DNA of 64,000 bases from an uncultured Desulfosarcina sp. (GCA_963674945.2 CAXXWQ010000004.1:1152001-1216000), one strand, 5' to 3'. Positions 1 to 64,000 are shown, numbered from the stretch's first letter. A program made the numbers and translations. Notes: generated by a model not told the origin, from the letters alone.

Positions 1-1
1 T

Positions 2-520
2 GATGACAAGGCCCTGGTCGCCCATACCAAACATGTTTTCGAACACAATTCATACGAACTGTTTCGCGCCAACTTCAACGAAACCACGCAGGTCCTCCAG
101 GTCTGGGTGGCCTACGCGGACGATGATCCCGATACCTTCAAAATCCAGTTTATCTGGAAAGGCAACGTCGAAGAGGGCACCTTTGTCCTGACCCAATCCA
201 CCAATGCCGCCAAAGAAGACTTGGACCATGACGGCATCTATGAAGTCGATGGAATGTGGACGGTCATGGGCGGCGGCAATATGGACAGCGAGATGGCTTT
301 CCGCGCCATTACCAACGACAGCCCCACCGATGATTATTTCGTCGTGGTAACCATGGACGATATCCTCTCTGCCACTGCACCGGCAGGTTACCCGGCCGAA
401 TCCACCGCAATCGATTCGACCACCGACGCCGTGCAAGGCTATATCGATACAAATCACGAGAGTTGTCTTGGCTGGCTGACCGGATATCCGGATATTGACG
501 ACTTGGCCTGGGACTACTAA
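2..520 (+). CDS. 5'-truncated acidic hypothetical protein (C-terminal part; probably exported)
   Basis: Frame is open from position 2 (DDKALVAHTK...) to TAA at 518-520; D/E/T-rich; codon usage like neighbouring genes. Confidence 0.7.
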   Translation, partial: DDKALVAHTKHVFEHNSYELFRANFNETTQVLQVWVAYADDDPDTFKIQFIWKGNVEEGTFVLTQSTNAAKEDLDHDGIYEVDGMWTVMGGGNMDSEMAFRAITNDSPTDDYFVVVTMDDILSATAPAGYPAESTAIDSTTDAVQGYIDTNHESCLGWLTGYPDIDDLAWDY

Positions 521-566
521 TCCGTAAACGAATTCATACAGACACGATGATCTTTGGTAACAGGGC

Positions 567-2030
567 CTACGGGCGCGGATCATCCTCCGTGCCCCGCGGT
601 CCTTGTGCTTTTATGGCATAGAGGTGTTCGACGGTTCTTACCCAGCCCGAAGGAAAATCCATTGCCCAGGGTGTCAGACGGTAGGCAGTAATGGTACGGG
701 AAAAAGTTGCCTTATCTTTGGGCAGGTAAACCGACAGACCGCCATATCCGGTATGCTGCTGAAAGCGACCGATCATGACACCGTCCGGTCCTTCGATCCT
801 CCCTTCCATCTCTTTCATACCCAATGCGTTGCATAATCGGGGCATGTCCACCATGGCATCCCGGAGAATCGTCGCGGTGGAGATGTTGGGTACGCACTGC
901 CTGACATCATCCAGTCGGCGGAAATTTTGCACCGCTTCGAAATGGCGGTTCCACTGCCGGGCCATGGGTTCGATCCGCGTGGCCTCGAAAGCGGCGGTGG
1001 AAATGGGATATCGTGTCTTGCCAAAGGCCCGGGCATAGCTATCAACCACTTCCAGCGCCAATTGGCGTGGCGTGATTTGATCGGACCGCCCCACCGCCTC
1101 CAGCAACATCGTGTAATCCAGCCCCCTGGATGGTGTCTGCATCTGGTTCAAAACCAGAAAATCGGCGGCATCTTTCAGCGTCCACAGCGTCTCCACATCG
1201 GCCATCAGACAGCTGTCCATTGCGATGAGGTCGAAGTGATGCCATTTGGCGGCTTCAGCCAGGCTCGTTCCTTTCAGGTTCCGCCGGTACTCATCCGGCC
1301 CCGCCGCTCCGATTACCGAAGACGGCCCCAAATCATCGCCGAACCATCCGTTACCGTGGCCTGCCAAAAACAAAGCATATCTTCGTGCAGGAAAGTTGTC
1401 CGCAATAAAGCAGATGAACTGTCTTTGGGTCTTTTCGTCGGCCGCCACCAGATTGATCCGTCCTTGGCCGCGTATCGGCAGGAGGTAATCCGTCTTTTCC
1501 AAAAGCAATTGCAAAAGATCATCCCGTGTTCTGTCCGAAATATCACGCAGCTTGTAGAGACCGCCCTCTCGCCGATACGCTGTAAGGATGCGACGGCGGT
1601 CCCGGAAATCCGTCAGGTGCTCCAAGACCAGCTGTTCGAAACGGTTTGCATCGACGGCAGGCGGCAATTGAGACGTTACAGGGGAACCCAAAACCAGATT
1701 GATGGGCTCGACCACATGGAAGACACGTGTTCCCTTCCATGAAGTGATGGGATTGTCCTGCTCGAAACGCTCGTCCCGATCGAAGAAAACCACCACATGG
1801 GTCTGCTTGAGAGAGGCGGCCCCCTTGATAATCTCCCGCAGATTACGTGCCTGTTCATGTTCAAGGGAATTTTCACCCGCCAGATAAAAGGCAAAGGTCC
1901 ATTGGGCCTGGGACGGGGGTACGGAGCGATTCTGGCCAAAACAGACATCGATGAAAAAGAGGGATGCCATCATCAATAAAACAGATGACCATAAGAACCG
2001 TTCCGCTGCATAAAGTGGGAGAGTTTTCAC
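567..2030 (-). CDS. Clostripain-family (peptidase C11) cysteine peptidase, exported
   Basis: WTFAFYLAGENSLE, FPARRYALFLAGHGNGW (catalytic His) and DLIAMDSCLM (catalytic Cys) motifs; hydrophobic N-terminal signal; start uncertain (ORF open to 2138, GTG at 2030 chosen). Confidence 0.85.
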   Translation of the reverse strand: MKTLPLYAAERFLWSSVLLMMASLFFIDVCFGQNRSVPPSQAQWTFAFYLAGENSLEHEQARNLREIIKGAASLKQTHVVVFFDRDERFEQDNPITSWKGTRVFHVVEPINLVLGSPVTSQLPPAVDANRFEQLVLEHLTDFRDRRRILTAYRREGGLYKLRDISDRTRDDLLQLLLEKTDYLLPIRGQGRINLVAADEKTQRQFICFIADNFPARRYALFLAGHGNGWFGDDLGPSSVIGAAGPDEYRRNLKGTSLAEAAKWHHFDLIAMDSCLMADVETLWTLKDAADFLVLNQMQTPSRGLDYTMLLEAVGRSDQITPRQLALEVVDSYARAFGKTRYPISTAAFEATRIEPMARQWNRHFEAVQNFRRLDDVRQCVPNISTATILRDAMVDMPRLCNALGMKEMEGRIEGPDGVMIGRFQQHTGYGGLSVYLPKDKATFSRTITAYRLTPWAMDFPSGWVRTVEHLYAIKAQGPRGTEDDPRP

Positions 2031-2346
2031 AATGTGGTAAATATCACCTCGATAAAATAACGCTATTTCGTTTTTTTCAAACAAAAATTCTATGATATTC
2101 GACGCAACGCATTCATGCAATGAAGATCTTTCAATCAAAGGGACGTTGTTTATAATCTATACTATAATTCTTTCGGGAACCTTTTAACAACGCACGAATT
2201 TCAAATTGTAAACAATGTCCCCTGACAATCTGCCCGAAAGACACGTAAGATGAGGACGTGCACTGCCAAAAAGGATTCGACTTGCCAGACAACCATATAC
2301 CTCTTATTTTCTTCAGAGATGAAAACCGACAAGCAAGGAGGCACAT

Positions 2347-2550
2347 ATGACCACGACTACATTGACCGTTCCCAATATTTCCTGTAGCCACTGCGTATCG
2401 GCCATCGAATCCGAACTTCGTGAGATGGAAGGTGTATCCAGCGTCAAGGCCGATGCTGAAACCAAGATCGTTACCGTCGGCTGGGATGCACCGGCCACAC
2501 TGGATGCGATTCGGGCCACATTGACGGAAATCAACTACCCTGCCCAATGA
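2347..2550 (+). CDS. copZ: Copper chaperone (HMA domain)
   Basis: 67 aa, ISCSHC motif, AGGAGG RBS, overlaps the copA start. Confidence 0.92.
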
Positions 2551-4982
2551 TGAGCGAACAACACCTGATCCTGCCCGTCACGGGTATGACCTGTGCCAAC
2601 TGCGCCATGAACATCGCCCGGGGTCTGAAGAAATTGCCGGGGGTGAGCGATGCCAACGTCAATTTCGCCGCCGAACAGGCCTCGGTGGACTTTGATCCCA
2701 AGCAGACGACACCCGAAGAGCTGATCCAAAAAGTTGAAAAGCTTGGATTCGGTGTCACGGTAAGCCGGGTCGACTTTCCCGTCAGGGGCATGACATGCGC
2801 CAACTGCGCCGCCAACGTGGAGCGGGCCCTTGGGAGAAAGACGCCCGGCGTTGTGGCTGCCACGGTCAATTTCGCCGCCGAACGGGCAACGGTCCGATAC
2901 CTGCCTTCCATGGCCACCGTGGACGATCTGGCAGCGGCGGTGGAAAAAGCCGGATTCGGTGCCGTGATCGAGCATGACGACGAGGGGACCGATGCGGAAG
3001 CCGAGGCCCGCCGTCGGGAAATCGCCGACCAGACCCGCAAATTCATTGTGGGCGCGACCTTCGCCCTTCCCCTTTTTGCCATGAGCATGGCAAGGGACTT
3101 CGGGATCACCGGGTCGTGGAGCCACCAGAGTTGGGTCAACTGGCTTTTCTGGGTCCTTGCCACACCAGTTCAATTTTATACCGGGTGGGACTATTATGTA
3201 AGTGGCGCAAAGAGTCTTCGCAACGGGAGCGCCAACATGGATGTTCTGGTTGCCATGGGGTCGAGCACCGCCTACGTGTATTCTCTGGCCGTGCTGTTTG
3301 CTCCCGCCCTGGGCGATCATGTCTATTTCGAAACCTCTGCGGTGATTATCACACTGATCAAGCTGGGCAAACTGCTGGAAGCCAGAACCAAGGGAAAGAC
3401 CGGCAGCGCCATTCGAAAGCTCATGGGACTTCGCCCGAAGACCGCCACGATCCGCAGCGGCGATAAAGAGATTGACGTGCCCATCGAGCGGGTCCGCTCC
3501 GGGGACCTGGTCCTGGTACGCCCCGGCGAGCGCATCCCCGTGGACGGAAAGGTCATTGACGGCAGTTCCAGCGTGGACGAATCCATGCTCACCGGCGAGC
3601 CCATCCCCGTGGATAAAAAACCTGGCGACACGGTAGCCGCCGGTACCATCAACGGCCAGGGAATGATGACGTTCACCGCCACTCGTGTGGGAAAAGAGAC
3701 CGCCCTGGCGCAGATCATCCGCCTGGTGCAGGAGGCCCAGGGAAGCAAGGCGCCTATCCAGGCGGTGGCCGACCGGGTGGCCGCCGTTTTCGTACCGGCG
3801 ATCATCGTGATCGCCATGGTTGTATTCGCCCTCTGGTGGATGATCGGCGGCGATTTCGTCACGGCCATGATCCGCATGGTCGCCGTCCTCGTCATCGCCT
3901 GCCCGTGCGCCCTGGGGCTGGCCACGCCAACGGCCATCATGGCCGGTACCGGAAAAGGAGCAGAGCAAGGCGTTCTGTTCAAAAACAGCCGGGCCCTGGA
4001 AAACAGCACGGAGCTGAACACCGTCGTACTGGACAAAACCGGCACCATCACCCAGGGCAAACCGACGGTCACCGACCTGATGCCAAATGGTGGTCTCGAT
4101 ATTACCGAAGAGACGTTGATCCAGTTGGCCGCATCGGCGGAAAAAGGGTCGGAGCACCCCCTGGGCCGGGCCATCGTGGAAAAAGCCGAGGATTTGGGGG
4201 TGACACTCTTGTCGCCGGAAGGATTCAGGGCCCTGCGGGGTGATGGCGTAGCGGCGATGGTTGCGGGGCGGTCCATCCGCGTGGGCAGACCGGACTGGTT
4301 CGATGCCGATGGATTCGACGAAAAGATGGCACGAACGATATCCGATTTCCAGGATCAGGGAAAAACCGTCGTCGTGGTAAAGGAGACGGACCGGGTGCTG
4401 GGGCTGATCTGCATTTCGGATCGGATCAAGTCCGATTCTCCCGAAGCTGTCGTCCGCTTGAAGAAAAAGGGGATCGAGGTGGTGATGCTCACCGGCGATA
4501 ATCGCCGGGCTGCCAAGGCAATCGGTCGCCAGGCGGGAGTGGACCGGGTGGAAGCCGAAGTGAAGCCGGATGAGAAGGCATCCCTGATCAAGGCACTTCA
4601 GGATCGTGGAAAAATCGTGGCCATGGTGGGAGACGGAATCAACGACGCGCCCGCCCTGGCCCAAGCCGACGTGGGGTATGCCATCGGTACGGGAACCGAT
4701 GTGGCCATCGAGACGGCCGACGTGATCCTTGTCGCCGGTTCACTCAAAGGCGTCGTCCGTGCCATGGATCTGAGTCGGGCCACCATGGCCACCATCCGGC
4801 AGAACCTCTTTTGGGCCTTCTTCTATAATGCCGTTCTAATTCCCGTAGCCGCCGGCGCCCTCTATCCGCTCACGGGGCTTCCCATGATGCTTCGCCAATT
4901 GCATCCCATCCTGGCCGCACTGGCCATGGCTTTTTCCAGTATCTCTGTGGTGAGCAACAGTCTGCGACTGTATCGGCGATAG
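2547..4982 (+). CDS. copA: Cu(I)-exporting P1B-type ATPase
   Basis: Two GMTCANC HMA domains; [28 protein letters not shown] and YN...MAFSS motifs. Confidence 0.97.
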
Positions 4983-5042
4983 TAAAATCCGAGGCAAGAT
5001 AGCCCGGCATTGGCTCCCCCTGGAAGACAAGATGTTTTGCGG

Positions 5043-5837
5043 TCACGAGGAACCCGTCCGTTCCAAAAATTCATCGGCGAGGTCTCTGTAGTCGATGGCA
5101 CCGTAACTGCTTTTTCGATAGAACACAACCGGCTTTCCCGCCTCGGCGCTTTCGGCGATGGTGGCGTTCATGCGGATCGCGGTGTCGAATACCAGGTCCT
5201 TGTATCGCTCATCGGTTTTCAATCGCTCCATCACCAGTTTGGCCACACGGGTTCGCAAATCCACCATCGTGGGAATGATACCGGTGATGGAAAGGTCCGG
5301 GTTGATCTCCTCTTTCACGGCGTCGATGGTATCGAACAATTCTCCCAGTGCCCCGAACGCATAAGGGTGTGTCTGACAGGGCACCAGCACCTCTGTGGCG
5401 CAGGTGAAAACATTGACGGTCAGCAAAGAGAGGCTGGGCGGCGTATCCAGTATAATGAAATCGTATTTTCCGAATGCCGGCACCAGCACGTCATACAGCA
5501 GGTTTTCCCGCCCATCCACATCCACCAACTCGATCTCGGCACCGGATAGATCCACGTGGGAGGGAATCAGGGACAATCCTTCCCATGACGTTGAAACGAT
5601 AGCATCGTCCAATGCCTTTTGACCGTTGCCGGTAATCAGATCATAAATCGATACCGTCGTCTCTTCGGTGGAAACGCCCAGCCCTTTCGTCGCATTGGCC
5701 TGGGGATCCATATCCACCACCAATACCTTCTGATGGGAAAGTGTCAACGCCGCCGCCAGATTGATGACCGTCACCGTCTTTCCGACACCGCCCTTTTCGT
5801 TCGCCACCGCAATCGCTCTGGTTTGCTTGTTCGCCAT
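5043..5837 (-). CDS. parA: ParA/Soj family ATPase
   Basis: NEKGGVGKT deviant Walker A, DMDPQANAT, ILDTPPSL. Confidence 0.92.
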   Translation of the reverse strand: MANKQTRAIAVANEKGGVGKTVTVINLAAALTLSHQKVLVVDMDPQANATKGLGVSTEETTVSIYDLITGNGQKALDDAIVSTSWEGLSLIPSHVDLSGAEIELVDVDGRENLLYDVLVPAFGKYDFIILDTPPSLSLLTVNVFTCATEVLVPCQTHPYAFGALGELFDTIDAVKEEINPDLSITGIIPTMVDLRTRVAKLVMERLKTDERYKDLVFDTAIRMNATIAESAEAGKPVVFYRKSSYGAIDYRDLADEFLERTGSS

Positions 5838-5859
5838 GTCCTTTCCTTTTTGTAAATAA

Positions 5860-8109
5860 TTATTTCAAGTCCGATTCGGCATAAAGCTGGTCCTTGAGAT
5901 GCCCGATCCGCCCGGAAATGGCCGGCAAGGCCTTTGCCATCTTGTCGAGGACTGCCAACACATTCTCCTTGTCCAGACTTTTCTCCTCCATTAGTTTCGC
6001 GAGACGCGACAGATCACTGCCATGGTATTGAAAACGTGCCAACATCTGTTGGTACAGGGTATCGGCGGCGGCATCGGCCAGTTTCAACAGGTATTGAAAT
6101 TTGATGTTTTCCCTGTAGTCTTTCAGATGAAACAGGACGGACCGCTCGGTCTCCCGTTTCATCCGTTTCACCCCCGATGCCAGCGCCAGCGTTCGCTCTC
6201 GGTTGTCTTTCTCGGCTTTTTTTCGAAACGCGTTTTTAACGAGATGAAAGATTTTGAAAAAACCGAGTCGCATGATCGCCTCGGTTTTCATTTGGGTGGA
6301 ATAGTGCATGGTCGCAGCGGCAGGCGGGAGGGACAATCCGGCCCGCTTCCGTATCGCACCGAGTTCGGAACCGATGGTGATGGGAGACAAGATTCCTTGC
6401 TCCCGCAATCCTGAATCACCCGTGTCCCGGACGTATTGTGCCATGGCTTCATCGATCATGGTCCCGAAGGGACCTGCGATTTCGTCGAGAACGGACATGA
6501 GTTTTTTTTCCTGGGCCCTGGCGAACTGGATAATCCGTGGGGTAACCGTCTCGGCCATATGGGTATCCAGTGACTGCTTGAAATCCTGATAGACCAGGTA
6601 CAAAATGTTGGCAAATCCCGTTTGGTCCAGATTTCCGTCGTATTTTGCCGTTTCCACCGTATAACCACGAACAAACCGTATCACGTCATCCACGATCCCG
6701 TCGTCCCGGCCCTGGAAGAATCGGTCGGTATCTGCTTTCAACTCCTGCTTGATCTGATTTACGGCACCGTCCAATGTGTTTTTCAAGGTCCGCTTCAAAC
6801 GGTCCAGTCGTTCCCGCTGCTGCTGGATACGCTTGACAAGCAATTTGGCTCCGCCGGAATTTTGCCCGAGTAGATCGAGATTCAATGCAATCCAATTTCC
6901 AAATCCGGCAGCCACGACCTCCAGCCGCTCCAGGTTGTTCTTTATCAAGAGCGCGTGCCGTTCGCGATTGATCTTCCCATCCAGATAACGGTGGAATTCT
7001 TCCCACTGATGGTTCGAAAAATCGACCATCTGTGTCTCTCGGTTCCAGTGGGAAAGGCGCTCTTGGTCTCTCTGGGAAAGATCGGATGCCATCTGGGACA
7101 AAAGCAGGTAAAGCGCGGAAAAGGTAAAAATCACCGGTTCGGGACAGATCAATCGAATATCCGCCTCGATTCGCTTCATTCCGGCGGACAACTCCTCCAC
7201 TGTGTCATGCTCGCTGAAATCGCAGTTGACAGCGAAGAGGACCGAGTCCAGGATTCCCATTTTTCGAATCATGGTGAGAAATCGGATGTCCGCCTGGCGA
7301 AGCCCCGTCCTGCTGCTGACCACATAGACCGTAAGGTGAGCCACCGTCAGATAATCCTGAATCATGGCCAAATGAAGGGGATTTGGCGAATCCGCTCCCT
7401 GGCAATCGGCGATCTCCACGGCCCGTCCCAGCCCGGATGTATCGATGTGAAGCAAGACGTCGGTAAGGTAGACGGCAAGGTTGTCGTCACCGACGAAATC
7501 CCGATGCCGGGGAAATTGATCCATTTCAAAGGTGACGCTGCCGTGATCCGAGGCGACGATATCAGAAATCCGGTCATATCCCGTAAGATAGGAATTCATC
7601 AAAACACTGCCGGGACTTCGTGTGTCGTTGGTGATCAACTGGTCGGCAGCCAGCCCCGTCAAGGCCTGTCCCAATTCCTGGCGGTCCTCTTCCCGCCGGA
7701 TATCGAAAGGGTTGTCCGTCGAAAACCGTTGATGGGCCGGAAACAACACCATCGCCTCATCAATTTCTCTGTTGACCTCTTCCCAGCTTTTCAGACAGAG
7801 GGTCGCCCGCAAAGGACTTCCGGTTCGAATCCGGGTGACGATGGAGGTCACCACCCCGGCGCCGCGCTTAAGGTAATCACCGCCCAAGACGGCGTTTACC
7901 AGGGTACTCTTGCCCGACTTGATGGCTCCCACCACGGCGATACGCATCGTCTCTTCGGGTATCTGTTCGATGATGGTCTTACATGATCGCTTCCAGTGAG
8001 AGATCCCCTCATCCGTCATCTCTGGAATCGTTTCGGCATCATCGAGAAGACGAAGCGTATCGGTACTGAGCTGGACTAGTTCCTGTTTGTGTGTCTCGTA
8101 TGTTGACAT
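5860..8109 (-). CDS. Bacterial dynamin-like GTPase
   Basis: GAIKSGKSTLVN P-loop, T switch I, DCQG (DxxG), long helical/coiled-coil C-terminal half, 749 aa. Confidence 0.85.
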   Translation of the reverse strand: MSTYETHKQELVQLSTDTLRLLDDAETIPEMTDEGISHWKRSCKTIIEQIPEETMRIAVVGAIKSGKSTLVNAVLGGDYLKRGAGVVTSIVTRIRTGSPLRATLCLKSWEEVNREIDEAMVLFPAHQRFSTDNPFDIRREEDRQELGQALTGLAADQLITNDTRSPGSVLMNSYLTGYDRISDIVASDHGSVTFEMDQFPRHRDFVGDDNLAVYLTDVLLHIDTSGLGRAVEIADCQGADSPNPLHLAMIQDYLTVAHLTVYVVSSRTGLRQADIRFLTMIRKMGILDSVLFAVNCDFSEHDTVEELSAGMKRIEADIRLICPEPVIFTFSALYLLLSQMASDLSQRDQERLSHWNRETQMVDFSNHQWEEFHRYLDGKINRERHALLIKNNLERLEVVAAGFGNWIALNLDLLGQNSGGAKLLVKRIQQQRERLDRLKRTLKNTLDGAVNQIKQELKADTDRFFQGRDDGIVDDVIRFVRGYTVETAKYDGNLDQTGFANILYLVYQDFKQSLDTHMAETVTPRIIQFARAQEKKLMSVLDEIAGPFGTMIDEAMAQYVRDTGDSGLREQGILSPITIGSELGAIRKRAGLSLPPAAATMHYSTQMKTEAIMRLGFFKIFHLVKNAFRKKAEKDNRERTLALASGVKRMKRETERSVLFHLKDYRENIKFQYLLKLADAAADTLYQQMLARFQYHGSDLSRLAKLMEEKSLDKENVLAVLDKMAKALPAISGRIGHLKDQLYAESDLK

Positions 8110-8122
8110 CTCGATCGATCGT

Positions 8123-8267
8123 TAGTGCTCATCCAGAAATGGCCAATTTTCCCGATATCTTTGTTGCGCGAATAATTTCATCCTCAGAATATTAACTATA
8201 TGCTTGCGGTAAAATTTTTCGTGCGCCTCGATCTCGACCAAATTTTCCTATTTCCGGAGAAACACTA
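8123..8267. repeat. MITE-like dispersed repeat, family A, copy 1 (~145 bp, TCCAGAAAT...ATTTCCGGA terminal inverted repeats)
   Basis: Aligns along its length with the reverse complement of 16833-16977; imperfect TIRs with TA at both ends. Confidence 0.85.
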
Positions 8268-8459
8268 GTTAGGGTTGGGCAATCCTTGGTGCGCACAGGC
8301 GACAGACGTTTTTTACATTTTATCCATGCGATTGTCAAAACCTTCCCAGACAGCCGCATAATGGCTTGTAAATCTTATGATTTAATGATATAACGCGTCT
8401 CAAGTTCATTACGATGGGCGGCTAAAAAGCGCAATATCAGCATAAGGAACCCGAGACAC

Positions 8460-8615
8460 ATGTCAGAAAAACACCCGGAGTGCCCATTATACAACCCGCT
8501 TAACTGCAAGGAGTATTATAACCCCAAGCTCTGCGCATTTGTTCGAAAAGACAAGGTTTGTCTGAAAAAGAAAAAACCGAAGCAGAAGCCCAAAAAGGCG
8601 AATTCCGACTCTTAA
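8460..8615 (+). CDS. Small 51-aa four-cysteine, lysine-tailed protein (not in ORF track)
   Basis: ATG at 8460 with AAGGA RBS; MSEKHPECPLYNPLNCKEYYNPKLCAFVRKDKVCLKKKKPKQKPKKANSDS. Confidence 0.65.
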   Translation: MSEKHPECPLYNPLNCKEYYNPKLCAFVRKDKVCLKKKKPKQKPKKANSDS

Positions 8616-8817
8616 GGGTTTACTTCACACCCTTTTTTCCTTATCCGCAAGTTCAATTCAAGAAGAAAACACGCAATCGTCAGCTTTTCATCAAATCGTT
8701 ATCATTTTTCCCTGTCGGCCGTCATGCCTTCCGGTTCAGTCCGTTGTGATGGAAAGAGCATCATTTGTAAAAGCACGGCCCGATGCAGAGTCTTCGGTAA
8801 AGTGTACGGTGAGTCGG

Positions 8818-9384
8818 TTACGCATGGCCGGCCGTGTCGGACAACAGGGCGGGGTCGATACCGATGCTTTCCATGACGGCACTCCATTTTCTCTCGACGG
8901 CAATTTGAAAGGCAATCTTTTCCGAATAGGGACCGTTGATCCAGGCATTGCCGCGAATTTCGCTTTCCAGTTGCCCCGGTCCCCATCCGGCGCACCCCAA
9001 TGCAATCATGAAAGATCGGGGTCCGCGCCCCATGGCGATGGCTTCTAAGATATCCCGTGAATTGCTGAGGGCCAGCGCTTCGGTGACCATCATGGAGCCC
9101 GACCATCCGAAAGGATCGCTGTGCAAAACGAATAATTCATTTAAATGAACAGGCCCGCCGATATAAATGGGAATGTTTTCCGCGCCCGGCGCTGCGGCAA
9201 TCTGCAGTTCATCGAAGATCATCTTCCCGTTGACCTCCGGATGAACCCGGGTAATGACGATCCCCATTGCCCCTTTGGGGTTGTGCTCGGACAGGCAGGT
9301 AACAGACTGGTAGAAGTTGGGATCCTGCAAACCGGGCATGGCCACAAGAAATTGCCCTTTCAAGGATTGCCAAGTCTCTTCCAT
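8818..9384 (-). CDS. yqgE: YqgE/AlgH family protein (UPF0301)
   Basis: LVAMPGLQDPNF, IYIGGPV, GCAGWGPGQLESEI...W, GHA C-terminus. Confidence 0.95.
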   Translation of the reverse strand: MEETWQSLKGQFLVAMPGLQDPNFYQSVTCLSEHNPKGAMGIVITRVHPEVNGKMIFDELQIAAAPGAENIPIYIGGPVHLNELFVLHSDPFGWSGSMMVTEALALSNSRDILEAIAMGRGPRSFMIALGCAGWGPGQLESEIRGNAWINGPYSEKIAFQIAVERKWSAVMESIGIDPALLSDTAGHA

Positions 9385-9641
9385 ACGCGTTATCTCCACA
9401 ATTAAGCGATTAGCGATTAGCAGTACACCGTCAAAGAGTTGCCTAAATTTTGCATTTCATCCAACAAATGAACATTGAATTGAAGATAGATGCGCAACCG
9501 TTAAGAGCCAACAGCCAATTGCTGAAAGCGAACCGCTTATCTTTGGTTACTGTAACGATTGAATCGACCATTGGCAACAAAAAGCTTGACTTGCCCCAAA
9601 CAGACTGTTAGGGGTGGAAAATTAGTGAAAATGGCAAAGCT

Positions 9642-9743
9642 ATGAAAAACAGATTCTCCCCCATCAGCATTCTCGTTCTTATTCTTATCCTCGTCGTGGG
9701 CGTACTCGTCCACAACGAGGAACCGGGGGTGATAGCGGCCTGA
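9642..9743 (+). CDS. ilv operon leader peptide (Ile/Leu/Val-rich)
   Basis: MKNRFSPISILVLILILVVGVLVHNEEPGVIAA; control-codon run directly upstream of a terminator/antiterminator and ilvD. Confidence 0.85.
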   Translation: MKNRFSPISILVLILILVVGVLVHNEEPGVIAA

Positions 9744-9805
9744 CAAAGCCAATAAAGAAATTAAAAAATCCGTTATCACCCCAGAGGCGATAACGGATTT
9801 TTTTT
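9725..9805 (+). promoter_or_regulatory. Transcription attenuator (antiterminator plus intrinsic terminator)
   Basis: Terminator stem AATCCGTTATCACC / GGCGATAACGGATT plus T-run; alternative pairing of GGGGTGATAGCGG (in the leader 3' end) with CCGTTATCACCCC. Confidence 0.88.
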
Positions 9806-9880
9806 GCTTTTACCACCAGTCATGCACAAAGTGCCAACCGAGCAGGGGCAGCGAATGGAAAACGGAAAGGACCTTTTTCA

Positions 9881-11548
9881 ATGAGAAGTGACAAGGCAAA
9901 AAAAGGAGTCGAACGGGCGCCGCACCGGTCCCTTTTCAAGGCCATCGGATACACGGATGCGGAAATTCGAAGGCCGTTGATCGGCATCGCCAATGCAGTC
10001 AATACGGCCATTCCCGGCCATGTCCACCTGGACAGCATTGCACAGGCCGTAAAGGCGGGAATCTACATGGCCGGTGGAACACCGGTGGAGTTTGGCACCA
10101 TCGGGGTCTGCGATGGCATCGCAATGAACCATACGGGAATGAAATACTCTCTCGCCAGTCGAGAACTCATCGCCGACTCCGTCGAGGTCATGGCCACCGG
10201 ACACGCCCTGGACGCCATGGTGATGATCCCCAATTGCGACAAAATCGTTCCAGGCATGCTCATGGCTGCCGCCCGACTGGACCTGCCGACGATCTTCGTC
10301 AGTGGCGGCCCCATGCTGGCCGGCGAGCATCCGGAGAAACCGGGGTGTAAAATCGATCTGATTACCGTGTTCGAAGCGGTAGGCGCCGTGAAAGCAGGAA
10401 AAATGGGGGAGGAGAGCCTCGCCGCCATCGAAGACGCCGCCTGCCCCACTTGCGGTTCCTGTGCCGGCATGTTTACGGCCAACTCCATGAACTGTTTGAC
10501 CGAAGTGATCGGCATGGGACTTCCGGGAAACGGGACAATACCGGCCGTCTATTCCGCCCGCCTCCGCCTGGCCAAACAGGCCGGCATCCAGATCATGGAA
10601 CTGTGGGAAAGGCAGATCACAGCCAAAATGATCATGACCGCGAAAGCGTTTCACAACGCACTCACCGTGGACATGGCATTGGGCTGTTCAACCAACACGG
10701 CACTTCACCTGCCGGCCATCGCCGCCGAAGCCGGCGTCGAACTGGATTTACGCCGGATCAACGAGATCAGTGAGAAGACCCCCCACATCTGCTCTTTGAG
10801 CCCCGGTGGTGCCCATCACATCCAGGACCTGAATCGGGCCGGCGGCATTGGTGCGATCTTGAGAGTTCTTTCCGATGCCGGCTTGATCAACGACGATTGC
10901 ATGACCGCCACGGGAAAAACCGTTTCCGAAAACATCTTCGATGTCCGGATACTGGATTCCGAAGTAATCCGTCCCATGGATAATCCCTATCATGCCCAAG
11001 GCGGCCTGGCCGTTCTTTACGGGAATCTTGCACCGGACGGATGCGTCGTCAAGCAATCGGCCGTTTGCGATGAGATGATGCGCCATGAAGGACCGGCAAG
11101 GGTATTCGACACCGAAGAGGCGGCAACCGAGGCGATCATGGCCGGCAAAATCCAAAAGGGAGACGTGATCGTCGTACGCTATGAAGGCCCCAAAGGCGGT
11201 CCCGGCATGCGGGAAATGCTGACCCCCACATCGGCCATCGCCGGCATGGGATTGGATGCCCACGTGGCCCTGATTACCGATGGCCGTTTTTCCGGTGGAT
11301 CACGGGGGGCGGCCATCGGTCATGTCTCACCGGAAGCGGCCCAGGGAGGCCCCATCGCCATCGTCAACGAAGGGGACACCATCACCGTTGATATTCCCAA
11401 TAAGAAACTGACCCTCATGGTAGACGACGATGAGATCAACAGGCGCCTTGCCGTCTGGCAGGCACCGGAGCCGAAGATCCGACATGGCTACATAGCGCGG
11501 TATGCACGCCAGGTGTCGTCGGCCAGTCAAGGGGCGATCGTCAGATAG
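9881..11548 (+). CDS. ilvD: Dihydroxy-acid dehydratase
   Basis: [45 protein letters not shown]. Confidence 0.98.
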
Positions 11549-11616
11549 TGCTTATCTTAGAAATGGCGAATTCGACCGAATCATTTGAGGAGACAACAAG
11601 CAGGAGCGTAAGGGAA

Positions 11617-13302
11617 ATGAAACTCACCGGAGCAGAGGTTTTAATGGAAGTCCTGAAAGAGGAAAAGGTGGAAGCCGTCTTCGGATTTCCCGGTGGCATG
11701 ACCATCGATCTCCACGATAACATAGAAAAAACCGACATCCGGCATTACCTGGTCCGCCACGAACAGGGAGCTGTGCATGCGGCGGACGGGTACGCCCGGG
11801 TTTCCGGCAAGGTGGGCGTATGCATCGTCACTTCGGGTCCCGGCGCCACGAATGCCGTCACCGGAATCGCAACGGCGTACATGGACTCCATTCCCATGGT
11901 CATCATCACCGGACAGGTCCCCACCCACCTGATCGGAAACGACGCGTTCCAGGAGGTGGACATCGTCGGTATCACGCGGCCATGCACCAAACACAACTAC
12001 CTGGTGACCTCGGTCGACGAATTGCCGCGGATTCTAAAAGAGGCCTTTCACATTGCCCGGTCGGGCCGGCCCGGACCGGTCCTGGTGGACCTCCCCAAGA
12101 ACATCCAGCAGGCGACCACCAACTTCAAACCCAATCAGAAAGTGAAAATCAAATCATACAACCCCACCTATAAACCCAATGCCAAGCAGCTGGCAAAGGT
12201 AGTGGCGTTGATCAAGGCGGCCAAACGGCCCCTGATCTTCGCCGGCGGCGGCGTCATCCTCTCCAAAGCCGCGGCAGAGCTGACACGATTCGCCCACACG
12301 GCAAAGATTCCGGTGACCATGTCCCTCATGGGGCTGGGCGCCTTTCCCGGCTCCGACCCCCTCTCCCTGGGGATGCTGGGCATGCACGGCACCTATCGGG
12401 CCAACATGAGCACGGCGGCATGCGATCTGCTCATCGGCATCGGTGTACGATTCGACGACCGGGTCACCGGCAAGACCGATAGTTTTGCCGCCCGGGCCAA
12501 GATTGTCCATATGGACATCGACCCCACCTCCATCCGAAAAACGATTCCTGTGAGCATCCCGGTCGTGGGTGATTGCAAGAGTTGTCTATCGGTAATCAAC
12601 GACTTGTTGAAGAAAGAGGATATCGGCAAACTGACGGCCGACCGGAGGCCCTGGCTGGATCAGATCGACGAATGGAAGAAAAACTACAAACTGGCCTATG
12701 TCCAGGAGGAAGAGATCAAACCGCAGTTCGTCGTGGAAAAGCTCTATGAACTGACCAAAGGAGAGGCGATCATCACCACCGAAGTAGGGCAGAACCAGAT
12801 GTGGGCGGCCCAATATTACCATTTCGACCGCCCCGGACAGTTTGTCACCTCCGGGGGGCTGGGCACTATGGGATTCGGACTTCCCGCAGCCATCGGCGCC
12901 CAGGTCGCCTTCCCCGATGAGACGGTGGTGGATGTGGCCGGAGACGGCAGCATCCAGATGAACATCCAGGAGATGGCCACGGCCATGCAGTACCGGCTTC
13001 CCGTCAAGATAGTCATCCTGAACAACTGTTATCTGGGTATGGTTCGGCAATGGCAGGAGCTTTTTTACGACAGACGCTATGCCTGCACATGCATGGATCA
13101 TGCGCCGGATTTCGTGAAACTGGCAGAGGCCTTTGGTGCCGTCGGCCTTCGGGCCACCCGACCCGACGAAGTGGAGTCGGTTCTAAAAAAGGGTCTCGAG
13201 ACGGAAGGACCGGTCATCATGGATTTCAGAGTGTCCAAGGAAGAGTGTGTTTATCCCATGGTGCCGGCGGGAGCTCCCATAACGGAAATGCTCCTGGCGT
13301 AA
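11617..13302 (+). CDS. ilvB: Acetolactate synthase large subunit
   Basis: RHEQGA, TSGPGATN, RFDDRVTG, GDGSIQMN TPP motif, GMVRQWQ. Confidence 0.97.
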   Translation: MKLTGAEVLMEVLKEEKVEAVFGFPGGMTIDLHDNIEKTDIRHYLVRHEQGAVHAADGYARVSGKVGVCIVTSGPGATNAVTGIATAYMDSIPMVIITGQVPTHLIGNDAFQEVDIVGITRPCTKHNYLVTSVDELPRILKEAFHIARSGRPGPVLVDLPKNIQQATTNFKPNQKVKIKSYNPTYKPNAKQLAKVVALIKAAKRPLIFAGGGVILSKAAAELTRFAHTAKIPVTMSLMGLGAFPGSDPLSLGMLGMHGTYRANMSTAACDLLIGIGVRFDDRVTGKTDSFAARAKIVHMDIDPTSIRKTIPVSIPVVGDCKSCLSVINDLLKKEDIGKLTADRRPWLDQIDEWKKNYKLAYVQEEEIKPQFVVEKLYELTKGEAIITTEVGQNQMWAAQYYHFDRPGQFVTSGGLGTMGFGLPAAIGAQVAFPDETVVDVAGDGSIQMNIQEMATAMQYRLPVKIVILNNCYLGMVRQWQELFYDRRYACTCMDHAPDFVKLAEAFGAVGLRATRPDEVESVLKKGLETEGPVIMDFRVSKEECVYPMVPAGAPITEMLLA

Positions 13303-13367
13303 GGAAAACGACCGGGTCTGGAGAACCAGATTTTCTGGCCTGTTGAATGTAAATGGGGATACATCGT

Positions 13368-13856
13368 ATGAACGAAGAGAAGCACATATTGACCATGTTG
13401 GTGGACAACGAACCCGGCGTGCTCTCCCGGATCGTCGGATTGTTCAGCGGCCGCGGCTTTAATATCGAGAGTCTTTGTGTCGCCGAAACCATCGATCCCA
13501 AGGTTTCCCGCATCACCATCGTCACCAAGGCAAACGAACCATTGGTCGAACAGATCGAAAAACAGCTTCGTAAGCTCATCAACATCATCAAACTGAGGGA
13601 CCTGACCGGCTCCAAATCGGTCCAGCGGGAGATGGCCTTGATCTGCGTGCGGGCCCAACCGGAGGATAAAGACGAAATTCTTCGTATCGTCGACATCTTC
13701 CGATGCAAGATCGTCGATGTGAGCACCGAGTACTACATCATCGAGGCCACCGGCACAGAGGGCAAGATGGAGGCCTTGGTCAACCTGCTCAAACCCATGG
13801 GGATCAAAAAAATCGCCCGTACGGGAACCATTGCCCTGTTTCGGGAACCCACATGA
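13368..13856 (+). CDS. ilvN: Acetolactate synthase small (regulatory) subunit
   Basis: NEPGVLSRIVGLFSGRGFNIESL ACT domain; ARTG C-terminal motif. Confidence 0.97.
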   Translation: MNEEKHILTMLVDNEPGVLSRIVGLFSGRGFNIESLCVAETIDPKVSRITIVTKANEPLVEQIEKQLRKLINIIKLRDLTGSKSVQREMALICVRAQPEDKDEILRIVDIFRCKIVDVSTEYYIIEATGTEGKMEALVNLLKPMGIKKIARTGTIALFREPT

Positions 13857-14003
13857 TCTGCGGCGGCATGCTATCGGGGCACGCCGCAAAGATCCATTTA
13901 CCCATTTCCGGAGGGTTCACAAAAAGACACCTCACGGAAGCAAAGGATTGGCGACAAATAGGCGTTACCAATTCCCAAATACCATATTCGTAAGGAGTAC
14001 CAG

Positions 14004-15056
14004 ATGGCACAAATCGATTTTGGCGGAACGTTGGAAGAAGTAGTCACGTCCGAAGAATTCACCCTCGAAAAGGCGCGCGAGGTGTTGAAGAACGAAACGG
14101 TCGCCGTGATCGGCTATGGCGTCCAGGGCCCCGGCCAGGCGCTGAACATGCGCGATAATGGCATTTCCGTAATCATCGGCCAACGGGAGGGTACCGGTTC
14201 CTGGGAGAAGGCCGTCGCAGACGGTTTCGTCCCCGGCGAGACCCTGTTGCCCATCGAAGAGGCCGCCAAGAAAGCCACCGTGATACAATATCTGCTTTCC
14301 GACGCCGGCCAGGTGGCCATGTGGCCCACGATCAAAGAATGCCTCAACGAAGGGGACGCATTGTACTTTTCCCACGGCTTCGGCATCGTCTACCGGGATC
14401 AGACCGGCATCGTTCCGCCGGAAAATGTGGATGTGATCCTGGCCGCCCCCAAGGGCTCGGGGACGACGGTCCGCACCAACTTTTTGGACGGCAGCGGCAT
14501 CAACTCCAGTTTCGCCATTCATCAGGACTTCACCGGAAAGGCCCGGGAGCGCACCCTGGCCCTGGGTATCGCCATCGGTTCCGGATACCTCTTTCCCACC
14601 ACTTTCGAAAACGAGGTCTACAGCGATCTGACCGGCGAGCGCGGTGTCCTCATGGGATGTCTGGCCGGTGTCATGGAGGCCCAGTACGATGTGCTCCGCA
14701 AAAACGGCCACAGCCCCAGCGAGGCCTTCAATGAAACCGTGGAAGAACTGACCCAGAGTCTGATTCGGCTGGTGGCCCAAAACGGCATGGACTGGATGTA
14801 CGCCAACTGTAGCACCACGGCCCAGCGCGGTGCCCTGGACTGGGCACCGCGTTTTAAGAAGGCCGTGGAACCGGTCTTCGAACGGCTCTACAACAGTGTC
14901 ACATCCGGCGAAGAGACCCGACGAACCTTGGATTGCAACAGCGCCCCCGATTACCGTGAGCGCCTCAATGAGGAATTGAAAGTGATCCACGATTCGGAAA
15001 TGTGGCGCGCCGGTGCCGCCGTTCGGTCTTTACGGCCGGAGAACCGACGCAAGTAA
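14004..15056 (+). CDS. ilvC: Ketol-acid reductoisomerase
   Basis: IGYGVQG Rossmann motif, FSHGF, APKGSG, EVYSDLTGERGVLMG, CSTTAQRG. Confidence 0.96.
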   Translation: MAQIDFGGTLEEVVTSEEFTLEKAREVLKNETVAVIGYGVQGPGQALNMRDNGISVIIGQREGTGSWEKAVADGFVPGETLLPIEEAAKKATVIQYLLSDAGQVAMWPTIKECLNEGDALYFSHGFGIVYRDQTGIVPPENVDVILAAPKGSGTTVRTNFLDGSGINSSFAIHQDFTGKARERTLALGIAIGSGYLFPTTFENEVYSDLTGERGVLMGCLAGVMEAQYDVLRKNGHSPSEAFNETVEELTQSLIRLVAQNGMDWMYANCSTTAQRGALDWAPRFKKAVEPVFERLYNSVTSGEETRRTLDCNSAPDYRERLNEELKVIHDSEMWRAGAAVRSLRPENRRK

Positions 15057-15152
15057 TGGAACCATCGTCGAGCATTTTCCCTGCCCCCAAAAGGGGAAAT
15101 GCTCGGCGTATTGATCAGGCCCAGACACCCATCGACGTGTCAGGAGAATAAC

Positions 15153-16784
15153 ATGGATCCCATCTTCATCTACGATACAACCTTGAGAGACGGTACCCAG
15201 GGTGAAAACACCAACTTCACGGCCGATGAAAAAATAAGGATCGCCAAGCGGTTGGATGAGATGGGCATCCATTATATCGAAGGCGGATGGCCCGGTTCCA
15301 ATCCGCGGGACATGCGATTTTTCGATCTGGCCAGACAGGAACGTTTCTCTTTCGCAAAAATCACGGCATTCGGTTCCACCCGAAAACCCGGCATCGATGC
15401 GGCCGATGATCCGAACCTCAACGCCATCATCGAAAGCGAAACGCCCGTTGCGGCCATTTTCGGTAAAAGCTGGCCGCTGCACGTCCAGGAAGTCATGGGC
15501 AACACCCTGGAAGAGAACCTGGCCATGATCGAAGAGAGTGTCGCTTTTCTCAAGGAGAACGGCCGGGAGGTGATCTACGATGCGGAGCATTTCTTCGACG
15601 GGTACAAAGACGCCCCGGATTATGCCGTAAAGACGCTGGCGGCGGCCTGGCGTGCCGGCGCCGATTTTCTTGTGCTTTGCGATACCAATGGCGGCAGCCT
15701 GCCCCGGGAGGTGCAGGCGATCATGACAGCGGTATCCAAGAACCTGGCGAAGCAGTTCGGCGAAGGTCGCAACATCGCCTTGGGCATTCACACCCACAAC
15801 GACAGCGGCATGGCCGCGGCCAATACCATTACCGCCGTCGATTGCGGCGCCACCATGATCCACGGTACCATCAACGGATACGGTGAACGTTGCGGAAACG
15901 CGGACCTGACCACCATCATCCCCATCTTGCTGACCAAGATGGACCGGGTATGCATTCCCAAGGATCGGCTGGGCGGCTTGAAAAACCTCTCCCGGTTCGT
16001 GAGCGAAATGGCCAATCTCGTTCCCATCAATTCAAGGCCCTTCGTGGGAAAAAGTGCGTTCGCCCACAAGGGAGGCATCCATGTGAGTGCCATCATGAAA
16101 CAGCCACGGGCCTACGAACATATAGACCCGGAGGTGGTGGGCAACAAGCGGCGCGTACTCATGTCCGATCTGGCCGGCAAGAGCAACGTGGAGTACAAGG
16201 CAAAGGAGATGGGGGTGGATCTTTGCGCCAACGGCTGCGACAGCAAGGCCATCGTAGCCGCCATTAAACAGATGGAGGACGAAGGCTACCAGTTCGACGT
16301 GGCCGACGGTTCCTTTAAAATCATGCTGGAAAAATTTACCGATCAGTTCACCCCCCTGTTCGATCTCGAATCCTTTCGGGTCACCATCGAAAAGGACAAG
16401 GACTATCCCTGCTCGGCGCATGCCACCATAAAAATCTCGGTGGGCGACAGCCACGAGATTACTGCCGCCGAAGGCCTCGGTCCGGTGAGCGCACTGGACA
16501 ACGCCCTTCGCAAGGCGCTTGGCAATTTCTTCCCGGATTTGGACACCATGCGCCTGGTGGACTTCAAGGTTCGCGTCGTAGACGGGCGTGACGGCACGGG
16601 CGCCAAGGTCCGGGTGTTCATCGAGTCCCGGGATCAGGACCACATCTGGAGTACCATCGGCGTATCGGAAGATATCATCGAGGCCAGTTGGCAGGCCCTT
16701 GCGGACAGTTTCCAATACAAGCTGGCGAAGGAAGCCGGTCAAAAAGGCGGCTCGGAGTCCAAGGACAAGGTAACCGTGGCCTGA
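15153..16784 (+). CDS. cimA: Citramalate synthase (LeuA family)
   Basis: YDTTLRDGTQGE, GGWPGSNP, DAEHFFDG, HTHND, AHKGGIH; C-terminal regulatory domain. Confidence 0.92.
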   Translation: MDPIFIYDTTLRDGTQGENTNFTADEKIRIAKRLDEMGIHYIEGGWPGSNPRDMRFFDLARQERFSFAKITAFGSTRKPGIDAADDPNLNAIIESETPVAAIFGKSWPLHVQEVMGNTLEENLAMIEESVAFLKENGREVIYDAEHFFDGYKDAPDYAVKTLAAAWRAGADFLVLCDTNGGSLPREVQAIMTAVSKNLAKQFGEGRNIALGIHTHNDSGMAAANTITAVDCGATMIHGTINGYGERCGNADLTTIIPILLTKMDRVCIPKDRLGGLKNLSRFVSEMANLVPINSRPFVGKSAFAHKGGIHVSAIMKQPRAYEHIDPEVVGNKRRVLMSDLAGKSNVEYKAKEMGVDLCANGCDSKAIVAAIKQMEDEGYQFDVADGSFKIMLEKFTDQFTPLFDLESFRVTIEKDKDYPCSAHATIKISVGDSHEITAAEGLGPVSALDNALRKALGNFFPDLDTMRLVDFKVRVVDGRDGTGAKVRVFIESRDQDHIWSTIGVSEDIIEASWQALADSFQYKLAKEAGQKGGSESKDKVTVA

Positions 16785-16832
16785 ACGGCCCTACCCGGCC
16801 ACAGCTGGTTATGACCTGGAAACAGCTTTGAC

Positions 16833-16977
16833 TATTGGCCTTCCAGAAATAGGAAGATTTGGTCGAGATCGAGGCGCACCAAAAATTATACCGGAGGTAT
16901 ATGGTTGATTTTTCGAGGATAAAATTTTTCGCGCAACGAGGATATCGGGCAAATTGGCCATTTCTGGAGGGTCTAAC
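16833..16977. repeat. MITE-like dispersed repeat, family A, copy 2 (inverted relative to copy 1)
   Basis: Reverse complement matches 8123-8267, e.g. GTGCGCCTCGATCTCGACCAAAT is identical. Confidence 0.85.
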
Positions 16978-17259
16978 TAACCGATCATGATGTGAGGAAA
17001 AGAACACCATGGACATTACAAAGGAAGGTATCAACGCCGCGGGAACTGTCATCGTCACCCTCCCGCGGCCCATGCTCGTCATTGCCCCGGCGTCTCTTTC
17101 ACCGGAAATGAAATGCAAAACAGATTGAAAGAGTATGCTACGAATCTCTTGTACTGCCCCTTGGTTCACTTTTTCGTCATCCGAAAGAGTGTGCCACCGG
17201 GACGACAAAATGCCGTTCGCGGTGTTTTCCATGGATTAGACACATAAAGGAGATACTCA

Positions 17260-18798
17260 ATGACAGACCGTGTGAAAATATTTGATACCACTTTGAGAGA
17301 CGGCGAGCAGAGCCCCGGTGCCAGCATGAATACCAATGAAAAATTGCGGCTGGCCGTACAGTTGGAGAGGCTGGGCGTGGATATCATCGAGGCGGGCTTT
17401 CCCGCCGCCTCGGAAGGCGATTTCGAAGCGGTCTCCCAGATTTCCGGACGGCTTAAAAAGACCGAAATCGCGGGCCTGGCACGAACCAGCAAGGGAGACA
17501 TCGACCAGGCCTGGGGAGCGATCCAGCACGCGGTCAAACCCCGCATTCATACATTCATCGCCACGTCGGACATCCACCTGGAACATAAACTGAGAATGTC
17601 CAGGGACGAGGTGGTCCAGGCGGCCGTAGACGCCGTTCGTTACGCAAAACGTTTCACCGACAACGTCGAATTTTCCGCCGAAGATGGCTCCCGCAGTGAT
17701 CGGGATTTTCTGTGCAAGGTATTTGGCGCGGCCATCGAAGCCGGCGCAATCACGGTCAACCTGCCCGATACGGTGGGCTATGCCGTTCCCGAGGAGTTCG
17801 CCGAACTGATTCGGTACGTAATGGAAAACACGCCGAACATGCACAAGGCCACCTTGAGCATCCATTGCCACAACGATCTGGGGTTGGCTACGGCCAATAC
17901 CCTCGCCGCCCTCAAGGCCGGTGCCAGGCAAGCCGAGGTGACGATCAACGGCATCGGTGAGCGGGCGGGAAACACATCTTTGGAAGAGGTGGTCATGTCC
18001 CTGAACACCCGCCACAACCTCATGCCCTTTGAAACGGGAATCAGGACGGAGCATATCTATCCCACCAGCCGCCTGGTGAGCATGATCACCGGTATCATGG
18101 TACAACCCAACAAGGCCGTCGTCGGGGCCAATGCATTCGCCCACGAAGCCGGTATTCATCAGGATGGTGTACTGAAAAACGCCATGACCTACGAGATCAT
18201 GAAGCCGGAAGACATCGGATTGAGCACGAACCAACTGGTCCTGGGCAAACATTCCGGCCGCCATGCCCTTTATGAACATTTAAAAGGCTTGGGATACGAT
18301 TTGTCCGACGAGGAACTGAAGGTCGTCTTCAAACAGTTCAAGGCATTGGCCGACAAAAAGAAACACGTCATGGACGAGGACCTGGAAGCCCTGGTGACCG
18401 AACGGGTGCTGCGGTCCAGTGAAGTCTTTTCCCTGGAATACCTGCACGTCACCTGCGGTACAACGGTCATGCCCATGGCCAGCGTCAAGCTTTCCATCAA
18501 TGGTCGGACCGTGCAGGGTGCCAACTACGGTAACGGACCCATCGACGCCGCATTCAACACCATCGCCCAACTGACCAATGCCACCGCCGAGCTATTGCGG
18601 TTCACCGTCAGCGCCCTGACCGGCGGCACCGACGCCCAGGGAGAAGTTACCGTGCGACTGCGGGAAAATGGGTTGGTGTCCTTGGGGCGCGGCTCCGATC
18701 CGGACATCATCACGGCCAGTGCCAAGGCCTACATCAACGGTTTGAACCGGTTGGAATATTTGAAGGCGCATCCGGTGAAAGCGTCACAAACGCTATAG
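17260..18798 (+). CDS. leuA: 2-isopropylmalate synthase
   Basis: FDTTLRDGEQSPG, HCHNDLG, GIGERAGN, HEAGIHQDG, GKHSGRH. Confidence 0.97.
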   Translation: MTDRVKIFDTTLRDGEQSPGASMNTNEKLRLAVQLERLGVDIIEAGFPAASEGDFEAVSQISGRLKKTEIAGLARTSKGDIDQAWGAIQHAVKPRIHTFIATSDIHLEHKLRMSRDEVVQAAVDAVRYAKRFTDNVEFSAEDGSRSDRDFLCKVFGAAIEAGAITVNLPDTVGYAVPEEFAELIRYVMENTPNMHKATLSIHCHNDLGLATANTLAALKAGARQAEVTINGIGERAGNTSLEEVVMSLNTRHNLMPFETGIRTEHIYPTSRLVSMITGIMVQPNKAVVGANAFAHEAGIHQDGVLKNAMTYEIMKPEDIGLSTNQLVLGKHSGRHALYEHLKGLGYDLSDEELKVVFKQFKALADKKKHVMDEDLEALVTERVLRSSEVFSLEYLHVTCGTTVMPMASVKLSINGRTVQGANYGNGPIDAAFNTIAQLTNATAELLRFTVSALTGGTDAQGEVTVRLRENGLVSLGRGSDPDIITASAKAYINGLNRLEYLKAHPVKASQTL

Positions 18799-18827
18799 GT
18801 GCCTATCCAGAAATGGCCAGCATATAG

Positions 18828-18864
18828 AAAAGGCGGAGACCGGTTTTCGGTCTCCGCCTTTTTT
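18828..18864. terminator. Bidirectional intrinsic terminator
   Basis: AAAAGGCGGAGACCG-loop-CGGTCTCCGCCTTTT between the convergent leuA and 18895-19476 genes. Confidence 0.9.
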
Positions 18865-18894
18865 ATCATTGGCGATTTCTGGAGGGGAACAGGC

Positions 18895-19476
18895 TTAAAG
18901 CCCCAATAACCCTGACCGTATTTTATCGTCCGCCTTCTCTCCGACGTTGTACCGATAGTACATCCGGGCGAAGGTGCTTCCCGGGATGGTGCCCCTCACT
19001 TCTCCCTGATAGGTAAGGGTCAGACCCTTGCCGGGAATATAGAGGGACTCGGAGGTGAACCCCGGTTTCATGTCCTTGTCCAGCCAGGATGCATATTTTT
19101 CGATATCTTCCCGGTTGGCGGCCACCAGACTTTCAGGATTCCCCTCTTCCATCAGTTCGATAAATCCTTCGCGGATTTTTTTGGCCGTTGCCTTGCTTGT
19201 CAGATAATGGGTAAGCATATATTTGACCTGCTCGGATTCGATGACCTCTTTCGGGTCTTTGGACGGATGTTCCAGATAGAGGCCGACGACATACACCTTC
19301 ACGAATCCCAATTTCTTCAGGTAGGCCACACCGTTAAGCTTCAGTGTTTTTCCCTCGATCACACGCTCGGTGGGGAATTTTACCCCTAATATCTCGACAT
19401 CTTCGGCTAAGGCCGCTGCAGCAACAACGAGAAGTATCCCGAACACAAGAGTGAATCCCAACCATTTGTTATTCAT
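18895..19476 (-). CDS. Chalcone-isomerase-like periplasmic protein
   Basis: Signal peptide; GVKFP...LKLNGVA...VKVYVVGLYL; ends ...GLLG, typical of the bacterial CHI-fold family. Confidence 0.8.
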   Translation of the reverse strand: MNNKWLGFTLVFGILLVVAAAALAEDVEILGVKFPTERVIEGKTLKLNGVAYLKKLGFVKVYVVGLYLEHPSKDPKEVIESEQVKYMLTHYLTSKATAKKIREGFIELMEEGNPESLVAANREDIEKYASWLDKDMKPGFTSESLYIPGKGLTLTYQGEVRGTIPGSTFARMYYRYNVGEKADDKIRSGLLGL

Positions 19477-19490
19477 CTTCCCTCCTTTTG

Positions 19491-20414
19491 TTAATCATCC
19501 GTGATGAATGTCCCAATCAACTGTTTTATATCCGAAAGCCCCTCTTGCGCCAGCCAGTTTATCATTCCGTCGAGAATCTTTATGGTGGCACTGGGATCCA
19601 CGAAATTGGCAGTTCCCACCTGGACGGCCGTTGCTCCCACCATGAGAAATTCCAGGGCGTCGGTGGCATTCATGATCCCGCCGACACCGATGACGGGGAT
19701 CTTGACAGCCCGGGCGGTCTGCCACACCATGCGCAGGGCAATGGGTTTGATGGCCGGTCCCGACAGGCCTCCGGTGATGTTGGCCAGTTTGGGACGGCGG
19801 GTGGCAAGATCCACAGCCATGCCGGTAATGGTGTTGATTACCGACAGGGCATCCGCTCCGGCATCCTGGGCCACCTTGGCCATCTGCACGATGTCGGTGA
19901 CATTGGGGGACAATTTGACCATCAGATGTTTGGTGGTTTTCTCCCGAACGCGTTTCACCACCTCCCGGGCGAGTTTGGGGTCCGATCCGAATGCCACCCC
20001 CCCTTCTTTTACGTTGGGACAGGAGATGTTCACCTCCAACCCCTTGACGGCAGCCATTGACTCCATGTGTTCGGCCAACTGCGCATATTCATCGACGGTC
20101 TTGCCATAAAGATTGGCGATGGTCGGTGGTGTCAGTCCCTCCAGGAAAGGAAGTTTCTCCCTGGCAAAGGCATCGACCCCCACATTTTCCAGGCCGATGG
20201 CATTTAGCATACCGCATTGGGTTTCCACGATGCGTGGAGGTGGATTCCCCTTGGATGGCTGCAATGAAAGTCCCTTGACGATGATGGCACCCAGACGGTT
20301 CAGATCCATGTACCGGTCGAATTCCCGTGCGTATCCAAACGTTCCGGAGGCGGTCATGATGGGATTTTGAAGTGAAAGCCCGCCGATGTCGACGGTCAGA
20401 TCGGGTATTGTCAT
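19491..20414 (-). CDS. pyrD: Dihydroorotate dehydrogenase family 1, catalytic subunit
   Basis: ASGTFG, NAIGLEN, NISCPNV, KLSPN, GGLSG, QVGTA. Confidence 0.96.
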   Translation of the reverse strand: MTIPDLTVDIGGLSLQNPIMTASGTFGYAREFDRYMDLNRLGAIIVKGLSLQPSKGNPPPRIVETQCGMLNAIGLENVGVDAFAREKLPFLEGLTPPTIANLYGKTVDEYAQLAEHMESMAAVKGLEVNISCPNVKEGGVAFGSDPKLAREVVKRVREKTTKHLMVKLSPNVTDIVQMAKVAQDAGADALSVINTITGMAVDLATRRPKLANITGGLSGPAIKPIALRMVWQTARAVKIPVIGVGGIMNATDALEFLMVGATAVQVGTANFVDPSATIKILDGMINWLAQEGLSDIKQLIGTFITDD

Positions 20415-20684
20415 CGAATGTCACCTGAATTGAACGATTAGCGATTAGCAGAATCACTTCAAACAATTACCGATAAACGCGTAACAGCGAAAAGCTAATC
20501 GCTTATATTAGATTTCACTATAGTGGAGCCGTTTTGTTTGATCAAGGCGGAGTTTTCGGATAGAGTCGATAAGACCTGGGTATTTCGCATCGGATTGTGG
20601 TCCGTACTTCTTAGTTACTGGAATCGTCTCGCGCTTTTGTTTCTTCCGAAACTGTCGATAATGACTCGAAAGGAAACGGACGAA

Positions 20685-21134
20685 ATGGGTATCAACGTTC
20701 AATATTGGCACTGGCTCGTTTTCGGGATGATCCTCGTCATCGCCGAAATATTCGTTCCCAGCTTCACCATCTTTTGGTTCGGTCTGGGTGGCATCCTGGT
20801 GGCCGTTGTTTTACTGATTACCGATATCAGCTTCACCTGGCAGCTCTTCACATGGGCCATTGCATCGTGCGGCTTCACCTTTTTGTGGTTCAAATACATT
20901 CGGCCGAAGATGGCCGATCGAACCAGGGCAGGCCTGTCCCGTGAGGCCGCCATGGGTGAAACCGGCCAGGTCATTCGGAAACCGGACGAGAACCGCCGCG
21001 GTATCGTGCGCTTTACGACACCGCTGTTGGGATCGGAAGAGTGGTCGTTTATCTGCGAATCCCAGGTCGCGGTGGGAGACCGGGTACGTGTCGTCGATAT
21101 ATCCGGAAATACGCTTGTTGTGAAAAGTGAGTGA
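20685..21134 (+). CDS. NfeD family membrane protein (YbbJ-like)
   Basis: W..FGMILVIAEI..PSF..FWFG transmembrane N-terminus and OB-fold C-terminus; upstream of an SPFH gene. Confidence 0.9.
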   Translation: MGINVQYWHWLVFGMILVIAEIFVPSFTIFWFGLGGILVAVVLLITDISFTWQLFTWAIASCGFTFLWFKYIRPKMADRTRAGLSREAAMGETGQVIRKPDENRRGIVRFTTPLLGSEEWSFICESQVAVGDRVRVVDISGNTLVVKSE

Positions 21135-21156
21135 CCATTGGTGTAATAGAACGATA

Positions 21157-21361
21157 GAGGCGATTTCAAAATGTTCAATCGGGCTCAAGATCACATGTCG
21201 GGGCGCAGCCGAAAGGCGAAGACCGAAGGCGGGGTGAGGTGGCCGACCGCAGACACTCCGTTAGGAAGTGCCCTTGGGGTGCATACCTGTAGTATTTCGA
21301 GGATTGGACAACTCGCCCCAACGCCGATATTGAGCCTGAGGGGACTTTTTGAAATTGCCTC
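21157..21361. mobile_element. MITE-like element, family B (205 bp)
   Basis: TIRs GAGGCGATTTCAAAA / TTTTGAAATTGCCTC (14/15), extendable to 29/36; no coding capacity. Confidence 0.75.
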
Positions 21362-21382
21362 CACACAAGAAAGGAAGAAGAA

Positions 21383-22234
21383 ATGGCAGGACTGATTGTC
21401 GTTGCAGTATTCGTCGTATTGGTGATCGTCACCCTGATGTTGGGTGTCCGCATCGTTCCCCAGGGAAGCAAACAAGTGGTGCAACGGCTGGGAAAATACC
21501 ACAAGACCCTGGGACCGGGATTGAACATCATCATTCCCTACATCGATACGGTGGCCCATAAGGTAACGACAAAAGACATCGTTCTGGACATTCCTTCCCA
21601 GGAGGTGATCACCCGGGACAACGCCGTCATCATCGCCAATGCCGTGGCCTATATCAACATCGTCTCCCCGGAAAAGGCCGTATATGGCGTGGAAGATTAT
21701 CAGATCGCCATCCAGAATCTGGTGCAGACCAGTCTGCGCAGTATCGTGGGAGAGATGGATCTGGATGACGCTCTATCCTCTCGGGATCAGATCAAGGCAA
21801 AACTCAAAACCGCCATCTCCGACGACATCGCGGACTGGGGGATCACCATGAAGACCGTTGAAATCCAGGACATCAACCCATCGGCGACCATGCAGGCCGC
21901 CATGGAAGAACAGGCCGCCGCCGAACGTCAGCGCCGTGCCACGGTCACTCGGGCCGATGGAGAAAAAGCCGCTGCCGTACTCGAGGCCGAAGGTCGCCTG
22001 GAAGCCTCCCAGCGGGATGCCAAGGCAAAGGTTGTTCTTGCCGAGGCCAGCCAATTGGCCATCCAAAAGGTTACGGAAGCCATAGGGGATAATGAGATTC
22101 CCGTCATGTATCTGATCGGAGAAAAATACGTGGACGCCCTGAAAGGCCTTTCCACATCGCAGAACGCAAAGGTAATCCTCATGCCGGCGGAAATCCCCTC
22201 TTCCATCAGAGGTATTATCGGAACTGGAAAGTAA
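21383..22234 (+). CDS. SPFH/band 7 (QmcA/stomatin-like) protein
   Basis: N-terminal TM; VQRLGKY..L.PG, ITRDNA, LRSIVG, AERQRRA. Confidence 0.93.
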   Translation: MAGLIVVAVFVVLVIVTLMLGVRIVPQGSKQVVQRLGKYHKTLGPGLNIIIPYIDTVAHKVTTKDIVLDIPSQEVITRDNAVIIANAVAYINIVSPEKAVYGVEDYQIAIQNLVQTSLRSIVGEMDLDDALSSRDQIKAKLKTAISDDIADWGITMKTVEIQDINPSATMQAAMEEQAAAERQRRATVTRADGEKAAAVLEAEGRLEASQRDAKAKVVLAEASQLAIQKVTEAIGDNEIPVMYLIGEKYVDALKGLSTSQNAKVILMPAEIPSSIRGIIGTGK

Positions 22235-22364
22235 AACCGGGTCAAAACGGCCCGATGTTGGGCTTCCCCTGGAAGGGAAGATGTACTGCAATCATGGAAC
22301 CAATGAACGCTGAACTGGCCCAGATAACCAGCGTTTCTACACCTCAATAAACAGGTACCAGATC

Positions 22365-23459
22365 ATGAAGTTATTTGGAAAATCCAACCCCGATGAGAAA
22401 GAATCCGCGATAAAAGATAAAAATGCGAACCCGGCCGATGAACGGTTGACTCCGTTGCTATCGTGTATCCGGACCCTCTTCTACTTTATCAACGAATACA
22501 CCCTGGACATCAGTGAAATCGACGCCCAGGGATTCAGAGAACGATTGGCAAAACTTCAGGATCTCTTCCAGGAAGTTGAGAAAATCAATATCGTTACAGG
22601 GCAATTTGAAAAAAATAGAGAGACGATTCTGACCCACATCAAGCAGCAGAAGGCCTATCTTGGCGAACGAGAGGCCGAATTTCGTCAAATTATCGACCTG
22701 ATGACGGAGGCCATGACCGGACTGGACAACGAGAATCAGGATTTTTACGGTAGTATTCGATCCCAGGGAGAACGATTCGAAGAGATCACCCGGCTGGATG
22801 ATCTCAAACGAATCAAAAACGAACTGGTCCGGGAAGTGGAAAACATGCGGGCCATGGTGCGAGAAAAGGAAAGTCTCGATCAAAAACGTCTCGATGCCCT
22901 TTCCAGCCAGGTGGAGGTTCTGAAGAAAGAGCTGAACAAGGCAAGGCATACCGCCAATACCGACGGACTCACCGGTGTCTACAATCGCAAGGCATTGGAC
23001 AATTATCTGCGCAACATGGTGGAACAAAGTCAAATCACCCGAAAGCCGTTTTCCATTTTGATGATGGATCTGGACGATTTCAAAAAATTGAACGACACCT
23101 ATGGTCATGGGGTGGGGGATCGGATGCTGATGGCCTTTACCCAAAAATGCAGCGCATCGGTTCGAAGCGGCGACTTTTTGGCACGTTATGGGGGAGAGGA
23201 GTTCACCCTGATCCTTCCCAGTGCATCCCTTCGGAACGGTACGAAAAAGGCAAAAGAACTGTGTCGGTCCATTGCTTCTTCTCAATATGCGGCGGATGAT
23301 TCGCCAAATCCGGATGTTCTCTCCATTACCGTGAGCATCGGTGTCGGTGCCTACCGTAAGGGCGACACGGCAAAAAGCCTGCTGGAACGGGCAGATCAAT
23401 GTCTGTACAAGGCAAAAGCGGATGGCAAAAACCGTGTCGTTGCGGAAAACAGCATGTAA
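22365..23459 (+). CDS. Diguanylate cyclase (coiled-coil plus GGDEF domain)
   Basis: DGLTGVYNR, DLDDFKKLNDTYGH, RSGD I-site, RYGGEEF. Confidence 0.95.
   Translation: MKLFGKSNPDEKESAIKDKNANPADERLTPLLSCIRTLFYFINEYTLDISEIDAQGFRERLAKLQDLFQEVEKINIVTGQFEKNRETILTHIKQQKAYLGEREAEFRQIIDLMTEAMTGLDNENQDFYGSIRSQGERFEEITRLDDLKRIKNELVREVENMRAMVREKESLDQKRLDALSSQVEVLKKELNKARHTANTDGLTGVYNRKALDNYLRNMVEQSQITRKPFSILMMDLDDFKKLNDTYGHGVGDRMLMAFTQKCSASVRSGDFLARYGGEEFTLILPSASLRNGTKKAKELCRSIASSQYAADDSPNPDVLSITVSIGVGAYRKGDTAKSLLERADQCLYKAKADGKNRVVAENSM
23134..23191 (+). repeat. 58-bp perfect direct repeat, copy 1 (inside the DGC gene)
   Basis: CCTTTACCCAAAAATGCAGCGCATCGGTTCGAAGCGGCGACTTTTTGGCACGTTATGG is identical at 30103-30160. 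Confidence 0.95.
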
Positions 23460-23650
23460 ACCGAAAAAAATTAGATCGCATCTGACATATTAAGAACCGC
23501 GTTCTCATTGTGCATTACAGATGTGGTTTCAACTATTGCAGTTGAAATGTATGCTCCCGCCACATATTTTTAAGATCATAATTTGGACGGTAACGTGGCC
23601 AGGCGAAAATAACCTAACCACGTTACCGTTCACGTCTTTTAAGCTCAAAA

Positions 23651-26413
23651 TCAAATCTCAGATGGAGATAGCGCAACGGCACAAACCTTATACTCGGGAA
23701 TTGCACAAACCGGATCAAGAGCCGCGTTGGTGAGCCGATTGGCGGCAGCTGCGGCAAAATGAAAGGGGATAAATACTGTCCCCGGAATTATTTTCGGGGT
23801 CAATATGGCTCGAGCTTGGATCATTCCACGGCGTGAATAGATATTCAGCATCTCCCCATCGGTGATGTTCAATCGCGAGGCATCAGACTCGGAGACCTCC
23901 ACTCGGCATTCCGGAGCCCGCTCATTTAAATCGCCACTTTTCATAGTCATGGTTCCGGTATGATAAAGGTAAAGCAGCCTTCCCGTGGTCAGGGTGAACG
24001 GAAAGTCTTCATCTGTCTCTTCAGCCGGTGGGAAAAAATCAACCACGTGGAATTTCCCGAGTCCGGAGGTAAATTTACCAACATGAATAACCGGAGTGCC
24101 TGGATGATCCTCCGTAGGACAAGGCCAAACCAATCCATCGCTGTCTATGCGTTGATATGAGATTCCGGCATAGGATGGCGTTACCTGGCAGATTTCTCGA
24201 AATATGGCTTCGGCATCTTCGTACTCCATGGGCGCTCCCATGCGGGTGGCCAGGGCTGCAGTGATCCGCCAGTCATCGCGCGCCTGGCCGGGCGCAGGAA
24301 CCGCCGGCCGCACACGCTGAACCTTACGTTCCGTATTGGTGAAGGTCCCCGCTTTTTCGGCGAAACAGGTTGCGGGGAAAACAACATCCGCCAACTGGGC
24401 CGTCTCACTCAGGAAAATGTCCTGAACCACCAAAAAGTCAAGATTTTGAAGGCTTTTTTGCACATGGTTCAGGTCCGGATCCGAAACCATTGGATTCTCG
24501 CCGATAATGTAAAGGGCTTTGATGTCGCCACGTAACGCCATTGGGATCATCTCCGTAGCCTTCAATCCCATCTTCTCGGACAGGTGGGTGGTTTTCCAGG
24601 CCGCCGCCATTTTTTCGGCAACGGCAGCATCCGTAACCGGCTGATACCCACTGTAGACATTTGGCAGACAGCCCATGTCACAGGCTCCCTGGACATTGTT
24701 CTGGCCACGCAGCGGATTGACGCCACCCCCTTCGATTCCAAGGTTTCCGCAAAGCATGGCCAGGTTGGCAAGGGCTTTCACATTATCCGTACCGGTACTG
24801 TGCTGGGTAATCCCCATGCAATAAACGATGTTGCCAACGATTGCGTTGCCATAGATCCGAGCCGCGGCCACGATCTTATCGACCGGAATCCCCGTCATTT
24901 GGGATACGACATCCGGTGTATAGGGCGCAAGGGATTTTTTGAACGCCTCGAAGCCTTCTGTTCGGGTCTTGATGAATTGCTCATCATGCAAGTTTTCTTT
25001 TAAGATGACATGCATGAGACCATTGATCCATGCCACATCGGTCCCAGGCTTCTGGGTCAGCTTCAAAACGGCATGCCTGGCCAAGGGGATGTCCCGGGGG
25101 TCAACCACAATCAACTGCGCCTTTCCGAAGCGAACGGCGCGCTTAATATAAGTTGCCGTCACGGGATGTGTTTCGGTCGTGTTCGATCCGGCTACCAGAA
25201 TCACATCGGCTTTGCTCAAATCGGCGATAGGATTGGTCATGGCCCCACTGCCGAAGCTGGCTGCCAGACCCGCCACGGTAGAAGCGTGGCAGAGCCTTGC
25301 GCAATGATCAACATTGTTGGTCTTGAGCACACTACGGGCAAATTTCTGGGCAATATAATTTTCTTCATTGGTCATCCTTGCGGAACTCAACACACCGATG
25401 CTATCCGGGCCGCTGGAGTCGCGGATCGCCAATAAGCGTTGGGCGACATAATCGACCGCTTCATCCCAGGAGGCTTCACGAAAACCGCCGTTTTCTTTGA
25501 TCAACGGTTGGGTCAGACGGTCAGGTGATCCTATAAAATGGTAACCAAAACGACCCTTGACGCAAAGGCGGCCATGGTTGGGTGCGGTATCGACGCCGCT
25601 GACTTTGACTACCCGGTTTTCCTTGACGTGCAGGTAAAGCTGACAGCCCACACCGCAGTAACAACAGGTGGTTCGCACCTTTTGGGTCTCCCAAGGGCGT
25701 ACAGTGTACCGGACATCCTTTTCAACCAATGCGCCGACCGGGCAGGCCTGGACGCATTCACCACAAAAAACACAATCCGAATCCATAAGCGGCCGATCGC
25801 CGGCGGTAACGATTTTGACGTCCTTGCCACGAGAACCAAAGCTGATGGCCTCGTTTACCTGAATCTCGTTACAGGCCTGGACGCAACGGCCGCATTGGAT
25901 ACAACGTGAAAAATCCCGAACGATGAAAGGATTCACTGTTTCCATGGGATACCGTGTCGGTTGATAATCAATATACTCTGTGCTCACCTGATAACGATAG
26001 GCCAGGTCCTGCAAGCGGCAGTCCCCCCATACCGGGCATAATTTACCACTCATGTCCTCATTGGCCACCTTGACCTGCAGTTCCGACCACTTGTCATCAC
26101 TACCCGTTCGAATAGCGCAGTTGTGATTGCCCGAACTGAGCATTAGTTCAATGATCTGACGCCGAGCGCCCACAACCGCAGGAGATTCGGTCTTTACCGT
26201 CATGCCGCTTGTTGCCGGTGTCGTGCATGCGGTCAGCAGGGTTCTCGATCCTGCCACTTCCACGACGCAGATCCGGCAGGCACCGGTGGGGTTGGCATCC
26301 TTTAAATGGCACAACGTGGGGATGTCGATGTGGTTGCGTTTGGCCACATCCAATATCGTCTCACCAAGTGTAAATTGAAGTTCATTGCCGTTAATGAAGA
26401 TGGTTTGGCTCAT
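23651..26413 (-). CDS. fdhA: Formate dehydrogenase alpha subunit (Mo/W-bis-PGD, Cys-type) with N-terminal Fe-S domains
   Basis: 2Fe-2S (CRIC), CIQCGRC and CVFCGEC clusters, CCYCGVGC, HCARLCH active site, LRGQNNVQG, PEYKVCA. Confidence 0.93.
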   Translation of the reverse strand: MSQTIFINGNELQFTLGETILDVAKRNHIDIPTLCHLKDANPTGACRICVVEVAGSRTLLTACTTPATSGMTVKTESPAVVGARRQIIELMLSSGNHNCAIRTGSDDKWSELQVKVANEDMSGKLCPVWGDCRLQDLAYRYQVSTEYIDYQPTRYPMETVNPFIVRDFSRCIQCGRCVQACNEIQVNEAISFGSRGKDVKIVTAGDRPLMDSDCVFCGECVQACPVGALVEKDVRYTVRPWETQKVRTTCCYCGVGCQLYLHVKENRVVKVSGVDTAPNHGRLCVKGRFGYHFIGSPDRLTQPLIKENGGFREASWDEAVDYVAQRLLAIRDSSGPDSIGVLSSARMTNEENYIAQKFARSVLKTNNVDHCARLCHASTVAGLAASFGSGAMTNPIADLSKADVILVAGSNTTETHPVTATYIKRAVRFGKAQLIVVDPRDIPLARHAVLKLTQKPGTDVAWINGLMHVILKENLHDEQFIKTRTEGFEAFKKSLAPYTPDVVSQMTGIPVDKIVAAARIYGNAIVGNIVYCMGITQHSTGTDNVKALANLAMLCGNLGIEGGGVNPLRGQNNVQGACDMGCLPNVYSGYQPVTDAAVAEKMAAAWKTTHLSEKMGLKATEMIPMALRGDIKALYIIGENPMVSDPDLNHVQKSLQNLDFLVVQDIFLSETAQLADVVFPATCFAEKAGTFTNTERKVQRVRPAVPAPGQARDDWRITAALATRMGAPMEYEDAEAIFREICQVTPSYAGISYQRIDSDGLVWPCPTEDHPGTPVIHVGKFTSGLGKFHVVDFFPPAEETDEDFPFTLTTGRLLYLYHTGTMTMKSGDLNERAPECRVEVSESDASRLNITDGEMLNIYSRRGMIQARAILTPKIIPGTVFIPFHFAAAAANRLTNAALDPVCAIPEYKVCAVALSPSEI

Positions 26414-27031
26414 TCTCGGACTCCTCTGAACGCAGTTCTCCGAACCGCCGGCACGGAGGTGTTAAAAGTGAAAATAATCGTCAAACCGTTGGCCGTGAAT
26501 GAGAACATCCACTACCATCGGCGTCTGCTAAATACTGGCGGGGAACCGTGAAAAGAGAATATTCCGTCACCAGGGAATTACAATCGTGCCTGCCGCCCAG
26601 GACGGGCTAATGTCAGGCACCTCATGTAAACCCTATTCGAAGGATAGTTGATGGCATGGTGAAGTAATAATAAGGTTGAAATGTAAATGGCTTTACAAAC
26701 AAGTGTTTCCCTGAATTCAAATGATATACTTTGACTTGATCAAGCATATGGATGTAAGGACTTACCGATTCTTGGCATGAAATACAACCAAATTTTTCCG
26801 AAGCCTGATTGATAAAATTACAACCGCAATCTGATCCGTATTAGTTTGGCTCGCCGAATCGATCCGACAATATTTCTTTATTAAAACAGCATATTTTCCA
26901 CAACCTCCCGTTAAAGTGTTTAGTCGATTTTCAAAAGAATTACTTAAAATTACAATAAATGACACCTTCCTGTGTACAAAGAGGAGGAATAGTGATATCA
27001 CGGACGAAAAAAATCTACATGGGGATGGTAA

Positions 27032-27916
27032 ATGTTATTCGCAGTATCCGGTGTTGAAGTCAGCCCAAAAATTCCATTTTTAGTTGCATTCATAGTATCC
27101 TTCATGACCTCTATGGGCGGGGTTTCTGGAGCCTTTTTATTGCTCCCTTTTCAAATCAGTATTCTTGGATATTCATCACCTTCAGTCAGCGCGACCAACC
27201 AAGTGTTTAACATTATAGCAATCCCGAGCGGCGTTTACCGATACATAAGAGAAGGTCGTATGCTTTGGCCGCTCACCTATTCTGTAATTATTGGCACGCT
27301 TCCCGGTGTATTCATAGGCGCCCTGATTCGGATCGAATATCTCCCAGATCCAAAAAACTTCAAATTTTTTGTCGCAATCGTGCTGCTCTACATTGGATCG
27401 CGGCTTGCGATGGATGCAGCAAAAACAGGAAAGGCGCACTTAACTCTTTCAAAGGGTTTGAATGCTGTAAAAGTTGTTACGTCCACAATAAAAAAGGTTG
27501 AATTCGAATTTAACGATGAGCGTTATTGCTTTTCCCCTGTACTCGCTTCTTTCATTTGCTTTTTAGTAGGCATTGCAGGGGGTATCTATGGCATCGGTGG
27601 CGGAGCTATGGTTGCACCTTTTTTCGTGGCAATCATCGGTTTGCCAGTTTATACGTTAGCCGGAGCGGCATTGATGGGAACTTTTTTTACATCTGTCGCC
27701 GGTGTAGTTTTTTATCAACTATTGGCAGGGTTTTATCCAGGCAAATCGATCTCACCGGATTGGATATTAGGGGGCTTATTCGGTATTGGTGGCTTTTTAG
27801 GAATGTATATTGGGGCTCGAATGCAGAAATTCATGCCTGCCAGAGTGATAAAAATAATTTTAACAGCCTGTGTTCTTTTTGTTTCAGGAAAATATCTTCT
27901 TGATTTCTTTAACTAA
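27032..27916 (+). CDS. TauE/SafE family (TSUP) sulfur-compound transporter
   Basis: SMGGVSGAFLLLP and GIYGIGGGAMVAP repeats; about 8 TM segments. Confidence 0.88.
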   Translation: MLFAVSGVEVSPKIPFLVAFIVSFMTSMGGVSGAFLLLPFQISILGYSSPSVSATNQVFNIIAIPSGVYRYIREGRMLWPLTYSVIIGTLPGVFIGALIRIEYLPDPKNFKFFVAIVLLYIGSRLAMDAAKTGKAHLTLSKGLNAVKVVTSTIKKVEFEFNDERYCFSPVLASFICFLVGIAGGIYGIGGGAMVAPFFVAIIGLPVYTLAGAALMGTFFTSVAGVVFYQLLAGFYPGKSISPDWILGGLFGIGGFLGMYIGARMQKFMPARVIKIILTACVLFVSGKYLLDFFN

Positions 27917-28000
27917 AATTCTCTATTTCTTCAGTGAAATAATAAAAAAGCAATTTGTTCTTATAAAAAAGACCAGTCTATAAAACAAGGATTCAGACCT

Positions 28001-28726
28001 ATGAATAACGTTTACGACAAAATCAGGGTAAAGGGGCTGGAGCTGCTGGAAGATAGAAATCTTCTCAGCCAACCGGTTCGGGTTCGAGCACGCGCGTTGA
28101 GCACCCAGGAAGCAATAGGAAATCCCGAATCCGATGATTTTCCATTGCAAAAGGGAAAAGAAAAGCTCATGCAGGCTGAGTTTTTTGGTGCGAAAGGGCA
28201 AGCATTCACGGATCAATACGGAAATTTTGACGGGCTGGTTGAAGATATTTTAAATTTTGATCTTAAAAATAACTTCCGAAGGGCCGTTTTTACGGCCACC
28301 TTAAATGCTGTTTTGTGTCATTTGAAGCAGGTCGAAAAAACCGTTCACTGCCGCGATCAAGGACCGACGGATTGCGCTGCCGAATTGGTTCGCCATCTCA
28401 AAACAGCCCATGGGGATATAAACATTGCCCAGATAGGCTTTCAACCAAGGATGGTGGAATCTTTGGCTGCAAATTTTTCATTGCGTGTTATTGATCTGGA
28501 TTTGGACAATATCGGAACTGAGAAATTCAATGTCACGATTGAGGGACCAGAAAAGACACAGGATGCCACTCAATGGGCTGATCTTCTGTTGGTAACCGGT
28601 ACAACTTTAGTCAACGGCACGATAACTGAATTTGTGGGGGAAAAACCCGTTCTTTTTTATGGGACCACCATCGCCGGAGCCGCCTATTTGATGAATTGGG
28701 ACCGTTTCTGTTACAGTAGCGAATAA
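28001..28726 (+). CDS. Rossmann-like DUF364 family protein
   Basis: ADLLLVTGTTLVNGTI...LFYGTT motif. Confidence 0.75.
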   Translation: MNNVYDKIRVKGLELLEDRNLLSQPVRVRARALSTQEAIGNPESDDFPLQKGKEKLMQAEFFGAKGQAFTDQYGNFDGLVEDILNFDLKNNFRRAVFTATLNAVLCHLKQVEKTVHCRDQGPTDCAAELVRHLKTAHGDINIAQIGFQPRMVESLAANFSLRVIDLDLDNIGTEKFNVTIEGPEKTQDATQWADLLLVTGTTLVNGTITEFVGEKPVLFYGTTIAGAAYLMNWDRFCYSSE

Positions 28727-28738
28727 GAGAGCCGGACC

Positions 28739-29506
28739 ATGTTGCTCCTATTCTCAGGCGGAATTGCAGCTGGGATGCTTGGAGGTCTTCTCGGAATCGG
28801 TGGTGGCATTTTAATTATGCCCATTCTCCGATTTGTGATGGGGCTCGAGCCCGCTTACGCGGCAGGCACCTGTATTGTCGCTGTTTCTTTCACGACACTT
28901 AGCGGCAGTTTGAAACATTTCAAGCTTGGCCATATTGATTTTAATTCCATTTTGCCGGTCATCATTTCAGGCTTTCTTTCCACACTGTTCTTTTCTTTTC
29001 TTTTTTTCTATATTTCCAAGAAGGGAATTTGGCTGGATGTGGCCACAGGACTCGTCTTTTTATTGATCGCTGCGCGCATGGTCTGGGAAGGAATAGTCGA
29101 ACATTTTAAAAAAAGTAATACAACCAATTCTACATCAGGTATTGAAGGGCCTATTATGGCCAAAGCAACGATTGGAGTGGTGGCAGGTATATTGCCCGGC
29201 CTTTTGGGGATCGGAACTGGAGCAATTCTTGTCCCGGCCTTTGCCTTTGCCCTGCAGGCCCCAATTAAAATCGCCATTGGATCTTCACTGGCCTGTTTTA
29301 GTCTGAATGCTTTTATCAGTTCTTTTTTAAAACTGTTTCAAGGATTTGTGCAAATAAATATGCTTGTTCCTTTATGCTTCGGTACTCTAATTGGAGCTCG
29401 AATAGGTGCCACGGTAAATGGCAAATTGAATGCCCCCATTATAAAAGTATTGTTCGGTTTGGTCTTTATTTATGTAGCTTCTAAATATCTTATGATTCTC
29501 GTTTGA
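28739..29506 (+). CDS. TauE/SafE family (TSUP) transporter
   Basis: GGLLGIGGGILIMP and GLLGIGTGAILVP repeats; start may lie slightly differently. Confidence 0.88.
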   Translation: MLLLFSGGIAAGMLGGLLGIGGGILIMPILRFVMGLEPAYAAGTCIVAVSFTTLSGSLKHFKLGHIDFNSILPVIISGFLSTLFFSFLFFYISKKGIWLDVATGLVFLLIAARMVWEGIVEHFKKSNTTNSTSGIEGPIMAKATIGVVAGILPGLLGIGTGAILVPAFAFALQAPIKIAIGSSLACFSLNAFISSFLKLFQGFVQINMLVPLCFGTLIGARIGATVNGKLNAPIIKVLFGLVFIYVASKYLMILV

Positions 29507-29527
29507 CGATAGCACTCCGCTTTTTTC

Positions 29528-29950
29528 TCAGTGTAGAGGACTGATTTCCCTTGCGGCGGCCAACAAGGCCGTTACCTGTCCGGAACCGGCCGTTTCCAGG
29601 AAAAATTCGGAGACCCCGATGGCCTGATTGAGGATGCCACCGGGGTTGTCCCGAAGGTCCAAAATGAGTCCTTTCAGGAGGGATCGGTCAGTATCCATGG
29701 CGGCCAGGGCCTCGACCAGGTCTCCGGTTGAGTTCTCTCGAAAACTGGTGATCCAGACGTATCCATATCCAGGTTTCAGCAGGTTTGTTTTGATGCAGTT
29801 TTTATGGTATCCGCTGTACAGCTGAATATTGCGAATATTGCCGGTACGGCTGCGGGTCTGGACCGTGACACCTCGGGATGCCGCATTTCCGTCAGGCCGC
29901 AATGGGAATGACAACAAAAGACAGGAGATGAGCGTCAATCCTATTGTCAA
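29528..29950 (-). pseudogene. Chimeric remnant containing an S41 (CtpA/Prc) protease fragment
   Basis: GYVWITSF...GLILDLRDNPGGILNQAIGVSEFFL matches the S41 core, but the catalytic part and PDZ are missing and the N-terminus is unrelated. Confidence 0.7.
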
Positions 29951-30102
29951 TGTCGCTCAATTTGGGAATCGGTGGCAGGACATCCGCTCTTTCTTATATA
30001 ATGGCAGCCGCTGCCACCGACTGCATTTTTCTCTCAAGGCTGATGTTTGGTTATCATCAAGGCTGTCAAAAATTAAAATTTACGATGCGACCCCTTTCGT
30101 GT

Positions 30103-30160
30103 CCTTTACCCAAAAATGCAGCGCATCGGTTCGAAGCGGCGACTTTTTGGCACGTTATGG
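30103..30160 (+). repeat. 58-bp perfect direct repeat, copy 2 (orphan DGC fragment)
   Basis: Identical to 23134-23191; flanks are unrelated to the DGC gene. Confidence 0.95.
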
Positions 30161-30383
30161 TCGTATCCGTCGGCTTACTTGTCACTGCCTTGGTTGCTTT
30201 AGGATTGATAATGAAGTTCGGACTGTGTCCCAAACCCCTGAGGAAAAGTGTTTACCGCCTACATACCCAACCGTTGGTATTGGCTGCCATGGTGACGATG
30301 CTTACCATTGGGCACCTTATTGTCGATTAATCGTCGCTGAAATAAGTTTGGCGAGAATCATATAGATCGCAAAGGAATACAAC

Positions 30384-30950
30384 ATGATACGTTTTGCCAT
30401 AAAAAGGCTGTGGATACTATGCTTCCTGTTCACATTGATTTTATTGGCCACAGCGATCAGCGCCGACGATGATGGCAAAAAACATAGATATCGGGAGCAT
30501 CGACGTGGTGACACCAATCATTATGGGGGAAAATTCCTTACACCGGTGAACAACGCTGCCTATGCGGGTCATTGCGGCGCCTGCCATTTCGCCTATCAAC
30601 CCGGGCTGTTGCCATCTGACTCATGGCGCAAAATTCTTGAAAATTCAGATGATCATTTTGGAGAGGCCCTGGATTTAAATGCGGATGCCAAGGATGAAAT
30701 TTATGTTTATCTGACATCGAACGCCGCCAACATGTCATCATCAAAGATGTCGCAAAAGATATTGCATTGTCTGGATGGTCAGACACCTCTCAGAATTACC
30801 GATATCCCTTATATTCGCAAAGAGCACCATGAAATTGGTCGAAATGTTGTAAACCGCCCATCTGTGGGGTCTTTGTCAAATTGTATCGCCTGCCACCGCA
30901 ACGCAGATCGTGGCGTTTATGATGATGACCGGGTATCGATCCCGGAATAG
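30384..30950 (+). CDS. Diheme cytochrome c (DHC family)
   Basis: Signal peptide; CGACHFAYQPGLLP..SW, HFG, RITDIPY, CIACH. Confidence 0.9.
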   Translation: MIRFAIKRLWILCFLFTLILLATAISADDDGKKHRYREHRRGDTNHYGGKFLTPVNNAAYAGHCGACHFAYQPGLLPSDSWRKILENSDDHFGEALDLNADAKDEIYVYLTSNAANMSSSKMSQKILHCLDGQTPLRITDIPYIRKEHHEIGRNVVNRPSVGSLSNCIACHRNADRGVYDDDRVSIPE

Positions 30951-31028
30951 CAAACGTTCATCAACACTGTAGATATTCCCCTCGGTACCTTGAAAAAAGC
31001 TTCTCTGTAAAGCTGTGGAATTATCGTA

Positions 31029-31376
31029 ATGAAAGAAATCCTGATCACGCTGCTTATCTTTGTAGTCATCTATGAAATCCTCGAACACATCCTTCTGCCT
31101 TTGTTCTGGACCATTCGATATCGAGGGCGCAAATCGGCTTATAACCTGCCCGGAATGATCGGGAAAAGATGCATGGTGAAGCAATGGGCAGGTACCCGTG
31201 GAAAGGTATTGGTTGGTGGGGAGCTGTGGAATGCAACTGGCAATTCATCGTTGATGCCTGATGATGAGGGGGTCATCCAGGGGATCGACAACCTAACCCT
31301 TCTGGTGGTGCCGTTAGGTGTAACTATCGATGCACCAAGTGAAAACTTGGCCAAAGATAGAGCTACTAAATTGTAA
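31029..31376 (+). CDS. Small NfeD-like protein
   Basis: N-terminal TM, MIGKR...GKVLVGGELWNA OB-fold. Confidence 0.75.
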   Translation: MKEILITLLIFVVIYEILEHILLPLFWTIRYRGRKSAYNLPGMIGKRCMVKQWAGTRGKVLVGGELWNATGNSSLMPDDEGVIQGIDNLTLLVVPLGVTIDAPSENLAKDRATKL

Positions 31377-31611
31377 GAACCATTTAATGTTGCGCCTCAG
31401 CTTATCGATGACGCTCAAATATCCGGTCCGTCAAACAACGAGAGCGGAAGAATGATCCATTCAAAGCTATATCGTATCGATGAATATCGGATATCAGAAT
31501 TTGCCGATGGCGATAAAATTTGGAAAACCTGTGGTGGGGTGGGCCAAATTTTCGGTGGCCCCATAATAATTGAATCTGATGTCCTATTCATCGATCCTAA
31601 AAAATAGGATC

Positions 31612-32046
31612 TTATTTTTTTAATCCAAGGATCAACACACCTAAAGCGACCAATGATATTCCAGTCCATTCTCGCAATGATGGACGCTCACCCAAAAAAA
31701 CAAAGGCGAATAAAGCGACCAGAACCAAACTGAGTTTATCAACAGGTGCAACCTTAGACGCCTCACCAATCTTCAATGCACGAAAATAGCATAACCAAGA
31801 TGCCCCAGTGGCCAAACCGGACAATAATAAGAATAATAATGATTTGTTATTGATCTTTAATGGATTGACCCATTTGTTTGAGGAAAAAACAATTGCAGTG
31901 AGAAAAATGATGATCACTATCGTTCGAATCAATGTTGCATAATCAGAATCAATCCCCTCAAGCCCAACCTTGGCGAAGATAGCCGTGAGCGAGGCAAAAA
32001 CCGCCGAGAGCATAGCCCAATAGAACCAACCAAACGAATTTGTCAT
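31612..32046 (-). CDS. EamA/DMT family transporter (single domain)
   Basis: LSAVFASLTAIFAKVG, SWLCYFRALKIG.AS.VAPVDKLS, LGER; GGAGG RBS. Confidence 0.93.
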   Translation of the reverse strand: MTNSFGWFYWAMLSAVFASLTAIFAKVGLEGIDSDYATLIRTIVIIIFLTAIVFSSNKWVNPLKINNKSLLFLLLSGLATGASWLCYFRALKIGEASKVAPVDKLSLVLVALFAFVFLGERPSLREWTGISLVALGVLILGLKK

Positions 32047-32197
32047 ATGCCTCCCTCTGTATGTAAATCCTATAATATCACCTTTGCAAATCTGGACTTT
32101 TTATTTTTGACCCAAAAAACAGACTTTAGGATAATCTGTATGAAGGAAACAACCCTTTTTTATATCACCATTTTTCATTGTAACTTTTATGCTGCAT

Positions 32198-32352
32198 TTA
32201 AAAATGATAGGAAATTTTGGCAGCCACACCGAGTGGAGCAAACGGATCGATTGTTCCCGTGTTGCCCGTATTCCTTTCGGTGACTTCATATTTCCGGAAA
32301 GTCTGATCGAAACAGCCAAAATCCAAAATCTCAAGTTTGATTTTAACCGCAT
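32198..32352 (-). pseudogene. Possible internally deleted outer-membrane protein remnant
   Basis: AAGGAGG RBS plus signal-like start MRLKSNLRFWILAVS joined out of frame to ...PLGVAAKISYHF-stop (beta-signal-like end). Confidence 0.4.
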
Positions 32353-32755
32353 TTCTTCCTCCTTGCCGTCAATTTGATTTCACAACCATTGCATTAACAT
32401 TAGCGATGCTTAGCAACAATATCACTAATATTGTTAAAAGATCCTGCCACGCAAGACGACATTAAATATTGTGTGGTCCTCCTTTATAAAGATAAAAAGA
32501 GTAGGTAATTTTACAATTAAATAGCAGTAAAAGATGAAGAAAGGATGAAGATGAACATTTCAGTCCGACTATGAAAGCCCTCGCACCCAAGGTGTCAGCC
32601 AGAAACAATGGAAGCAGGCTGTGGGTCATTTCGGACGAGATGTCCATTTGGCAATGTATGAAAAACTGATGCGGAACCCCATCGCCCGGATGACGCAATA
32701 CAGCCAAAGACCGTCAGCCAAAAAGCATGGCGCCTGTTCATAAAAGCACTGTGTT

Positions 32756-34813
32756 TTACCATGCCAGTAGTACCTCGCCCCGCCATCGAGACCATTGATG
32801 CTCTCGGTCGCTTCGAAGCTCTTGATCCGTTCGACGAACCCATAGTACAGAGAACCTCTCACGGAATGTTTGTGCCAAAATGCCCAATGGTCGTTCATAG
32901 TCGCCGGTATCTATTGCTGTGGTGATCAAGCCTGCCAGGCTTCGGCCCTGCTGCTTTTCTATGGTTCCCATGAAAAGATGAAGAACGCTGTTCCCCTCGA
33001 TTTTGACATCAGGTGACCACAGGCGAATTACGAGACGGCTGTCGCCATCCATCCGGACAAGACGCAAACGCTCCTCTCTGCCGTCGTGGAGCCGAGGCAA
33101 AACCGGCAGCTGTTCAATCGGCGTGTTCGGAGAAAACATTCCAAGGACACTTTTCAGGCTCAGCGGCTGCGGTTGCCGCCAGCCTTCATCCGTGAGAAAA
33201 CGGACCAGCTCGGCAGACAGCCCGACCCACTGAACGGTGAGCGGCTGCTCGAGATCACCTCCCATGTCAATTCGCCAGGCTGGCAGGCCTCGCCATCCAT
33301 CGGTTTGCCAAAGAGAGAGCGTCATGGTTTTCTCCTCATGGCGAGGGGCGTAAAACACCAGATCCTTCTCGTGTCGCTGGGCCACATGCCAGATCCCGGC
33401 AACGGCGATAACAAGGACAACCGTTGATGACAGCAAACGACGTGGAATCTTCTCATCAGCCGTCTTCAGCCAGGCGATTCCCATGAACGCCGTCCAGCTT
33501 ATGCCGATGAAATAGCCTCCCAGGACATCGGAGAGCCAGTGCGCGCCCAGATAAAGGCGGGAAAAACCAATCATAAATGAGATAAAAAGAACCCCTGAAA
33601 ACAATCCCAACCGCCACGCCCCGGACAGCTTCCTGGCCAGCAAGATGGCAAGGAAGCCATAGAGAATCAAACTCATGGTCGTGTGGCCGCTGGGAAAACC
33701 AAAGGCCGAAGCGCCATGGTATATCGCTACAGGGCGCGGTAAATGGATGGCCCATTTGAGCAACTGAACGCCCAACAGCCCGCCCAGTGCGGTCATCACC
33801 CAGAAACCCGCTGTGCGGTAGCATCGCTTGACAAGAAGAACAATCAACACCGTACCGGCAAGTGACAGGTTCACAAAGGAATCGCCCAGTTCGGTTATGG
33901 CCACAAAAGCGCTGTCGCCCCATACGGTCCGAAGAGACTGAAAAAAATGGTAAACGGACTGGTCGGCAAGCACCAGGGGGTCTTTGGCCAGAACATCCTG
34001 CAGGACGCCTAAAAAACCCCATGCGGTGATAAAAAGCGTAACGGCCAAAAAGGCGACTGGTAACGCCTCTCCCTGCTCCCGGAAAAGCAGAAAGCGAAAA
34101 AAGCGTTGAAAAGGACGCGCAAGCCGGTGAGACGGTCTTTTCGTGGTGGCCCACTGCTTGAGCGCACAAAGCCAGACGGGCCCTTTTCGTGCAAACAAAG
34201 AGACCACCCGGTGACACCCCCAGATGAGACCCCATATGGCGGCCGCCAGAACTAAAGCGACCACGGCCAGTCGCGTGCTGACCGCTCCGGCCACCGTCAG
34301 TGAGGTTCCGAAAAAAAGGCCGGGGAGAATATAAACCAAAGCCCAGCCGATGGCCGAAAACAAATTAACGACGGTAAATTGGATTGGCCGCATGCCCAGC
34401 ATTCCGGACACAACCGGGATGACCGGACGCACCGGTCCCACGAACCGTCCAAGCAGGACGCTTTTGCCCCCGTGCCGGTAGAAAAAGGCAGCTCCTTTGG
34501 TTAACATTTCAGGATAGCGGCAAAAGGGCCAGATATCTTCAAGGCTCTCTTTGTAGTGGCGCCCCAGCCAGTAACTGACGCCATCGCCGGCAATGGCTCC
34601 GGAGATGGCCAGCAGCAAAACAGGCACGAGCCTTAAACTGCCCGTCGCCACGATGGCCCCGACGCCGAACATGATGACTGTGCCGGGAACCAGCAGGCCG
34701 ACCAAGGCCAGGGACTCGGAGAAAGAAACCAGGAAAACCACACCGTAGGCTATTCCAGGATATTGGTCTATATGGGCCAGCAAGATATTTAGGTAATGCA
34801 TCACGGATAGCAT
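32756..34813 (-). CDS. DedA-PAP2-LssY-like fusion membrane protein
   Basis: ESLALVGLLVPG / GRFVGPVR (DedA); K......RP, FPSGH, SRLYLGAHWLSD (PAP2); C-terminal soluble domain. Confidence 0.92.
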   Translation of the reverse strand: MLSVMHYLNILLAHIDQYPGIAYGVVFLVSFSESLALVGLLVPGTVIMFGVGAIVATGSLRLVPVLLLAISGAIAGDGVSYWLGRHYKESLEDIWPFCRYPEMLTKGAAFFYRHGGKSVLLGRFVGPVRPVIPVVSGMLGMRPIQFTVVNLFSAIGWALVYILPGLFFGTSLTVAGAVSTRLAVVALVLAAAIWGLIWGCHRVVSLFARKGPVWLCALKQWATTKRPSHRLARPFQRFFRFLLFREQGEALPVAFLAVTLFITAWGFLGVLQDVLAKDPLVLADQSVYHFFQSLRTVWGDSAFVAITELGDSFVNLSLAGTVLIVLLVKRCYRTAGFWVMTALGGLLGVQLLKWAIHLPRPVAIYHGASAFGFPSGHTTMSLILYGFLAILLARKLSGAWRLGLFSGVLFISFMIGFSRLYLGAHWLSDVLGGYFIGISWTAFMGIAWLKTADEKIPRRLLSSTVVLVIAVAGIWHVAQRHEKDLVFYAPRHEEKTMTLSLWQTDGWRGLPAWRIDMGGDLEQPLTVQWVGLSAELVRFLTDEGWRQPQPLSLKSVLGMFSPNTPIEQLPVLPRLHDGREERLRLVRMDGDSRLVIRLWSPDVKIEGNSVLHLFMGTIEKQQGRSLAGLITTAIDTGDYERPLGILAQTFRERFSVLWVRRTDQELRSDREHQWSRWRGEVLLAW

Positions 34814-34842
34814 CCTTTATTGACGCTACTATAAAAAACATC

Positions 34843-34858
34843 ATGATGAAAGCATGAA
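34843..34858 (-). promoter_or_regulatory. ATGAW-N6-ATGAA direct-repeat box upstream of the DedA-PAP2 gene
   Basis: Recurs at 32534, 35798, 42587 and, inverted, at 42664; TATAGT -10 nearby on the minus strand. Confidence 0.65.
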
Positions 34859-35134
34859 CAGAATCGTGCTGAATTCACTTTTTTCTCTACCCCAACGGCT
34901 TTGACTACGGTAGGCGTTATCGTCTAAGTCCTCCAAGTCATCGACGAAGCCGATGCACATGGGACTCCAATCAATGTAACAAACCAATTCTAAGAGTTAG
35001 AAATTGTCTCTGAACATGATTGACTGATACAGGTTTGGAAACAAGCGGCCGTGGAGCTGATTCCAACGGTTGAAGATTACTGTTTATCCCGTCAACAAGC
35101 GGCGTATGACTGTAATAAATCAAAATCAGGCAAA

Positions 35135-35701
35135 TTACCACTCAATATTGATGTTTATGCCGTAGCATCCTGCGTCCGCAAATGGACTTACTGTGACCGC
35201 GTCATAGGGAGTCGTAAGAAATATGGTACTCAAGATCCCGACAGCGGCGCCTCCCAAAACGTCGGTTAAATCGTGTTTGTCTGATTCACCTTCGACTCTA
35301 CTCCACCCAACGTAGGAGGCGCCGATATATGCCGGTAGGCCATATTTCCAGCCGTACCTTTTCTGGATAAACGTAGCACCCTGAAATGCCGCCGATGTAT
35401 GACCCGAAGGAAACGAATAGTCGCCATGCGCTTCCGGACGAGGTTTGTTTATGGCGTACTTCAACCCGTAGGTAACGGCAAGGTTAGTGAAGAATGAATA
35501 GTAAAATTGTGTCCTTCCCTCATCATCATCCATATAAAAAGTAGACAAGCAGGCCGTGGCGGGAATCGCAATCTGTAAAATATCTCCCGTTAGCTCAAAG
35601 TTGCTTTCTGCGGCACTGGCAACCGATACTTTTAACCATATCATTATCAAGAAAAAAATGAACACTATCCGTTGTGATGCTACGATCCATTTTTTTTTCA
35701 T
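35135..35701 (-). CDS. PAP2 phosphatase (LpxE-like lipid A phosphatase candidate)
   Basis: KYAINKPRP, SFPSGHTS, SRV....H...D motifs; signal/TM N-terminus. Confidence 0.85.
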   Translation of the reverse strand: MKKKWIVASQRIVFIFFLIMIWLKVSVASAAESNFELTGDILQIAIPATACLSTFYMDDDEGRTQFYYSFFTNLAVTYGLKYAINKPRPEAHGDYSFPSGHTSAAFQGATFIQKRYGWKYGLPAYIGASYVGWSRVEGESDKHDLTDVLGGAAVGILSTIFLTTPYDAVTVSPFADAGCYGININIEW

Positions 35702-35797
35702 GTTGATACCTCTTATTGATGGATAATCCGGCAACTACATCTCTAAGATGAGTGACATGATGTCCCTGTCATTTAACACCACTATAGAAAAACCTTC

Positions 35798-35813
35798 ATG
35801 AAGAAAGAATGAA
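35798..35813 (-). promoter_or_regulatory. ATGAA-N6-ATGAA box upstream of the PAP2 gene
   Basis: ATGAAGAAAGAATGAA, 11 bp from a minus-strand TATAGT. Confidence 0.65.
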
Positions 35814-36199
35814 CAATATGGAAGTAAAATATTACTTCTAAACACAAATATTTTTGTTGATATATCTGCATGTTATCGTAACACAACCGAGGATTCATCA
35901 TTTTAAATCCTTCTCGATTGGTAAATCTTCAATTCATTTATTGATGGGCCGTTGGGTTTTGAAAAACAATAAAAGTCCGCCGTTGCATAACAACGGATAA
36001 GGGGATATTTCTCCAGATCATTTGTAAGTTCTTAATGGCCTGAATAGTTGGAAGGAGCGGGGTCGTTGATAAGTCGATCCGCCAGTAGACGTAGCGGATA
36101 TGTGTTCATGGAAGCAGCCGTGCCGAACTAAGATATTTTTAGGAATCGGATCGGCAAATGATTGATGATCAGCCGTCCTGCAAAAAAAAACGGTGTTGT

Positions 36200-37591
36200 T
36201 TATTTTGGAAGCGTAACCCAAACCCGGGTCCATTCTCCCGGCCGGCTTTCCATCTTGACCGTTCCACCGTGCAACATGATGATCCGCTTGACTATGGCCA
36301 GCCCAAGCCCCGACCCGCCGTGCTCGAGCGACCTGGATTTCTCGACCCGGAAAAATTGATTGAATACCTTGTCAATGTCTTCCTCGGTGATACCCGGACC
36401 GGAATTGGTAACGGATATGCTCACCCGGCCATCCGTATGATCACCTTCAATAGTAATAAAGCCGTCTTCTGAGTTGTATCTGATGGCGTTATCCAGAATA
36501 TTTGAGAAGGCCCGGGTCAGTTTTACCACATCACCCAGGACCGTGCAGGATTCGGGTAGACGGCAATCTACATGAATGTGTTGTGCTTCAGCGATAAACC
36601 GGTACTCATCAACCAGCGGGGTAATGATCGACGCCACAGACAACGGCCTCTGCTCGATCGAATCCGACATCTCCAGCGCCGACAGTTTGAGCAGGTCTTT
36701 CACCAGCCGATCCATTCGCCGAACCTGGGCGTTCAAGCGCAGCAAGTTCTCGCGTGTGGAATCGGGCAAATTTTCAATATCATTTGTGCAGACCTCATCG
36801 ATGGCAAGGCGCATGGTGGTCAACGGAGTTTTCAATTCATGGGAAGTGTCAAAAAGAAAATTCCGTTGGTTATCAAAAGAATGTTGCAGGCGATCCAGCA
36901 TTCGGTTGATGGTTCTGGCCAGTTCATTGAATTCATCCTGCTCCGATCCGGCGGGCAGGCGTTGATCAAGATTCTTCTCACTGATGTCCTTGGCCATGTC
37001 CTTCATCTTGCCGATCGGTTTGAGGATCTTACCGGCGATAAAATGGCTGATCGCGACGAGAACCAGGCTGGAGAGGACCAGCCCTGCGATCAGACTGAAA
37101 ACAAGCTCCCAGATTTCTTCCTGCAGTTTTTCAATGGGGCGGGCGATTTGAACGTTGAAATCTTTCCCTTTCAGACCAAATGCAAAGCTTTTAATTCGAA
37201 AAGGGGTTTTGCGGCTGCTGCTCTTCCCTTGTGATAAAAGTCCGGTGGGGATCGCTACCCTGATGGTCGTGCTGGTACCTGGAGCGAGCAGGGGAAGGCT
37301 CACTATATGTGTCAATCCGGACTGGTGAAGCAATTTTCCCGAATCCTGCTCAACAATCTTGAGCCAAAAGGAGTAAATTTCATTTGCTGCAGGGTCGGGA
37401 TGCGTTTTCCCCGGTTCCTCCTCTCTTGCCACAATCGTTCTCAGAGCTCTTTGCGCCTCCATTTCGAGCTCCATATCCAGAATTTCGAAAGGCTGTTCTA
37501 TCAGCTCAAAAAAAACCGCGATGGAAAACACCAGACTCGCAACAAAGCCGGCCCCGGCAACCAGCAGAGAAATTCTTCTTCTAACGGTCAT
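36200..37591 (-). CDS. Sensor histidine kinase (2 TM, HAMP, HisKA, HATPase)
   Basis: SHELKTPLT, NILDNAIRY, GSGLGLAI. Confidence 0.95.
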   Translation of the reverse strand: MTVRRRISLLVAGAGFVASLVFSIAVFFELIEQPFEILDMELEMEAQRALRTIVAREEEPGKTHPDPAANEIYSFWLKIVEQDSGKLLHQSGLTHIVSLPLLAPGTSTTIRVAIPTGLLSQGKSSSRKTPFRIKSFAFGLKGKDFNVQIARPIEKLQEEIWELVFSLIAGLVLSSLVLVAISHFIAGKILKPIGKMKDMAKDISEKNLDQRLPAGSEQDEFNELARTINRMLDRLQHSFDNQRNFLFDTSHELKTPLTTMRLAIDEVCTNDIENLPDSTRENLLRLNAQVRRMDRLVKDLLKLSALEMSDSIEQRPLSVASIITPLVDEYRFIAEAQHIHVDCRLPESCTVLGDVVKLTRAFSNILDNAIRYNSEDGFITIEGDHTDGRVSISVTNSGPGITEEDIDKVFNQFFRVEKSRSLEHGGSGLGLAIVKRIIMLHGGTVKMESRPGEWTRVWVTLPK

Positions 37592-38271
37592 TCGTTTTTA
37601 TCCTTGATGGTGTAGCCCACGCCTCGGATGGTCTGAATCGTGTTCCCACCGCCTGTGTCCCCGATCTTTTTGCGTAAGTTTTTGATGTGAACATCCATGA
37701 AATTAGACATGTTAAATGGATCAAAGTCATCTCCCCATACATGCTCGGCCAGGCTGAATCGGGAAACCACCCTGTTTTTGTTATATAGCAGAAATTCCAG
37801 GATGGAAAATTCCCTTGGCGTCAGTTCCATCGGATTGTCCTTGTGCTTGACTTGACGGCTGACGGTGTCCAACTCTAAGTCTTGGGCTTTGAGCACTACG
37901 GTGGCCTGACTGCCGGATCGCCTAAGCAAGGCCCGGACACGTGCCATTAACTCTTCGGCGGAAAACGGTTTGGCCAGATAATCATCCGCACCTAAATCGA
38001 GGCCTTTGACTTTGTCTGCCGCGTCTCCCTTGGCGGTGAGCATCAGCACCGGGGTTTCGATCCCGCCTTCGCGCAACCCTTCGAGAACCGTCAGCCCATC
38101 GATGGTCGGCATCATAATGTCTAATATGATGAGATCGAAAGCGTTGTCGAAAATCTTATCCAGCGCAACCTGGCCATCGCCGGCCGTCTCCACTGTGTAT
38201 TTCTGATTGAGGAAAAGTTGCTGCAGTTGGTTGAGCAACGAGATATCATCATCTACTATCAGGATTTTCAT
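37588..38271 (-). CDS. OmpR-family response regulator
   Basis: ILIVDDD, LDIMMP, GADDYLAKPF, winged helix ending IRGVGY. Confidence 0.96.
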   Translation of the reverse strand: MKILIVDDDISLLNQLQQLFLNQKYTVETAGDGQVALDKIFDNAFDLIILDIMMPTIDGLTVLEGLREGGIETPVLMLTAKGDAADKVKGLDLGADDYLAKPFSAEELMARVRALLRRSGSQATVVLKAQDLELDTVSRQVKHKDNPMELTPREFSILEFLLYNKNRVVSRFSLAEHVWGDDFDPFNMSNFMDVHIKNLRKKIGDTGGGNTIQTIRGVGYTIKDKNE

Positions 38272-38277
38272 AAGCGC

Positions 38278-40029
38278 TCACTCTTCTGGTGTTTGCCCAG
38301 ATATCACACCAATTGGCCACTTCTGGATGGGGACGACCGAATATCTCCAGATCGTATACCCATCAGCCCCATTGCTATCCACCCTGTCCGGTCTGGGCAG
38401 CTGTGTTTTCCATCGCTCGAGGCTTTTCGATCGTGCAATCAACACCAGTTTTCCTCGATGCCACCCGATGAAATCCTTCACGGTATCCAGGGATATCAGG
38501 CGTTTTGAGGCATCGGGATATTTCATCCCATAGTGGAGTTCACCGGCACCGCCGAAAACATATAAATCATCCCGCTTCAGATACCAGCAATTGGCTCTGA
38601 CCGAATCTTCGTCGGAGAGAACCACCGTATCAGGCCCAATCTCCGATCGCCAGCGATCGATAAATGGCCCCGGAGCCTTTGACACCAGTGTCTGGTCTGG
38701 CAGCGTAAAATGGCCGACGAAAAACAGCAGCAGCGGTGAAAGACCGAATAAGATCATTTTTTTCATATTCGGCCGGCTTTTGAAAGCCAAAAAGCAGAAC
38801 AACATCATGAAGAGAAGCCCATTGACCACCATCAGCACCTTCCACGGGTGGATGTAAGGTCGAAATCCATGGTATCCCAGCCATTGGACACAGACAAAGG
38901 TCGCGAATACCGATGCAAACAGGATTCCGGTGCCGGAAATGCCCCATCGGATCGGCCGCCACATTCCCTTCACGATGGCGATTTCAAGGCCCATGGCCAC
39001 AAGAATGGCAAAAGGAGGAAAACAAGGCAGAATGTAGGTCAGCAACTTTCCTTTGGAGACCGAGAAGAACACGAATGGAAGAACCAGCCAGCAAATGCAA
39101 AAGCGGATCAGGTGGCGCTGCCGCCTCCCGAGATCGGACGACTGCCGGAGCCCCTTAAACGCAGCCGGCACCAGAAATGTCCATGGCAGGAACATGGCCG
39201 GTGCAACCATTAAAAAGTACCAAAGCGGCTCCTTGTGTTGTGCGGCGGCCCCCATGAATCGACGAATGTGTTCGTTCCAGAAGAAAAAATGCCAGAAATC
39301 CGGTTCCTTCAAACCGATTGCCACGCTCCAGGGCAAAGCCACCAGAATGGCGATAAACACCGGAAGCCAGCCCATTCGCAAGATGTCCAGGATTCGCCGT
39401 TGCCAAATCAGAAAAGGAACGAAGGCAAGAAACGGCAATGCAACGGCCAAAAACCCCTTGGTCAAAAAAGCCAGACCGGCCGCTGCTCCGGCCACTACCA
39501 GCCAACCGTTTTCAGCGATCGATCCCGCAGATTCTTCGGTGGCGACAAACAAAGCCATGGTGGACGCCGTTATGAAAAAAGCGAACAGATTGTCCAGCAC
39601 GGCAGTGTTGCCCACACCGAAGACTTCGAAGCAGGTGAGGAAAATGATTGTCGCCAGCACGGCGGTTTCCTGTCGCAAGCTGTTTTCCTTGCCGGCTCCG
39701 CGGGCGGTCAGCAGAAAGATCAGGATGGCCGACAAACCGACCGCCATGGCAGAGGGCAATCGAACGGCGAAGTTGTTTTCACCGAAAATCAGTATGGCCG
39801 CCGCATGCGCCCAATAGCCCAAAGCCGGCTTTTCAAAATACCGGACGCCATTGAGGTGGGGAACGACCCAATCGCCGGTTTCTATCATCTCACGGGGGAT
39901 TTCGGCATAGCGTGTCTCGTCTGGAACGATCAGATCCCTGGCGCCCAAAGGCAGGATGTAAACAACAACAAACACGGTCAAAAGAAGGCATTTGGCACGA
40001 TTAAATCTTAACATTGCTAGCGGCTCCAT
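38278..40029 (-). CDS. arnT: 4-amino-4-deoxy-L-arabinose (lipid A) transferase
   Basis: PDETRYAEIPREM, YFEKP, LTKG, SKGKLLTYILP. Confidence 0.93.
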   Translation of the reverse strand: MEPLAMLRFNRAKCLLLTVFVVVYILPLGARDLIVPDETRYAEIPREMIETGDWVVPHLNGVRYFEKPALGYWAHAAAILIFGENNFAVRLPSAMAVGLSAILIFLLTARGAGKENSLRQETAVLATIIFLTCFEVFGVGNTAVLDNLFAFFITASTMALFVATEESAGSIAENGWLVVAGAAAGLAFLTKGFLAVALPFLAFVPFLIWQRRILDILRMGWLPVFIAILVALPWSVAIGLKEPDFWHFFFWNEHIRRFMGAAAQHKEPLWYFLMVAPAMFLPWTFLVPAAFKGLRQSSDLGRRQRHLIRFCICWLVLPFVFFSVSKGKLLTYILPCFPPFAILVAMGLEIAIVKGMWRPIRWGISGTGILFASVFATFVCVQWLGYHGFRPYIHPWKVLMVVNGLLFMMLFCFLAFKSRPNMKKMILFGLSPLLLFFVGHFTLPDQTLVSKAPGPFIDRWRSEIGPDTVVLSDEDSVRANCWYLKRDDLYVFGGAGELHYGMKYPDASKRLISLDTVKDFIGWHRGKLVLIARSKSLERWKTQLPRPDRVDSNGADGYTIWRYSVVPIQKWPIGVISGQTPEE

Positions 40030-40076
40030 CGATCAGTTTTGGAGAATGTAACAGATTCTTTCACACATCTTCCTGA

Positions 40077-40643
40077 TCAACGCGGTATCGCTTTATTACG
40101 CCCGACGCTTTGTCGCCTGCGTTTGGTTTTGTTGAAGCCCATCCACCCTAAAATCAGGAGCGGAATCGTTGCGGCCACGACCACCACACGTCCAGACTGG
40201 AGAACAGGTTTTTGCCGAACATGAAACTGAATGGTCGGGCTGCTGTATATCTGGCGACCGCCGCGGTCGGCGGCGCTGACCACCACCTGGTAATCGCCAC
40301 CTTTAATCAACCGCATGGGCCAATCGGTACGCAGGAATTCGCCGGGTTTCAAGGTCGCTCCAGCGACAGCTTTGTGCGCGCTCCAGTCTTCCAGGTCCAC
40401 CGACTGTTCATTGCCCGGATCGATCTCCACCAAGCTGATCCAAGCCACCAGCCCCTCAATTGGCATTGTCCCCGTGTTGGTGATGGTGCTCCAAAATTTT
40501 AGGTGGTCTCCCATGACTGGAAGTGTCGAATTTTTTCCATCGGGCTGAAAATTGAGGGCCAAAGGGGCTTGGGCCGCCAATGAAATGGATGCGGCCAGAA
40601 GCATTGATGCAATGATGAACACCATGATTCTCCATATTCTCAA
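40077..40643 (-). CDS. Hypothetical exported protein with C-terminal membrane anchor
   Basis: Signal peptide, Ig-like beta-rich core (VDLEDWSAHKA), C-terminal TM plus basic tail; cotranscribed with the ABC genes. Confidence 0.75.
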   Translation of the reverse strand: MRIWRIMVFIIASMLLAASISLAAQAPLALNFQPDGKNSTLPVMGDHLKFWSTITNTGTMPIEGLVAWISLVEIDPGNEQSVDLEDWSAHKAVAGATLKPGEFLRTDWPMRLIKGGDYQVVVSAADRGGRQIYSSPTIQFHVRQKPVLQSGRVVVVAATIPLLILGWMGFNKTKRRRQSVGRNKAIPR

Positions 40644-40655
40644 AACGAAATCCCC

Positions 40656-41414
40656 CTATTGGAAGTTGGGATGGACAGCGCTGCGCCGGGCCGCGAACAG
40701 GCAAAGCAACAACCATGCGGTGACAAGGATCAGTCGTGTCGTCTGGGTCAAAAACGGATCACTGTCGATAATGACGCTATCGAAGGTGTTGAGTGCTCCG
40801 GCAAACGGGTTGATCGCATCCAGGATGCGGCCAATGGTGGTTCCGCGCAGGCCGGGTCCGATGATCAGCGGACTTGCGGCCAGCATCAACAGGGTGACCG
40901 AACTGAGCAGCGATGTCATGACGCTGCCTGTGCGGGCAGACAGCGCCATGGCCAGATAACCGAACCCGAGTACAACCGGGGTTCCGAAAAGGGCCAGGTT
41001 AAACAGGGCTGAGCCAAGGTTTTGTCCGCTCGCGCCCACGGCCCAAAGATAGGGTACACTCGTCATGAACATGACTCCCCAGGATGCCAGCATGCCTGTT
41101 GCCTTGCCAGCCAGCAAGGCATTCGGAGCGATGGGCGCGCACAAAAGGGGCACCAGGGTGCCGCGCTCCTTTTCTCCGGCATAGGCGTCGCTTCCTAAAA
41201 TGGCAGCCGATAACGCTCCTGCCGCCATGACGGCTCCAACCATCATATAGACTACCTGTGCGTTGTCGAGAAGACTCAGTTCGGTGTTGCTCACCAGCAG
41301 CAGACTAAACGCTGACAGCAGGCCGCTGAATGACAGCAACCACACCATGCCTCTTTGACTGAGCAGCATCTGGAAACTCTCTTTTCGGGCAATGGTCAAA
41401 GATGTGTTCATCAC
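40656..41414 (-). CDS. ABC-2 type exporter permease
   Basis: IARKE start, GEKERGTL...L..P motif, 6 TM. Confidence 0.9.
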   Translation of the reverse strand: MMNTSLTIARKESFQMLLSQRGMVWLLSFSGLLSAFSLLLVSNTELSLLDNAQVVYMMVGAVMAAGALSAAILGSDAYAGEKERGTLVPLLCAPIAPNALLAGKATGMLASWGVMFMTSVPYLWAVGASGQNLGSALFNLALFGTPVVLGFGYLAMALSARTGSVMTSLLSSVTLLMLAASPLIIGPGLRGTTIGRILDAINPFAGALNTFDSVIIDSDPFLTQTTRLILVTAWLLLCLFAARRSAVHPNFQ

Positions 41415-42343
41415 GTCACCTCCCGCGTTTGTTTCCGCTCCCGACCGGTATGACGTATATACATTTCCTCCAGATTGGATGCCTCGGAACGGATTTCAAG
41501 AATTCTCCAACCACGCCGCCACAACTCATCCCATAACGCAAACGGCCCTTCGGATGGCGTGATGTTGACCTGAACGTGCACCCATTCACCTTCTTGGGCA
41601 AGTACGACGACTTCATCCGGCCAGTTGCCTGAAATCAACTCATTTTGCAGGCGCAGACGGTAACGCTGACCACCCCTTTGATCCACCAACAGATCGCTAA
41701 GAGAACCTTCAATCTGGGTATGGCCGTTGTCGACAATCCCAATTCGGTTACACAACCGGTCCACATCATCCAACAGATGGGTGCACAACAGTACCCCGGT
41801 GTTTTTTTCAGCGACAAAACCGATCAAAAGGTCGTGAATCTCACACCTGCCCTTTGGATCGAGGCCATTGGTGGGTTCGTCCAAAATCAACAACCTGGGA
41901 TGGGTTATAAAAGCCCGTGCTACTGAAAGGCGCTGCTTCATTCCCCTGGAGTAAGTACCAATTAGACGGTGCCCATATTCGTCGAGTCCCACTTTTTCCA
42001 GTATGATTTTCAGATCCCGATCCGTCGATTCCAAACCATAAAGACGACCAAACCATTTAAGATAATCAGAGGCCGTCATCCATTCGTAGAATCCAGCCTT
42101 TTCAGGTATTATTCCTAACGAACGGCGAATGGAGACAGCGTTTTCCACTGGGTCCCCGCCCAAAACGCAGATACGCCCGCTTTGGTAAGCGTACAGCCCC
42201 AACAGCGCGAAAATCATAGTGGATTTGCCGGCTCCGTTCGGTCCCAGCAGACCATAGATATCGCCGGGCCGAAGGTGCAGCTCAATGCCCTTGAGAATTT
42301 CCTTACCCTCAATGCGTAAGTGCAGATTTTCGATGTCGATCAT
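41411..42343 (-). CDS. ABC exporter ATP-binding protein
   Basis: GPNGAGKST, YSRGMKQRL, LDEPTNGLDP. Confidence 0.93.
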   Translation of the reverse strand: MIDIENLHLRIEGKEILKGIELHLRPGDIYGLLGPNGAGKSTMIFALLGLYAYQSGRICVLGGDPVENAVSIRRSLGIIPEKAGFYEWMTASDYLKWFGRLYGLESTDRDLKIILEKVGLDEYGHRLIGTYSRGMKQRLSVARAFITHPRLLILDEPTNGLDPKGRCEIHDLLIGFVAEKNTGVLLCTHLLDDVDRLCNRIGIVDNGHTQIEGSLSDLLVDQRGGQRYRLRLQNELISGNWPDEVVVLAQEGEWVHVQVNITPSEGPFALWDELWRRGWRILEIRSEASNLEEMYIRHTGRERKQTREVT

Positions 42344-42586
42344 GCGATAAGCCTCAAATGGCAAACTGTTCAAATCGTGGCCTTTAGCGGTCTTGCCGTG
42401 TGACAGCTAGCCCCAAGACAGTCTGATAAAAGGATTCCGAAGTGGCCGGGTTGTATCAATCCTTATCGCTCCGGTCGTTTTTTTCATGTTAATACCTCTC
42501 TTTCCCAGGTTTATCTGGAAGTGAGATCATAAGGACGCTTCATGGTCTTGGTCCCACTGTTTCGACGCCACCATAGTCCACTAAAA

Positions 42587-42679
42587 ATGAAGAAAGCATG
42601 AACAGAATCGCGCTGAACGATTTTTTTTACCCCAAAACATACTCTTTTTTTGGAACACCCGCCTTCATCCTTTCTTCAT
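42587..42679. promoter_or_regulatory. Divergent promoter region with two oppositely oriented ATGAA-N6-ATGAA boxes
   Basis: ATGAAGAAAGCATGAA at 42587-42602 and TTCATCCTTTCTTCAT at 42664-42679, between the ABC-arnT and arnB operons. Confidence 0.7.
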
Positions 42680-42862
42680 ATTTGGGGTGTTATTCATTGT
42701 TCCAATCGGCGCCTTGAAACTCCTTTGAATCGAGTGTGAACCAATGAACCATCAAGGCAAGATAGCGACTATTGGAACCTCAATTACGTTGCGGAAATGG
42801 TTGTCCATTAAATTATCTCCGGTGGTAGTGAGGAGGAAATTTTGAAAAACGAACCGAAGCCA

Positions 42863-44020
42863 ATGCGCAACAACTTTCTTCCATTCTCCCGCCCATCGAT
42901 TGTTGAAACGGAGATCGCAGCGGTGGCCGAGGTGCTGCGCTCCGGCTGGATCACCACCGGTCCGAAAAATGCCGAGTTCGAAGCGCGCTTTAGCGAGTAC
43001 ACGGGCTGCCGGGCGGCGGTGTGTGTCAACTCGGCCACGGCGGGCATGCACATCGCCCTCAAAGCGCTGGGCATCGGGCCGGGTGACGAGGTGATCACGC
43101 CCTCCATGACCTGGGTCTCGACGGTCAACCTGATTGTCCTGTCCGGAGCCACGCCGGTTTTCGCCGATGTGGACCGGGAGACGCTCATGGTCACCGCCCA
43201 AACCATCGAGGAAAAAATCACCGCGCGCACCCGCCTGATCGTTCCGGTACATTTTGCCGGTGCCGCGGTGGACATGGATCCCATCCGCCGGCTGGCAGTC
43301 CGGCACGGCAATATTGCAATCATCGAGGATGCAGCCCATGCCGTGGGTACCGATTACCGGGGTATACCCGTGGGCCGGACGGGCACGGCCATTTTCTCCT
43401 TTCACCCCATCAAAAATATCACCACCGGCGAAGGCGGCATGGTCTGCACCGACGACCCTGAATTCGAGGCACGCATCCGCCGTCTCAAGTTTCACGGATT
43501 GGGAGTGGATGCCTTTGATCGCGAGACCCAGGGCCGTGCGCCACAGGCCGAAGTAATCGAACCCGGCTACAAGTACAACCTGCCCGATGTCCTTGCCGTG
43601 CTGGGACTGGGCCAGTTGGCGCGGCTTGATGAAATGAACGCGAAGCGCGCGATACTGGCTGAATACTACCAGCAGCAATTGAAGGATATACCCGGAATCC
43701 GGCCCCTGGCGATTCCCGACTACCCGATAAAGCACGCCTGGCACCTGTTTATCGTGCGGGTCGATGGCAAGTCGCCGGCCTTTGACCGGGATCGGTTCAT
43801 GGCTGCGCTAAAGGCGCGCAACATCGGCACCGGCCTGCATTTCCGCGCCGTCCATCTTCAAAAATACTACCGAGATGCCTTCCCCGAAGTTGTGGGAACC
43901 CTTCCCCACACCGAATGGAACACGGCCCGCATCTGCTCGCTACCCCTTTTCCCGGACATGAGGAGAGAAGATGTGGACGATGTTGTCGATGCCATCAAGG
44001 AGGTGATGGTCGATGAGTGA
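42863..44020 (+). CDS. arnB: UDP-4-amino-4-deoxy-L-arabinose aminotransferase
   Basis: [43 protein letters not shown]. Confidence 0.95.
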
Positions 44021-44978
44021 TTTGGCGATGCTGTCGGTGGTGATTCCCGTTTTCAACGAAGAGGCCAATCTCGACGAATTGATCCGCCGCTGTCTGGAGG
44101 CCTGCCGCAAGGCCGACCGGCCCTTTGAAATCATTATGGTGGATGACGGCAGCCGCGATCGCTCCGCCGAAATACTGGAAGCCGCGGCCACGGACCATCC
44201 GGGTGTGATCGTGGCCGTTTTCCTGAACCGCAACTACGGCCAGCATGCAGCCGTCATGGCCGGCTTCGAACAGGTGCGCGGCGACATCGTGATCACCCTG
44301 GACGCGGACCTTCAAAATCCCCCGGAGGAGATCCCGCGTCTGGCATCGACCATGGACCAGGGATTCGATGTGGTGGGCACTGTGCGGTCCAACCGCCAGG
44401 ACACCCTGTTTCGCCGGGCGTCATCGGCCCTTATCAACCGATCGATACAGAAAGCCACCGGCGTCATGATGCATGACTACGGATGTATGCTCAGAGCCTA
44501 CCGTGGCAAAATTGTGCAGGCCATGCGCATGTGCCGTGAACACAGCACCTTCATCCCGATTTTGGCCAACAGTTTTGCCCGCCACACCACCGAAATCGAG
44601 GTTGGGCACGACTCCCGCATGAATGGTAACTCCAAATACAGTTTGCCGAAGTTGATCTCCCTCATGTTCGACGTGGTGACCTCAATGACTACCTATCCCT
44701 TGCGATTGCTCAGCCTCCTGGGATCGATCGTATCGGCCATGGGCATCGGCTTCGGTTGTTTCCTGTTGTTCATGCGCCTCATTTTCGGGGCCACCTGGGC
44801 CGCCGAAGGGGTTTTCACCCTCTTTGCCATCCTGTTTATCTTTGTCGGCGTCCAGTTCGTGGGCATGGGCCTTCTGGGAGAATATCTCGGGCGGGTGTAT
44901 CACGACGTCCGTGCCCGGCCGCGCTTTTTTGTCCAGAGGGTGATCGCCGCCCATCAATGGGAGGAGGAAATGCGATGA
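44013..44978 (+). CDS. arnC: Undecaprenyl-phosphate L-Ara4FN transferase (GT2)
   Basis: [35 protein letters not shown]. Confidence 0.95.
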
Positions 44979-47018
44979 AAGCGATTGTACTGGCTTATCA
45001 CAACATCGGTTGCGCCGGAATCAAGGCGCTCGTCCGCCACGGGATCGACATCACGGCGATCTTTACCCACAGGGATGATCCGGCCGAGGCGGTGTGGTTT
45101 GACTCGGTGGCCGAACTGGCGTCCAATCTCGACATCCCGGTCTTCGCCCCGGACAGCATCAATCATCCCCTGTGGGTGGAGCGCATCCGTGCCCTTAAGC
45201 CGGACATTCTCTTCTCGTTTTACTACCGGGACATGGTAAATAAGGAAGTCCTGGACGTGCCCCCCAATGGGTGTCTGAACCTGCACGGCTCGCTTCTGCC
45301 GCGTTATCGTGGCCGCTGCCCGATCAACTGGGTGCTGGTCAACGGAGAATCGGAGACTGGCGTTACGCTGCACTACATGACCCCCCGGCCCGACGACGGA
45401 GACATCGTCGGTCAACGCCGCATCCCCATCACCGACGACGACACGGCCCTGTCCCTGCATCGCAAGGCGGCTTCGGCTGCATCGGCGCTGTTGGACGACC
45501 TTTTGCCCGGCCTCATCGACGGCAGCGCCCCGCATACGCCCCAGGATAAATCCCAGGCCTCTTATTTCGACGGCCGACGACCGGTGGACGGAAAAATCGA
45601 CTGGAATCAACCGGCAGCCACGGTGAGAAATCTCGTACGCGCCGTCACCCGGCCCTATCCCGGTGCCTTCAGCCATATCGGCAACCGCCAGTGCTTCTTC
45701 TGGTCGGTTTGCGAAACCAATGCCGACAGCGGTGTACCGGGAACGATTCTCTCCGTGGCGCCGCTTACCATAAAATGCGGCCGTGGTGCCATCGAAATCC
45801 TCTCGGGGCAATGCAACGGCAGCATTACCCATAGCGGCTCGCAATTGGCCGAGGAATTGGGGTTGGTCGCCGGCATGCGCTTCGGCGGCCTCCCCAATAT
45901 CCATATCCAGAAGATACGCAAAAAATGCGTTTTAATTCTCGGCATCAACGGATTTATCGGCAACCACCTCAGCGAACGCCTTCTGGCCAGCGGAAGGTAT
46001 GAAGTCCACGGCATGGACTTGAATGCCGACTCCCTGGAGCGGCTCATGGACCACCCTGATTTTCACTTTTTGAAGGCGATATCGCCATTCACCGGGAGTG
46101 GATCGAGTACCATGTGCGCAAATGCGATATCGTCCTGCCGCTCGTGGCCATCGCCACCCCCATCGAATATGTACGCAACCCGTTGCGGGTCTTCGAGCTG
46201 GATTTCGAAGAGAACCTACGCGTGGTGCGTTACTGCGCCAAGTACGGCAAGCGGATTATCTTCCCTTCCACTTCCGAAGTCTATGGCATGTGCGCCGATG
46301 AGCGCTTTGACGAGGATCACTCTCGCCTGGTATTGGGTCCGATCCGCAAACAGCGCTGGATCTACTCGTGCAGCAAGCAGCTCCTCGACCGTGTGATCTG
46401 GGCCTATGGTGCCACCCGGTCGCTGCCCTTCACCCTGTTCCGGCCCTTCAACTGGATCGGCCCGCGCCTGGACAGCCTGGAATCGGCACGCATCGGTAGT
46501 TCGCGGGCCATCACCCAGTTGATTCTCAATCTGACCGAGGGGACCCCCATCAAGCTTGTGGACGGAGGTCGCAGATGCGCTGTTTCACCGATGTCAAGGA
46601 CGGTGTGGAGTGCCTCTTCCGGATTATCGAAAACCACGGCAATGCCTGCGACAGACGAATCTTTAATATCGGTAACCCGGACAATGAAGCGTCCATCGAA
46701 GCGCTGGCCATTATGCTCACCGACCAATTTGCGCAGCATCCCCTAAGAGACCACTTTCCGCCCCTGGCCGGCATCCGAAAGGTGGAGAGCCGCACCTATT
46801 ACGGATCCGGCTACGAGGATGTTCAGCATCGCCGACCCAACATCGAAAACGCCCGGCGGCTTCTGGACTGGACACCCCGCATCCCCCTTGAACAATCGAT
46901 CGCAGAGACCCTGAACTTTTTCCTGTGTGATGCCGCCGGCGTCAACAACCAGGCGATGCCTTCAGCGGAGGGTAGAAAAACGATCACAATGGCCCGGTCC
47001 AAGGAGGCTGTTGCGTGA
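44975..47018 (+). pseudogene. arnA: Bifunctional UDP-L-Ara4N formyltransferase / UDP-GlcA decarboxylase with two frameshifts
   Basis: Intact formyltransferase domain (NLHGSLLP); decarboxylase domain split over three frames at about 46070 (HF-x-EGDI) and about 46570 (DGG-x-QMRCFTD). Confidence 0.88.
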
Positions 47019-47920
47019 CGGCACTCGGGTTGCGTGTGGATGCGGACACGCTAAGCGGTACCCGAAAGGGTGTGCCGACCCTGTGCCGCCTCTTCCGCCG
47101 GCATGGCATCCATGCCTCCTTTTTCTTTTCCGTGGGTCCGGACAACATGGGCCGCCACCTTTGGCGGCTGCTGCGCCCGGCGTTTCTCGTCAAGATGCTT
47201 CGTTCACGCGCCGCCAGCCTGTACGGATGGGATATCCTGCTGCGGGGGACGTTCTGGCCTGGACCGGATATCGGCTCCCATGCTGCAAAAATGATTCGTG
47301 ATGCGGCTGACGATGGCCATGAGATCGGTCTGCATGCCTGGGATCATCATGCCTGGCAGTCTCATATCGAGAAGATGGATGGGGCGGCGATCGACAAAGT
47401 GCTCCGTAACGGACTCGACCGGCTGAGCAAGATCACCGGGCGACTGCCGGAGTGCTCGGCCGCCCCGGCTTGGCGCTGTACCCCGCAGGTATTAACAAAA
47501 AAAATTGCATTCCCTTTTGTCTATAACAGCGATTGCCGCGGCCACAGTATCTTCTATCCGGTGGTAGGTGAACGGTACTTGCCCCAACCCCAGATCCCCG
47601 TCACCCTGCCCACCTATGATGAAGTGATCGACCGAAATGGGATTACGAACGCCAACTACAACGACTATCTTCTCGGCCTGATCCAACCCGGCCGCCTCAA
47701 TGTGCTGGCGATCCATGCCGAGGTGGAGGGCGGCGTCTGCGAGGGCATGTTTTCCGCGTTCTTAGACAGCGCCCTGGCCTGTGGAATCAACCCGGTTCCC
47801 TTGCGCGCACTGTTGGATACAGCCGATATCAGTCCGTCGGAGATGGTCCAAACAACCTTTGCCGGTCGTGAAGGATGGATTTCCTGCCAGCTTAAAAAAC
47901 AGAAAGCAATCCATGAATAA
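47015..47920 (+). CDS. arnD: Undecaprenyl-phosphate L-Ara4FN deformylase
   Basis: [33 protein letters not shown]. Confidence 0.95.
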
Positions 47921-48284
47921 ATATCTACCCCTGATCATTACCGGAGTCTTGCTCAACGCTGCGGCCCAGATCGTCCTCAAGCGGGGCATGCTGGCCATTG
48001 GTAAATTCTCATTCACTATAGACAACTTGATTCCCATCGGCCTGCGGGTCGGGTCGAACCCTTTTGTATTACTCGGTATCGGTTTCTATGGTATCAGTGT
48101 TGTGGTTTGGCTACTGGTGCTTTCCCGTGTTGATGTCAGCTATGCCTACCCAATGTTGAGCATCGGTTATATTGTCGCAGCATTGGCTGGAAAAGTGTTT
48201 TTCGGAGAACCAGTGGACATCGTCCGGTGGTTAGGCATTTGTACCATCTGTTTGGGTGTATACTTGATTACGCGCACGGCATAA
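47913..48284 (+). CDS. SMR/EamA-type flippase subunit (ArnE/ArnF-like)
   Basis: 4 TM; WLLVLSRVDVSYAYPMLS; directly follows arnD. Confidence 0.85.
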   Translation: MNKYLPLIITGVLLNAAAQIVLKRGMLAIGKFSFTIDNLIPIGLRVGSNPFVLLGIGFYGISVVVWLLVLSRVDVSYAYPMLSIGYIVAALAGKVFFGEPVDIVRWLGICTICLGVYLITRTA

Positions 48285-48315
48285 TTCTTATCATTAAGGA
48301 GCTAATGCCTCCATT

Positions 48316-49161
48316 GTGTATTCGGGCAAAAAGGAGCAAATCCTGTTGGAAAACACTGTATGTGTTCACAGTCAGGTTTCATGGCGGTTTGCCTGTTGGA
48401 TCGCTTTTGCCCTTTTCCTCATCTTCCCCATGCCCTGTGGTGCGGAGGGTAAAACCACCGTCGAAGCCTTTCGGCCGGGTGAACGCCTGACATTTTCCCT
48501 CAAATGGACCATCGTTCCAGCGGGTGAGGCCGTACTGGAGGTTCTTCCAAGGGAATCGGTGGCCGATTACAGTGATGCTCACCACTTCGTTCTAACGGCA
48601 CGATCCAGTGCATTTATCGATTCCATTTACAAGGTTAGGGAGCGTATCGAGTCCTGGGCTGATTCCGACATGTACCGATCGGTGAGATACCGAAAAAAAC
48701 AGATTGAAGGGGGGACAAAGCGGGATATCAACATTGTTTTCGACTGGCAGAAGATGACCGCCCAATACAGCAACTATGGAAAGATGCAGGAACCGATCCC
48801 CATTTCCGAGGGCACCCTAGATCCGCTTTCTGTATTTTATTGGGTTCGAGCCGCTACACTGGTAGCGGGCAGCCACGTTCAGCGGTTGGTGACCGATGGG
48901 AAAGAACAGGTATTGGGCGTGGCCCATGTGATTCGAAATGAACGGATAAAGGTACCTGCCGGAACCTTCGATACGGTTCTCATTGAACCGGATCTTTCCC
49001 ATGTTGGCGGGGTCTTCGAAAAGAGTCCGGACGCAAAAATTCAATTGTGGATTTCTGCGGATCATCGGCGATTGCCGATAAAACTCACGAGCAAGGTAAT
49101 CATTGGCAGTTTCACTGGAGAGTTGGTCGAGATGGTCGGGGTGGTACCTCTATCAAAGTGA
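48316..49161 (+). CDS. DUF3108 family exported protein
   Basis: FRPGERLTF.L.W..VPAG, DPLS.FY, IKVPAGTFDT, LWIS.D...LP. Confidence 0.8.
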   Translation: MYSGKKEQILLENTVCVHSQVSWRFACWIAFALFLIFPMPCGAEGKTTVEAFRPGERLTFSLKWTIVPAGEAVLEVLPRESVADYSDAHHFVLTARSSAFIDSIYKVRERIESWADSDMYRSVRYRKKQIEGGTKRDINIVFDWQKMTAQYSNYGKMQEPIPISEGTLDPLSVFYWVRAATLVAGSHVQRLVTDGKEQVLGVAHVIRNERIKVPAGTFDTVLIEPDLSHVGGVFEKSPDAKIQLWISADHRRLPIKLTSKVIIGSFTGELVEMVGVVPLSK

Positions 49162-49454
49162 TCTTTTATTCAATGGTCCCATATCGGCCGAGCACTATTG
49201 CCAATCAGTGCTCAGTTCCTAATCAAGGTTGTCAACTCAAGACTATTTTCAGTATCCCCAATGAAAATTTTCGGTTGGCGAATCGAGATTGGATCTATTG
49301 AAAAATCTGGTGCAAGATAGATCGTATGAACCGAATTTCAGGTTTTTGCGGTACCGGACAAAAAAACACTTGGTTATGCAGGCAAGGTTTCATAAAATCA
49401 GACCACTGGCAACCTATACGTGATCACTTTGAATTTCTGACGGTGCATTAGAAA

Positions 49455-50354
49455 ATGGTAAATGATACGGAAAATCAGAAACAATCCGTGTCCCTGGTAT
49501 TGGGCAGTGGAGGTGCGCGGGGGCTGGCACACATCGGTATTATCCGATGGTTGCAGGAGAATAACTATAACATCCAGTCGGTGGCGGGCTCCTCCATGGG
49601 GGCAGTGGTGGGTGGCATTTTTGCGGCAGGGAAGCTGAGTATTTACGAGCAGTGGGTCAAGAAGTTGAGCAAAGCTGATGTACTGCTATTGCTTGACTTT
49701 TCCTTCAGCAAGTCTGGTTTGTTTAAGGGCGATCGGATTATCGAACAGCTCAAGGAGTTAATTGGTGAATGCAATATTGAAGATTTGCCCATATCATTTA
49801 CAGCCGTAGCAACAGACATCGTAGCCGGCAAGGAGGTCTGGCTCAGCCATGGGCCATTGTTCGATGCCATCCGGGCGTCTTTCGCCATACCTACCCTGTT
49901 TACACCTTATCATTACCGTGGTCGCCGGCTAGTGGACGGTGGCCTGATCGATCCCATACCCATTGCGCCAACACTCAAGGATTTAACCGATCTAACCATT
50001 GCAGTGAATTTAAATGGCACCGTACAACATCAACCGGGAGGCAGTGGCGACGATGAAATCGAAAAAAGCCAAGAGAACCACTACAGGAATCCTATCAGAA
50101 AACTCATCAAGGAACATTCTTCACGAACAAAAAGCAAAGACGATGAATGGGGCTTTTTCGATGTGATTCACCACTCTCTGGAGACCATGCAAAGCACTAT
50201 CTCACGTTTAAAACTGGCGGCCTACTCCCCGGATGTGATCATCGATATTCCCAACAATGCCTGCGGTCCCTTTGAGTTCTATAGGGCCACGGAGATGATC
50301 GAATTAGGCCGTACCATGGCTCAGAAAGCGCTGGGGGGCAGATCAACGAATTAG
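49455..50354 (+). CDS. Patatin-like phospholipase (RssA-like)
   Basis: GSGGARG, GSSMG nucleophile, DGG. Confidence 0.93.
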   Translation: MVNDTENQKQSVSLVLGSGGARGLAHIGIIRWLQENNYNIQSVAGSSMGAVVGGIFAAGKLSIYEQWVKKLSKADVLLLLDFSFSKSGLFKGDRIIEQLKELIGECNIEDLPISFTAVATDIVAGKEVWLSHGPLFDAIRASFAIPTLFTPYHYRGRRLVDGGLIDPIPIAPTLKDLTDLTIAVNLNGTVQHQPGGSGDDEIEKSQENHYRNPIRKLIKEHSSRTKSKDDEWGFFDVIHHSLETMQSTISRLKLAAYSPDVIIDIPNNACGPFEFYRATEMIELGRTMAQKALGGRSTN

Positions 50355-50560
50355 TCCTTTCAGCCACTGTTATCTGCTCGTTTGCGGCAGCCATATGGGT
50401 ACTTGTTTGACCCCAACCGAAAGATTTCTTACAATCGGCCTACCTACGAATACGCGACGAGTTTTTTTTGTACAGGCAATCACATGTTTTTTTAAGGTCG
50501 CCAAAAATGTACGGCATCTTGCAATTCTGAAGATTTCACAGCAAAAAAAACATTGCTGAA

Positions 50561-51190
50561 TTAAAGGGCCATGGCCCATTTGAAAACGTTGTCCAGAAAC
50601 TTCTGGGTCTTCTTGACCACGCCGTATCCGGCATGGACCTCCGGGTCCAGGGTGGTCGCCAGAATCCGGCCTTTGAAATTTCTTGAATCCAAATAGATGA
50701 TATCACCGTCGTCCCCGTATCTCAGAAGCACTTCGGCATTGGCAGGGGCCTTGAACATGCCGTGAAAATGCCATTGCAGGTCATCGATGGTCAGGTTCTC
50801 AAACAAGGGATGCTCGGGCTTCAGTATCCGATAGGGATCCGTGACCAGTTGCCCTTTGTCCCATATACATTCCTTTGTGCCGTCCTCCTTGTATACAAAG
50901 TCCGGATACCGGTCCTCCCACTGACAGAGGGGAAGCCAGGGCCTGGTAACCTCTCCGAATGAAATCAGCAAGTTGCCCTGATTCAGAAATTCCTTGATCA
51001 TGGGTTTTGTCTGAAGCAAGACCTCCTGGTTGGATTCACGGGGAACAATCAGAACATCAAATGCCAAGATGTCCGTTGCCGGGAAATCACAGGCGTGAAT
51101 CACATGGTTTATCCATTTACCGTATTTATCGGATGTAAATAGATCATGCTGCCATTGGGAACCTGAATAAAATACACCGATCTCAGCCAT
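50561..51190 (-). CDS. Hypothetical protein, class I GATase-like fold (paralog 2)
   Basis: FDVLIVP...EFLNQGNLLISFGE, HPLFENL..DDL.WHFHG, ATTLDP..H; paralogous to 51183-51830. Confidence 0.7.
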   Translation of the reverse strand: MAEIGVFYSGSQWQHDLFTSDKYGKWINHVIHACDFPATDILAFDVLIVPRESNQEVLLQTKPMIKEFLNQGNLLISFGEVTRPWLPLCQWEDRYPDFVYKEDGTKECIWDKGQLVTDPYRILKPEHPLFENLTIDDLQWHFHGMFKAPANAEVLLRYGDDGDIIYLDSRNFKGRILATTLDPEVHAGYGVVKKTQKFLDNVFKWAMAL

Positions 51191-51830
51191 TTGTTTTCCC
51201 CTTTTTGATTTTTATGGATTCCTCTTTGGCCCATCGTAAGATATTATTCAGGAGGACGTCCGCACCCTTTATCAAATGATAGGAGTGGCAGATGGCATCC
51301 AGTTGGCTGGCGGCCAGAATGACGCCCTTTGTGGAGTGCCGGTCGATATACATGACCGGATCTCCCAACATGTTGGTGACCAGAATCTCGGCCCCTTCGG
51401 GCGCAATGAAATGGCCGTGACAACACCATCCTGTCGCCCCCTTATGCCAGTGAAGGTCATCCGGTTTCAGATTATCCAGAATGACCGGATGCCTGTGATG
51501 GATCGTTAACGGCTCGTCATCCTCAGGTTTTACCCCGTCCCATGTGCAGGCGGGCAGCCACTTGTTTGTCACCTCCCCGAAGGAGATGACGATTTTCCCC
51601 GAATCCAGATACGCGGCAATTTTATCGCGTACCCGGTACAAGATCTCCTGATCCGTGCCCCTGGGCAGGATCAGCACGTCATAGACGAAAAGATTGGTTT
51701 CAGGCAGGGTGCAAACCGGCAGTATCTCCAGTCGCTTCCTGAATTTTTCCCGGTCCAGTACGCCATGCTGGTAACTTAAGCCAGAGTAAACAGCGGCCAT
51801 CCTGACTTCGGCCGGATCCATAGCATTCAT
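51183..51830 (-). CDS. Hypothetical protein, class I GATase-like fold (paralog 1)
   Basis: YDVLILP...AYLDSGKIVISFGE, DDLHWH...WCCHGHF, SQLDAICH. Confidence 0.7.
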   Translation of the reverse strand: MNAMDPAEVRMAAVYSGLSYQHGVLDREKFRKRLEILPVCTLPETNLFVYDVLILPRGTDQEILYRVRDKIAAYLDSGKIVISFGEVTNKWLPACTWDGVKPEDDEPLTIHHRHPVILDNLKPDDLHWHKGATGWCCHGHFIAPEGAEILVTNMLGDPVMYIDRHSTKGVILAASQLDAICHSYHLIKGADVLLNNILRWAKEESIKIKKGKTNG

Positions 51831-51917
51831 TTACGTATCTCCCTTTTATCTTGGTGGAGCGGCATCTTATCATTTACTGATCCAACGCTCATATTCGTGC
51901 TGTATTTGCCAGCCCGG

Positions 51918-52712
51918 TTAACTGTTTCTCAGCGGAACGACTGTCCTGCCATCCTGGCCGTCTTGCTCAAACGAGAGAATTCTGACATTCATCTCAAATA
52001 CATTTTTCATATTCTCTTCTGTAATCACGGATGCCGGACATCCGGTCACAACGGTTTTGCCTTTTCCCATTAACAGGGCCTTATGGGAAACGGACAGGGC
52101 ATGGTCCGGAAAATGGGTGGTCATGATGGAAGCGATGTTTTTCTCCCTGGACAGCTTTTCGAGTACATCGAGAATGACCATCTGTTTGTTGAAATCCAGG
52201 TGTGAAGTGGGTTCATCAAGCAACAGCACCATGGGCTGTGCGGCCAGTGCCCGGGCGATGAGGACAAGCTGGGCCTCTCCGCCGCTCAGGTGGGGATACG
52301 GTCTATCCACCAGATGCCCGATACACAAGGTTTCAATGGCCTCCCGGGCGATTTTCTCGTCCCTGGCCGAGGGGGAAGAAAACAATCCCATATAGGGCGC
52401 TCTTCCCATGAGAACCATTTCAAATACGGTATAGGGAAAGGTCAAATCGCTGGTCTGCGCCACGTAGCCCACTTTTTTACCGATATCCATCTTTTTCAAG
52501 GTCTCCAGATTCCTGCCCCCGATCCGCACCTGCCCCTGCCTGAGACAATGCAACCCGTTGATGCATTTGAGCAGGGTGGTTTTACCGGATCCATTGGGGC
52601 CGAGAATGCTGAAAATTTCACCTTGGGCCACTGAAAAACCGATCTCCCGAAACACATATTCGCCGCCATCATATCCGAAAGCCGCATTTTCCACCTCTAT
52701 GATCATGTCCAT
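51918..52712 (-). CDS. Metal-chelate/cobalamin ABC importer ATP-binding subunit (FecE/BtuD-like)
   Basis: GPNGSGKTT, LSGGE, LDEPTSHLD, TTHFPD. Confidence 0.93.
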   Translation of the reverse strand: MDMIIEVENAAFGYDGGEYVFREIGFSVAQGEIFSILGPNGSGKTTLLKCINGLHCLRQGQVRIGGRNLETLKKMDIGKKVGYVAQTSDLTFPYTVFEMVLMGRAPYMGLFSSPSARDEKIAREAIETLCIGHLVDRPYPHLSGGEAQLVLIARALAAQPMVLLLDEPTSHLDFNKQMVILDVLEKLSREKNIASIMTTHFPDHALSVSHKALLMGKGKTVVTGCPASVITEENMKNVFEMNVRILSFEQDGQDGRTVVPLRNS

Positions 52713-53719
52713 CGACCTCCTGTTTTTCGTAATAACACGGCAAAAAACGGTGCCCCGATAATAGCGGTGAGGATACTCAGGGGAATCTCCGCGGAAGTCG
52801 CGGCCCGGGCCAGGTCATCGATGATGAGCAAGGAAAAAGCCCCGATGGAAACACAGGCCGGCATCAAGGCCTTGTGGTTGGGACCCACCAGCATTCTGCC
52901 GATATGGGGAATAACCAGCCCGACCCAGCCCACGATGCCGCACAGGGAAACGGCTGCGGCCGTTATCACGGTGGCCGCCGTAATAATGATCCACCGAAGC
53001 CACCGAGTATTGATGCCCAGGGCCTGAGCTTCTTCCTCGCCCAAGGACAGGATGTTGATCTTCCATCGCAACAAAAGAAGTAAGACGCTGCCGATCAGAA
53101 TGGGCGGCCCCCCCCACAAAAGGTCCTTGTAAGAACTCCCGGCCATGCTCCCCATGAGCCAGTAGACGATGGTGGGCAGTTGTTCCTCCGGATCGGCCAC
53201 GTATTTCGTGAGCCCGATAAGGGCCGTAAAAAAGGCTCCCACGATCACGCCGGCAAGCACCAGCATGAGGAGGGATGTCCCTGTCTTGAGCCGGCTGATC
53301 AAGCATGCCAGCACCACGGCCAGAATACCAAAGGCAAAGGCGAACAATTGAATGGCAATGGCCTCTCCGGAGGTCAGGATGCCGATACAGGCCCCGAATC
53401 CGGCCCCAGCGGAGACGCCGAGGATGTCGGGGCTTACCAGGGGATTTCGAAAAAGGCCCTGAAATGCGGCACCGGCCACTGCCAATCCCGATCCCACCAG
53501 AACGGCCAGTAGCAAGCGCGGCAACCGGATTTGAAGCACCACGGATTCCTCTATGGCGGTCCAGGTGGCGTCAACCGGTAAGAAGCGCGAAATAAAAATG
53601 TCAAACCCCGTACCCGGGGAGATGCTATATCTTCCCATGTATACGGAAAGCCCAAAGGCCAGGATCGGCAATATAATCAGCACCGGCGTGGTGATCCGTA
53701 TTCGCTCTTTTTTCAACAT
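52703..53719 (-). CDS. FecCD/BtuC family ABC importer permease
   Basis: IRLPR, QGLFRNPLVSPDILGVSAGA, LGEEEAQALG, GWVGLVIPH. Confidence 0.95.
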   Translation of the reverse strand: MLKKERIRITTPVLIILPILAFGLSVYMGRYSISPGTGFDIFISRFLPVDATWTAIEESVVLQIRLPRLLLAVLVGSGLAVAGAAFQGLFRNPLVSPDILGVSAGAGFGACIGILTSGEAIAIQLFAFAFGILAVVLACLISRLKTGTSLLMLVLAGVIVGAFFTALIGLTKYVADPEEQLPTIVYWLMGSMAGSSYKDLLWGGPPILIGSVLLLLLRWKINILSLGEEEAQALGINTRWLRWIIITAATVITAAAVSLCGIVGWVGLVIPHIGRMLVGPNHKALMPACVSIGAFSLLIIDDLARAATSAEIPLSILTAIIGAPFFAVLLRKTGGRWT

Positions 53720-53774
53720 ATCGCTTCCTTTTCAAAATCGGCCCTGCGCATAGAAAAGGTCTTCTTTCACACAT

Positions 53775-54941
53775 TCACATTCGGGATCCTTTGGCAGCTG
53801 AACGCACGGGATGAAGAATCCGTTCCACCTGCTCATCGGAAAGTTGGTAATGATAGAATCGAGAATAAAATTTCTTAATCTCTTCTTCTATGGTGAAGTC
53901 ACGAAACAATTCCGGATGATTTTTCTGGGCCATCCATTTCAGCATGAGCGGCGCATCCGGATTCGGAGGATACCATCCGTATATCCCCAGGGGAATCTTA
54001 TAGACCTTTCCCTTTTTCACCGCGTTCACGATGCTCCAGTTCTGTCCTTCCACGGTGTTTTGTAACAGCGCCTCGGGCAGTGTGTCGCTGAAATTACTGA
54101 TGTAGATGATGTCCGGATTCCACTGGTAGATCTGCTCCATATTCACGGAAACCCGGCCCGACACGCACGCCGCCATATTGACCGCGCCGGTGGACGTGAT
54201 CCAGAAATGGCCATAGTGACCGGTTCCGGGGATATTGATTTCCTCTGCACTGTGGTAGTAGAGAATAAGCACCTTAGGCCGTCGTTTCTGGGGCACGCCC
54301 CGCAGCCTGGATGCGATCATCTCCATGGTCGCAAGATTGTATGCGATCAGTTCGGCCGCCTTTTCTTCCTCTTGAAAAATGCTGCCCACCAGGGTGATCC
54401 ATGTATTCAGGGTTTCCATGGCGTTTCCGCCGCTGATGGTGTGAACGGCCACGGCGGGGATGTCGATGGCGTCAAACTGCTGCCGCTGCCTGGGATACAA
54501 TCCCCAGAAGATAAAGAGGTCCGGCTCCAGTTTGAGGGCCTCTTCGATGTTCAGGTCCTTGCCCTTGACAAAGCCCGCAGCCATGTTCATCAGTTCCGGT
54601 GCCAGGACACCCAGCATGGAGATTCTTGCCTTGCTTTTGACCGCCGGGTGTATGCCCACGATTTTTTTGCATGAGCCGGTCACCGCATAACAGACCGCCG
54701 GAAGCGGAAAGGAGGTAACAATCACCCGATCGATGGATTCGGGGAGCCGGACCCGTCTGTTGTCCTGATCCGTTACCGTCCGCCAGGTACGATCCTGTGC
54801 CGCCGGTATGTCGGACACGGCAGCCCCTGACGGAAACGCACCTTCCGTGTTGTCACATCCGGTCATCACCATAAAGGTCAGGACCGGAATCAGCATCAGG
54901 GCATTACCAAGGGTACGTTTTGTTGCATACGTCCTTTTCAT
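53775..54941 (-). CDS. Periplasmic binding lipoprotein (FecB/BtuF class)
   Basis: Lipobox MTGC, VTDQDNRRV.LP, NIEEALKLEPD, VNMEQIYQWNPDII, AVKKGKVY. Confidence 0.92.
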   Translation of the reverse strand: MKRTYATKRTLGNALMLIPVLTFMVMTGCDNTEGAFPSGAAVSDIPAAQDRTWRTVTDQDNRRVRLPESIDRVIVTSFPLPAVCYAVTGSCKKIVGIHPAVKSKARISMLGVLAPELMNMAAGFVKGKDLNIEEALKLEPDLFIFWGLYPRQRQQFDAIDIPAVAVHTISGGNAMETLNTWITLVGSIFQEEEKAAELIAYNLATMEMIASRLRGVPQKRRPKVLILYYHSAEEINIPGTGHYGHFWITSTGAVNMAACVSGRVSVNMEQIYQWNPDIIYISNFSDTLPEALLQNTVEGQNWSIVNAVKKGKVYKIPLGIYGWYPPNPDAPLMLKWMAQKNHPELFRDFTIEEEIKKFYSRFYHYQLSDEQVERILHPVRSAAKGSRM

Positions 54942-56140
54942 CCTCTTATCCCGTTTGCACAGGTCCTTACCTTTTCCTGAAAATACCATGCCCCTTCCGG
55001 GCCGATGAAACTCGGGCCGTCATCCCAGTACAGACGGCTGGACAGGGCGATATGGGGAAAGGCGATGAATTGCCCCTTTCCGGACGAAGCCGTTAGACCC
55101 CGATATAAGGGATCTCCCACAATGACGGAATACGGATGCCTTTGTGTCAATGTAATCAGATCATCTTCCCCCTCAAGACGAATATCACATTCCTCTGAAA
55201 GCCATGGATCCATGTCAAAAAAAGAGGCCACGGTCACCCTGGAAAACCCCAAATCCAGACGCAGGCAGTTGCGGACGGCATTTGCCGTCACCTGTTCGCC
55301 CAGCACGAGCACTTCTCGTGTATCCAGTACGGGAAAAGAAGACGGTGGCTGTCCCATGCCCGACGTCTTGTCCAGATCAAGTAAGAAACGAACGTCGTTG
55401 ATAAAATGTTCAGTGGGTTTGCTTCCGATGGGTAAGCCCACCAGAAAGGGAATACCCTGTTCGCGCTCAAGGAAACGAGCGGCTGCAAGACCCGTACGGG
55501 AAACAACGATATTGAGCCTGGCTTCGGCCGACGCCGCAATCTCATCGAGGGAGGAACCCATGGCCCAGCATGAAACGATTCTGCAGCCGGCATTGGTGAG
55601 AAGGGTAAAAAACCGTTCCTTGTGCAGACCGTATCCGAAATCAAGGGGGGTCAGACCGATAATATTGACACCGATCTCATGGGTCGATAGGCGCGGTTTT
55701 ACAAAGCGGCGCGCCAATTCCAAAAAGGCATCGGAGGCCCCGTGATCGTAAGTATTGAGTCCATTGGTGTCAAACACCAGGATCGGCAGTTCTGTCCGTT
55801 GAGAAAGGATATGGCCCAGAGCCCGAAAGTCCGTTCCGATCACCATGGGGGCAGGGCTGCCCACGAGGGCGATAAAGTGCGGATGGATGGTTGTAAGGGC
55901 GTTTTCGATCTTGGTGAGCAGCTTTTCATCATCCCCCACAACCGCATCGATTTCTCGCAGACCACTGCTCATGACCGCGCTGGTGCTGCCGTACCAGCGG
56001 GGCTCGTCATAGGCGGTGAAATTACCGATGCACCCGCCACCATCATGGATCACCACCAACCCGCCCAGATCGAAGAGCGCAGAACACACGCCCGAATAGT
56101 CGGGTGCAAAGGGCGGTAATATGGAGTAGAGTCCTTTCAT
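54938..56140 (-). CDS. Nitrogenase component-1-like subunit (NifK/BchB-like)
   Basis: PDYSGVCSAL...VIHDGGGC, SSGLREIDAVVGDDEKL, IGTD, ARLNIVV oxidoreductase pattern. Confidence 0.85.
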   Translation of the reverse strand: MKGLYSILPPFAPDYSGVCSALFDLGGLVVIHDGGGCIGNFTAYDEPRWYGSTSAVMSSGLREIDAVVGDDEKLLTKIENALTTIHPHFIALVGSPAPMVIGTDFRALGHILSQRTELPILVFDTNGLNTYDHGASDAFLELARRFVKPRLSTHEIGVNIIGLTPLDFGYGLHKERFFTLLTNAGCRIVSCWAMGSSLDEIAASAEARLNIVVSRTGLAAARFLEREQGIPFLVGLPIGSKPTEHFINDVRFLLDLDKTSGMGQPPSSFPVLDTREVLVLGEQVTANAVRNCLRLDLGFSRVTVASFFDMDPWLSEECDIRLEGEDDLITLTQRHPYSVIVGDPLYRGLTASSGKGQFIAFPHIALSSRLYWDDGPSFIGPEGAWYFQEKVRTCANGIRG

Positions 56141-56152
56141 TTATGATGATCC

Positions 56153-57463
56153 TTATAAAACCATGCCGGAGGCATACATCTGTTCCCGGTGATTCCGGGG
56201 ATGCTCGAGGGCATGATGCATTTCACTCAACAAAAAAGTGACCGCCTGAAACCCGAAAGGCTGTTTCTCCAGGCCCAGGGGAACGGTCACGGCATTCCGG
56301 CAAAAGTATCCGGCGTCAAATCCGATGGCCACATCCGCCGTCAACGCCTCATTGATCAGGCCAGCCATGGTCGGATGCAAGTTGGTAAAAACCTTTATTC
56401 CCAACCGTCGACGCCGGAGCCATTGAATGTGCTCCAAGTCAATATCCAGGATCTGATCCGCAATGATGTAGCGGACCCGAAAGCCGAATTCACTTAAAGC
56501 CCGGGCAAGCTCGAAAGGCGTTGCATTGGCCGTGGATCCAACGGCCATGTCCAGCGGGCCCAGGATTTTTCCATATGCCCGAATCGTGTCCAGGGCCGCT
56601 TCGCGATAAGTATGCGTATTCAGCTTCACATCCAGGGCCTGTTCCAGCAGGCCGTAATTGCGGGCAATAATGTCCGGGGTATAGGATACGGGTGCGTAAC
56701 AATAAGGCGTTCCGAGTTTTCTGTGCAGGTGTTCCACGGCCAGCCGACCGGCCGGCCGGATCAGCAGGTTATGGGCCGAACGACTCATTTGTTGAAATTC
56801 CGCCAACGTGGCACATGCCCCCACATGGCGAATGTGATTGATGCCTGCCTCTGCCATCAACGGATACAACTCACTCTCCGCATCAACAGGGACAAAATTC
56901 CCCATGACATTGACCGCCCTCTCTTGCTCAACAGGCGGTTCAAGAAAATCATACAAGGCCCGCTGGACGGTTAACAGAGGCGGTGTTTTTCCGTCCGTGG
57001 CGATGGGATCCATGTGACAGATGCGAATTGGAACGCCGTGTACCGCCTCCAAATGCCGAGCAAGCCCGTCATAGTCCGAGCCCAGCAGATCATCCAGACA
57101 GGAGGCACAGATGAGCATCGCCTTTGGCTGCGGCTGACGCATTGCCAGGATTTCACCGACGGCCAGGGGTATTTTTTCCATATGGTTCCCGGTTACGATA
57201 TCCGTTTCGGTTACGTGCAGCAGGAACAGGCGTTCCTTGAAGCCCAGTTGAAGGGCTGCAATGGCGCCGTGACGACCGCAGCCGGCCGGTGCGACCAGGA
57301 GCAGTACGGATTCGGGAACCAAAAGCCCCACCCGAACGATTCCCCATCCCCCGGCGCTTGCCGGACAGTAATGGAGGCAATCCGGCGATATCAACCGGTG
57401 CCGCTGAATCGCATCCGTATGTTCCAGTTCACTTACCGGGATGCAATAGGCCGTCATGTTCAC
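56153..57463 (-). CDS. Nitrogenase component-1-like subunit (NifD/BchN-like)
   Basis: [46 protein letters not shown]. Confidence 0.85.
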
Positions 57464-58218
57464 AAATCCCCCCGGGCTTGGGATATGCGGCGGGCGATAG
57501 CGAAAAGGGTTTGTGACACAGCGAGTTCCGGATTTCCCTGAATGACCGTTTGGTGCTGTTGCTCAAAGTACTGGATCTGACGATCCCGGGGAATGTCACC
57601 CATGATTTCCGTGTTTATCTCTTGTGCGAATCGTGTCACAATGGTTTCCTCATTTTCTACGTCGCGCCGGTTCAGAATCAGACCACGCAACCGGGCATAA
57701 TTCCGGTCGGCAAAGCTATCGATGGCCGTCTTGATGTTGTTGGCGGCAAACAGAGCCATCTTCTCCCCTGATGTTACAATAATGACCTCGTCAGCATAGC
57801 CCTCCCGCAGGGGCATGGCAAACCCGCCGCATACCACGTCGCCCAGCACATCAAATAGGACGAAATCCGGACGATAGACATCAAAGGCATGCAGATCCTC
57901 GAGTATAGTAAAGGCCGTAATAATCCCCCTGCCCGCGCAGCCGCGGCCCGGGGTGGGGCCGCCTGCTTCGACACATAGAATACCGTTAAACCCCTCAACA
58001 ACAATGTCCGAAAGAGAGGAACACGACCCGTGTTCCTGAAGAAATGCCATGACCGGCGTGACGGCCCTGCCATTTGTCAGATTAACGGTGGAGTCCGCCT
58101 TTGGATCGCAGCCGATTTGCATGACCTTAAATCCCAGCATGGAAAGTGCGGCGGACAGGGAGCCGGTAATGGTTGATTTACCGATTCCCCCTTTGCCGTA
58201 AAAAGCGATTTTTCGCAT
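57460..58218 (-). CDS. NifH-like Fe protein (ATP-dependent reductase; group IV / NflH type)
   Basis: [52 protein letters not shown]; 252 aa, short C-terminus. Confidence 0.93.
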
Positions 58219-58244
58219 GTTTCATCTCTGTTGATATTTGGGTT

Positions 58245-58275
58245 GCCCATCCATCACCCTCGGTGATGGATGGGC
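58245..58275. other. Perfect 14-bp intergenic hairpin
   Basis: GCCCATCCATCACC-CTC-GGTGATGGATGGGC between the receptor gene and the nifH-like gene. Confidence 0.8.
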
Positions 58276-58281
58276 GTGTGT

Positions 58282-60477
58282 CTAAAATCTGGACGTCAAG
58301 GAGACGGATACACACCGGCCTGGTTCCAGCAGGGGATTGGTATCGCTCCTATCATAGGATATATCTTCTGTTGTGGTCGGATTGCGGTATTTCTCGTCCA
58401 GGATGTTCTCTACTGCCATGCGCAACTCCATGTCCGGAAGACGAGAGGACAGTTTCCTGATGTCAAACCCCATATAGAGGTTCCATATGAAGTAGGCGTC
58501 GGTCTCCCGTTCCTGGGTGTCATCGATGCGGTCCTTTTCGGCCGACCATTTATTGGTGGCTTCAATGTAAAAATCCTTGCTGTCGGGCGTATAACGGACG
58601 CCCACAAGACCATTGAGGGGCGCGATATAAGGCAGTGGTGTATCGGTTTTGGTGTCCGTGCCGTGCAAGTAGGCAGCATTCATGAAGGCCTTCCAGTTTT
58701 CGTTCGCCACCCAGGAGGCGTCCAGTTCAAGGCCTTTGATGCGGGCTTCGCCCACGTTCTGTCGCTGCGTGGCGGTTGTTCCTGCGTAGATGGTGGAGTC
58801 CACGGTCTTTCTGACGATCAGGTCTTCATACTCACTCCAAAACCCCGTCAGATTGGCGGTCACGATCGGCAAGCGCAATCGTATGCCCACCTCGTGAGTC
58901 ATTCCCTTTTCCGGATCAAGGTCGGGATTGGGTTCAAAACCGGAGCTCATCTCGAATTTCTCAGTACTCGTGGGCGCGCGGTAAGTGGTGCTGGAGTTTG
59001 CCGTGAAATGCAAGATGGGGATCGGTCGGTAGATCACCCCCGCACTTCCGGTAACGGGGTAGTCGCTCGACTCGGTGGAGCCCGTGTAATTGGGGACATC
59101 GTCCTTTGCTTCGGAACGGAAATAATCCAACCGGCCGCTTGCAGAAATCGTCCACTTCTCCGACGGATCCCAGTCATCATGCACGAACAGCCCCACATTG
59201 AGCTGGGAAGAATCGATTCCGGATTTTTTTCGGGCGGAGTAAGACGTCAGATTTCCATCCGCATCATACTTGGCTACCTCTTGCTCCGAGGCGTCGCGGT
59301 CCTCATAAAAGAAATCCGTGCCGATGGTAAGGGAATTGGTGGCCCCCCATGATTGAACACCGAACAATTTGCCCCCTGTGATCAACGGGCCGTCCACATA
59401 GACGTCGGCCTTGGTCAGACTCGAGGCGGGATCATCCTTGGGGCGTTTTTTCACGATCATATGCGTATACAGATCCCTTGCATACAAACTGGCCTCGATG
59501 TGCTCAAGCCCCAGGGTCCTCTCGCCTTGGTAATGGATCTTTGCCATTTTTTCCTTGAACGGCTCCTGCCTCCGTACATTATAGGGATAACCGGGCACGG
59601 CATAGATGCCTCCTGCCTGCCCCTGTTCCACTTCCATGTATTTTGCGGACAGTTCGATTCGATGATCTTGGGCCAGGGTATATCCGAGTTTCAGATCCGT
59701 GGACCATGACTCCATGTCGCTGTTGGCAATCTCCCCATCCGGACTTTCATAATCGTCCGACTTGCTACCGGAGAGCCCTATAAGCATATCAAAACCGTTT
59801 CCCACCCCCTGAACTTCAAGGGAACCCTTTCGAAGATTGCTGGCGCTGGAATAGGATAGCGATCTTAACCGGGGGGACAGTGTAAACGGTCCGTCAATGT
59901 CGCCTTCGGCCTTTCGGGTGATGACGTTGATCAGACCGGCCATGGAGTCGGTGCCGTACATGGAGGCGGCAGGACCGCGGATGACTTCAATGCGTTCAAT
60001 GCGGCTCGGGTCAAGGGCAATATACTCAAAGGTATTGCGACCCCGAAAACGATCCCCGTCAATGAAGAGGGGAGAGCGTGAATCATTGGAGTTGAATCCC
60101 CGTAAGTTGACCTGTCCGCCCAAGGGGCCTGCCCGGGAAAAGGATATTCCCGGAATCTCATCCAGTAATTCCAATATGGTGGCGGGATTGCGGGTCTCGA
60201 TGGTCTCTTTGTCGATCACGCTGACCGGCTTTGGTGTCAAATCCACGGCCCGTTCCGTCCGTGTCGTGGTCACCACCATTTCTCCCAAATCGATGGGCGC
60301 TTTTATTTGGCTCGTTTTCTCTCCGTTTTTTTCCTCCTTTTCCAGGGTCTGTTCGATTTCCGTACTGCTCAGGGTCGTCTCATCCATTTTTTCCGCAGCC
60401 GAGGTCTGCGATTGTTCAAGAAAGACAAGGGCGATCATCAGACTCAACAAACAACTAGCTCTTCGTACACCTTTCAT
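58282..60477 (-). CDS. TonB-dependent outer-membrane receptor (heme/cobalamin/metal-chelate class)
   Basis: Signal peptide, MVVTTTRTE TonB-box region, IERIEVIRGPAASMYG plug, NPDLDPE, ENILDEKY...PGR, C-terminal Phe. Confidence 0.95.
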   Translation of the reverse strand: MKGVRRASCLLSLMIALVFLEQSQTSAAEKMDETTLSSTEIEQTLEKEEKNGEKTSQIKAPIDLGEMVVTTTRTERAVDLTPKPVSVIDKETIETRNPATILELLDEIPGISFSRAGPLGGQVNLRGFNSNDSRSPLFIDGDRFRGRNTFEYIALDPSRIERIEVIRGPAASMYGTDSMAGLINVITRKAEGDIDGPFTLSPRLRSLSYSSASNLRKGSLEVQGVGNGFDMLIGLSGSKSDDYESPDGEIANSDMESWSTDLKLGYTLAQDHRIELSAKYMEVEQGQAGGIYAVPGYPYNVRRQEPFKEKMAKIHYQGERTLGLEHIEASLYARDLYTHMIVKKRPKDDPASSLTKADVYVDGPLITGGKLFGVQSWGATNSLTIGTDFFYEDRDASEQEVAKYDADGNLTSYSARKKSGIDSSQLNVGLFVHDDWDPSEKWTISASGRLDYFRSEAKDDVPNYTGSTESSDYPVTGSAGVIYRPIPILHFTANSSTTYRAPTSTEKFEMSSGFEPNPDLDPEKGMTHEVGIRLRLPIVTANLTGFWSEYEDLIVRKTVDSTIYAGTTATQRQNVGEARIKGLELDASWVANENWKAFMNAAYLHGTDTKTDTPLPYIAPLNGLVGVRYTPDSKDFYIEATNKWSAEKDRIDDTQERETDAYFIWNLYMGFDIRKLSSRLPDMELRMAVENILDEKYRNPTTTEDISYDRSDTNPLLEPGRCVSVSLTSRF

Positions 60478-60740
60478 ACCTCAATCTTCCTCCTGATTTC
60501 GGGGCCTGCGCGAAGCCCGTGGAGTCGTGATAAAAAATGAACTGTCTTTGAAATCAACGACCCTTGTTTACTGTTGACAATACCCCCGATCCGTCTGAAA
60601 GAGGTGCGCATTGAATCCGGTCGAATTGCTTTTTTCTCTCCGGAGGATAATTCTTTCCCGGCCCGGGATTTTTCCTGTTACTGCCTCACCCGGGTCTTGT
60701 TTTGCGAATCATGATAAACTGACACCCATGCGGCATGCGC

Positions 60741-61316
60741 CTATTCTCCGCGTATTACGCCCTTTACGGCGGTAATGGTCTTTTCTGGTTTCAGAAGGCC
60801 TGCCGGCGTCAAATTCAGACCGGGGATATCCGACCCGATCATTTCAAGAAAGACGCTTTGGGCCTTAAGGGAAAAATCCTGATACCCCGGGCTGTATCGC
60901 CGGGTGGTACTGCTTTTCTCCCGCTCACATTCCCGAACAATTTTTTTGTCCAGGTTCCTCATCTCCCCTTCCACGAGATAGCTTCCCATGCGGTCCAGAA
61001 TGTACCCGGAGAACGTCTCGTTTTGTGCAAAATAATCCCGGGAACGTCGTTCCAGGTCATCCCCCAGGCTCACGGCCATGAGCCAAACCTGATGGGCCTC
61101 GGCCAGCAGCCGGGTAATGGCCTTGTTTTGCCGGGCGTGTGAATGAAAAAGGAGAAAAAATTCATTCACGGGAAGCAGATGGCGCCAACGCCGCACATCA
61201 AGCAACTGATGGGCCTCGTTCCAGAGTCGTGCGGTCTGTTCCATGGCGAGAGAGTCCTTTTCAATCTGAAGATATTTCAGGACTTTTTCCGTGAGTCGCG
61301 GTATCTCCCCTGCCAT
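60741..61316 (-). CDS. Stand-alone B12-dependent methionine synthase activation-domain-like protein
   Basis: MAVSLG..LE, YILDRMGS..VE, RRYSPGYQDFSL..Q, L.PEKTITAV.G. Confidence 0.85.
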   Translation of the reverse strand: MAGEIPRLTEKVLKYLQIEKDSLAMEQTARLWNEAHQLLDVRRWRHLLPVNEFFLLFHSHARQNKAITRLLAEAHQVWLMAVSLGDDLERRSRDYFAQNETFSGYILDRMGSYLVEGEMRNLDKKIVRECEREKSSTTRRYSPGYQDFSLKAQSVFLEMIGSDIPGLNLTPAGLLKPEKTITAVKGVIRGE

Positions 61317-61325
61317 GACGCCCTC

Positions 61326-62924
61326 TTACCCGTTGGTTTTTCCCAAGATGTCCTTGACCAGTTTTACGGCCCCCACGGCATCGCGGGCATACCCCTGCGT
61401 TCCGATGGAAGCGGCGATCTGCGGGTTGACCGCTGCCCCGCCCACAATAATGGAAACCGGACGGACATCGGACCGGTTGAAGTTGTTGACAATCTCGACC
61501 AATTGCTTGCGGGCGCCGGTGATAAAAGCGGATAATCCTACCACAGGTGCCTCATAAGTGTTGACGGCCGCAAGAAAGTCCCCGGCCGGGACATTGACGC
61601 CCAGGTCAAGCACCTTTACACCATTGGTTTCCAGAATGATCCTGACCAGATTCTTGCCGATCTCGTGGAAATCCCCCTTGACCGTTCCGAGAATCACCTG
61701 GGGCGGCCGGTCTCCCGCGGCGCCCAGGTGCGGTTCCAATGTGCGGAATCCCTGGTAAAAGGCATCCACCATCAAAAGAATCTCCGGCAGGAAGGACTGC
61801 CGTGACTCATAACAGGCACTGCCTTTGCGCACCGCCCGCATCAGGGCTGAATTGACGATCATGAGAGGGTCTGTCTCTTCTTTCAGGGACGTTGAGACCA
61901 ACGCCGACACGGTTTCGCGTTTTCCCCGGTGGACCGCGTCGGACAGCCGGGAAAGGGTTTGGGCATGGGGCGTAAGTTCGGACAAGGCCCTTTTGCCCGT
62001 CTCAATGAAACGCACTACATTTGCAATGGGGGTTCCCGGCGGAAGGGCACAACCGGTGCTCAAGATAAAATTATCCTTTACGCCCATGGTGGCCACCAGG
62101 TCCTTCGTACTTGCCGCCACCTCTTCGGGCGGGGCCAGTTCGATGATCTCCACTGGATCGATATTGCCGACAATGCCCACCGATTTCGGAACAATGTCTT
62201 CATAGGCCAGAAGGTCCATACACTGATCAAAACTGATGGCCCGGACTCCGGTCTTGACCATGTCCTTGAGGATCTGTGAGGTGTCCCCACAGATATGAAG
62301 GACCGTGGGTTCCGTTGGATGGATGTCATAAAGACGGGCCAAAAATTCTCCTGCAAACCGCCAGAAGCTGTCGGGCGGCAGCAGGGCCGCCAGGGGGTCT
62401 GAAATCCAGAAGACCTCGGCCCCCGCGTCCAGAAGATAGCGGCCGTAATCCCGGGCGCAGGCCAGGCATTTTTCCATCAGATCAAGGACTTCTCCCGGCC
62501 TTTCCACAATTCCCCGAAGAAGTTCCTGTTCCCCGGCCAATTGCCCGGCCACGGTGAAGGGGCCGTACACCATGGTGGACAGGGTCCTGTCCGGAAACTC
62601 CTTTGCCATACGCTTCAGGACCTGGGCATTGACCGCCATCCTGGGAACCGTTGCAGGTGGGACAACATTAACGGAACTGCCGGGCATCTCCACGGACGGC
62701 ATGGCATCGGGTGAAAAACACACCTTCGCACCCATGGCCTCCGCCTGAATGGCGATATCGCTGAAGTAGAACAGGATATCGGCATCCACCTGCTGATAAT
62801 ACTTTTTTACGGCCTCAAATTTGATATCGGCATTCCAGGAAATGTCGTCGATCCCGGCCTCAACCATTTGAAAAGAGGGGAGCGCATTGATGGGAAACAC
62901 CTTGTTCCGTAAGGAATGTTCCAT
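61326..62924 (-). CDS. Fused MtaA/URO-D-family methyltransferase and corrinoid-binding protein (CmuA-like architecture)
   Basis: QAEAMGA, GPFTVA, LHICG and STGC Zn-ligand motifs, GNIDP; C-terminal cap plus GDFHEIGKNLV (DxHxxG), VGLSA, VGGA. Confidence 0.9.
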   Translation of the reverse strand: MEHSLRNKVFPINALPSFQMVEAGIDDISWNADIKFEAVKKYYQQVDADILFYFSDIAIQAEAMGAKVCFSPDAMPSVEMPGSSVNVVPPATVPRMAVNAQVLKRMAKEFPDRTLSTMVYGPFTVAGQLAGEQELLRGIVERPGEVLDLMEKCLACARDYGRYLLDAGAEVFWISDPLAALLPPDSFWRFAGEFLARLYDIHPTEPTVLHICGDTSQILKDMVKTGVRAISFDQCMDLLAYEDIVPKSVGIVGNIDPVEIIELAPPEEVAASTKDLVATMGVKDNFILSTGCALPPGTPIANVVRFIETGKRALSELTPHAQTLSRLSDAVHRGKRETVSALVSTSLKEETDPLMIVNSALMRAVRKGSACYESRQSFLPEILLMVDAFYQGFRTLEPHLGAAGDRPPQVILGTVKGDFHEIGKNLVRIILETNGVKVLDLGVNVPAGDFLAAVNTYEAPVVGLSAFITGARKQLVEIVNNFNRSDVRPVSIIVGGAAVNPQIAASIGTQGYARDAVGAVKLVKDILGKTNG

Positions 62925-63224
62925 TTTTATCGATCCTTTTCGATGATGGCGAAGAGGCGGCGACGTCAGTCCCCCTTCGGTGTGACAGCCATTGTCTATG
63001 GACACGGCACATCGCCAGGGCACCATCACACCTGCGGCATCACCTTCCGAATCTTTAATGGAACGAGGTGGACCGGAACTTAATTAAAAGTGTTTAAAAG
63101 GATAAACTCGTTGAGGATATCAATTTCTCAGTCTGCCCTCCGTCTATCAACCCGGATAGCTCTTCGCATGTATTATCATGTAAAACCGAAAAATCGATAC
63201 ATCTTGGAAAACCTCTGAAAGGTC

Positions 63225-63277
63225 AAATCATATAATATGATTTTGGCACCATTAGTCCCGAAACGGATTCATGTCAA
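63225..63277 (-). promoter_or_regulatory. Candidate sigma70 promoter with downstream palindromic operator
   Basis: Minus-strand TTGACA-N17-TAATGG followed by the palindrome AAATCATAT-A-ATATGATTT (63225-63243). Confidence 0.55.
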
Positions 63278-63580
63278 GAAAAAATTTTACGCACTCATTC
63301 GGGGAAAATACCCATATGGTAAGATCAAAAACCTTCTGCATAGTTCGTTATATAGGATGTAGCTTTATCAGGCTGCTTTTTTTTGAAGAATTGAATTGCG
63401 AGAATTTGGTGAGAAGAAAAGTTTTTTCAACAGAATGCCAAACTGAGATATCATGCAATTGCCTGCTCCAAAAATCTTGAAGCACGCCAACATATTGAAG
63501 CCGGAGGAGATATCAACAATGATGGAATTACATACCATGCGGATTGAACAGCAACGCAGCGACAACTGATAAGACCGCTT

Positions 63581-64000
63581 CTATTGTTTCCGATTCTTCT
63601 GAATGGCACGACGCACTTTTTCCCGCTGGTCCGGCGTAAGCTGTTGCCAGCGCCGGTACTGACGCATGAGTTTTTGTCTTTGTGCCGGCGTTAGATTTTT
63701 TAACCTTTTGTTCAGCTGCCGTATACGCTCTTTCTCCTTTACCGGCAATCGTTGCCAGCGACTGTATTTCTCTCTTACGGCCGCTTTTTGCTTTTCATTC
63801 AAATTCGTAAAACGCTTGTAATTTTCCCTGATGCGACTGCGCTCGTCATCCGGAAGGGCTTTAAATGCCTTGACCTTCTCATGAAGTGCATTCCGTTGAT
63901 CCTCACTCAAAGACTCCCATTTCGAAAACCGTTGTCGTAGCTGTTCTTTTTCCTCCGGACTGAGCTTCTGCCAGCGTGAAGCGGCGTCCTCTTCGGATGA
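63581..64000 (-). CDS. DUF3106-like 18-aa repeat protein, 5'-truncated
   Basis: Frame open to the window end; repeats W/F-x-x-L-[SP]-x-E-[EQ]-[RK] with 18-residue period. Confidence 0.8.
   Translation of the reverse strand, partial: SSEEDAASRWQKLSPEEKEQLRQRFSKWESLSEDQRNALHEKVKAFKALPDDERSRIRENYKRFTNLNEKQKAAVREKYSRWQRLPVKEKERIRQLNKRLKNLTPAQRQKLMRQYRRWQQLTPDQREKVRRAIQKNRKQ

Follow-up and report, generated by a model that had tools for sequence, protein, structure and literature searches.

A nitrogenase-like reductase encoded within a FecCD-type importer cassette of an uncultured Desulfosarcina, with a possible role in iron-chelate unloading

Several nitrogenase-like enzymes are described as an Fe protein acting with a component 1 that carries a single predicted [4Fe-4S] cluster and does not require NifB. 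DPOR (BchLNB), COR (BchXYZ) and CfbCD are biosynthetic enzymes of this kind, and all characterised [4Fe-4S]-only members reduce tetrapyrroles (PMC13474568). Other members scavenge a nutrient: the isethionate reductase IsrBHDK and the methylthio-alkane reductase MarBHDK serve sulfur limitation and depend on a partner protein of the radical SAM or NifB-like kind, and the former also needs an ABC importer, of the SsuABC type, encoded nearby (PMC11423573). Nitrogenase-like genes next to ABC transporters were already published in 2012 as the NifHEN-like 'red' clades, exemplified by Mlab_1040/1039 and Dhaf_1539/1540, for which metal transport coupled to cofactor assembly was proposed (Dos Santos et al., 2012; PMC3464626). 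The passages of that paper on these clades name no metal, operator, TonB receptor or GATase-fold pair of the type described below.

Here, we analysed a window of 64,000 nucleotides from an uncultured Desulfosarcina sp., in which eleven co-oriented open reading frames (ORFs) occupy the minus strand at 50561-62924. The features are as follows, in the order of transcription.

63225..63243, no strand assigned: palindrome upstream of the methyltransferase gene, the sole match of its pattern in the genome
61326..62924, minus: MtaA/CmuA-type methyltransferase fused to a corrinoid-binding domain, 532 aa (Pfam URO-D and B12-binding)
60959..62930, minus: duplicated 1,972-bp segment with the methyltransferase gene and the 5' part of the activation gene (blastn)
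60741..61316, minus: methionine-synthase activation-domain-like protein, 191 aa, the methyltransferase partner (Atlas features, 0.97 to PF02965 clusters)
60478..60740, minus: gap of 263 nt before the TonB receptor gene, where a separate nine-gene transcript may begin, lacking a recognised operator
58282..60477, minus: TonB-dependent outer-membrane receptor, 731 aa (Pfam)
57460..58218, minus: NifH-like Fe protein (H), 252 aa, PF00142 at 9e-88, P-loop, cluster cysteines C94 and C130
56153..57463, minus: NifD-like subunit (D), 436 aa, C62 and C122 invariant, C33 variable, without FeMo-cofactor ligands
54938..56140, minus: NifK-like subunit (K), 400 aa, one cluster cysteine C37, conserved D14 and D45-E-P-R48
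53775..54941, minus: class III substrate-binding protein, 388 aa, PF01497, predicted signal peptide ending near Cys29
52703..53719, minus: FecCD-family permease, 338 aa, PF01032
51918..52712, minus: ABC ATPase, 264 aa (Pfam/NCBIfam)
51183..51830, minus: U1, GATase/ThuA-fold protein, 215 aa, 33% identical to U2
50561..51190, minus: U2, GATase/ThuA-fold protein, 209 aa, invariant E80, H141, H143, D182 and H186

This order agrees with that of the initial annotation, as does the placement of the reductase genes inside the transport genes. Overlaps were found for H/D (4 nt), K/binding protein (4 nt, the K stop overlapping the binding-protein ATG at 54941), permease/ATPase (10 nt) and U1/U2 (8 nt), and the remaining spacers were 9 nt between the methyltransferase and activation genes, 263 nt from there to the receptor, 63 nt from the receptor to H, 12 nt between D and K, 55 nt between binding protein and permease, and 87 nt between ATPase and U1. 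Pfam and NCBIfam searches upheld the assigned identities (URO-D/MtaA plus B12-binding fusion, TonB receptor, Fer4_NifH, two Oxidored_nitro proteins, Peripla_BP_2, FecCD and ABC ATPase), and Pfam scans detected no nifB/E/N, bch or cfb gene among the window's ORFs. The activation-domain label drew its backing from Atlas features (PF02965 on 19-48% of members; recognition 2250 against a mark of 2300) and is retained as putative. A single eleven-gene operon, as initially proposed, is not established, because a 263-nt gap precedes the receptor and the segment 60959-62930 is duplicated elsewhere in the genome. One public contig, possibly from the source sample, bridges 48909-60988; sequencing runs X3 and X4 covered the window stretch in patches only. 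Scans of 50300-63600 were uninformative for both sigma-70 promoters (15 sites, 10.2 expected) and terminators (15 sites, 14.6 expected).

The reductase subunits were then compared with nitrogenases of groups I-III. The modelled D subunit adopts the nitrogenase fold (pLDDT 92; 13-19% identity to solved members in the fold comparison). Against the six cysteines of a P-cluster, three in each subunit, D presents two aligned cysteines and the variable C33, and K presents one. The FeMo-cofactor ligands C275/H442 and Q191/H195 have no equivalents in D, the aligned columns holding R, a gap, K and L. The 'red' clades are alike in these respects, with cysteines only at alpha-C88, alpha-C154 and beta-C95 and without FeMo-cofactor ligands, and they share the ABC-transporter co-location and anaerobic hosts, a likeness drawn from the published description and not from sequence. 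Nothing over the NifB cut-off was found in any of the five carrier genomes tested, a set outside which the source genome, with its separate nif cluster, lies. Four carrier genomes have no other component-1 gene, and the only others in the source genome belong to the true nif cluster on contig C2. We therefore predict that D/K lacks a FeMo-type cofactor and holds a single interfacial [4Fe-4S] cluster, with D-C62, D-C122, K-C37 and a variable fourth residue as its ligands. The modelled D-K complex scored 0.90, against 0.00 for the best of three controls, with runs agreeing in 90% of contacts and partner pLDDT of at least 86; this mark is reached by 116 of 157 solved pairs and by 2 of 215 mismatched pairs. 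C33, C62, C122 and K-C37 all fall within the modelled interface. The pass may stem from likeness to solved nitrogenase-fold complexes. The NifH-like protein, whose conservation was judged over 105 sequences, scored below the nifH and CfbC cut-offs (CfbC, 300 against 402 bits). Taken together, the assignment of H/D/K as a nitrogenase-fold reductase that does not fix N2 is supported.

The phylogeny placed D/K in an uncharacterised clade of its own, apart from CfbD and BchN/B/Y/Z and hence outside every characterised clade that could be placed in the tree, which was built without verified MarD, IsrD and NfaD sequences (groups IV-C, IV-F and IV-A). Family scores agreed for DPOR and COR, group V (BchB 66 against 490 bits, BchN 26 against 420, BchL 196 against 345) and for CfbCD, group IV-B (TIGR03282, 25 against 268 bits), whose CfbD, unlike the two distinct subunits found here, works without a K subunit. 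None of these three systems is linked to an importer. MarD, likewise outside the alignment, keeps the P-cluster and L-cluster ligands of group IV-C, whereas the window's D has neither the P-cluster cysteines nor the L-cluster Cys/His pair in the NifD-equivalent columns; pairwise, D matched solved MarD at E 1e-6 and 18-19% identity. The FecCD-type importer, with no linked radical SAM IsrB or SsuABC, also sets the locus apart from ISR (group IV-F). As in group VI NFL proteins, cluster cysteines number four or fewer and FeMo ligands and NifB are lacking, but the radical-SAM-rich neighbourhood of that group was absent at related loci, where one such gene (beside L049) occurred among 111 neighbours scanned. 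Against the D profile, 468 clusters (50% identity) were retrieved at E 1e-30 or better, a count that includes sister clades. The clade ranges over clostridia, spirochaetes, synergistetes, chloroflexi, proteobacteria and methanogens, with cultured carriers among them. A D-like gene was not found in the searched members of 40 relatives, 24 of them congeners, nor a D relative in viral contigs. Long D homologues proved to be fusions of D with K or apparent chimeras, and they offered no clue to the substrate. A functional study of this clade was not found in the literature searched, which lay mostly outside subscription papers; passages of PMC5511505 and PMC9431491 did not treat it.

Gene linkage was surveyed in 80 genome loci, the best 80 of 108 confirmed. 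H was present in 76, K in 77, the ATPase in 65, the permease in 62 and the binding protein in 61. Where flanks were long, the permease lay within 6 kb in 40 of 43 loci and was co-oriented in 36. Identities of D and the permease co-vary (Spearman 0.61 over 72 loci, related loci not being independent). A TonB receptor occurred in 7 of the 80, all from lineages having an outer membrane, and loci L032 and L105 share the window's gene order from receptor to ATPase. Of the four modules whose linkage had been predicted, the nifH/D/K-like genes and the FecCD-type importer stayed together, while the methyltransferase (3 of 80) and the activation domain (0 of 80) did not follow them. The conserved unit is thus nifH/D/K-like genes plus a FecCD-type importer, common to many anaerobes, and the eleven genes are not one conserved pathway.

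These counts bear on the initial suggestion that all eleven genes import a corrinoid, F430-like or methylated chelate, reduce it and demethylate it through the corrinoid methyltransferase. The methyltransferase has an H-x-C at residues 210-212, a C-terminal Cys at 292 and a D-x-H-x-x-G at 418-423, which match the Zn-binding and corrinoid motifs of MtaA/CmuA enzymes. Like MtaA/MtaC, CmuA and MtsD/F/H, it joins a Zn-thiol methyltransferase fold to a corrinoid domain with a His ligand, but it falls below all family cut-offs (TIGR01463, 133 against 235 bits) and has no conserved tie to the cassette. Orthologues were detected in one congener and in 5 of 400 genomes from the phylum, where no D-like gene was found; they lie beside NMT1-type or branched-chain importers. 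The duplicated segment has a second copy at G000:C4:60868-62839 (99.6% identity), behind a peroxiredoxin-like gene and without the cassette; contig depth doubles across the segment, and the contigs fit either assignment of the upstream flanks to the two copies. The activation-domain gene also follows the methyltransferase in L167 and L169. Rfam found nothing above a gathering score over 48000-64000, including no cobalamin riboswitch, and none of four regex matches to riboswitch elements in the loci preceded a cassette. Favouring the suggestion, genes of the MtaA type turn up repeatedly close to the importer: L020 has one immediately upstream in the same orientation (with U1, U2, H, D and K), L032 has an orthologue of the fusion (52%) on the opposite strand, 1 kb downstream, and in L233 an importer with U1 and U2 lies inside a corrinoid methyltransferase cluster. 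This recurrent link persists, weakly. Another nitrogenase-like clade adjoins cobN and cbiZ (L221), but it is a different clade. The single pathway is accordingly given little credence, and the methyltransferase is likely an accessory neighbour outside the conserved cassette, it and the activation-domain gene likely being a separate mobile module inserted upstream.

The importer was examined for its probable cargo. The cargo could be heme or another tetrapyrrole whose ring the reductase reduces or opens anaerobically, in the manner of DPOR, COR and CfbCD, and the cluster-only architecture is that of these tetrapyrrole reductases. The receptor likewise has the heme model TIGR01785 as its best NCBIfam family, at 264 bits over 161 for siderophore and 133 for B12 models, and PhuR as its best solved match. 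Nevertheless, it scores under the heme cut-off of 317. Heme receptors have a His between the FRAP and NPNL motifs, and none is present between the equivalent motifs here (residues 503-515). The permease is far closer to HI1471 (3e-78) than to heme permeases such as HmuU (1e-47 to 1e-48) or to BtuC (1e-38), the binding protein is not close to heme-binding proteins among its solved matches (4OVK 4e-69, HI1472 3e-30, nickel-named 4LS3/4INO 4e-15), and no heme-utilisation gene recurred among the scanned neighbours. Although iron regulation would fit it equally well, we regard heme or another tetrapyrrole as an unlikely cargo. Assignment to BtuB/BtuFCD is opposed by scores of 133 against 600 and 233 against 461 bits and by the lack of an Rfam riboswitch upstream. 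The nearest solved permease and second-nearest binding protein belong to the type II importer HI1470-1472 (MolABC). HI1472 binds molybdate, and no reductase is known to be associated with that branch.

The U1/U2 pair provides a further view of the importer. The U2 model matched 3RHT (Z 15.7, rmsd 3.2, 186 aligned) and, by Foldseek, 2GK3 (E 2e-8), which bears out the proposed class I glutamine amidotransferase-like fold, extended to U1 by its identity to U2; the conserved catalytic Cys of that class has no counterpart, as no invariant or nearly invariant Cys was found in 35 sequences. The pair is optional, being present in 4 of the best 80 of 108 confirmed loci. It is conserved behind homologous iron-type importers, including those of aerobes, with no reductase within the stretches shown, and the window's receptor is 39% identical to one beside such an importer in Methylosinus. 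The pVSAL320 importer with U1/U2 is reported to be iron-dependent and probably Fur-regulated (PMC2627896). The U family was found in 0 of 400 other genomes of the phylum sample and in 1 of 107 in the family of G455.

Two U2 homologues bear a NifX/NifB-like domain, which would suit a maturase that couples metal import to cofactor assembly, for example for hydrogenases, as suggested by Dos Santos et al. (2012). A hydrogenase-like gene also lies between K and the permease in four loci, and a sister clade sits inside [FeFe]-hydrogenase maturation operons in four genomes with HydG under the cut-off. No target enzyme is conserved beside the 80 loci, however, and a regulon that includes feoAB and flavodoxin speaks for scarcity of iron, not for the making of a cofactor. 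A maturase is thus rather improbable, a little more so than heme import.

The palindrome GTTAG-N6-CTAAC, found de novo, was present in 36 of 85 non-redundant cassette upstream regions, compared to 4 of 124 controls. Within 1.235 Mb the pattern occurred at 71 sites; 47 stood ahead of H, D or the binding-protein gene, 7 ahead of feoA/feoB, and others ahead of DUF2325, DUF3793, a flavodoxin and a member of the DtxR family. In whole genomes it was further located before feoAB, an FTR1 permease gene, ZIP transporters and another FecCD importer, although its counts exceed the reversed-pattern control in only two of five genomes and some sites precede unrelated genes (chemotaxis, RF3). Recurrent cassette neighbours were FeoB (8 loci), DtxR (8), DUF3793 (6) and flavodoxin (5). 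The operator before cassettes, feoAB, FTR1 and flavodoxin ties the family to iron. Canonical Fur-like boxes were not enriched (6 of 85 against 7 of 124 controls). The window contains no GTTAG-N6-CTAAC site at all and no good Fur box before its receptor or methyltransferase, and the same holds for its nearest kin, L032 and L105; iron control is therefore extrapolated to the window's copy. The delta-proteobacterial Fur box (PMC545781) had no match within three mismatches before the receptor and gave a single weak match at a long distance upstream of the methyltransferase.

The cassette might also import and unload another metal, such as nickel, cobalt, molybdenum/tungsten or manganese. Candidate regulators of the DtxR family sense Mn as well as Fe (PMC11672702), NicO, CooC-like, CobW and CbiMQ genes adjoin some loci, a few of which pair the reductase with Opp/NicO or CbiMQ transporters (L022, L048, L050), and the binding protein's solved relatives include the nickel-named structures and HI1472. 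As the shared operator precedes feoAB, FTR1 and flavodoxin, and Ni(II), Co(II) and Mn(II) are released without reduction, this alternative appears as remote as the single pathway.

We consider it somewhat probable that the nine genes from the TonB receptor to U2 form an iron-chelate import cassette with ATP-driven reductive unloading. Since the enzyme is embedded in a metal-chelate importer and its operator is often shared with iron-uptake genes, it likely frees iron instead of fixing N2. The receptor and FecCD-type importer, judged by their gene families, would bring a small iron chelate into the cytoplasm. By analogy with all characterised members, the H dimer, which has the required ligands, would transfer electrons from its [4Fe-4S] cluster to D/K at the expense of ATP, and D/K may then liberate Fe(II) by reducing either Fe(III) or the ligand. 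U1/U2, where present, may bind or hydrolyse the spent ligand, as their fold suggests. FhuF and SIP perform the same proposed job, releasing iron reductively from imported ferric siderophores, but have unrelated folds and no ATP coupling. Of the import-and-reduce pathway first proposed, the link between reductase and chelate importer stands, with metallophore unloading favoured, and a role for the methyltransferase is not supported; the iron-type regulon of related loci, the importer affinities and the absence of a B12 riboswitch speak against cobamide/F430 salvage. Further points count against iron unloading: the tetrapyrrole substrates of all characterised [4Fe-4S]-only members, the nickel-named proteins and HI1470-72 among the importer's solved relatives, and the sulfidic, reducing habitats of a sulfate reducer, with no obvious need for ferric reduction.

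The inner cassette matters more than the window's eleven-gene arrangement. Iron unloading, proposed here in place of the cofactor assembly of PMC3464626, could extend to a widespread nitrogenase-fold clade of ATP-driven ferric-chelate reductases, a reading that we hold tentatively, at slightly less than even confidence. Anaerobes would import a chelate too stable for ordinary reductases and strip its iron with nitrogenase-type low-potential electrons; further clades tied to importers of the hydroxamate or corrinoid type may do the same for different chelates, and HydG may have its stand-in in the sister clade. Genomic context and a shared operator provide a testable function for a large clade. 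If true, the nitrogenase superfamily would gain metal acquisition as a further role, a class of false nifH signals would be explained, and a route by which anaerobes obtain chelated iron would be revealed.

The eleven open reading frames lie on the minus strand in the order and with the overlaps that the initial annotation had described, as confirmed on ORF coordinates, including the binding-protein ATG overlapping the K stop at 54941. Domain and fold searches likewise confirmed the domain identities. The window occupies G000:C4:1152001-1216000 of a 7.08 Mb genome, in which dsrA scored over the cut-off and a true nif cluster was located on contig C2. At 263 nt, the widest gap within the row falls between the methyltransferase/activation pair and the remaining nine genes. 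A single public contig bridges window positions 48909-60988; the public sequencing runs X1 and X2 represent one sample, possibly the window's own source. Contig depth was doubled across 60959-62906, which agrees with a 1,972-bp second copy elsewhere on C4, 99.6% identical and covering the methyltransferase plus codons 1 to 119 of the activation gene. The second methyltransferase copy (G000:C4:60161-62839) begins directly behind a peroxiredoxin-like gene, and the activation gene there ends after 120 codons. Other features observed in the window were:

38278-40029 (minus strand) and 42842-48284 (plus strand): an arn-type lipid A modification cluster; the arnA-like gene is spread over three ORFs in differing frames (formyltransferase, epimerase part, C-terminal part), reflecting either a broken gene or a sequencing error
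48332-49162: DUF3108 gene, whose paralogue at G000:C4:1485337-1486167 is 79% identical
63225-63243: a palindrome located ahead of the methyltransferase gene, occurring once in the genome and matching none of the consensus sites in the available part of PMC545781

A scan of GTDB genomes with the D alignment confirmed 108 relatives, and the gene content of the best 80 of the 108 loci, many of which end at contig ends, was determined by tblastn (E 1e-5). H was present in 76 of these 80 loci and K in 77, while the importer was represented by the binding protein in 61, the permease in 62 and the ATPase in 65. The TonB receptor occurred in 7, the paired GATase-fold proteins U1 and U2 in 4 each, the methyltransferase in 3 and the activation domain in none. 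The proposed linkage of all modules held for the reductase and the importer, with a FecCD permease no more than 6 kb away in 40 of the 43 loci having at least 5 kb on both sides (36 co-oriented), and was not supported for the methyltransferase and the activation domain. The three exceptions were L022 and L050, where K is followed by an Opp-type importer and by CbiMQ, respectively, and L061, where D is shortened. Among the shorter loci, 22 of 37 carried the permease. The same cassette was found in 48 metagenome loci, some from the same organisms as the genome loci, and the receptor-to-ATPase order of the window is shared by loci L032 and L105. Carriers in culture include Syntrophomonas wolfei subsp. 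methylbutyratica, Petroclostridium sp. X23, Rhodoplanes elegans, Treponema saccharophilum and Methanospirillum stamsii. The cassette was not found in 40 relatives, including 24 congeners, and the only 4 D-like matches in 400 genomes of the phylum all belong to a hydrogenase-linked sister clade; therefore, the cassette is of sporadic occurrence here and was probably acquired.

Orthologues of the methyltransferase fusion (METHYLTRANSFERASE), 49-59% identical, were identified in 5 of the 400 phylum genomes and 1 of 30 congeners. A search for the D-like gene found it in none of these six genomes; the orthologues neighbour NMT1-type or branched-chain importers, with the activation gene alongside in two. 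Methyltransferase genes nevertheless recur near the cassette or its importer: in L020 the binding-protein gene is immediately preceded by an MtaA-type gene, in L032 the opposite strand carries a 52% orthologue of the fusion 1 kb downstream, and in L038 a weaker one lies 4.5 kb away. In L233 the importer, U1 and U2 lie within a corrinoid methyltransferase cluster, the reductase being absent from the 20 kb examined. The link is therefore recurrent but optional. The feature is real but consists of two parts, a widespread reductase/importer cassette and an accessory methyltransferase module, and a complete eleven-gene methylation pathway, as first proposed, is very unlikely.

The nifH-like protein H retains the P-loop and the two cluster cysteines, as well as the arginine that follows the first of them. 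D was modelled with the nitrogenase component-1 fold (pLDDT 92), at 13-19% identity to NifD/K, MarD and BchB. C62 and C122 are invariant in the D alignment (106 sequences), with C33 in 58, and the K alignment (95 sequences) has C37 in 91 and D14 in 88. D-C62, D-C122 and K-C37 align with alpha-C88, alpha-C154 and beta-C95, and none of the alpha-C62, C275, H442, Q191 and H195 columns is conserved. The predicted D-K complex scored 0.90 against 0.00 for the best control, on a mark reached by 116 of 157 solved pairs and 2 of 215 mismatched pairs, although this pass may reflect resemblance to solved complexes. At least 90% of contacts agreed between model runs (partner pLDDT at least 86), all four cysteines were located at the modelled interface, and natural D-K fusions occur among the relatives. 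We infer that D/K would hold a single [4Fe-4S] cluster at the interface, without a carbide cofactor.

In a FastTree phylogeny (94 sequences, 371 columns; 25 hand-picked loci plus references labelled by NCBIfam), D formed a family (support 0.99) separate from Nif, Anf, NifE/N, CfbD and Bch, in a tree with weak deep nodes and without verified Mar, Isr, Nfa or group VI sequences. Its sister is the hydrogenase-linked clade (joint support 1.0), whose K lacks even C37. That clade lies inside [FeFe]-hydrogenase operons (L150:754-15062, L151, L152 and L153, from G175, G111, G077 and G285) with hydA, a small subunit, aspartase-like, hydF and hydE genes, and mostly hypE- and hypF/hypD-like genes too. 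HydG was over the cut-off in 0 of these 4 genomes, and the clade may substitute for it in making the iron-CO-CN unit; PMC3464626 mentions a link with hydrogenase maturation genes in other organisms. That the window's reductase is itself a cofactor maturase appears distinctly unlikely. NifB was below the cut-off in 5 of 5 carrier genomes, and four carriers held no other component-1 genes. At L084:9242-10123 and in three further termite-type spirochaete loci, a gene resembling the C-terminal part of [FeFe]-hydrogenase is placed between those for K and the permease.

Two other nitrogenase-like clades were observed. In L221:1837-17987 (G448), H is fused to a D-like subunit beside cobN, cbiZ, chelatase-like AAA genes and a FecCD importer, and this clade is a better corrinoid-salvage candidate than the window's cassette. 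The third (L223:3305-10776, G450) follows a Fur-like box (16/19) and a two-permease iron-chelate importer. The literature searched yielded no functional study of the D/K clade, and the word 'siderophore' is absent from PMC13474568. Clades with 2+1 cysteines co-located with ABC transporters are described in PMC3464626, whose gene-context Figure S2 may bear on novelty.

Recurrent cassette neighbours include FeoB, a DtxR-family repressor, DUF3793, flavodoxin, DUF2325, Crp-type regulators and SAM methyltransferases. Of 96 upstream regions, the 85 non-redundant ones were searched for gapped palindromes, and GTTAG-N6-CTAAC was present in 36 of these 85 versus 4 of 124 control regions taken from within those loci. 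The palindrome has 71 sites in 1.235 Mb; cassette genes follow 47 of them and feoA or feoB follows 7. Whole-genome counts in five genomes were 10, 11, 3, 7 and 2, whereas the reversed pattern gave 3, 11, 5, 2 and 2; therefore, raw counts are weak by themselves. In G449, 9 of 11 sites fall inside one 52-kb stretch (G449:C1:4961555-5013275), an iron-type transporter island terminating at the cassette. Twelve inspected regions, from three of the five genomes, had sites ahead of feoAB (twice), FTR1, a FecCD importer, paired ABC half-transporters, ZIP, MatE and AraC, and some ahead of unrelated genes. The palindrome resembles a single-dimer DtxR operator, and a DtxR-family protein is a candidate regulator. 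The operator and the genes under its control may not have been described before. Fur-like boxes (15/19 or better) showed no excess (6 of 85 cassettes versus 7 of 124 controls), and the window contains neither element. The comparative evidence for an iron role of the widespread cassette is good, and another metal is improbable.

The window permease is nearest to HI1471 and the binding protein to 4OVK and HI1472, with heme and B12 systems far behind. The TonB receptor is nearest to heme receptors, yet scores below the cut-off and lacks the loop histidine. As the imported compound, a small non-heme chelate of iron is preferred, with heme second, and reduction of a tetrapyrrole is unlikely. In the 5 plasmid records inspected out of 34, the importers ahead of U1/U2 are homologous ones in Aliivibrio, Rhizobium and Methylosinus and other ones in Haloferax and Chelatococcus; the Aliivibrio importer is reported in PMC2627896 to be iron-dependent. 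The pair constitutes an unnamed family trailing iron importers in aerobes (L227:9001-10290; L228:3861-9591; L230:5480-12477), fused in some cases, often with an FmdE-like third gene, and with a NifX/NifB-like domain in two members (P0147 and P0151).

Gene content, linkage, residues and operator were observed, and we infer the substrate, the chemistry and the regulation of the window copy. The reductase/importer cassette is widespread and uncharacterised. On a reading that we hold to be somewhat more probable than its rivals combined, the importer would bring an iron chelate into the cell, the ATP-driven reductase would reduce it and set Fe(II) free, and U1/U2 would process the ligand as an optional step.
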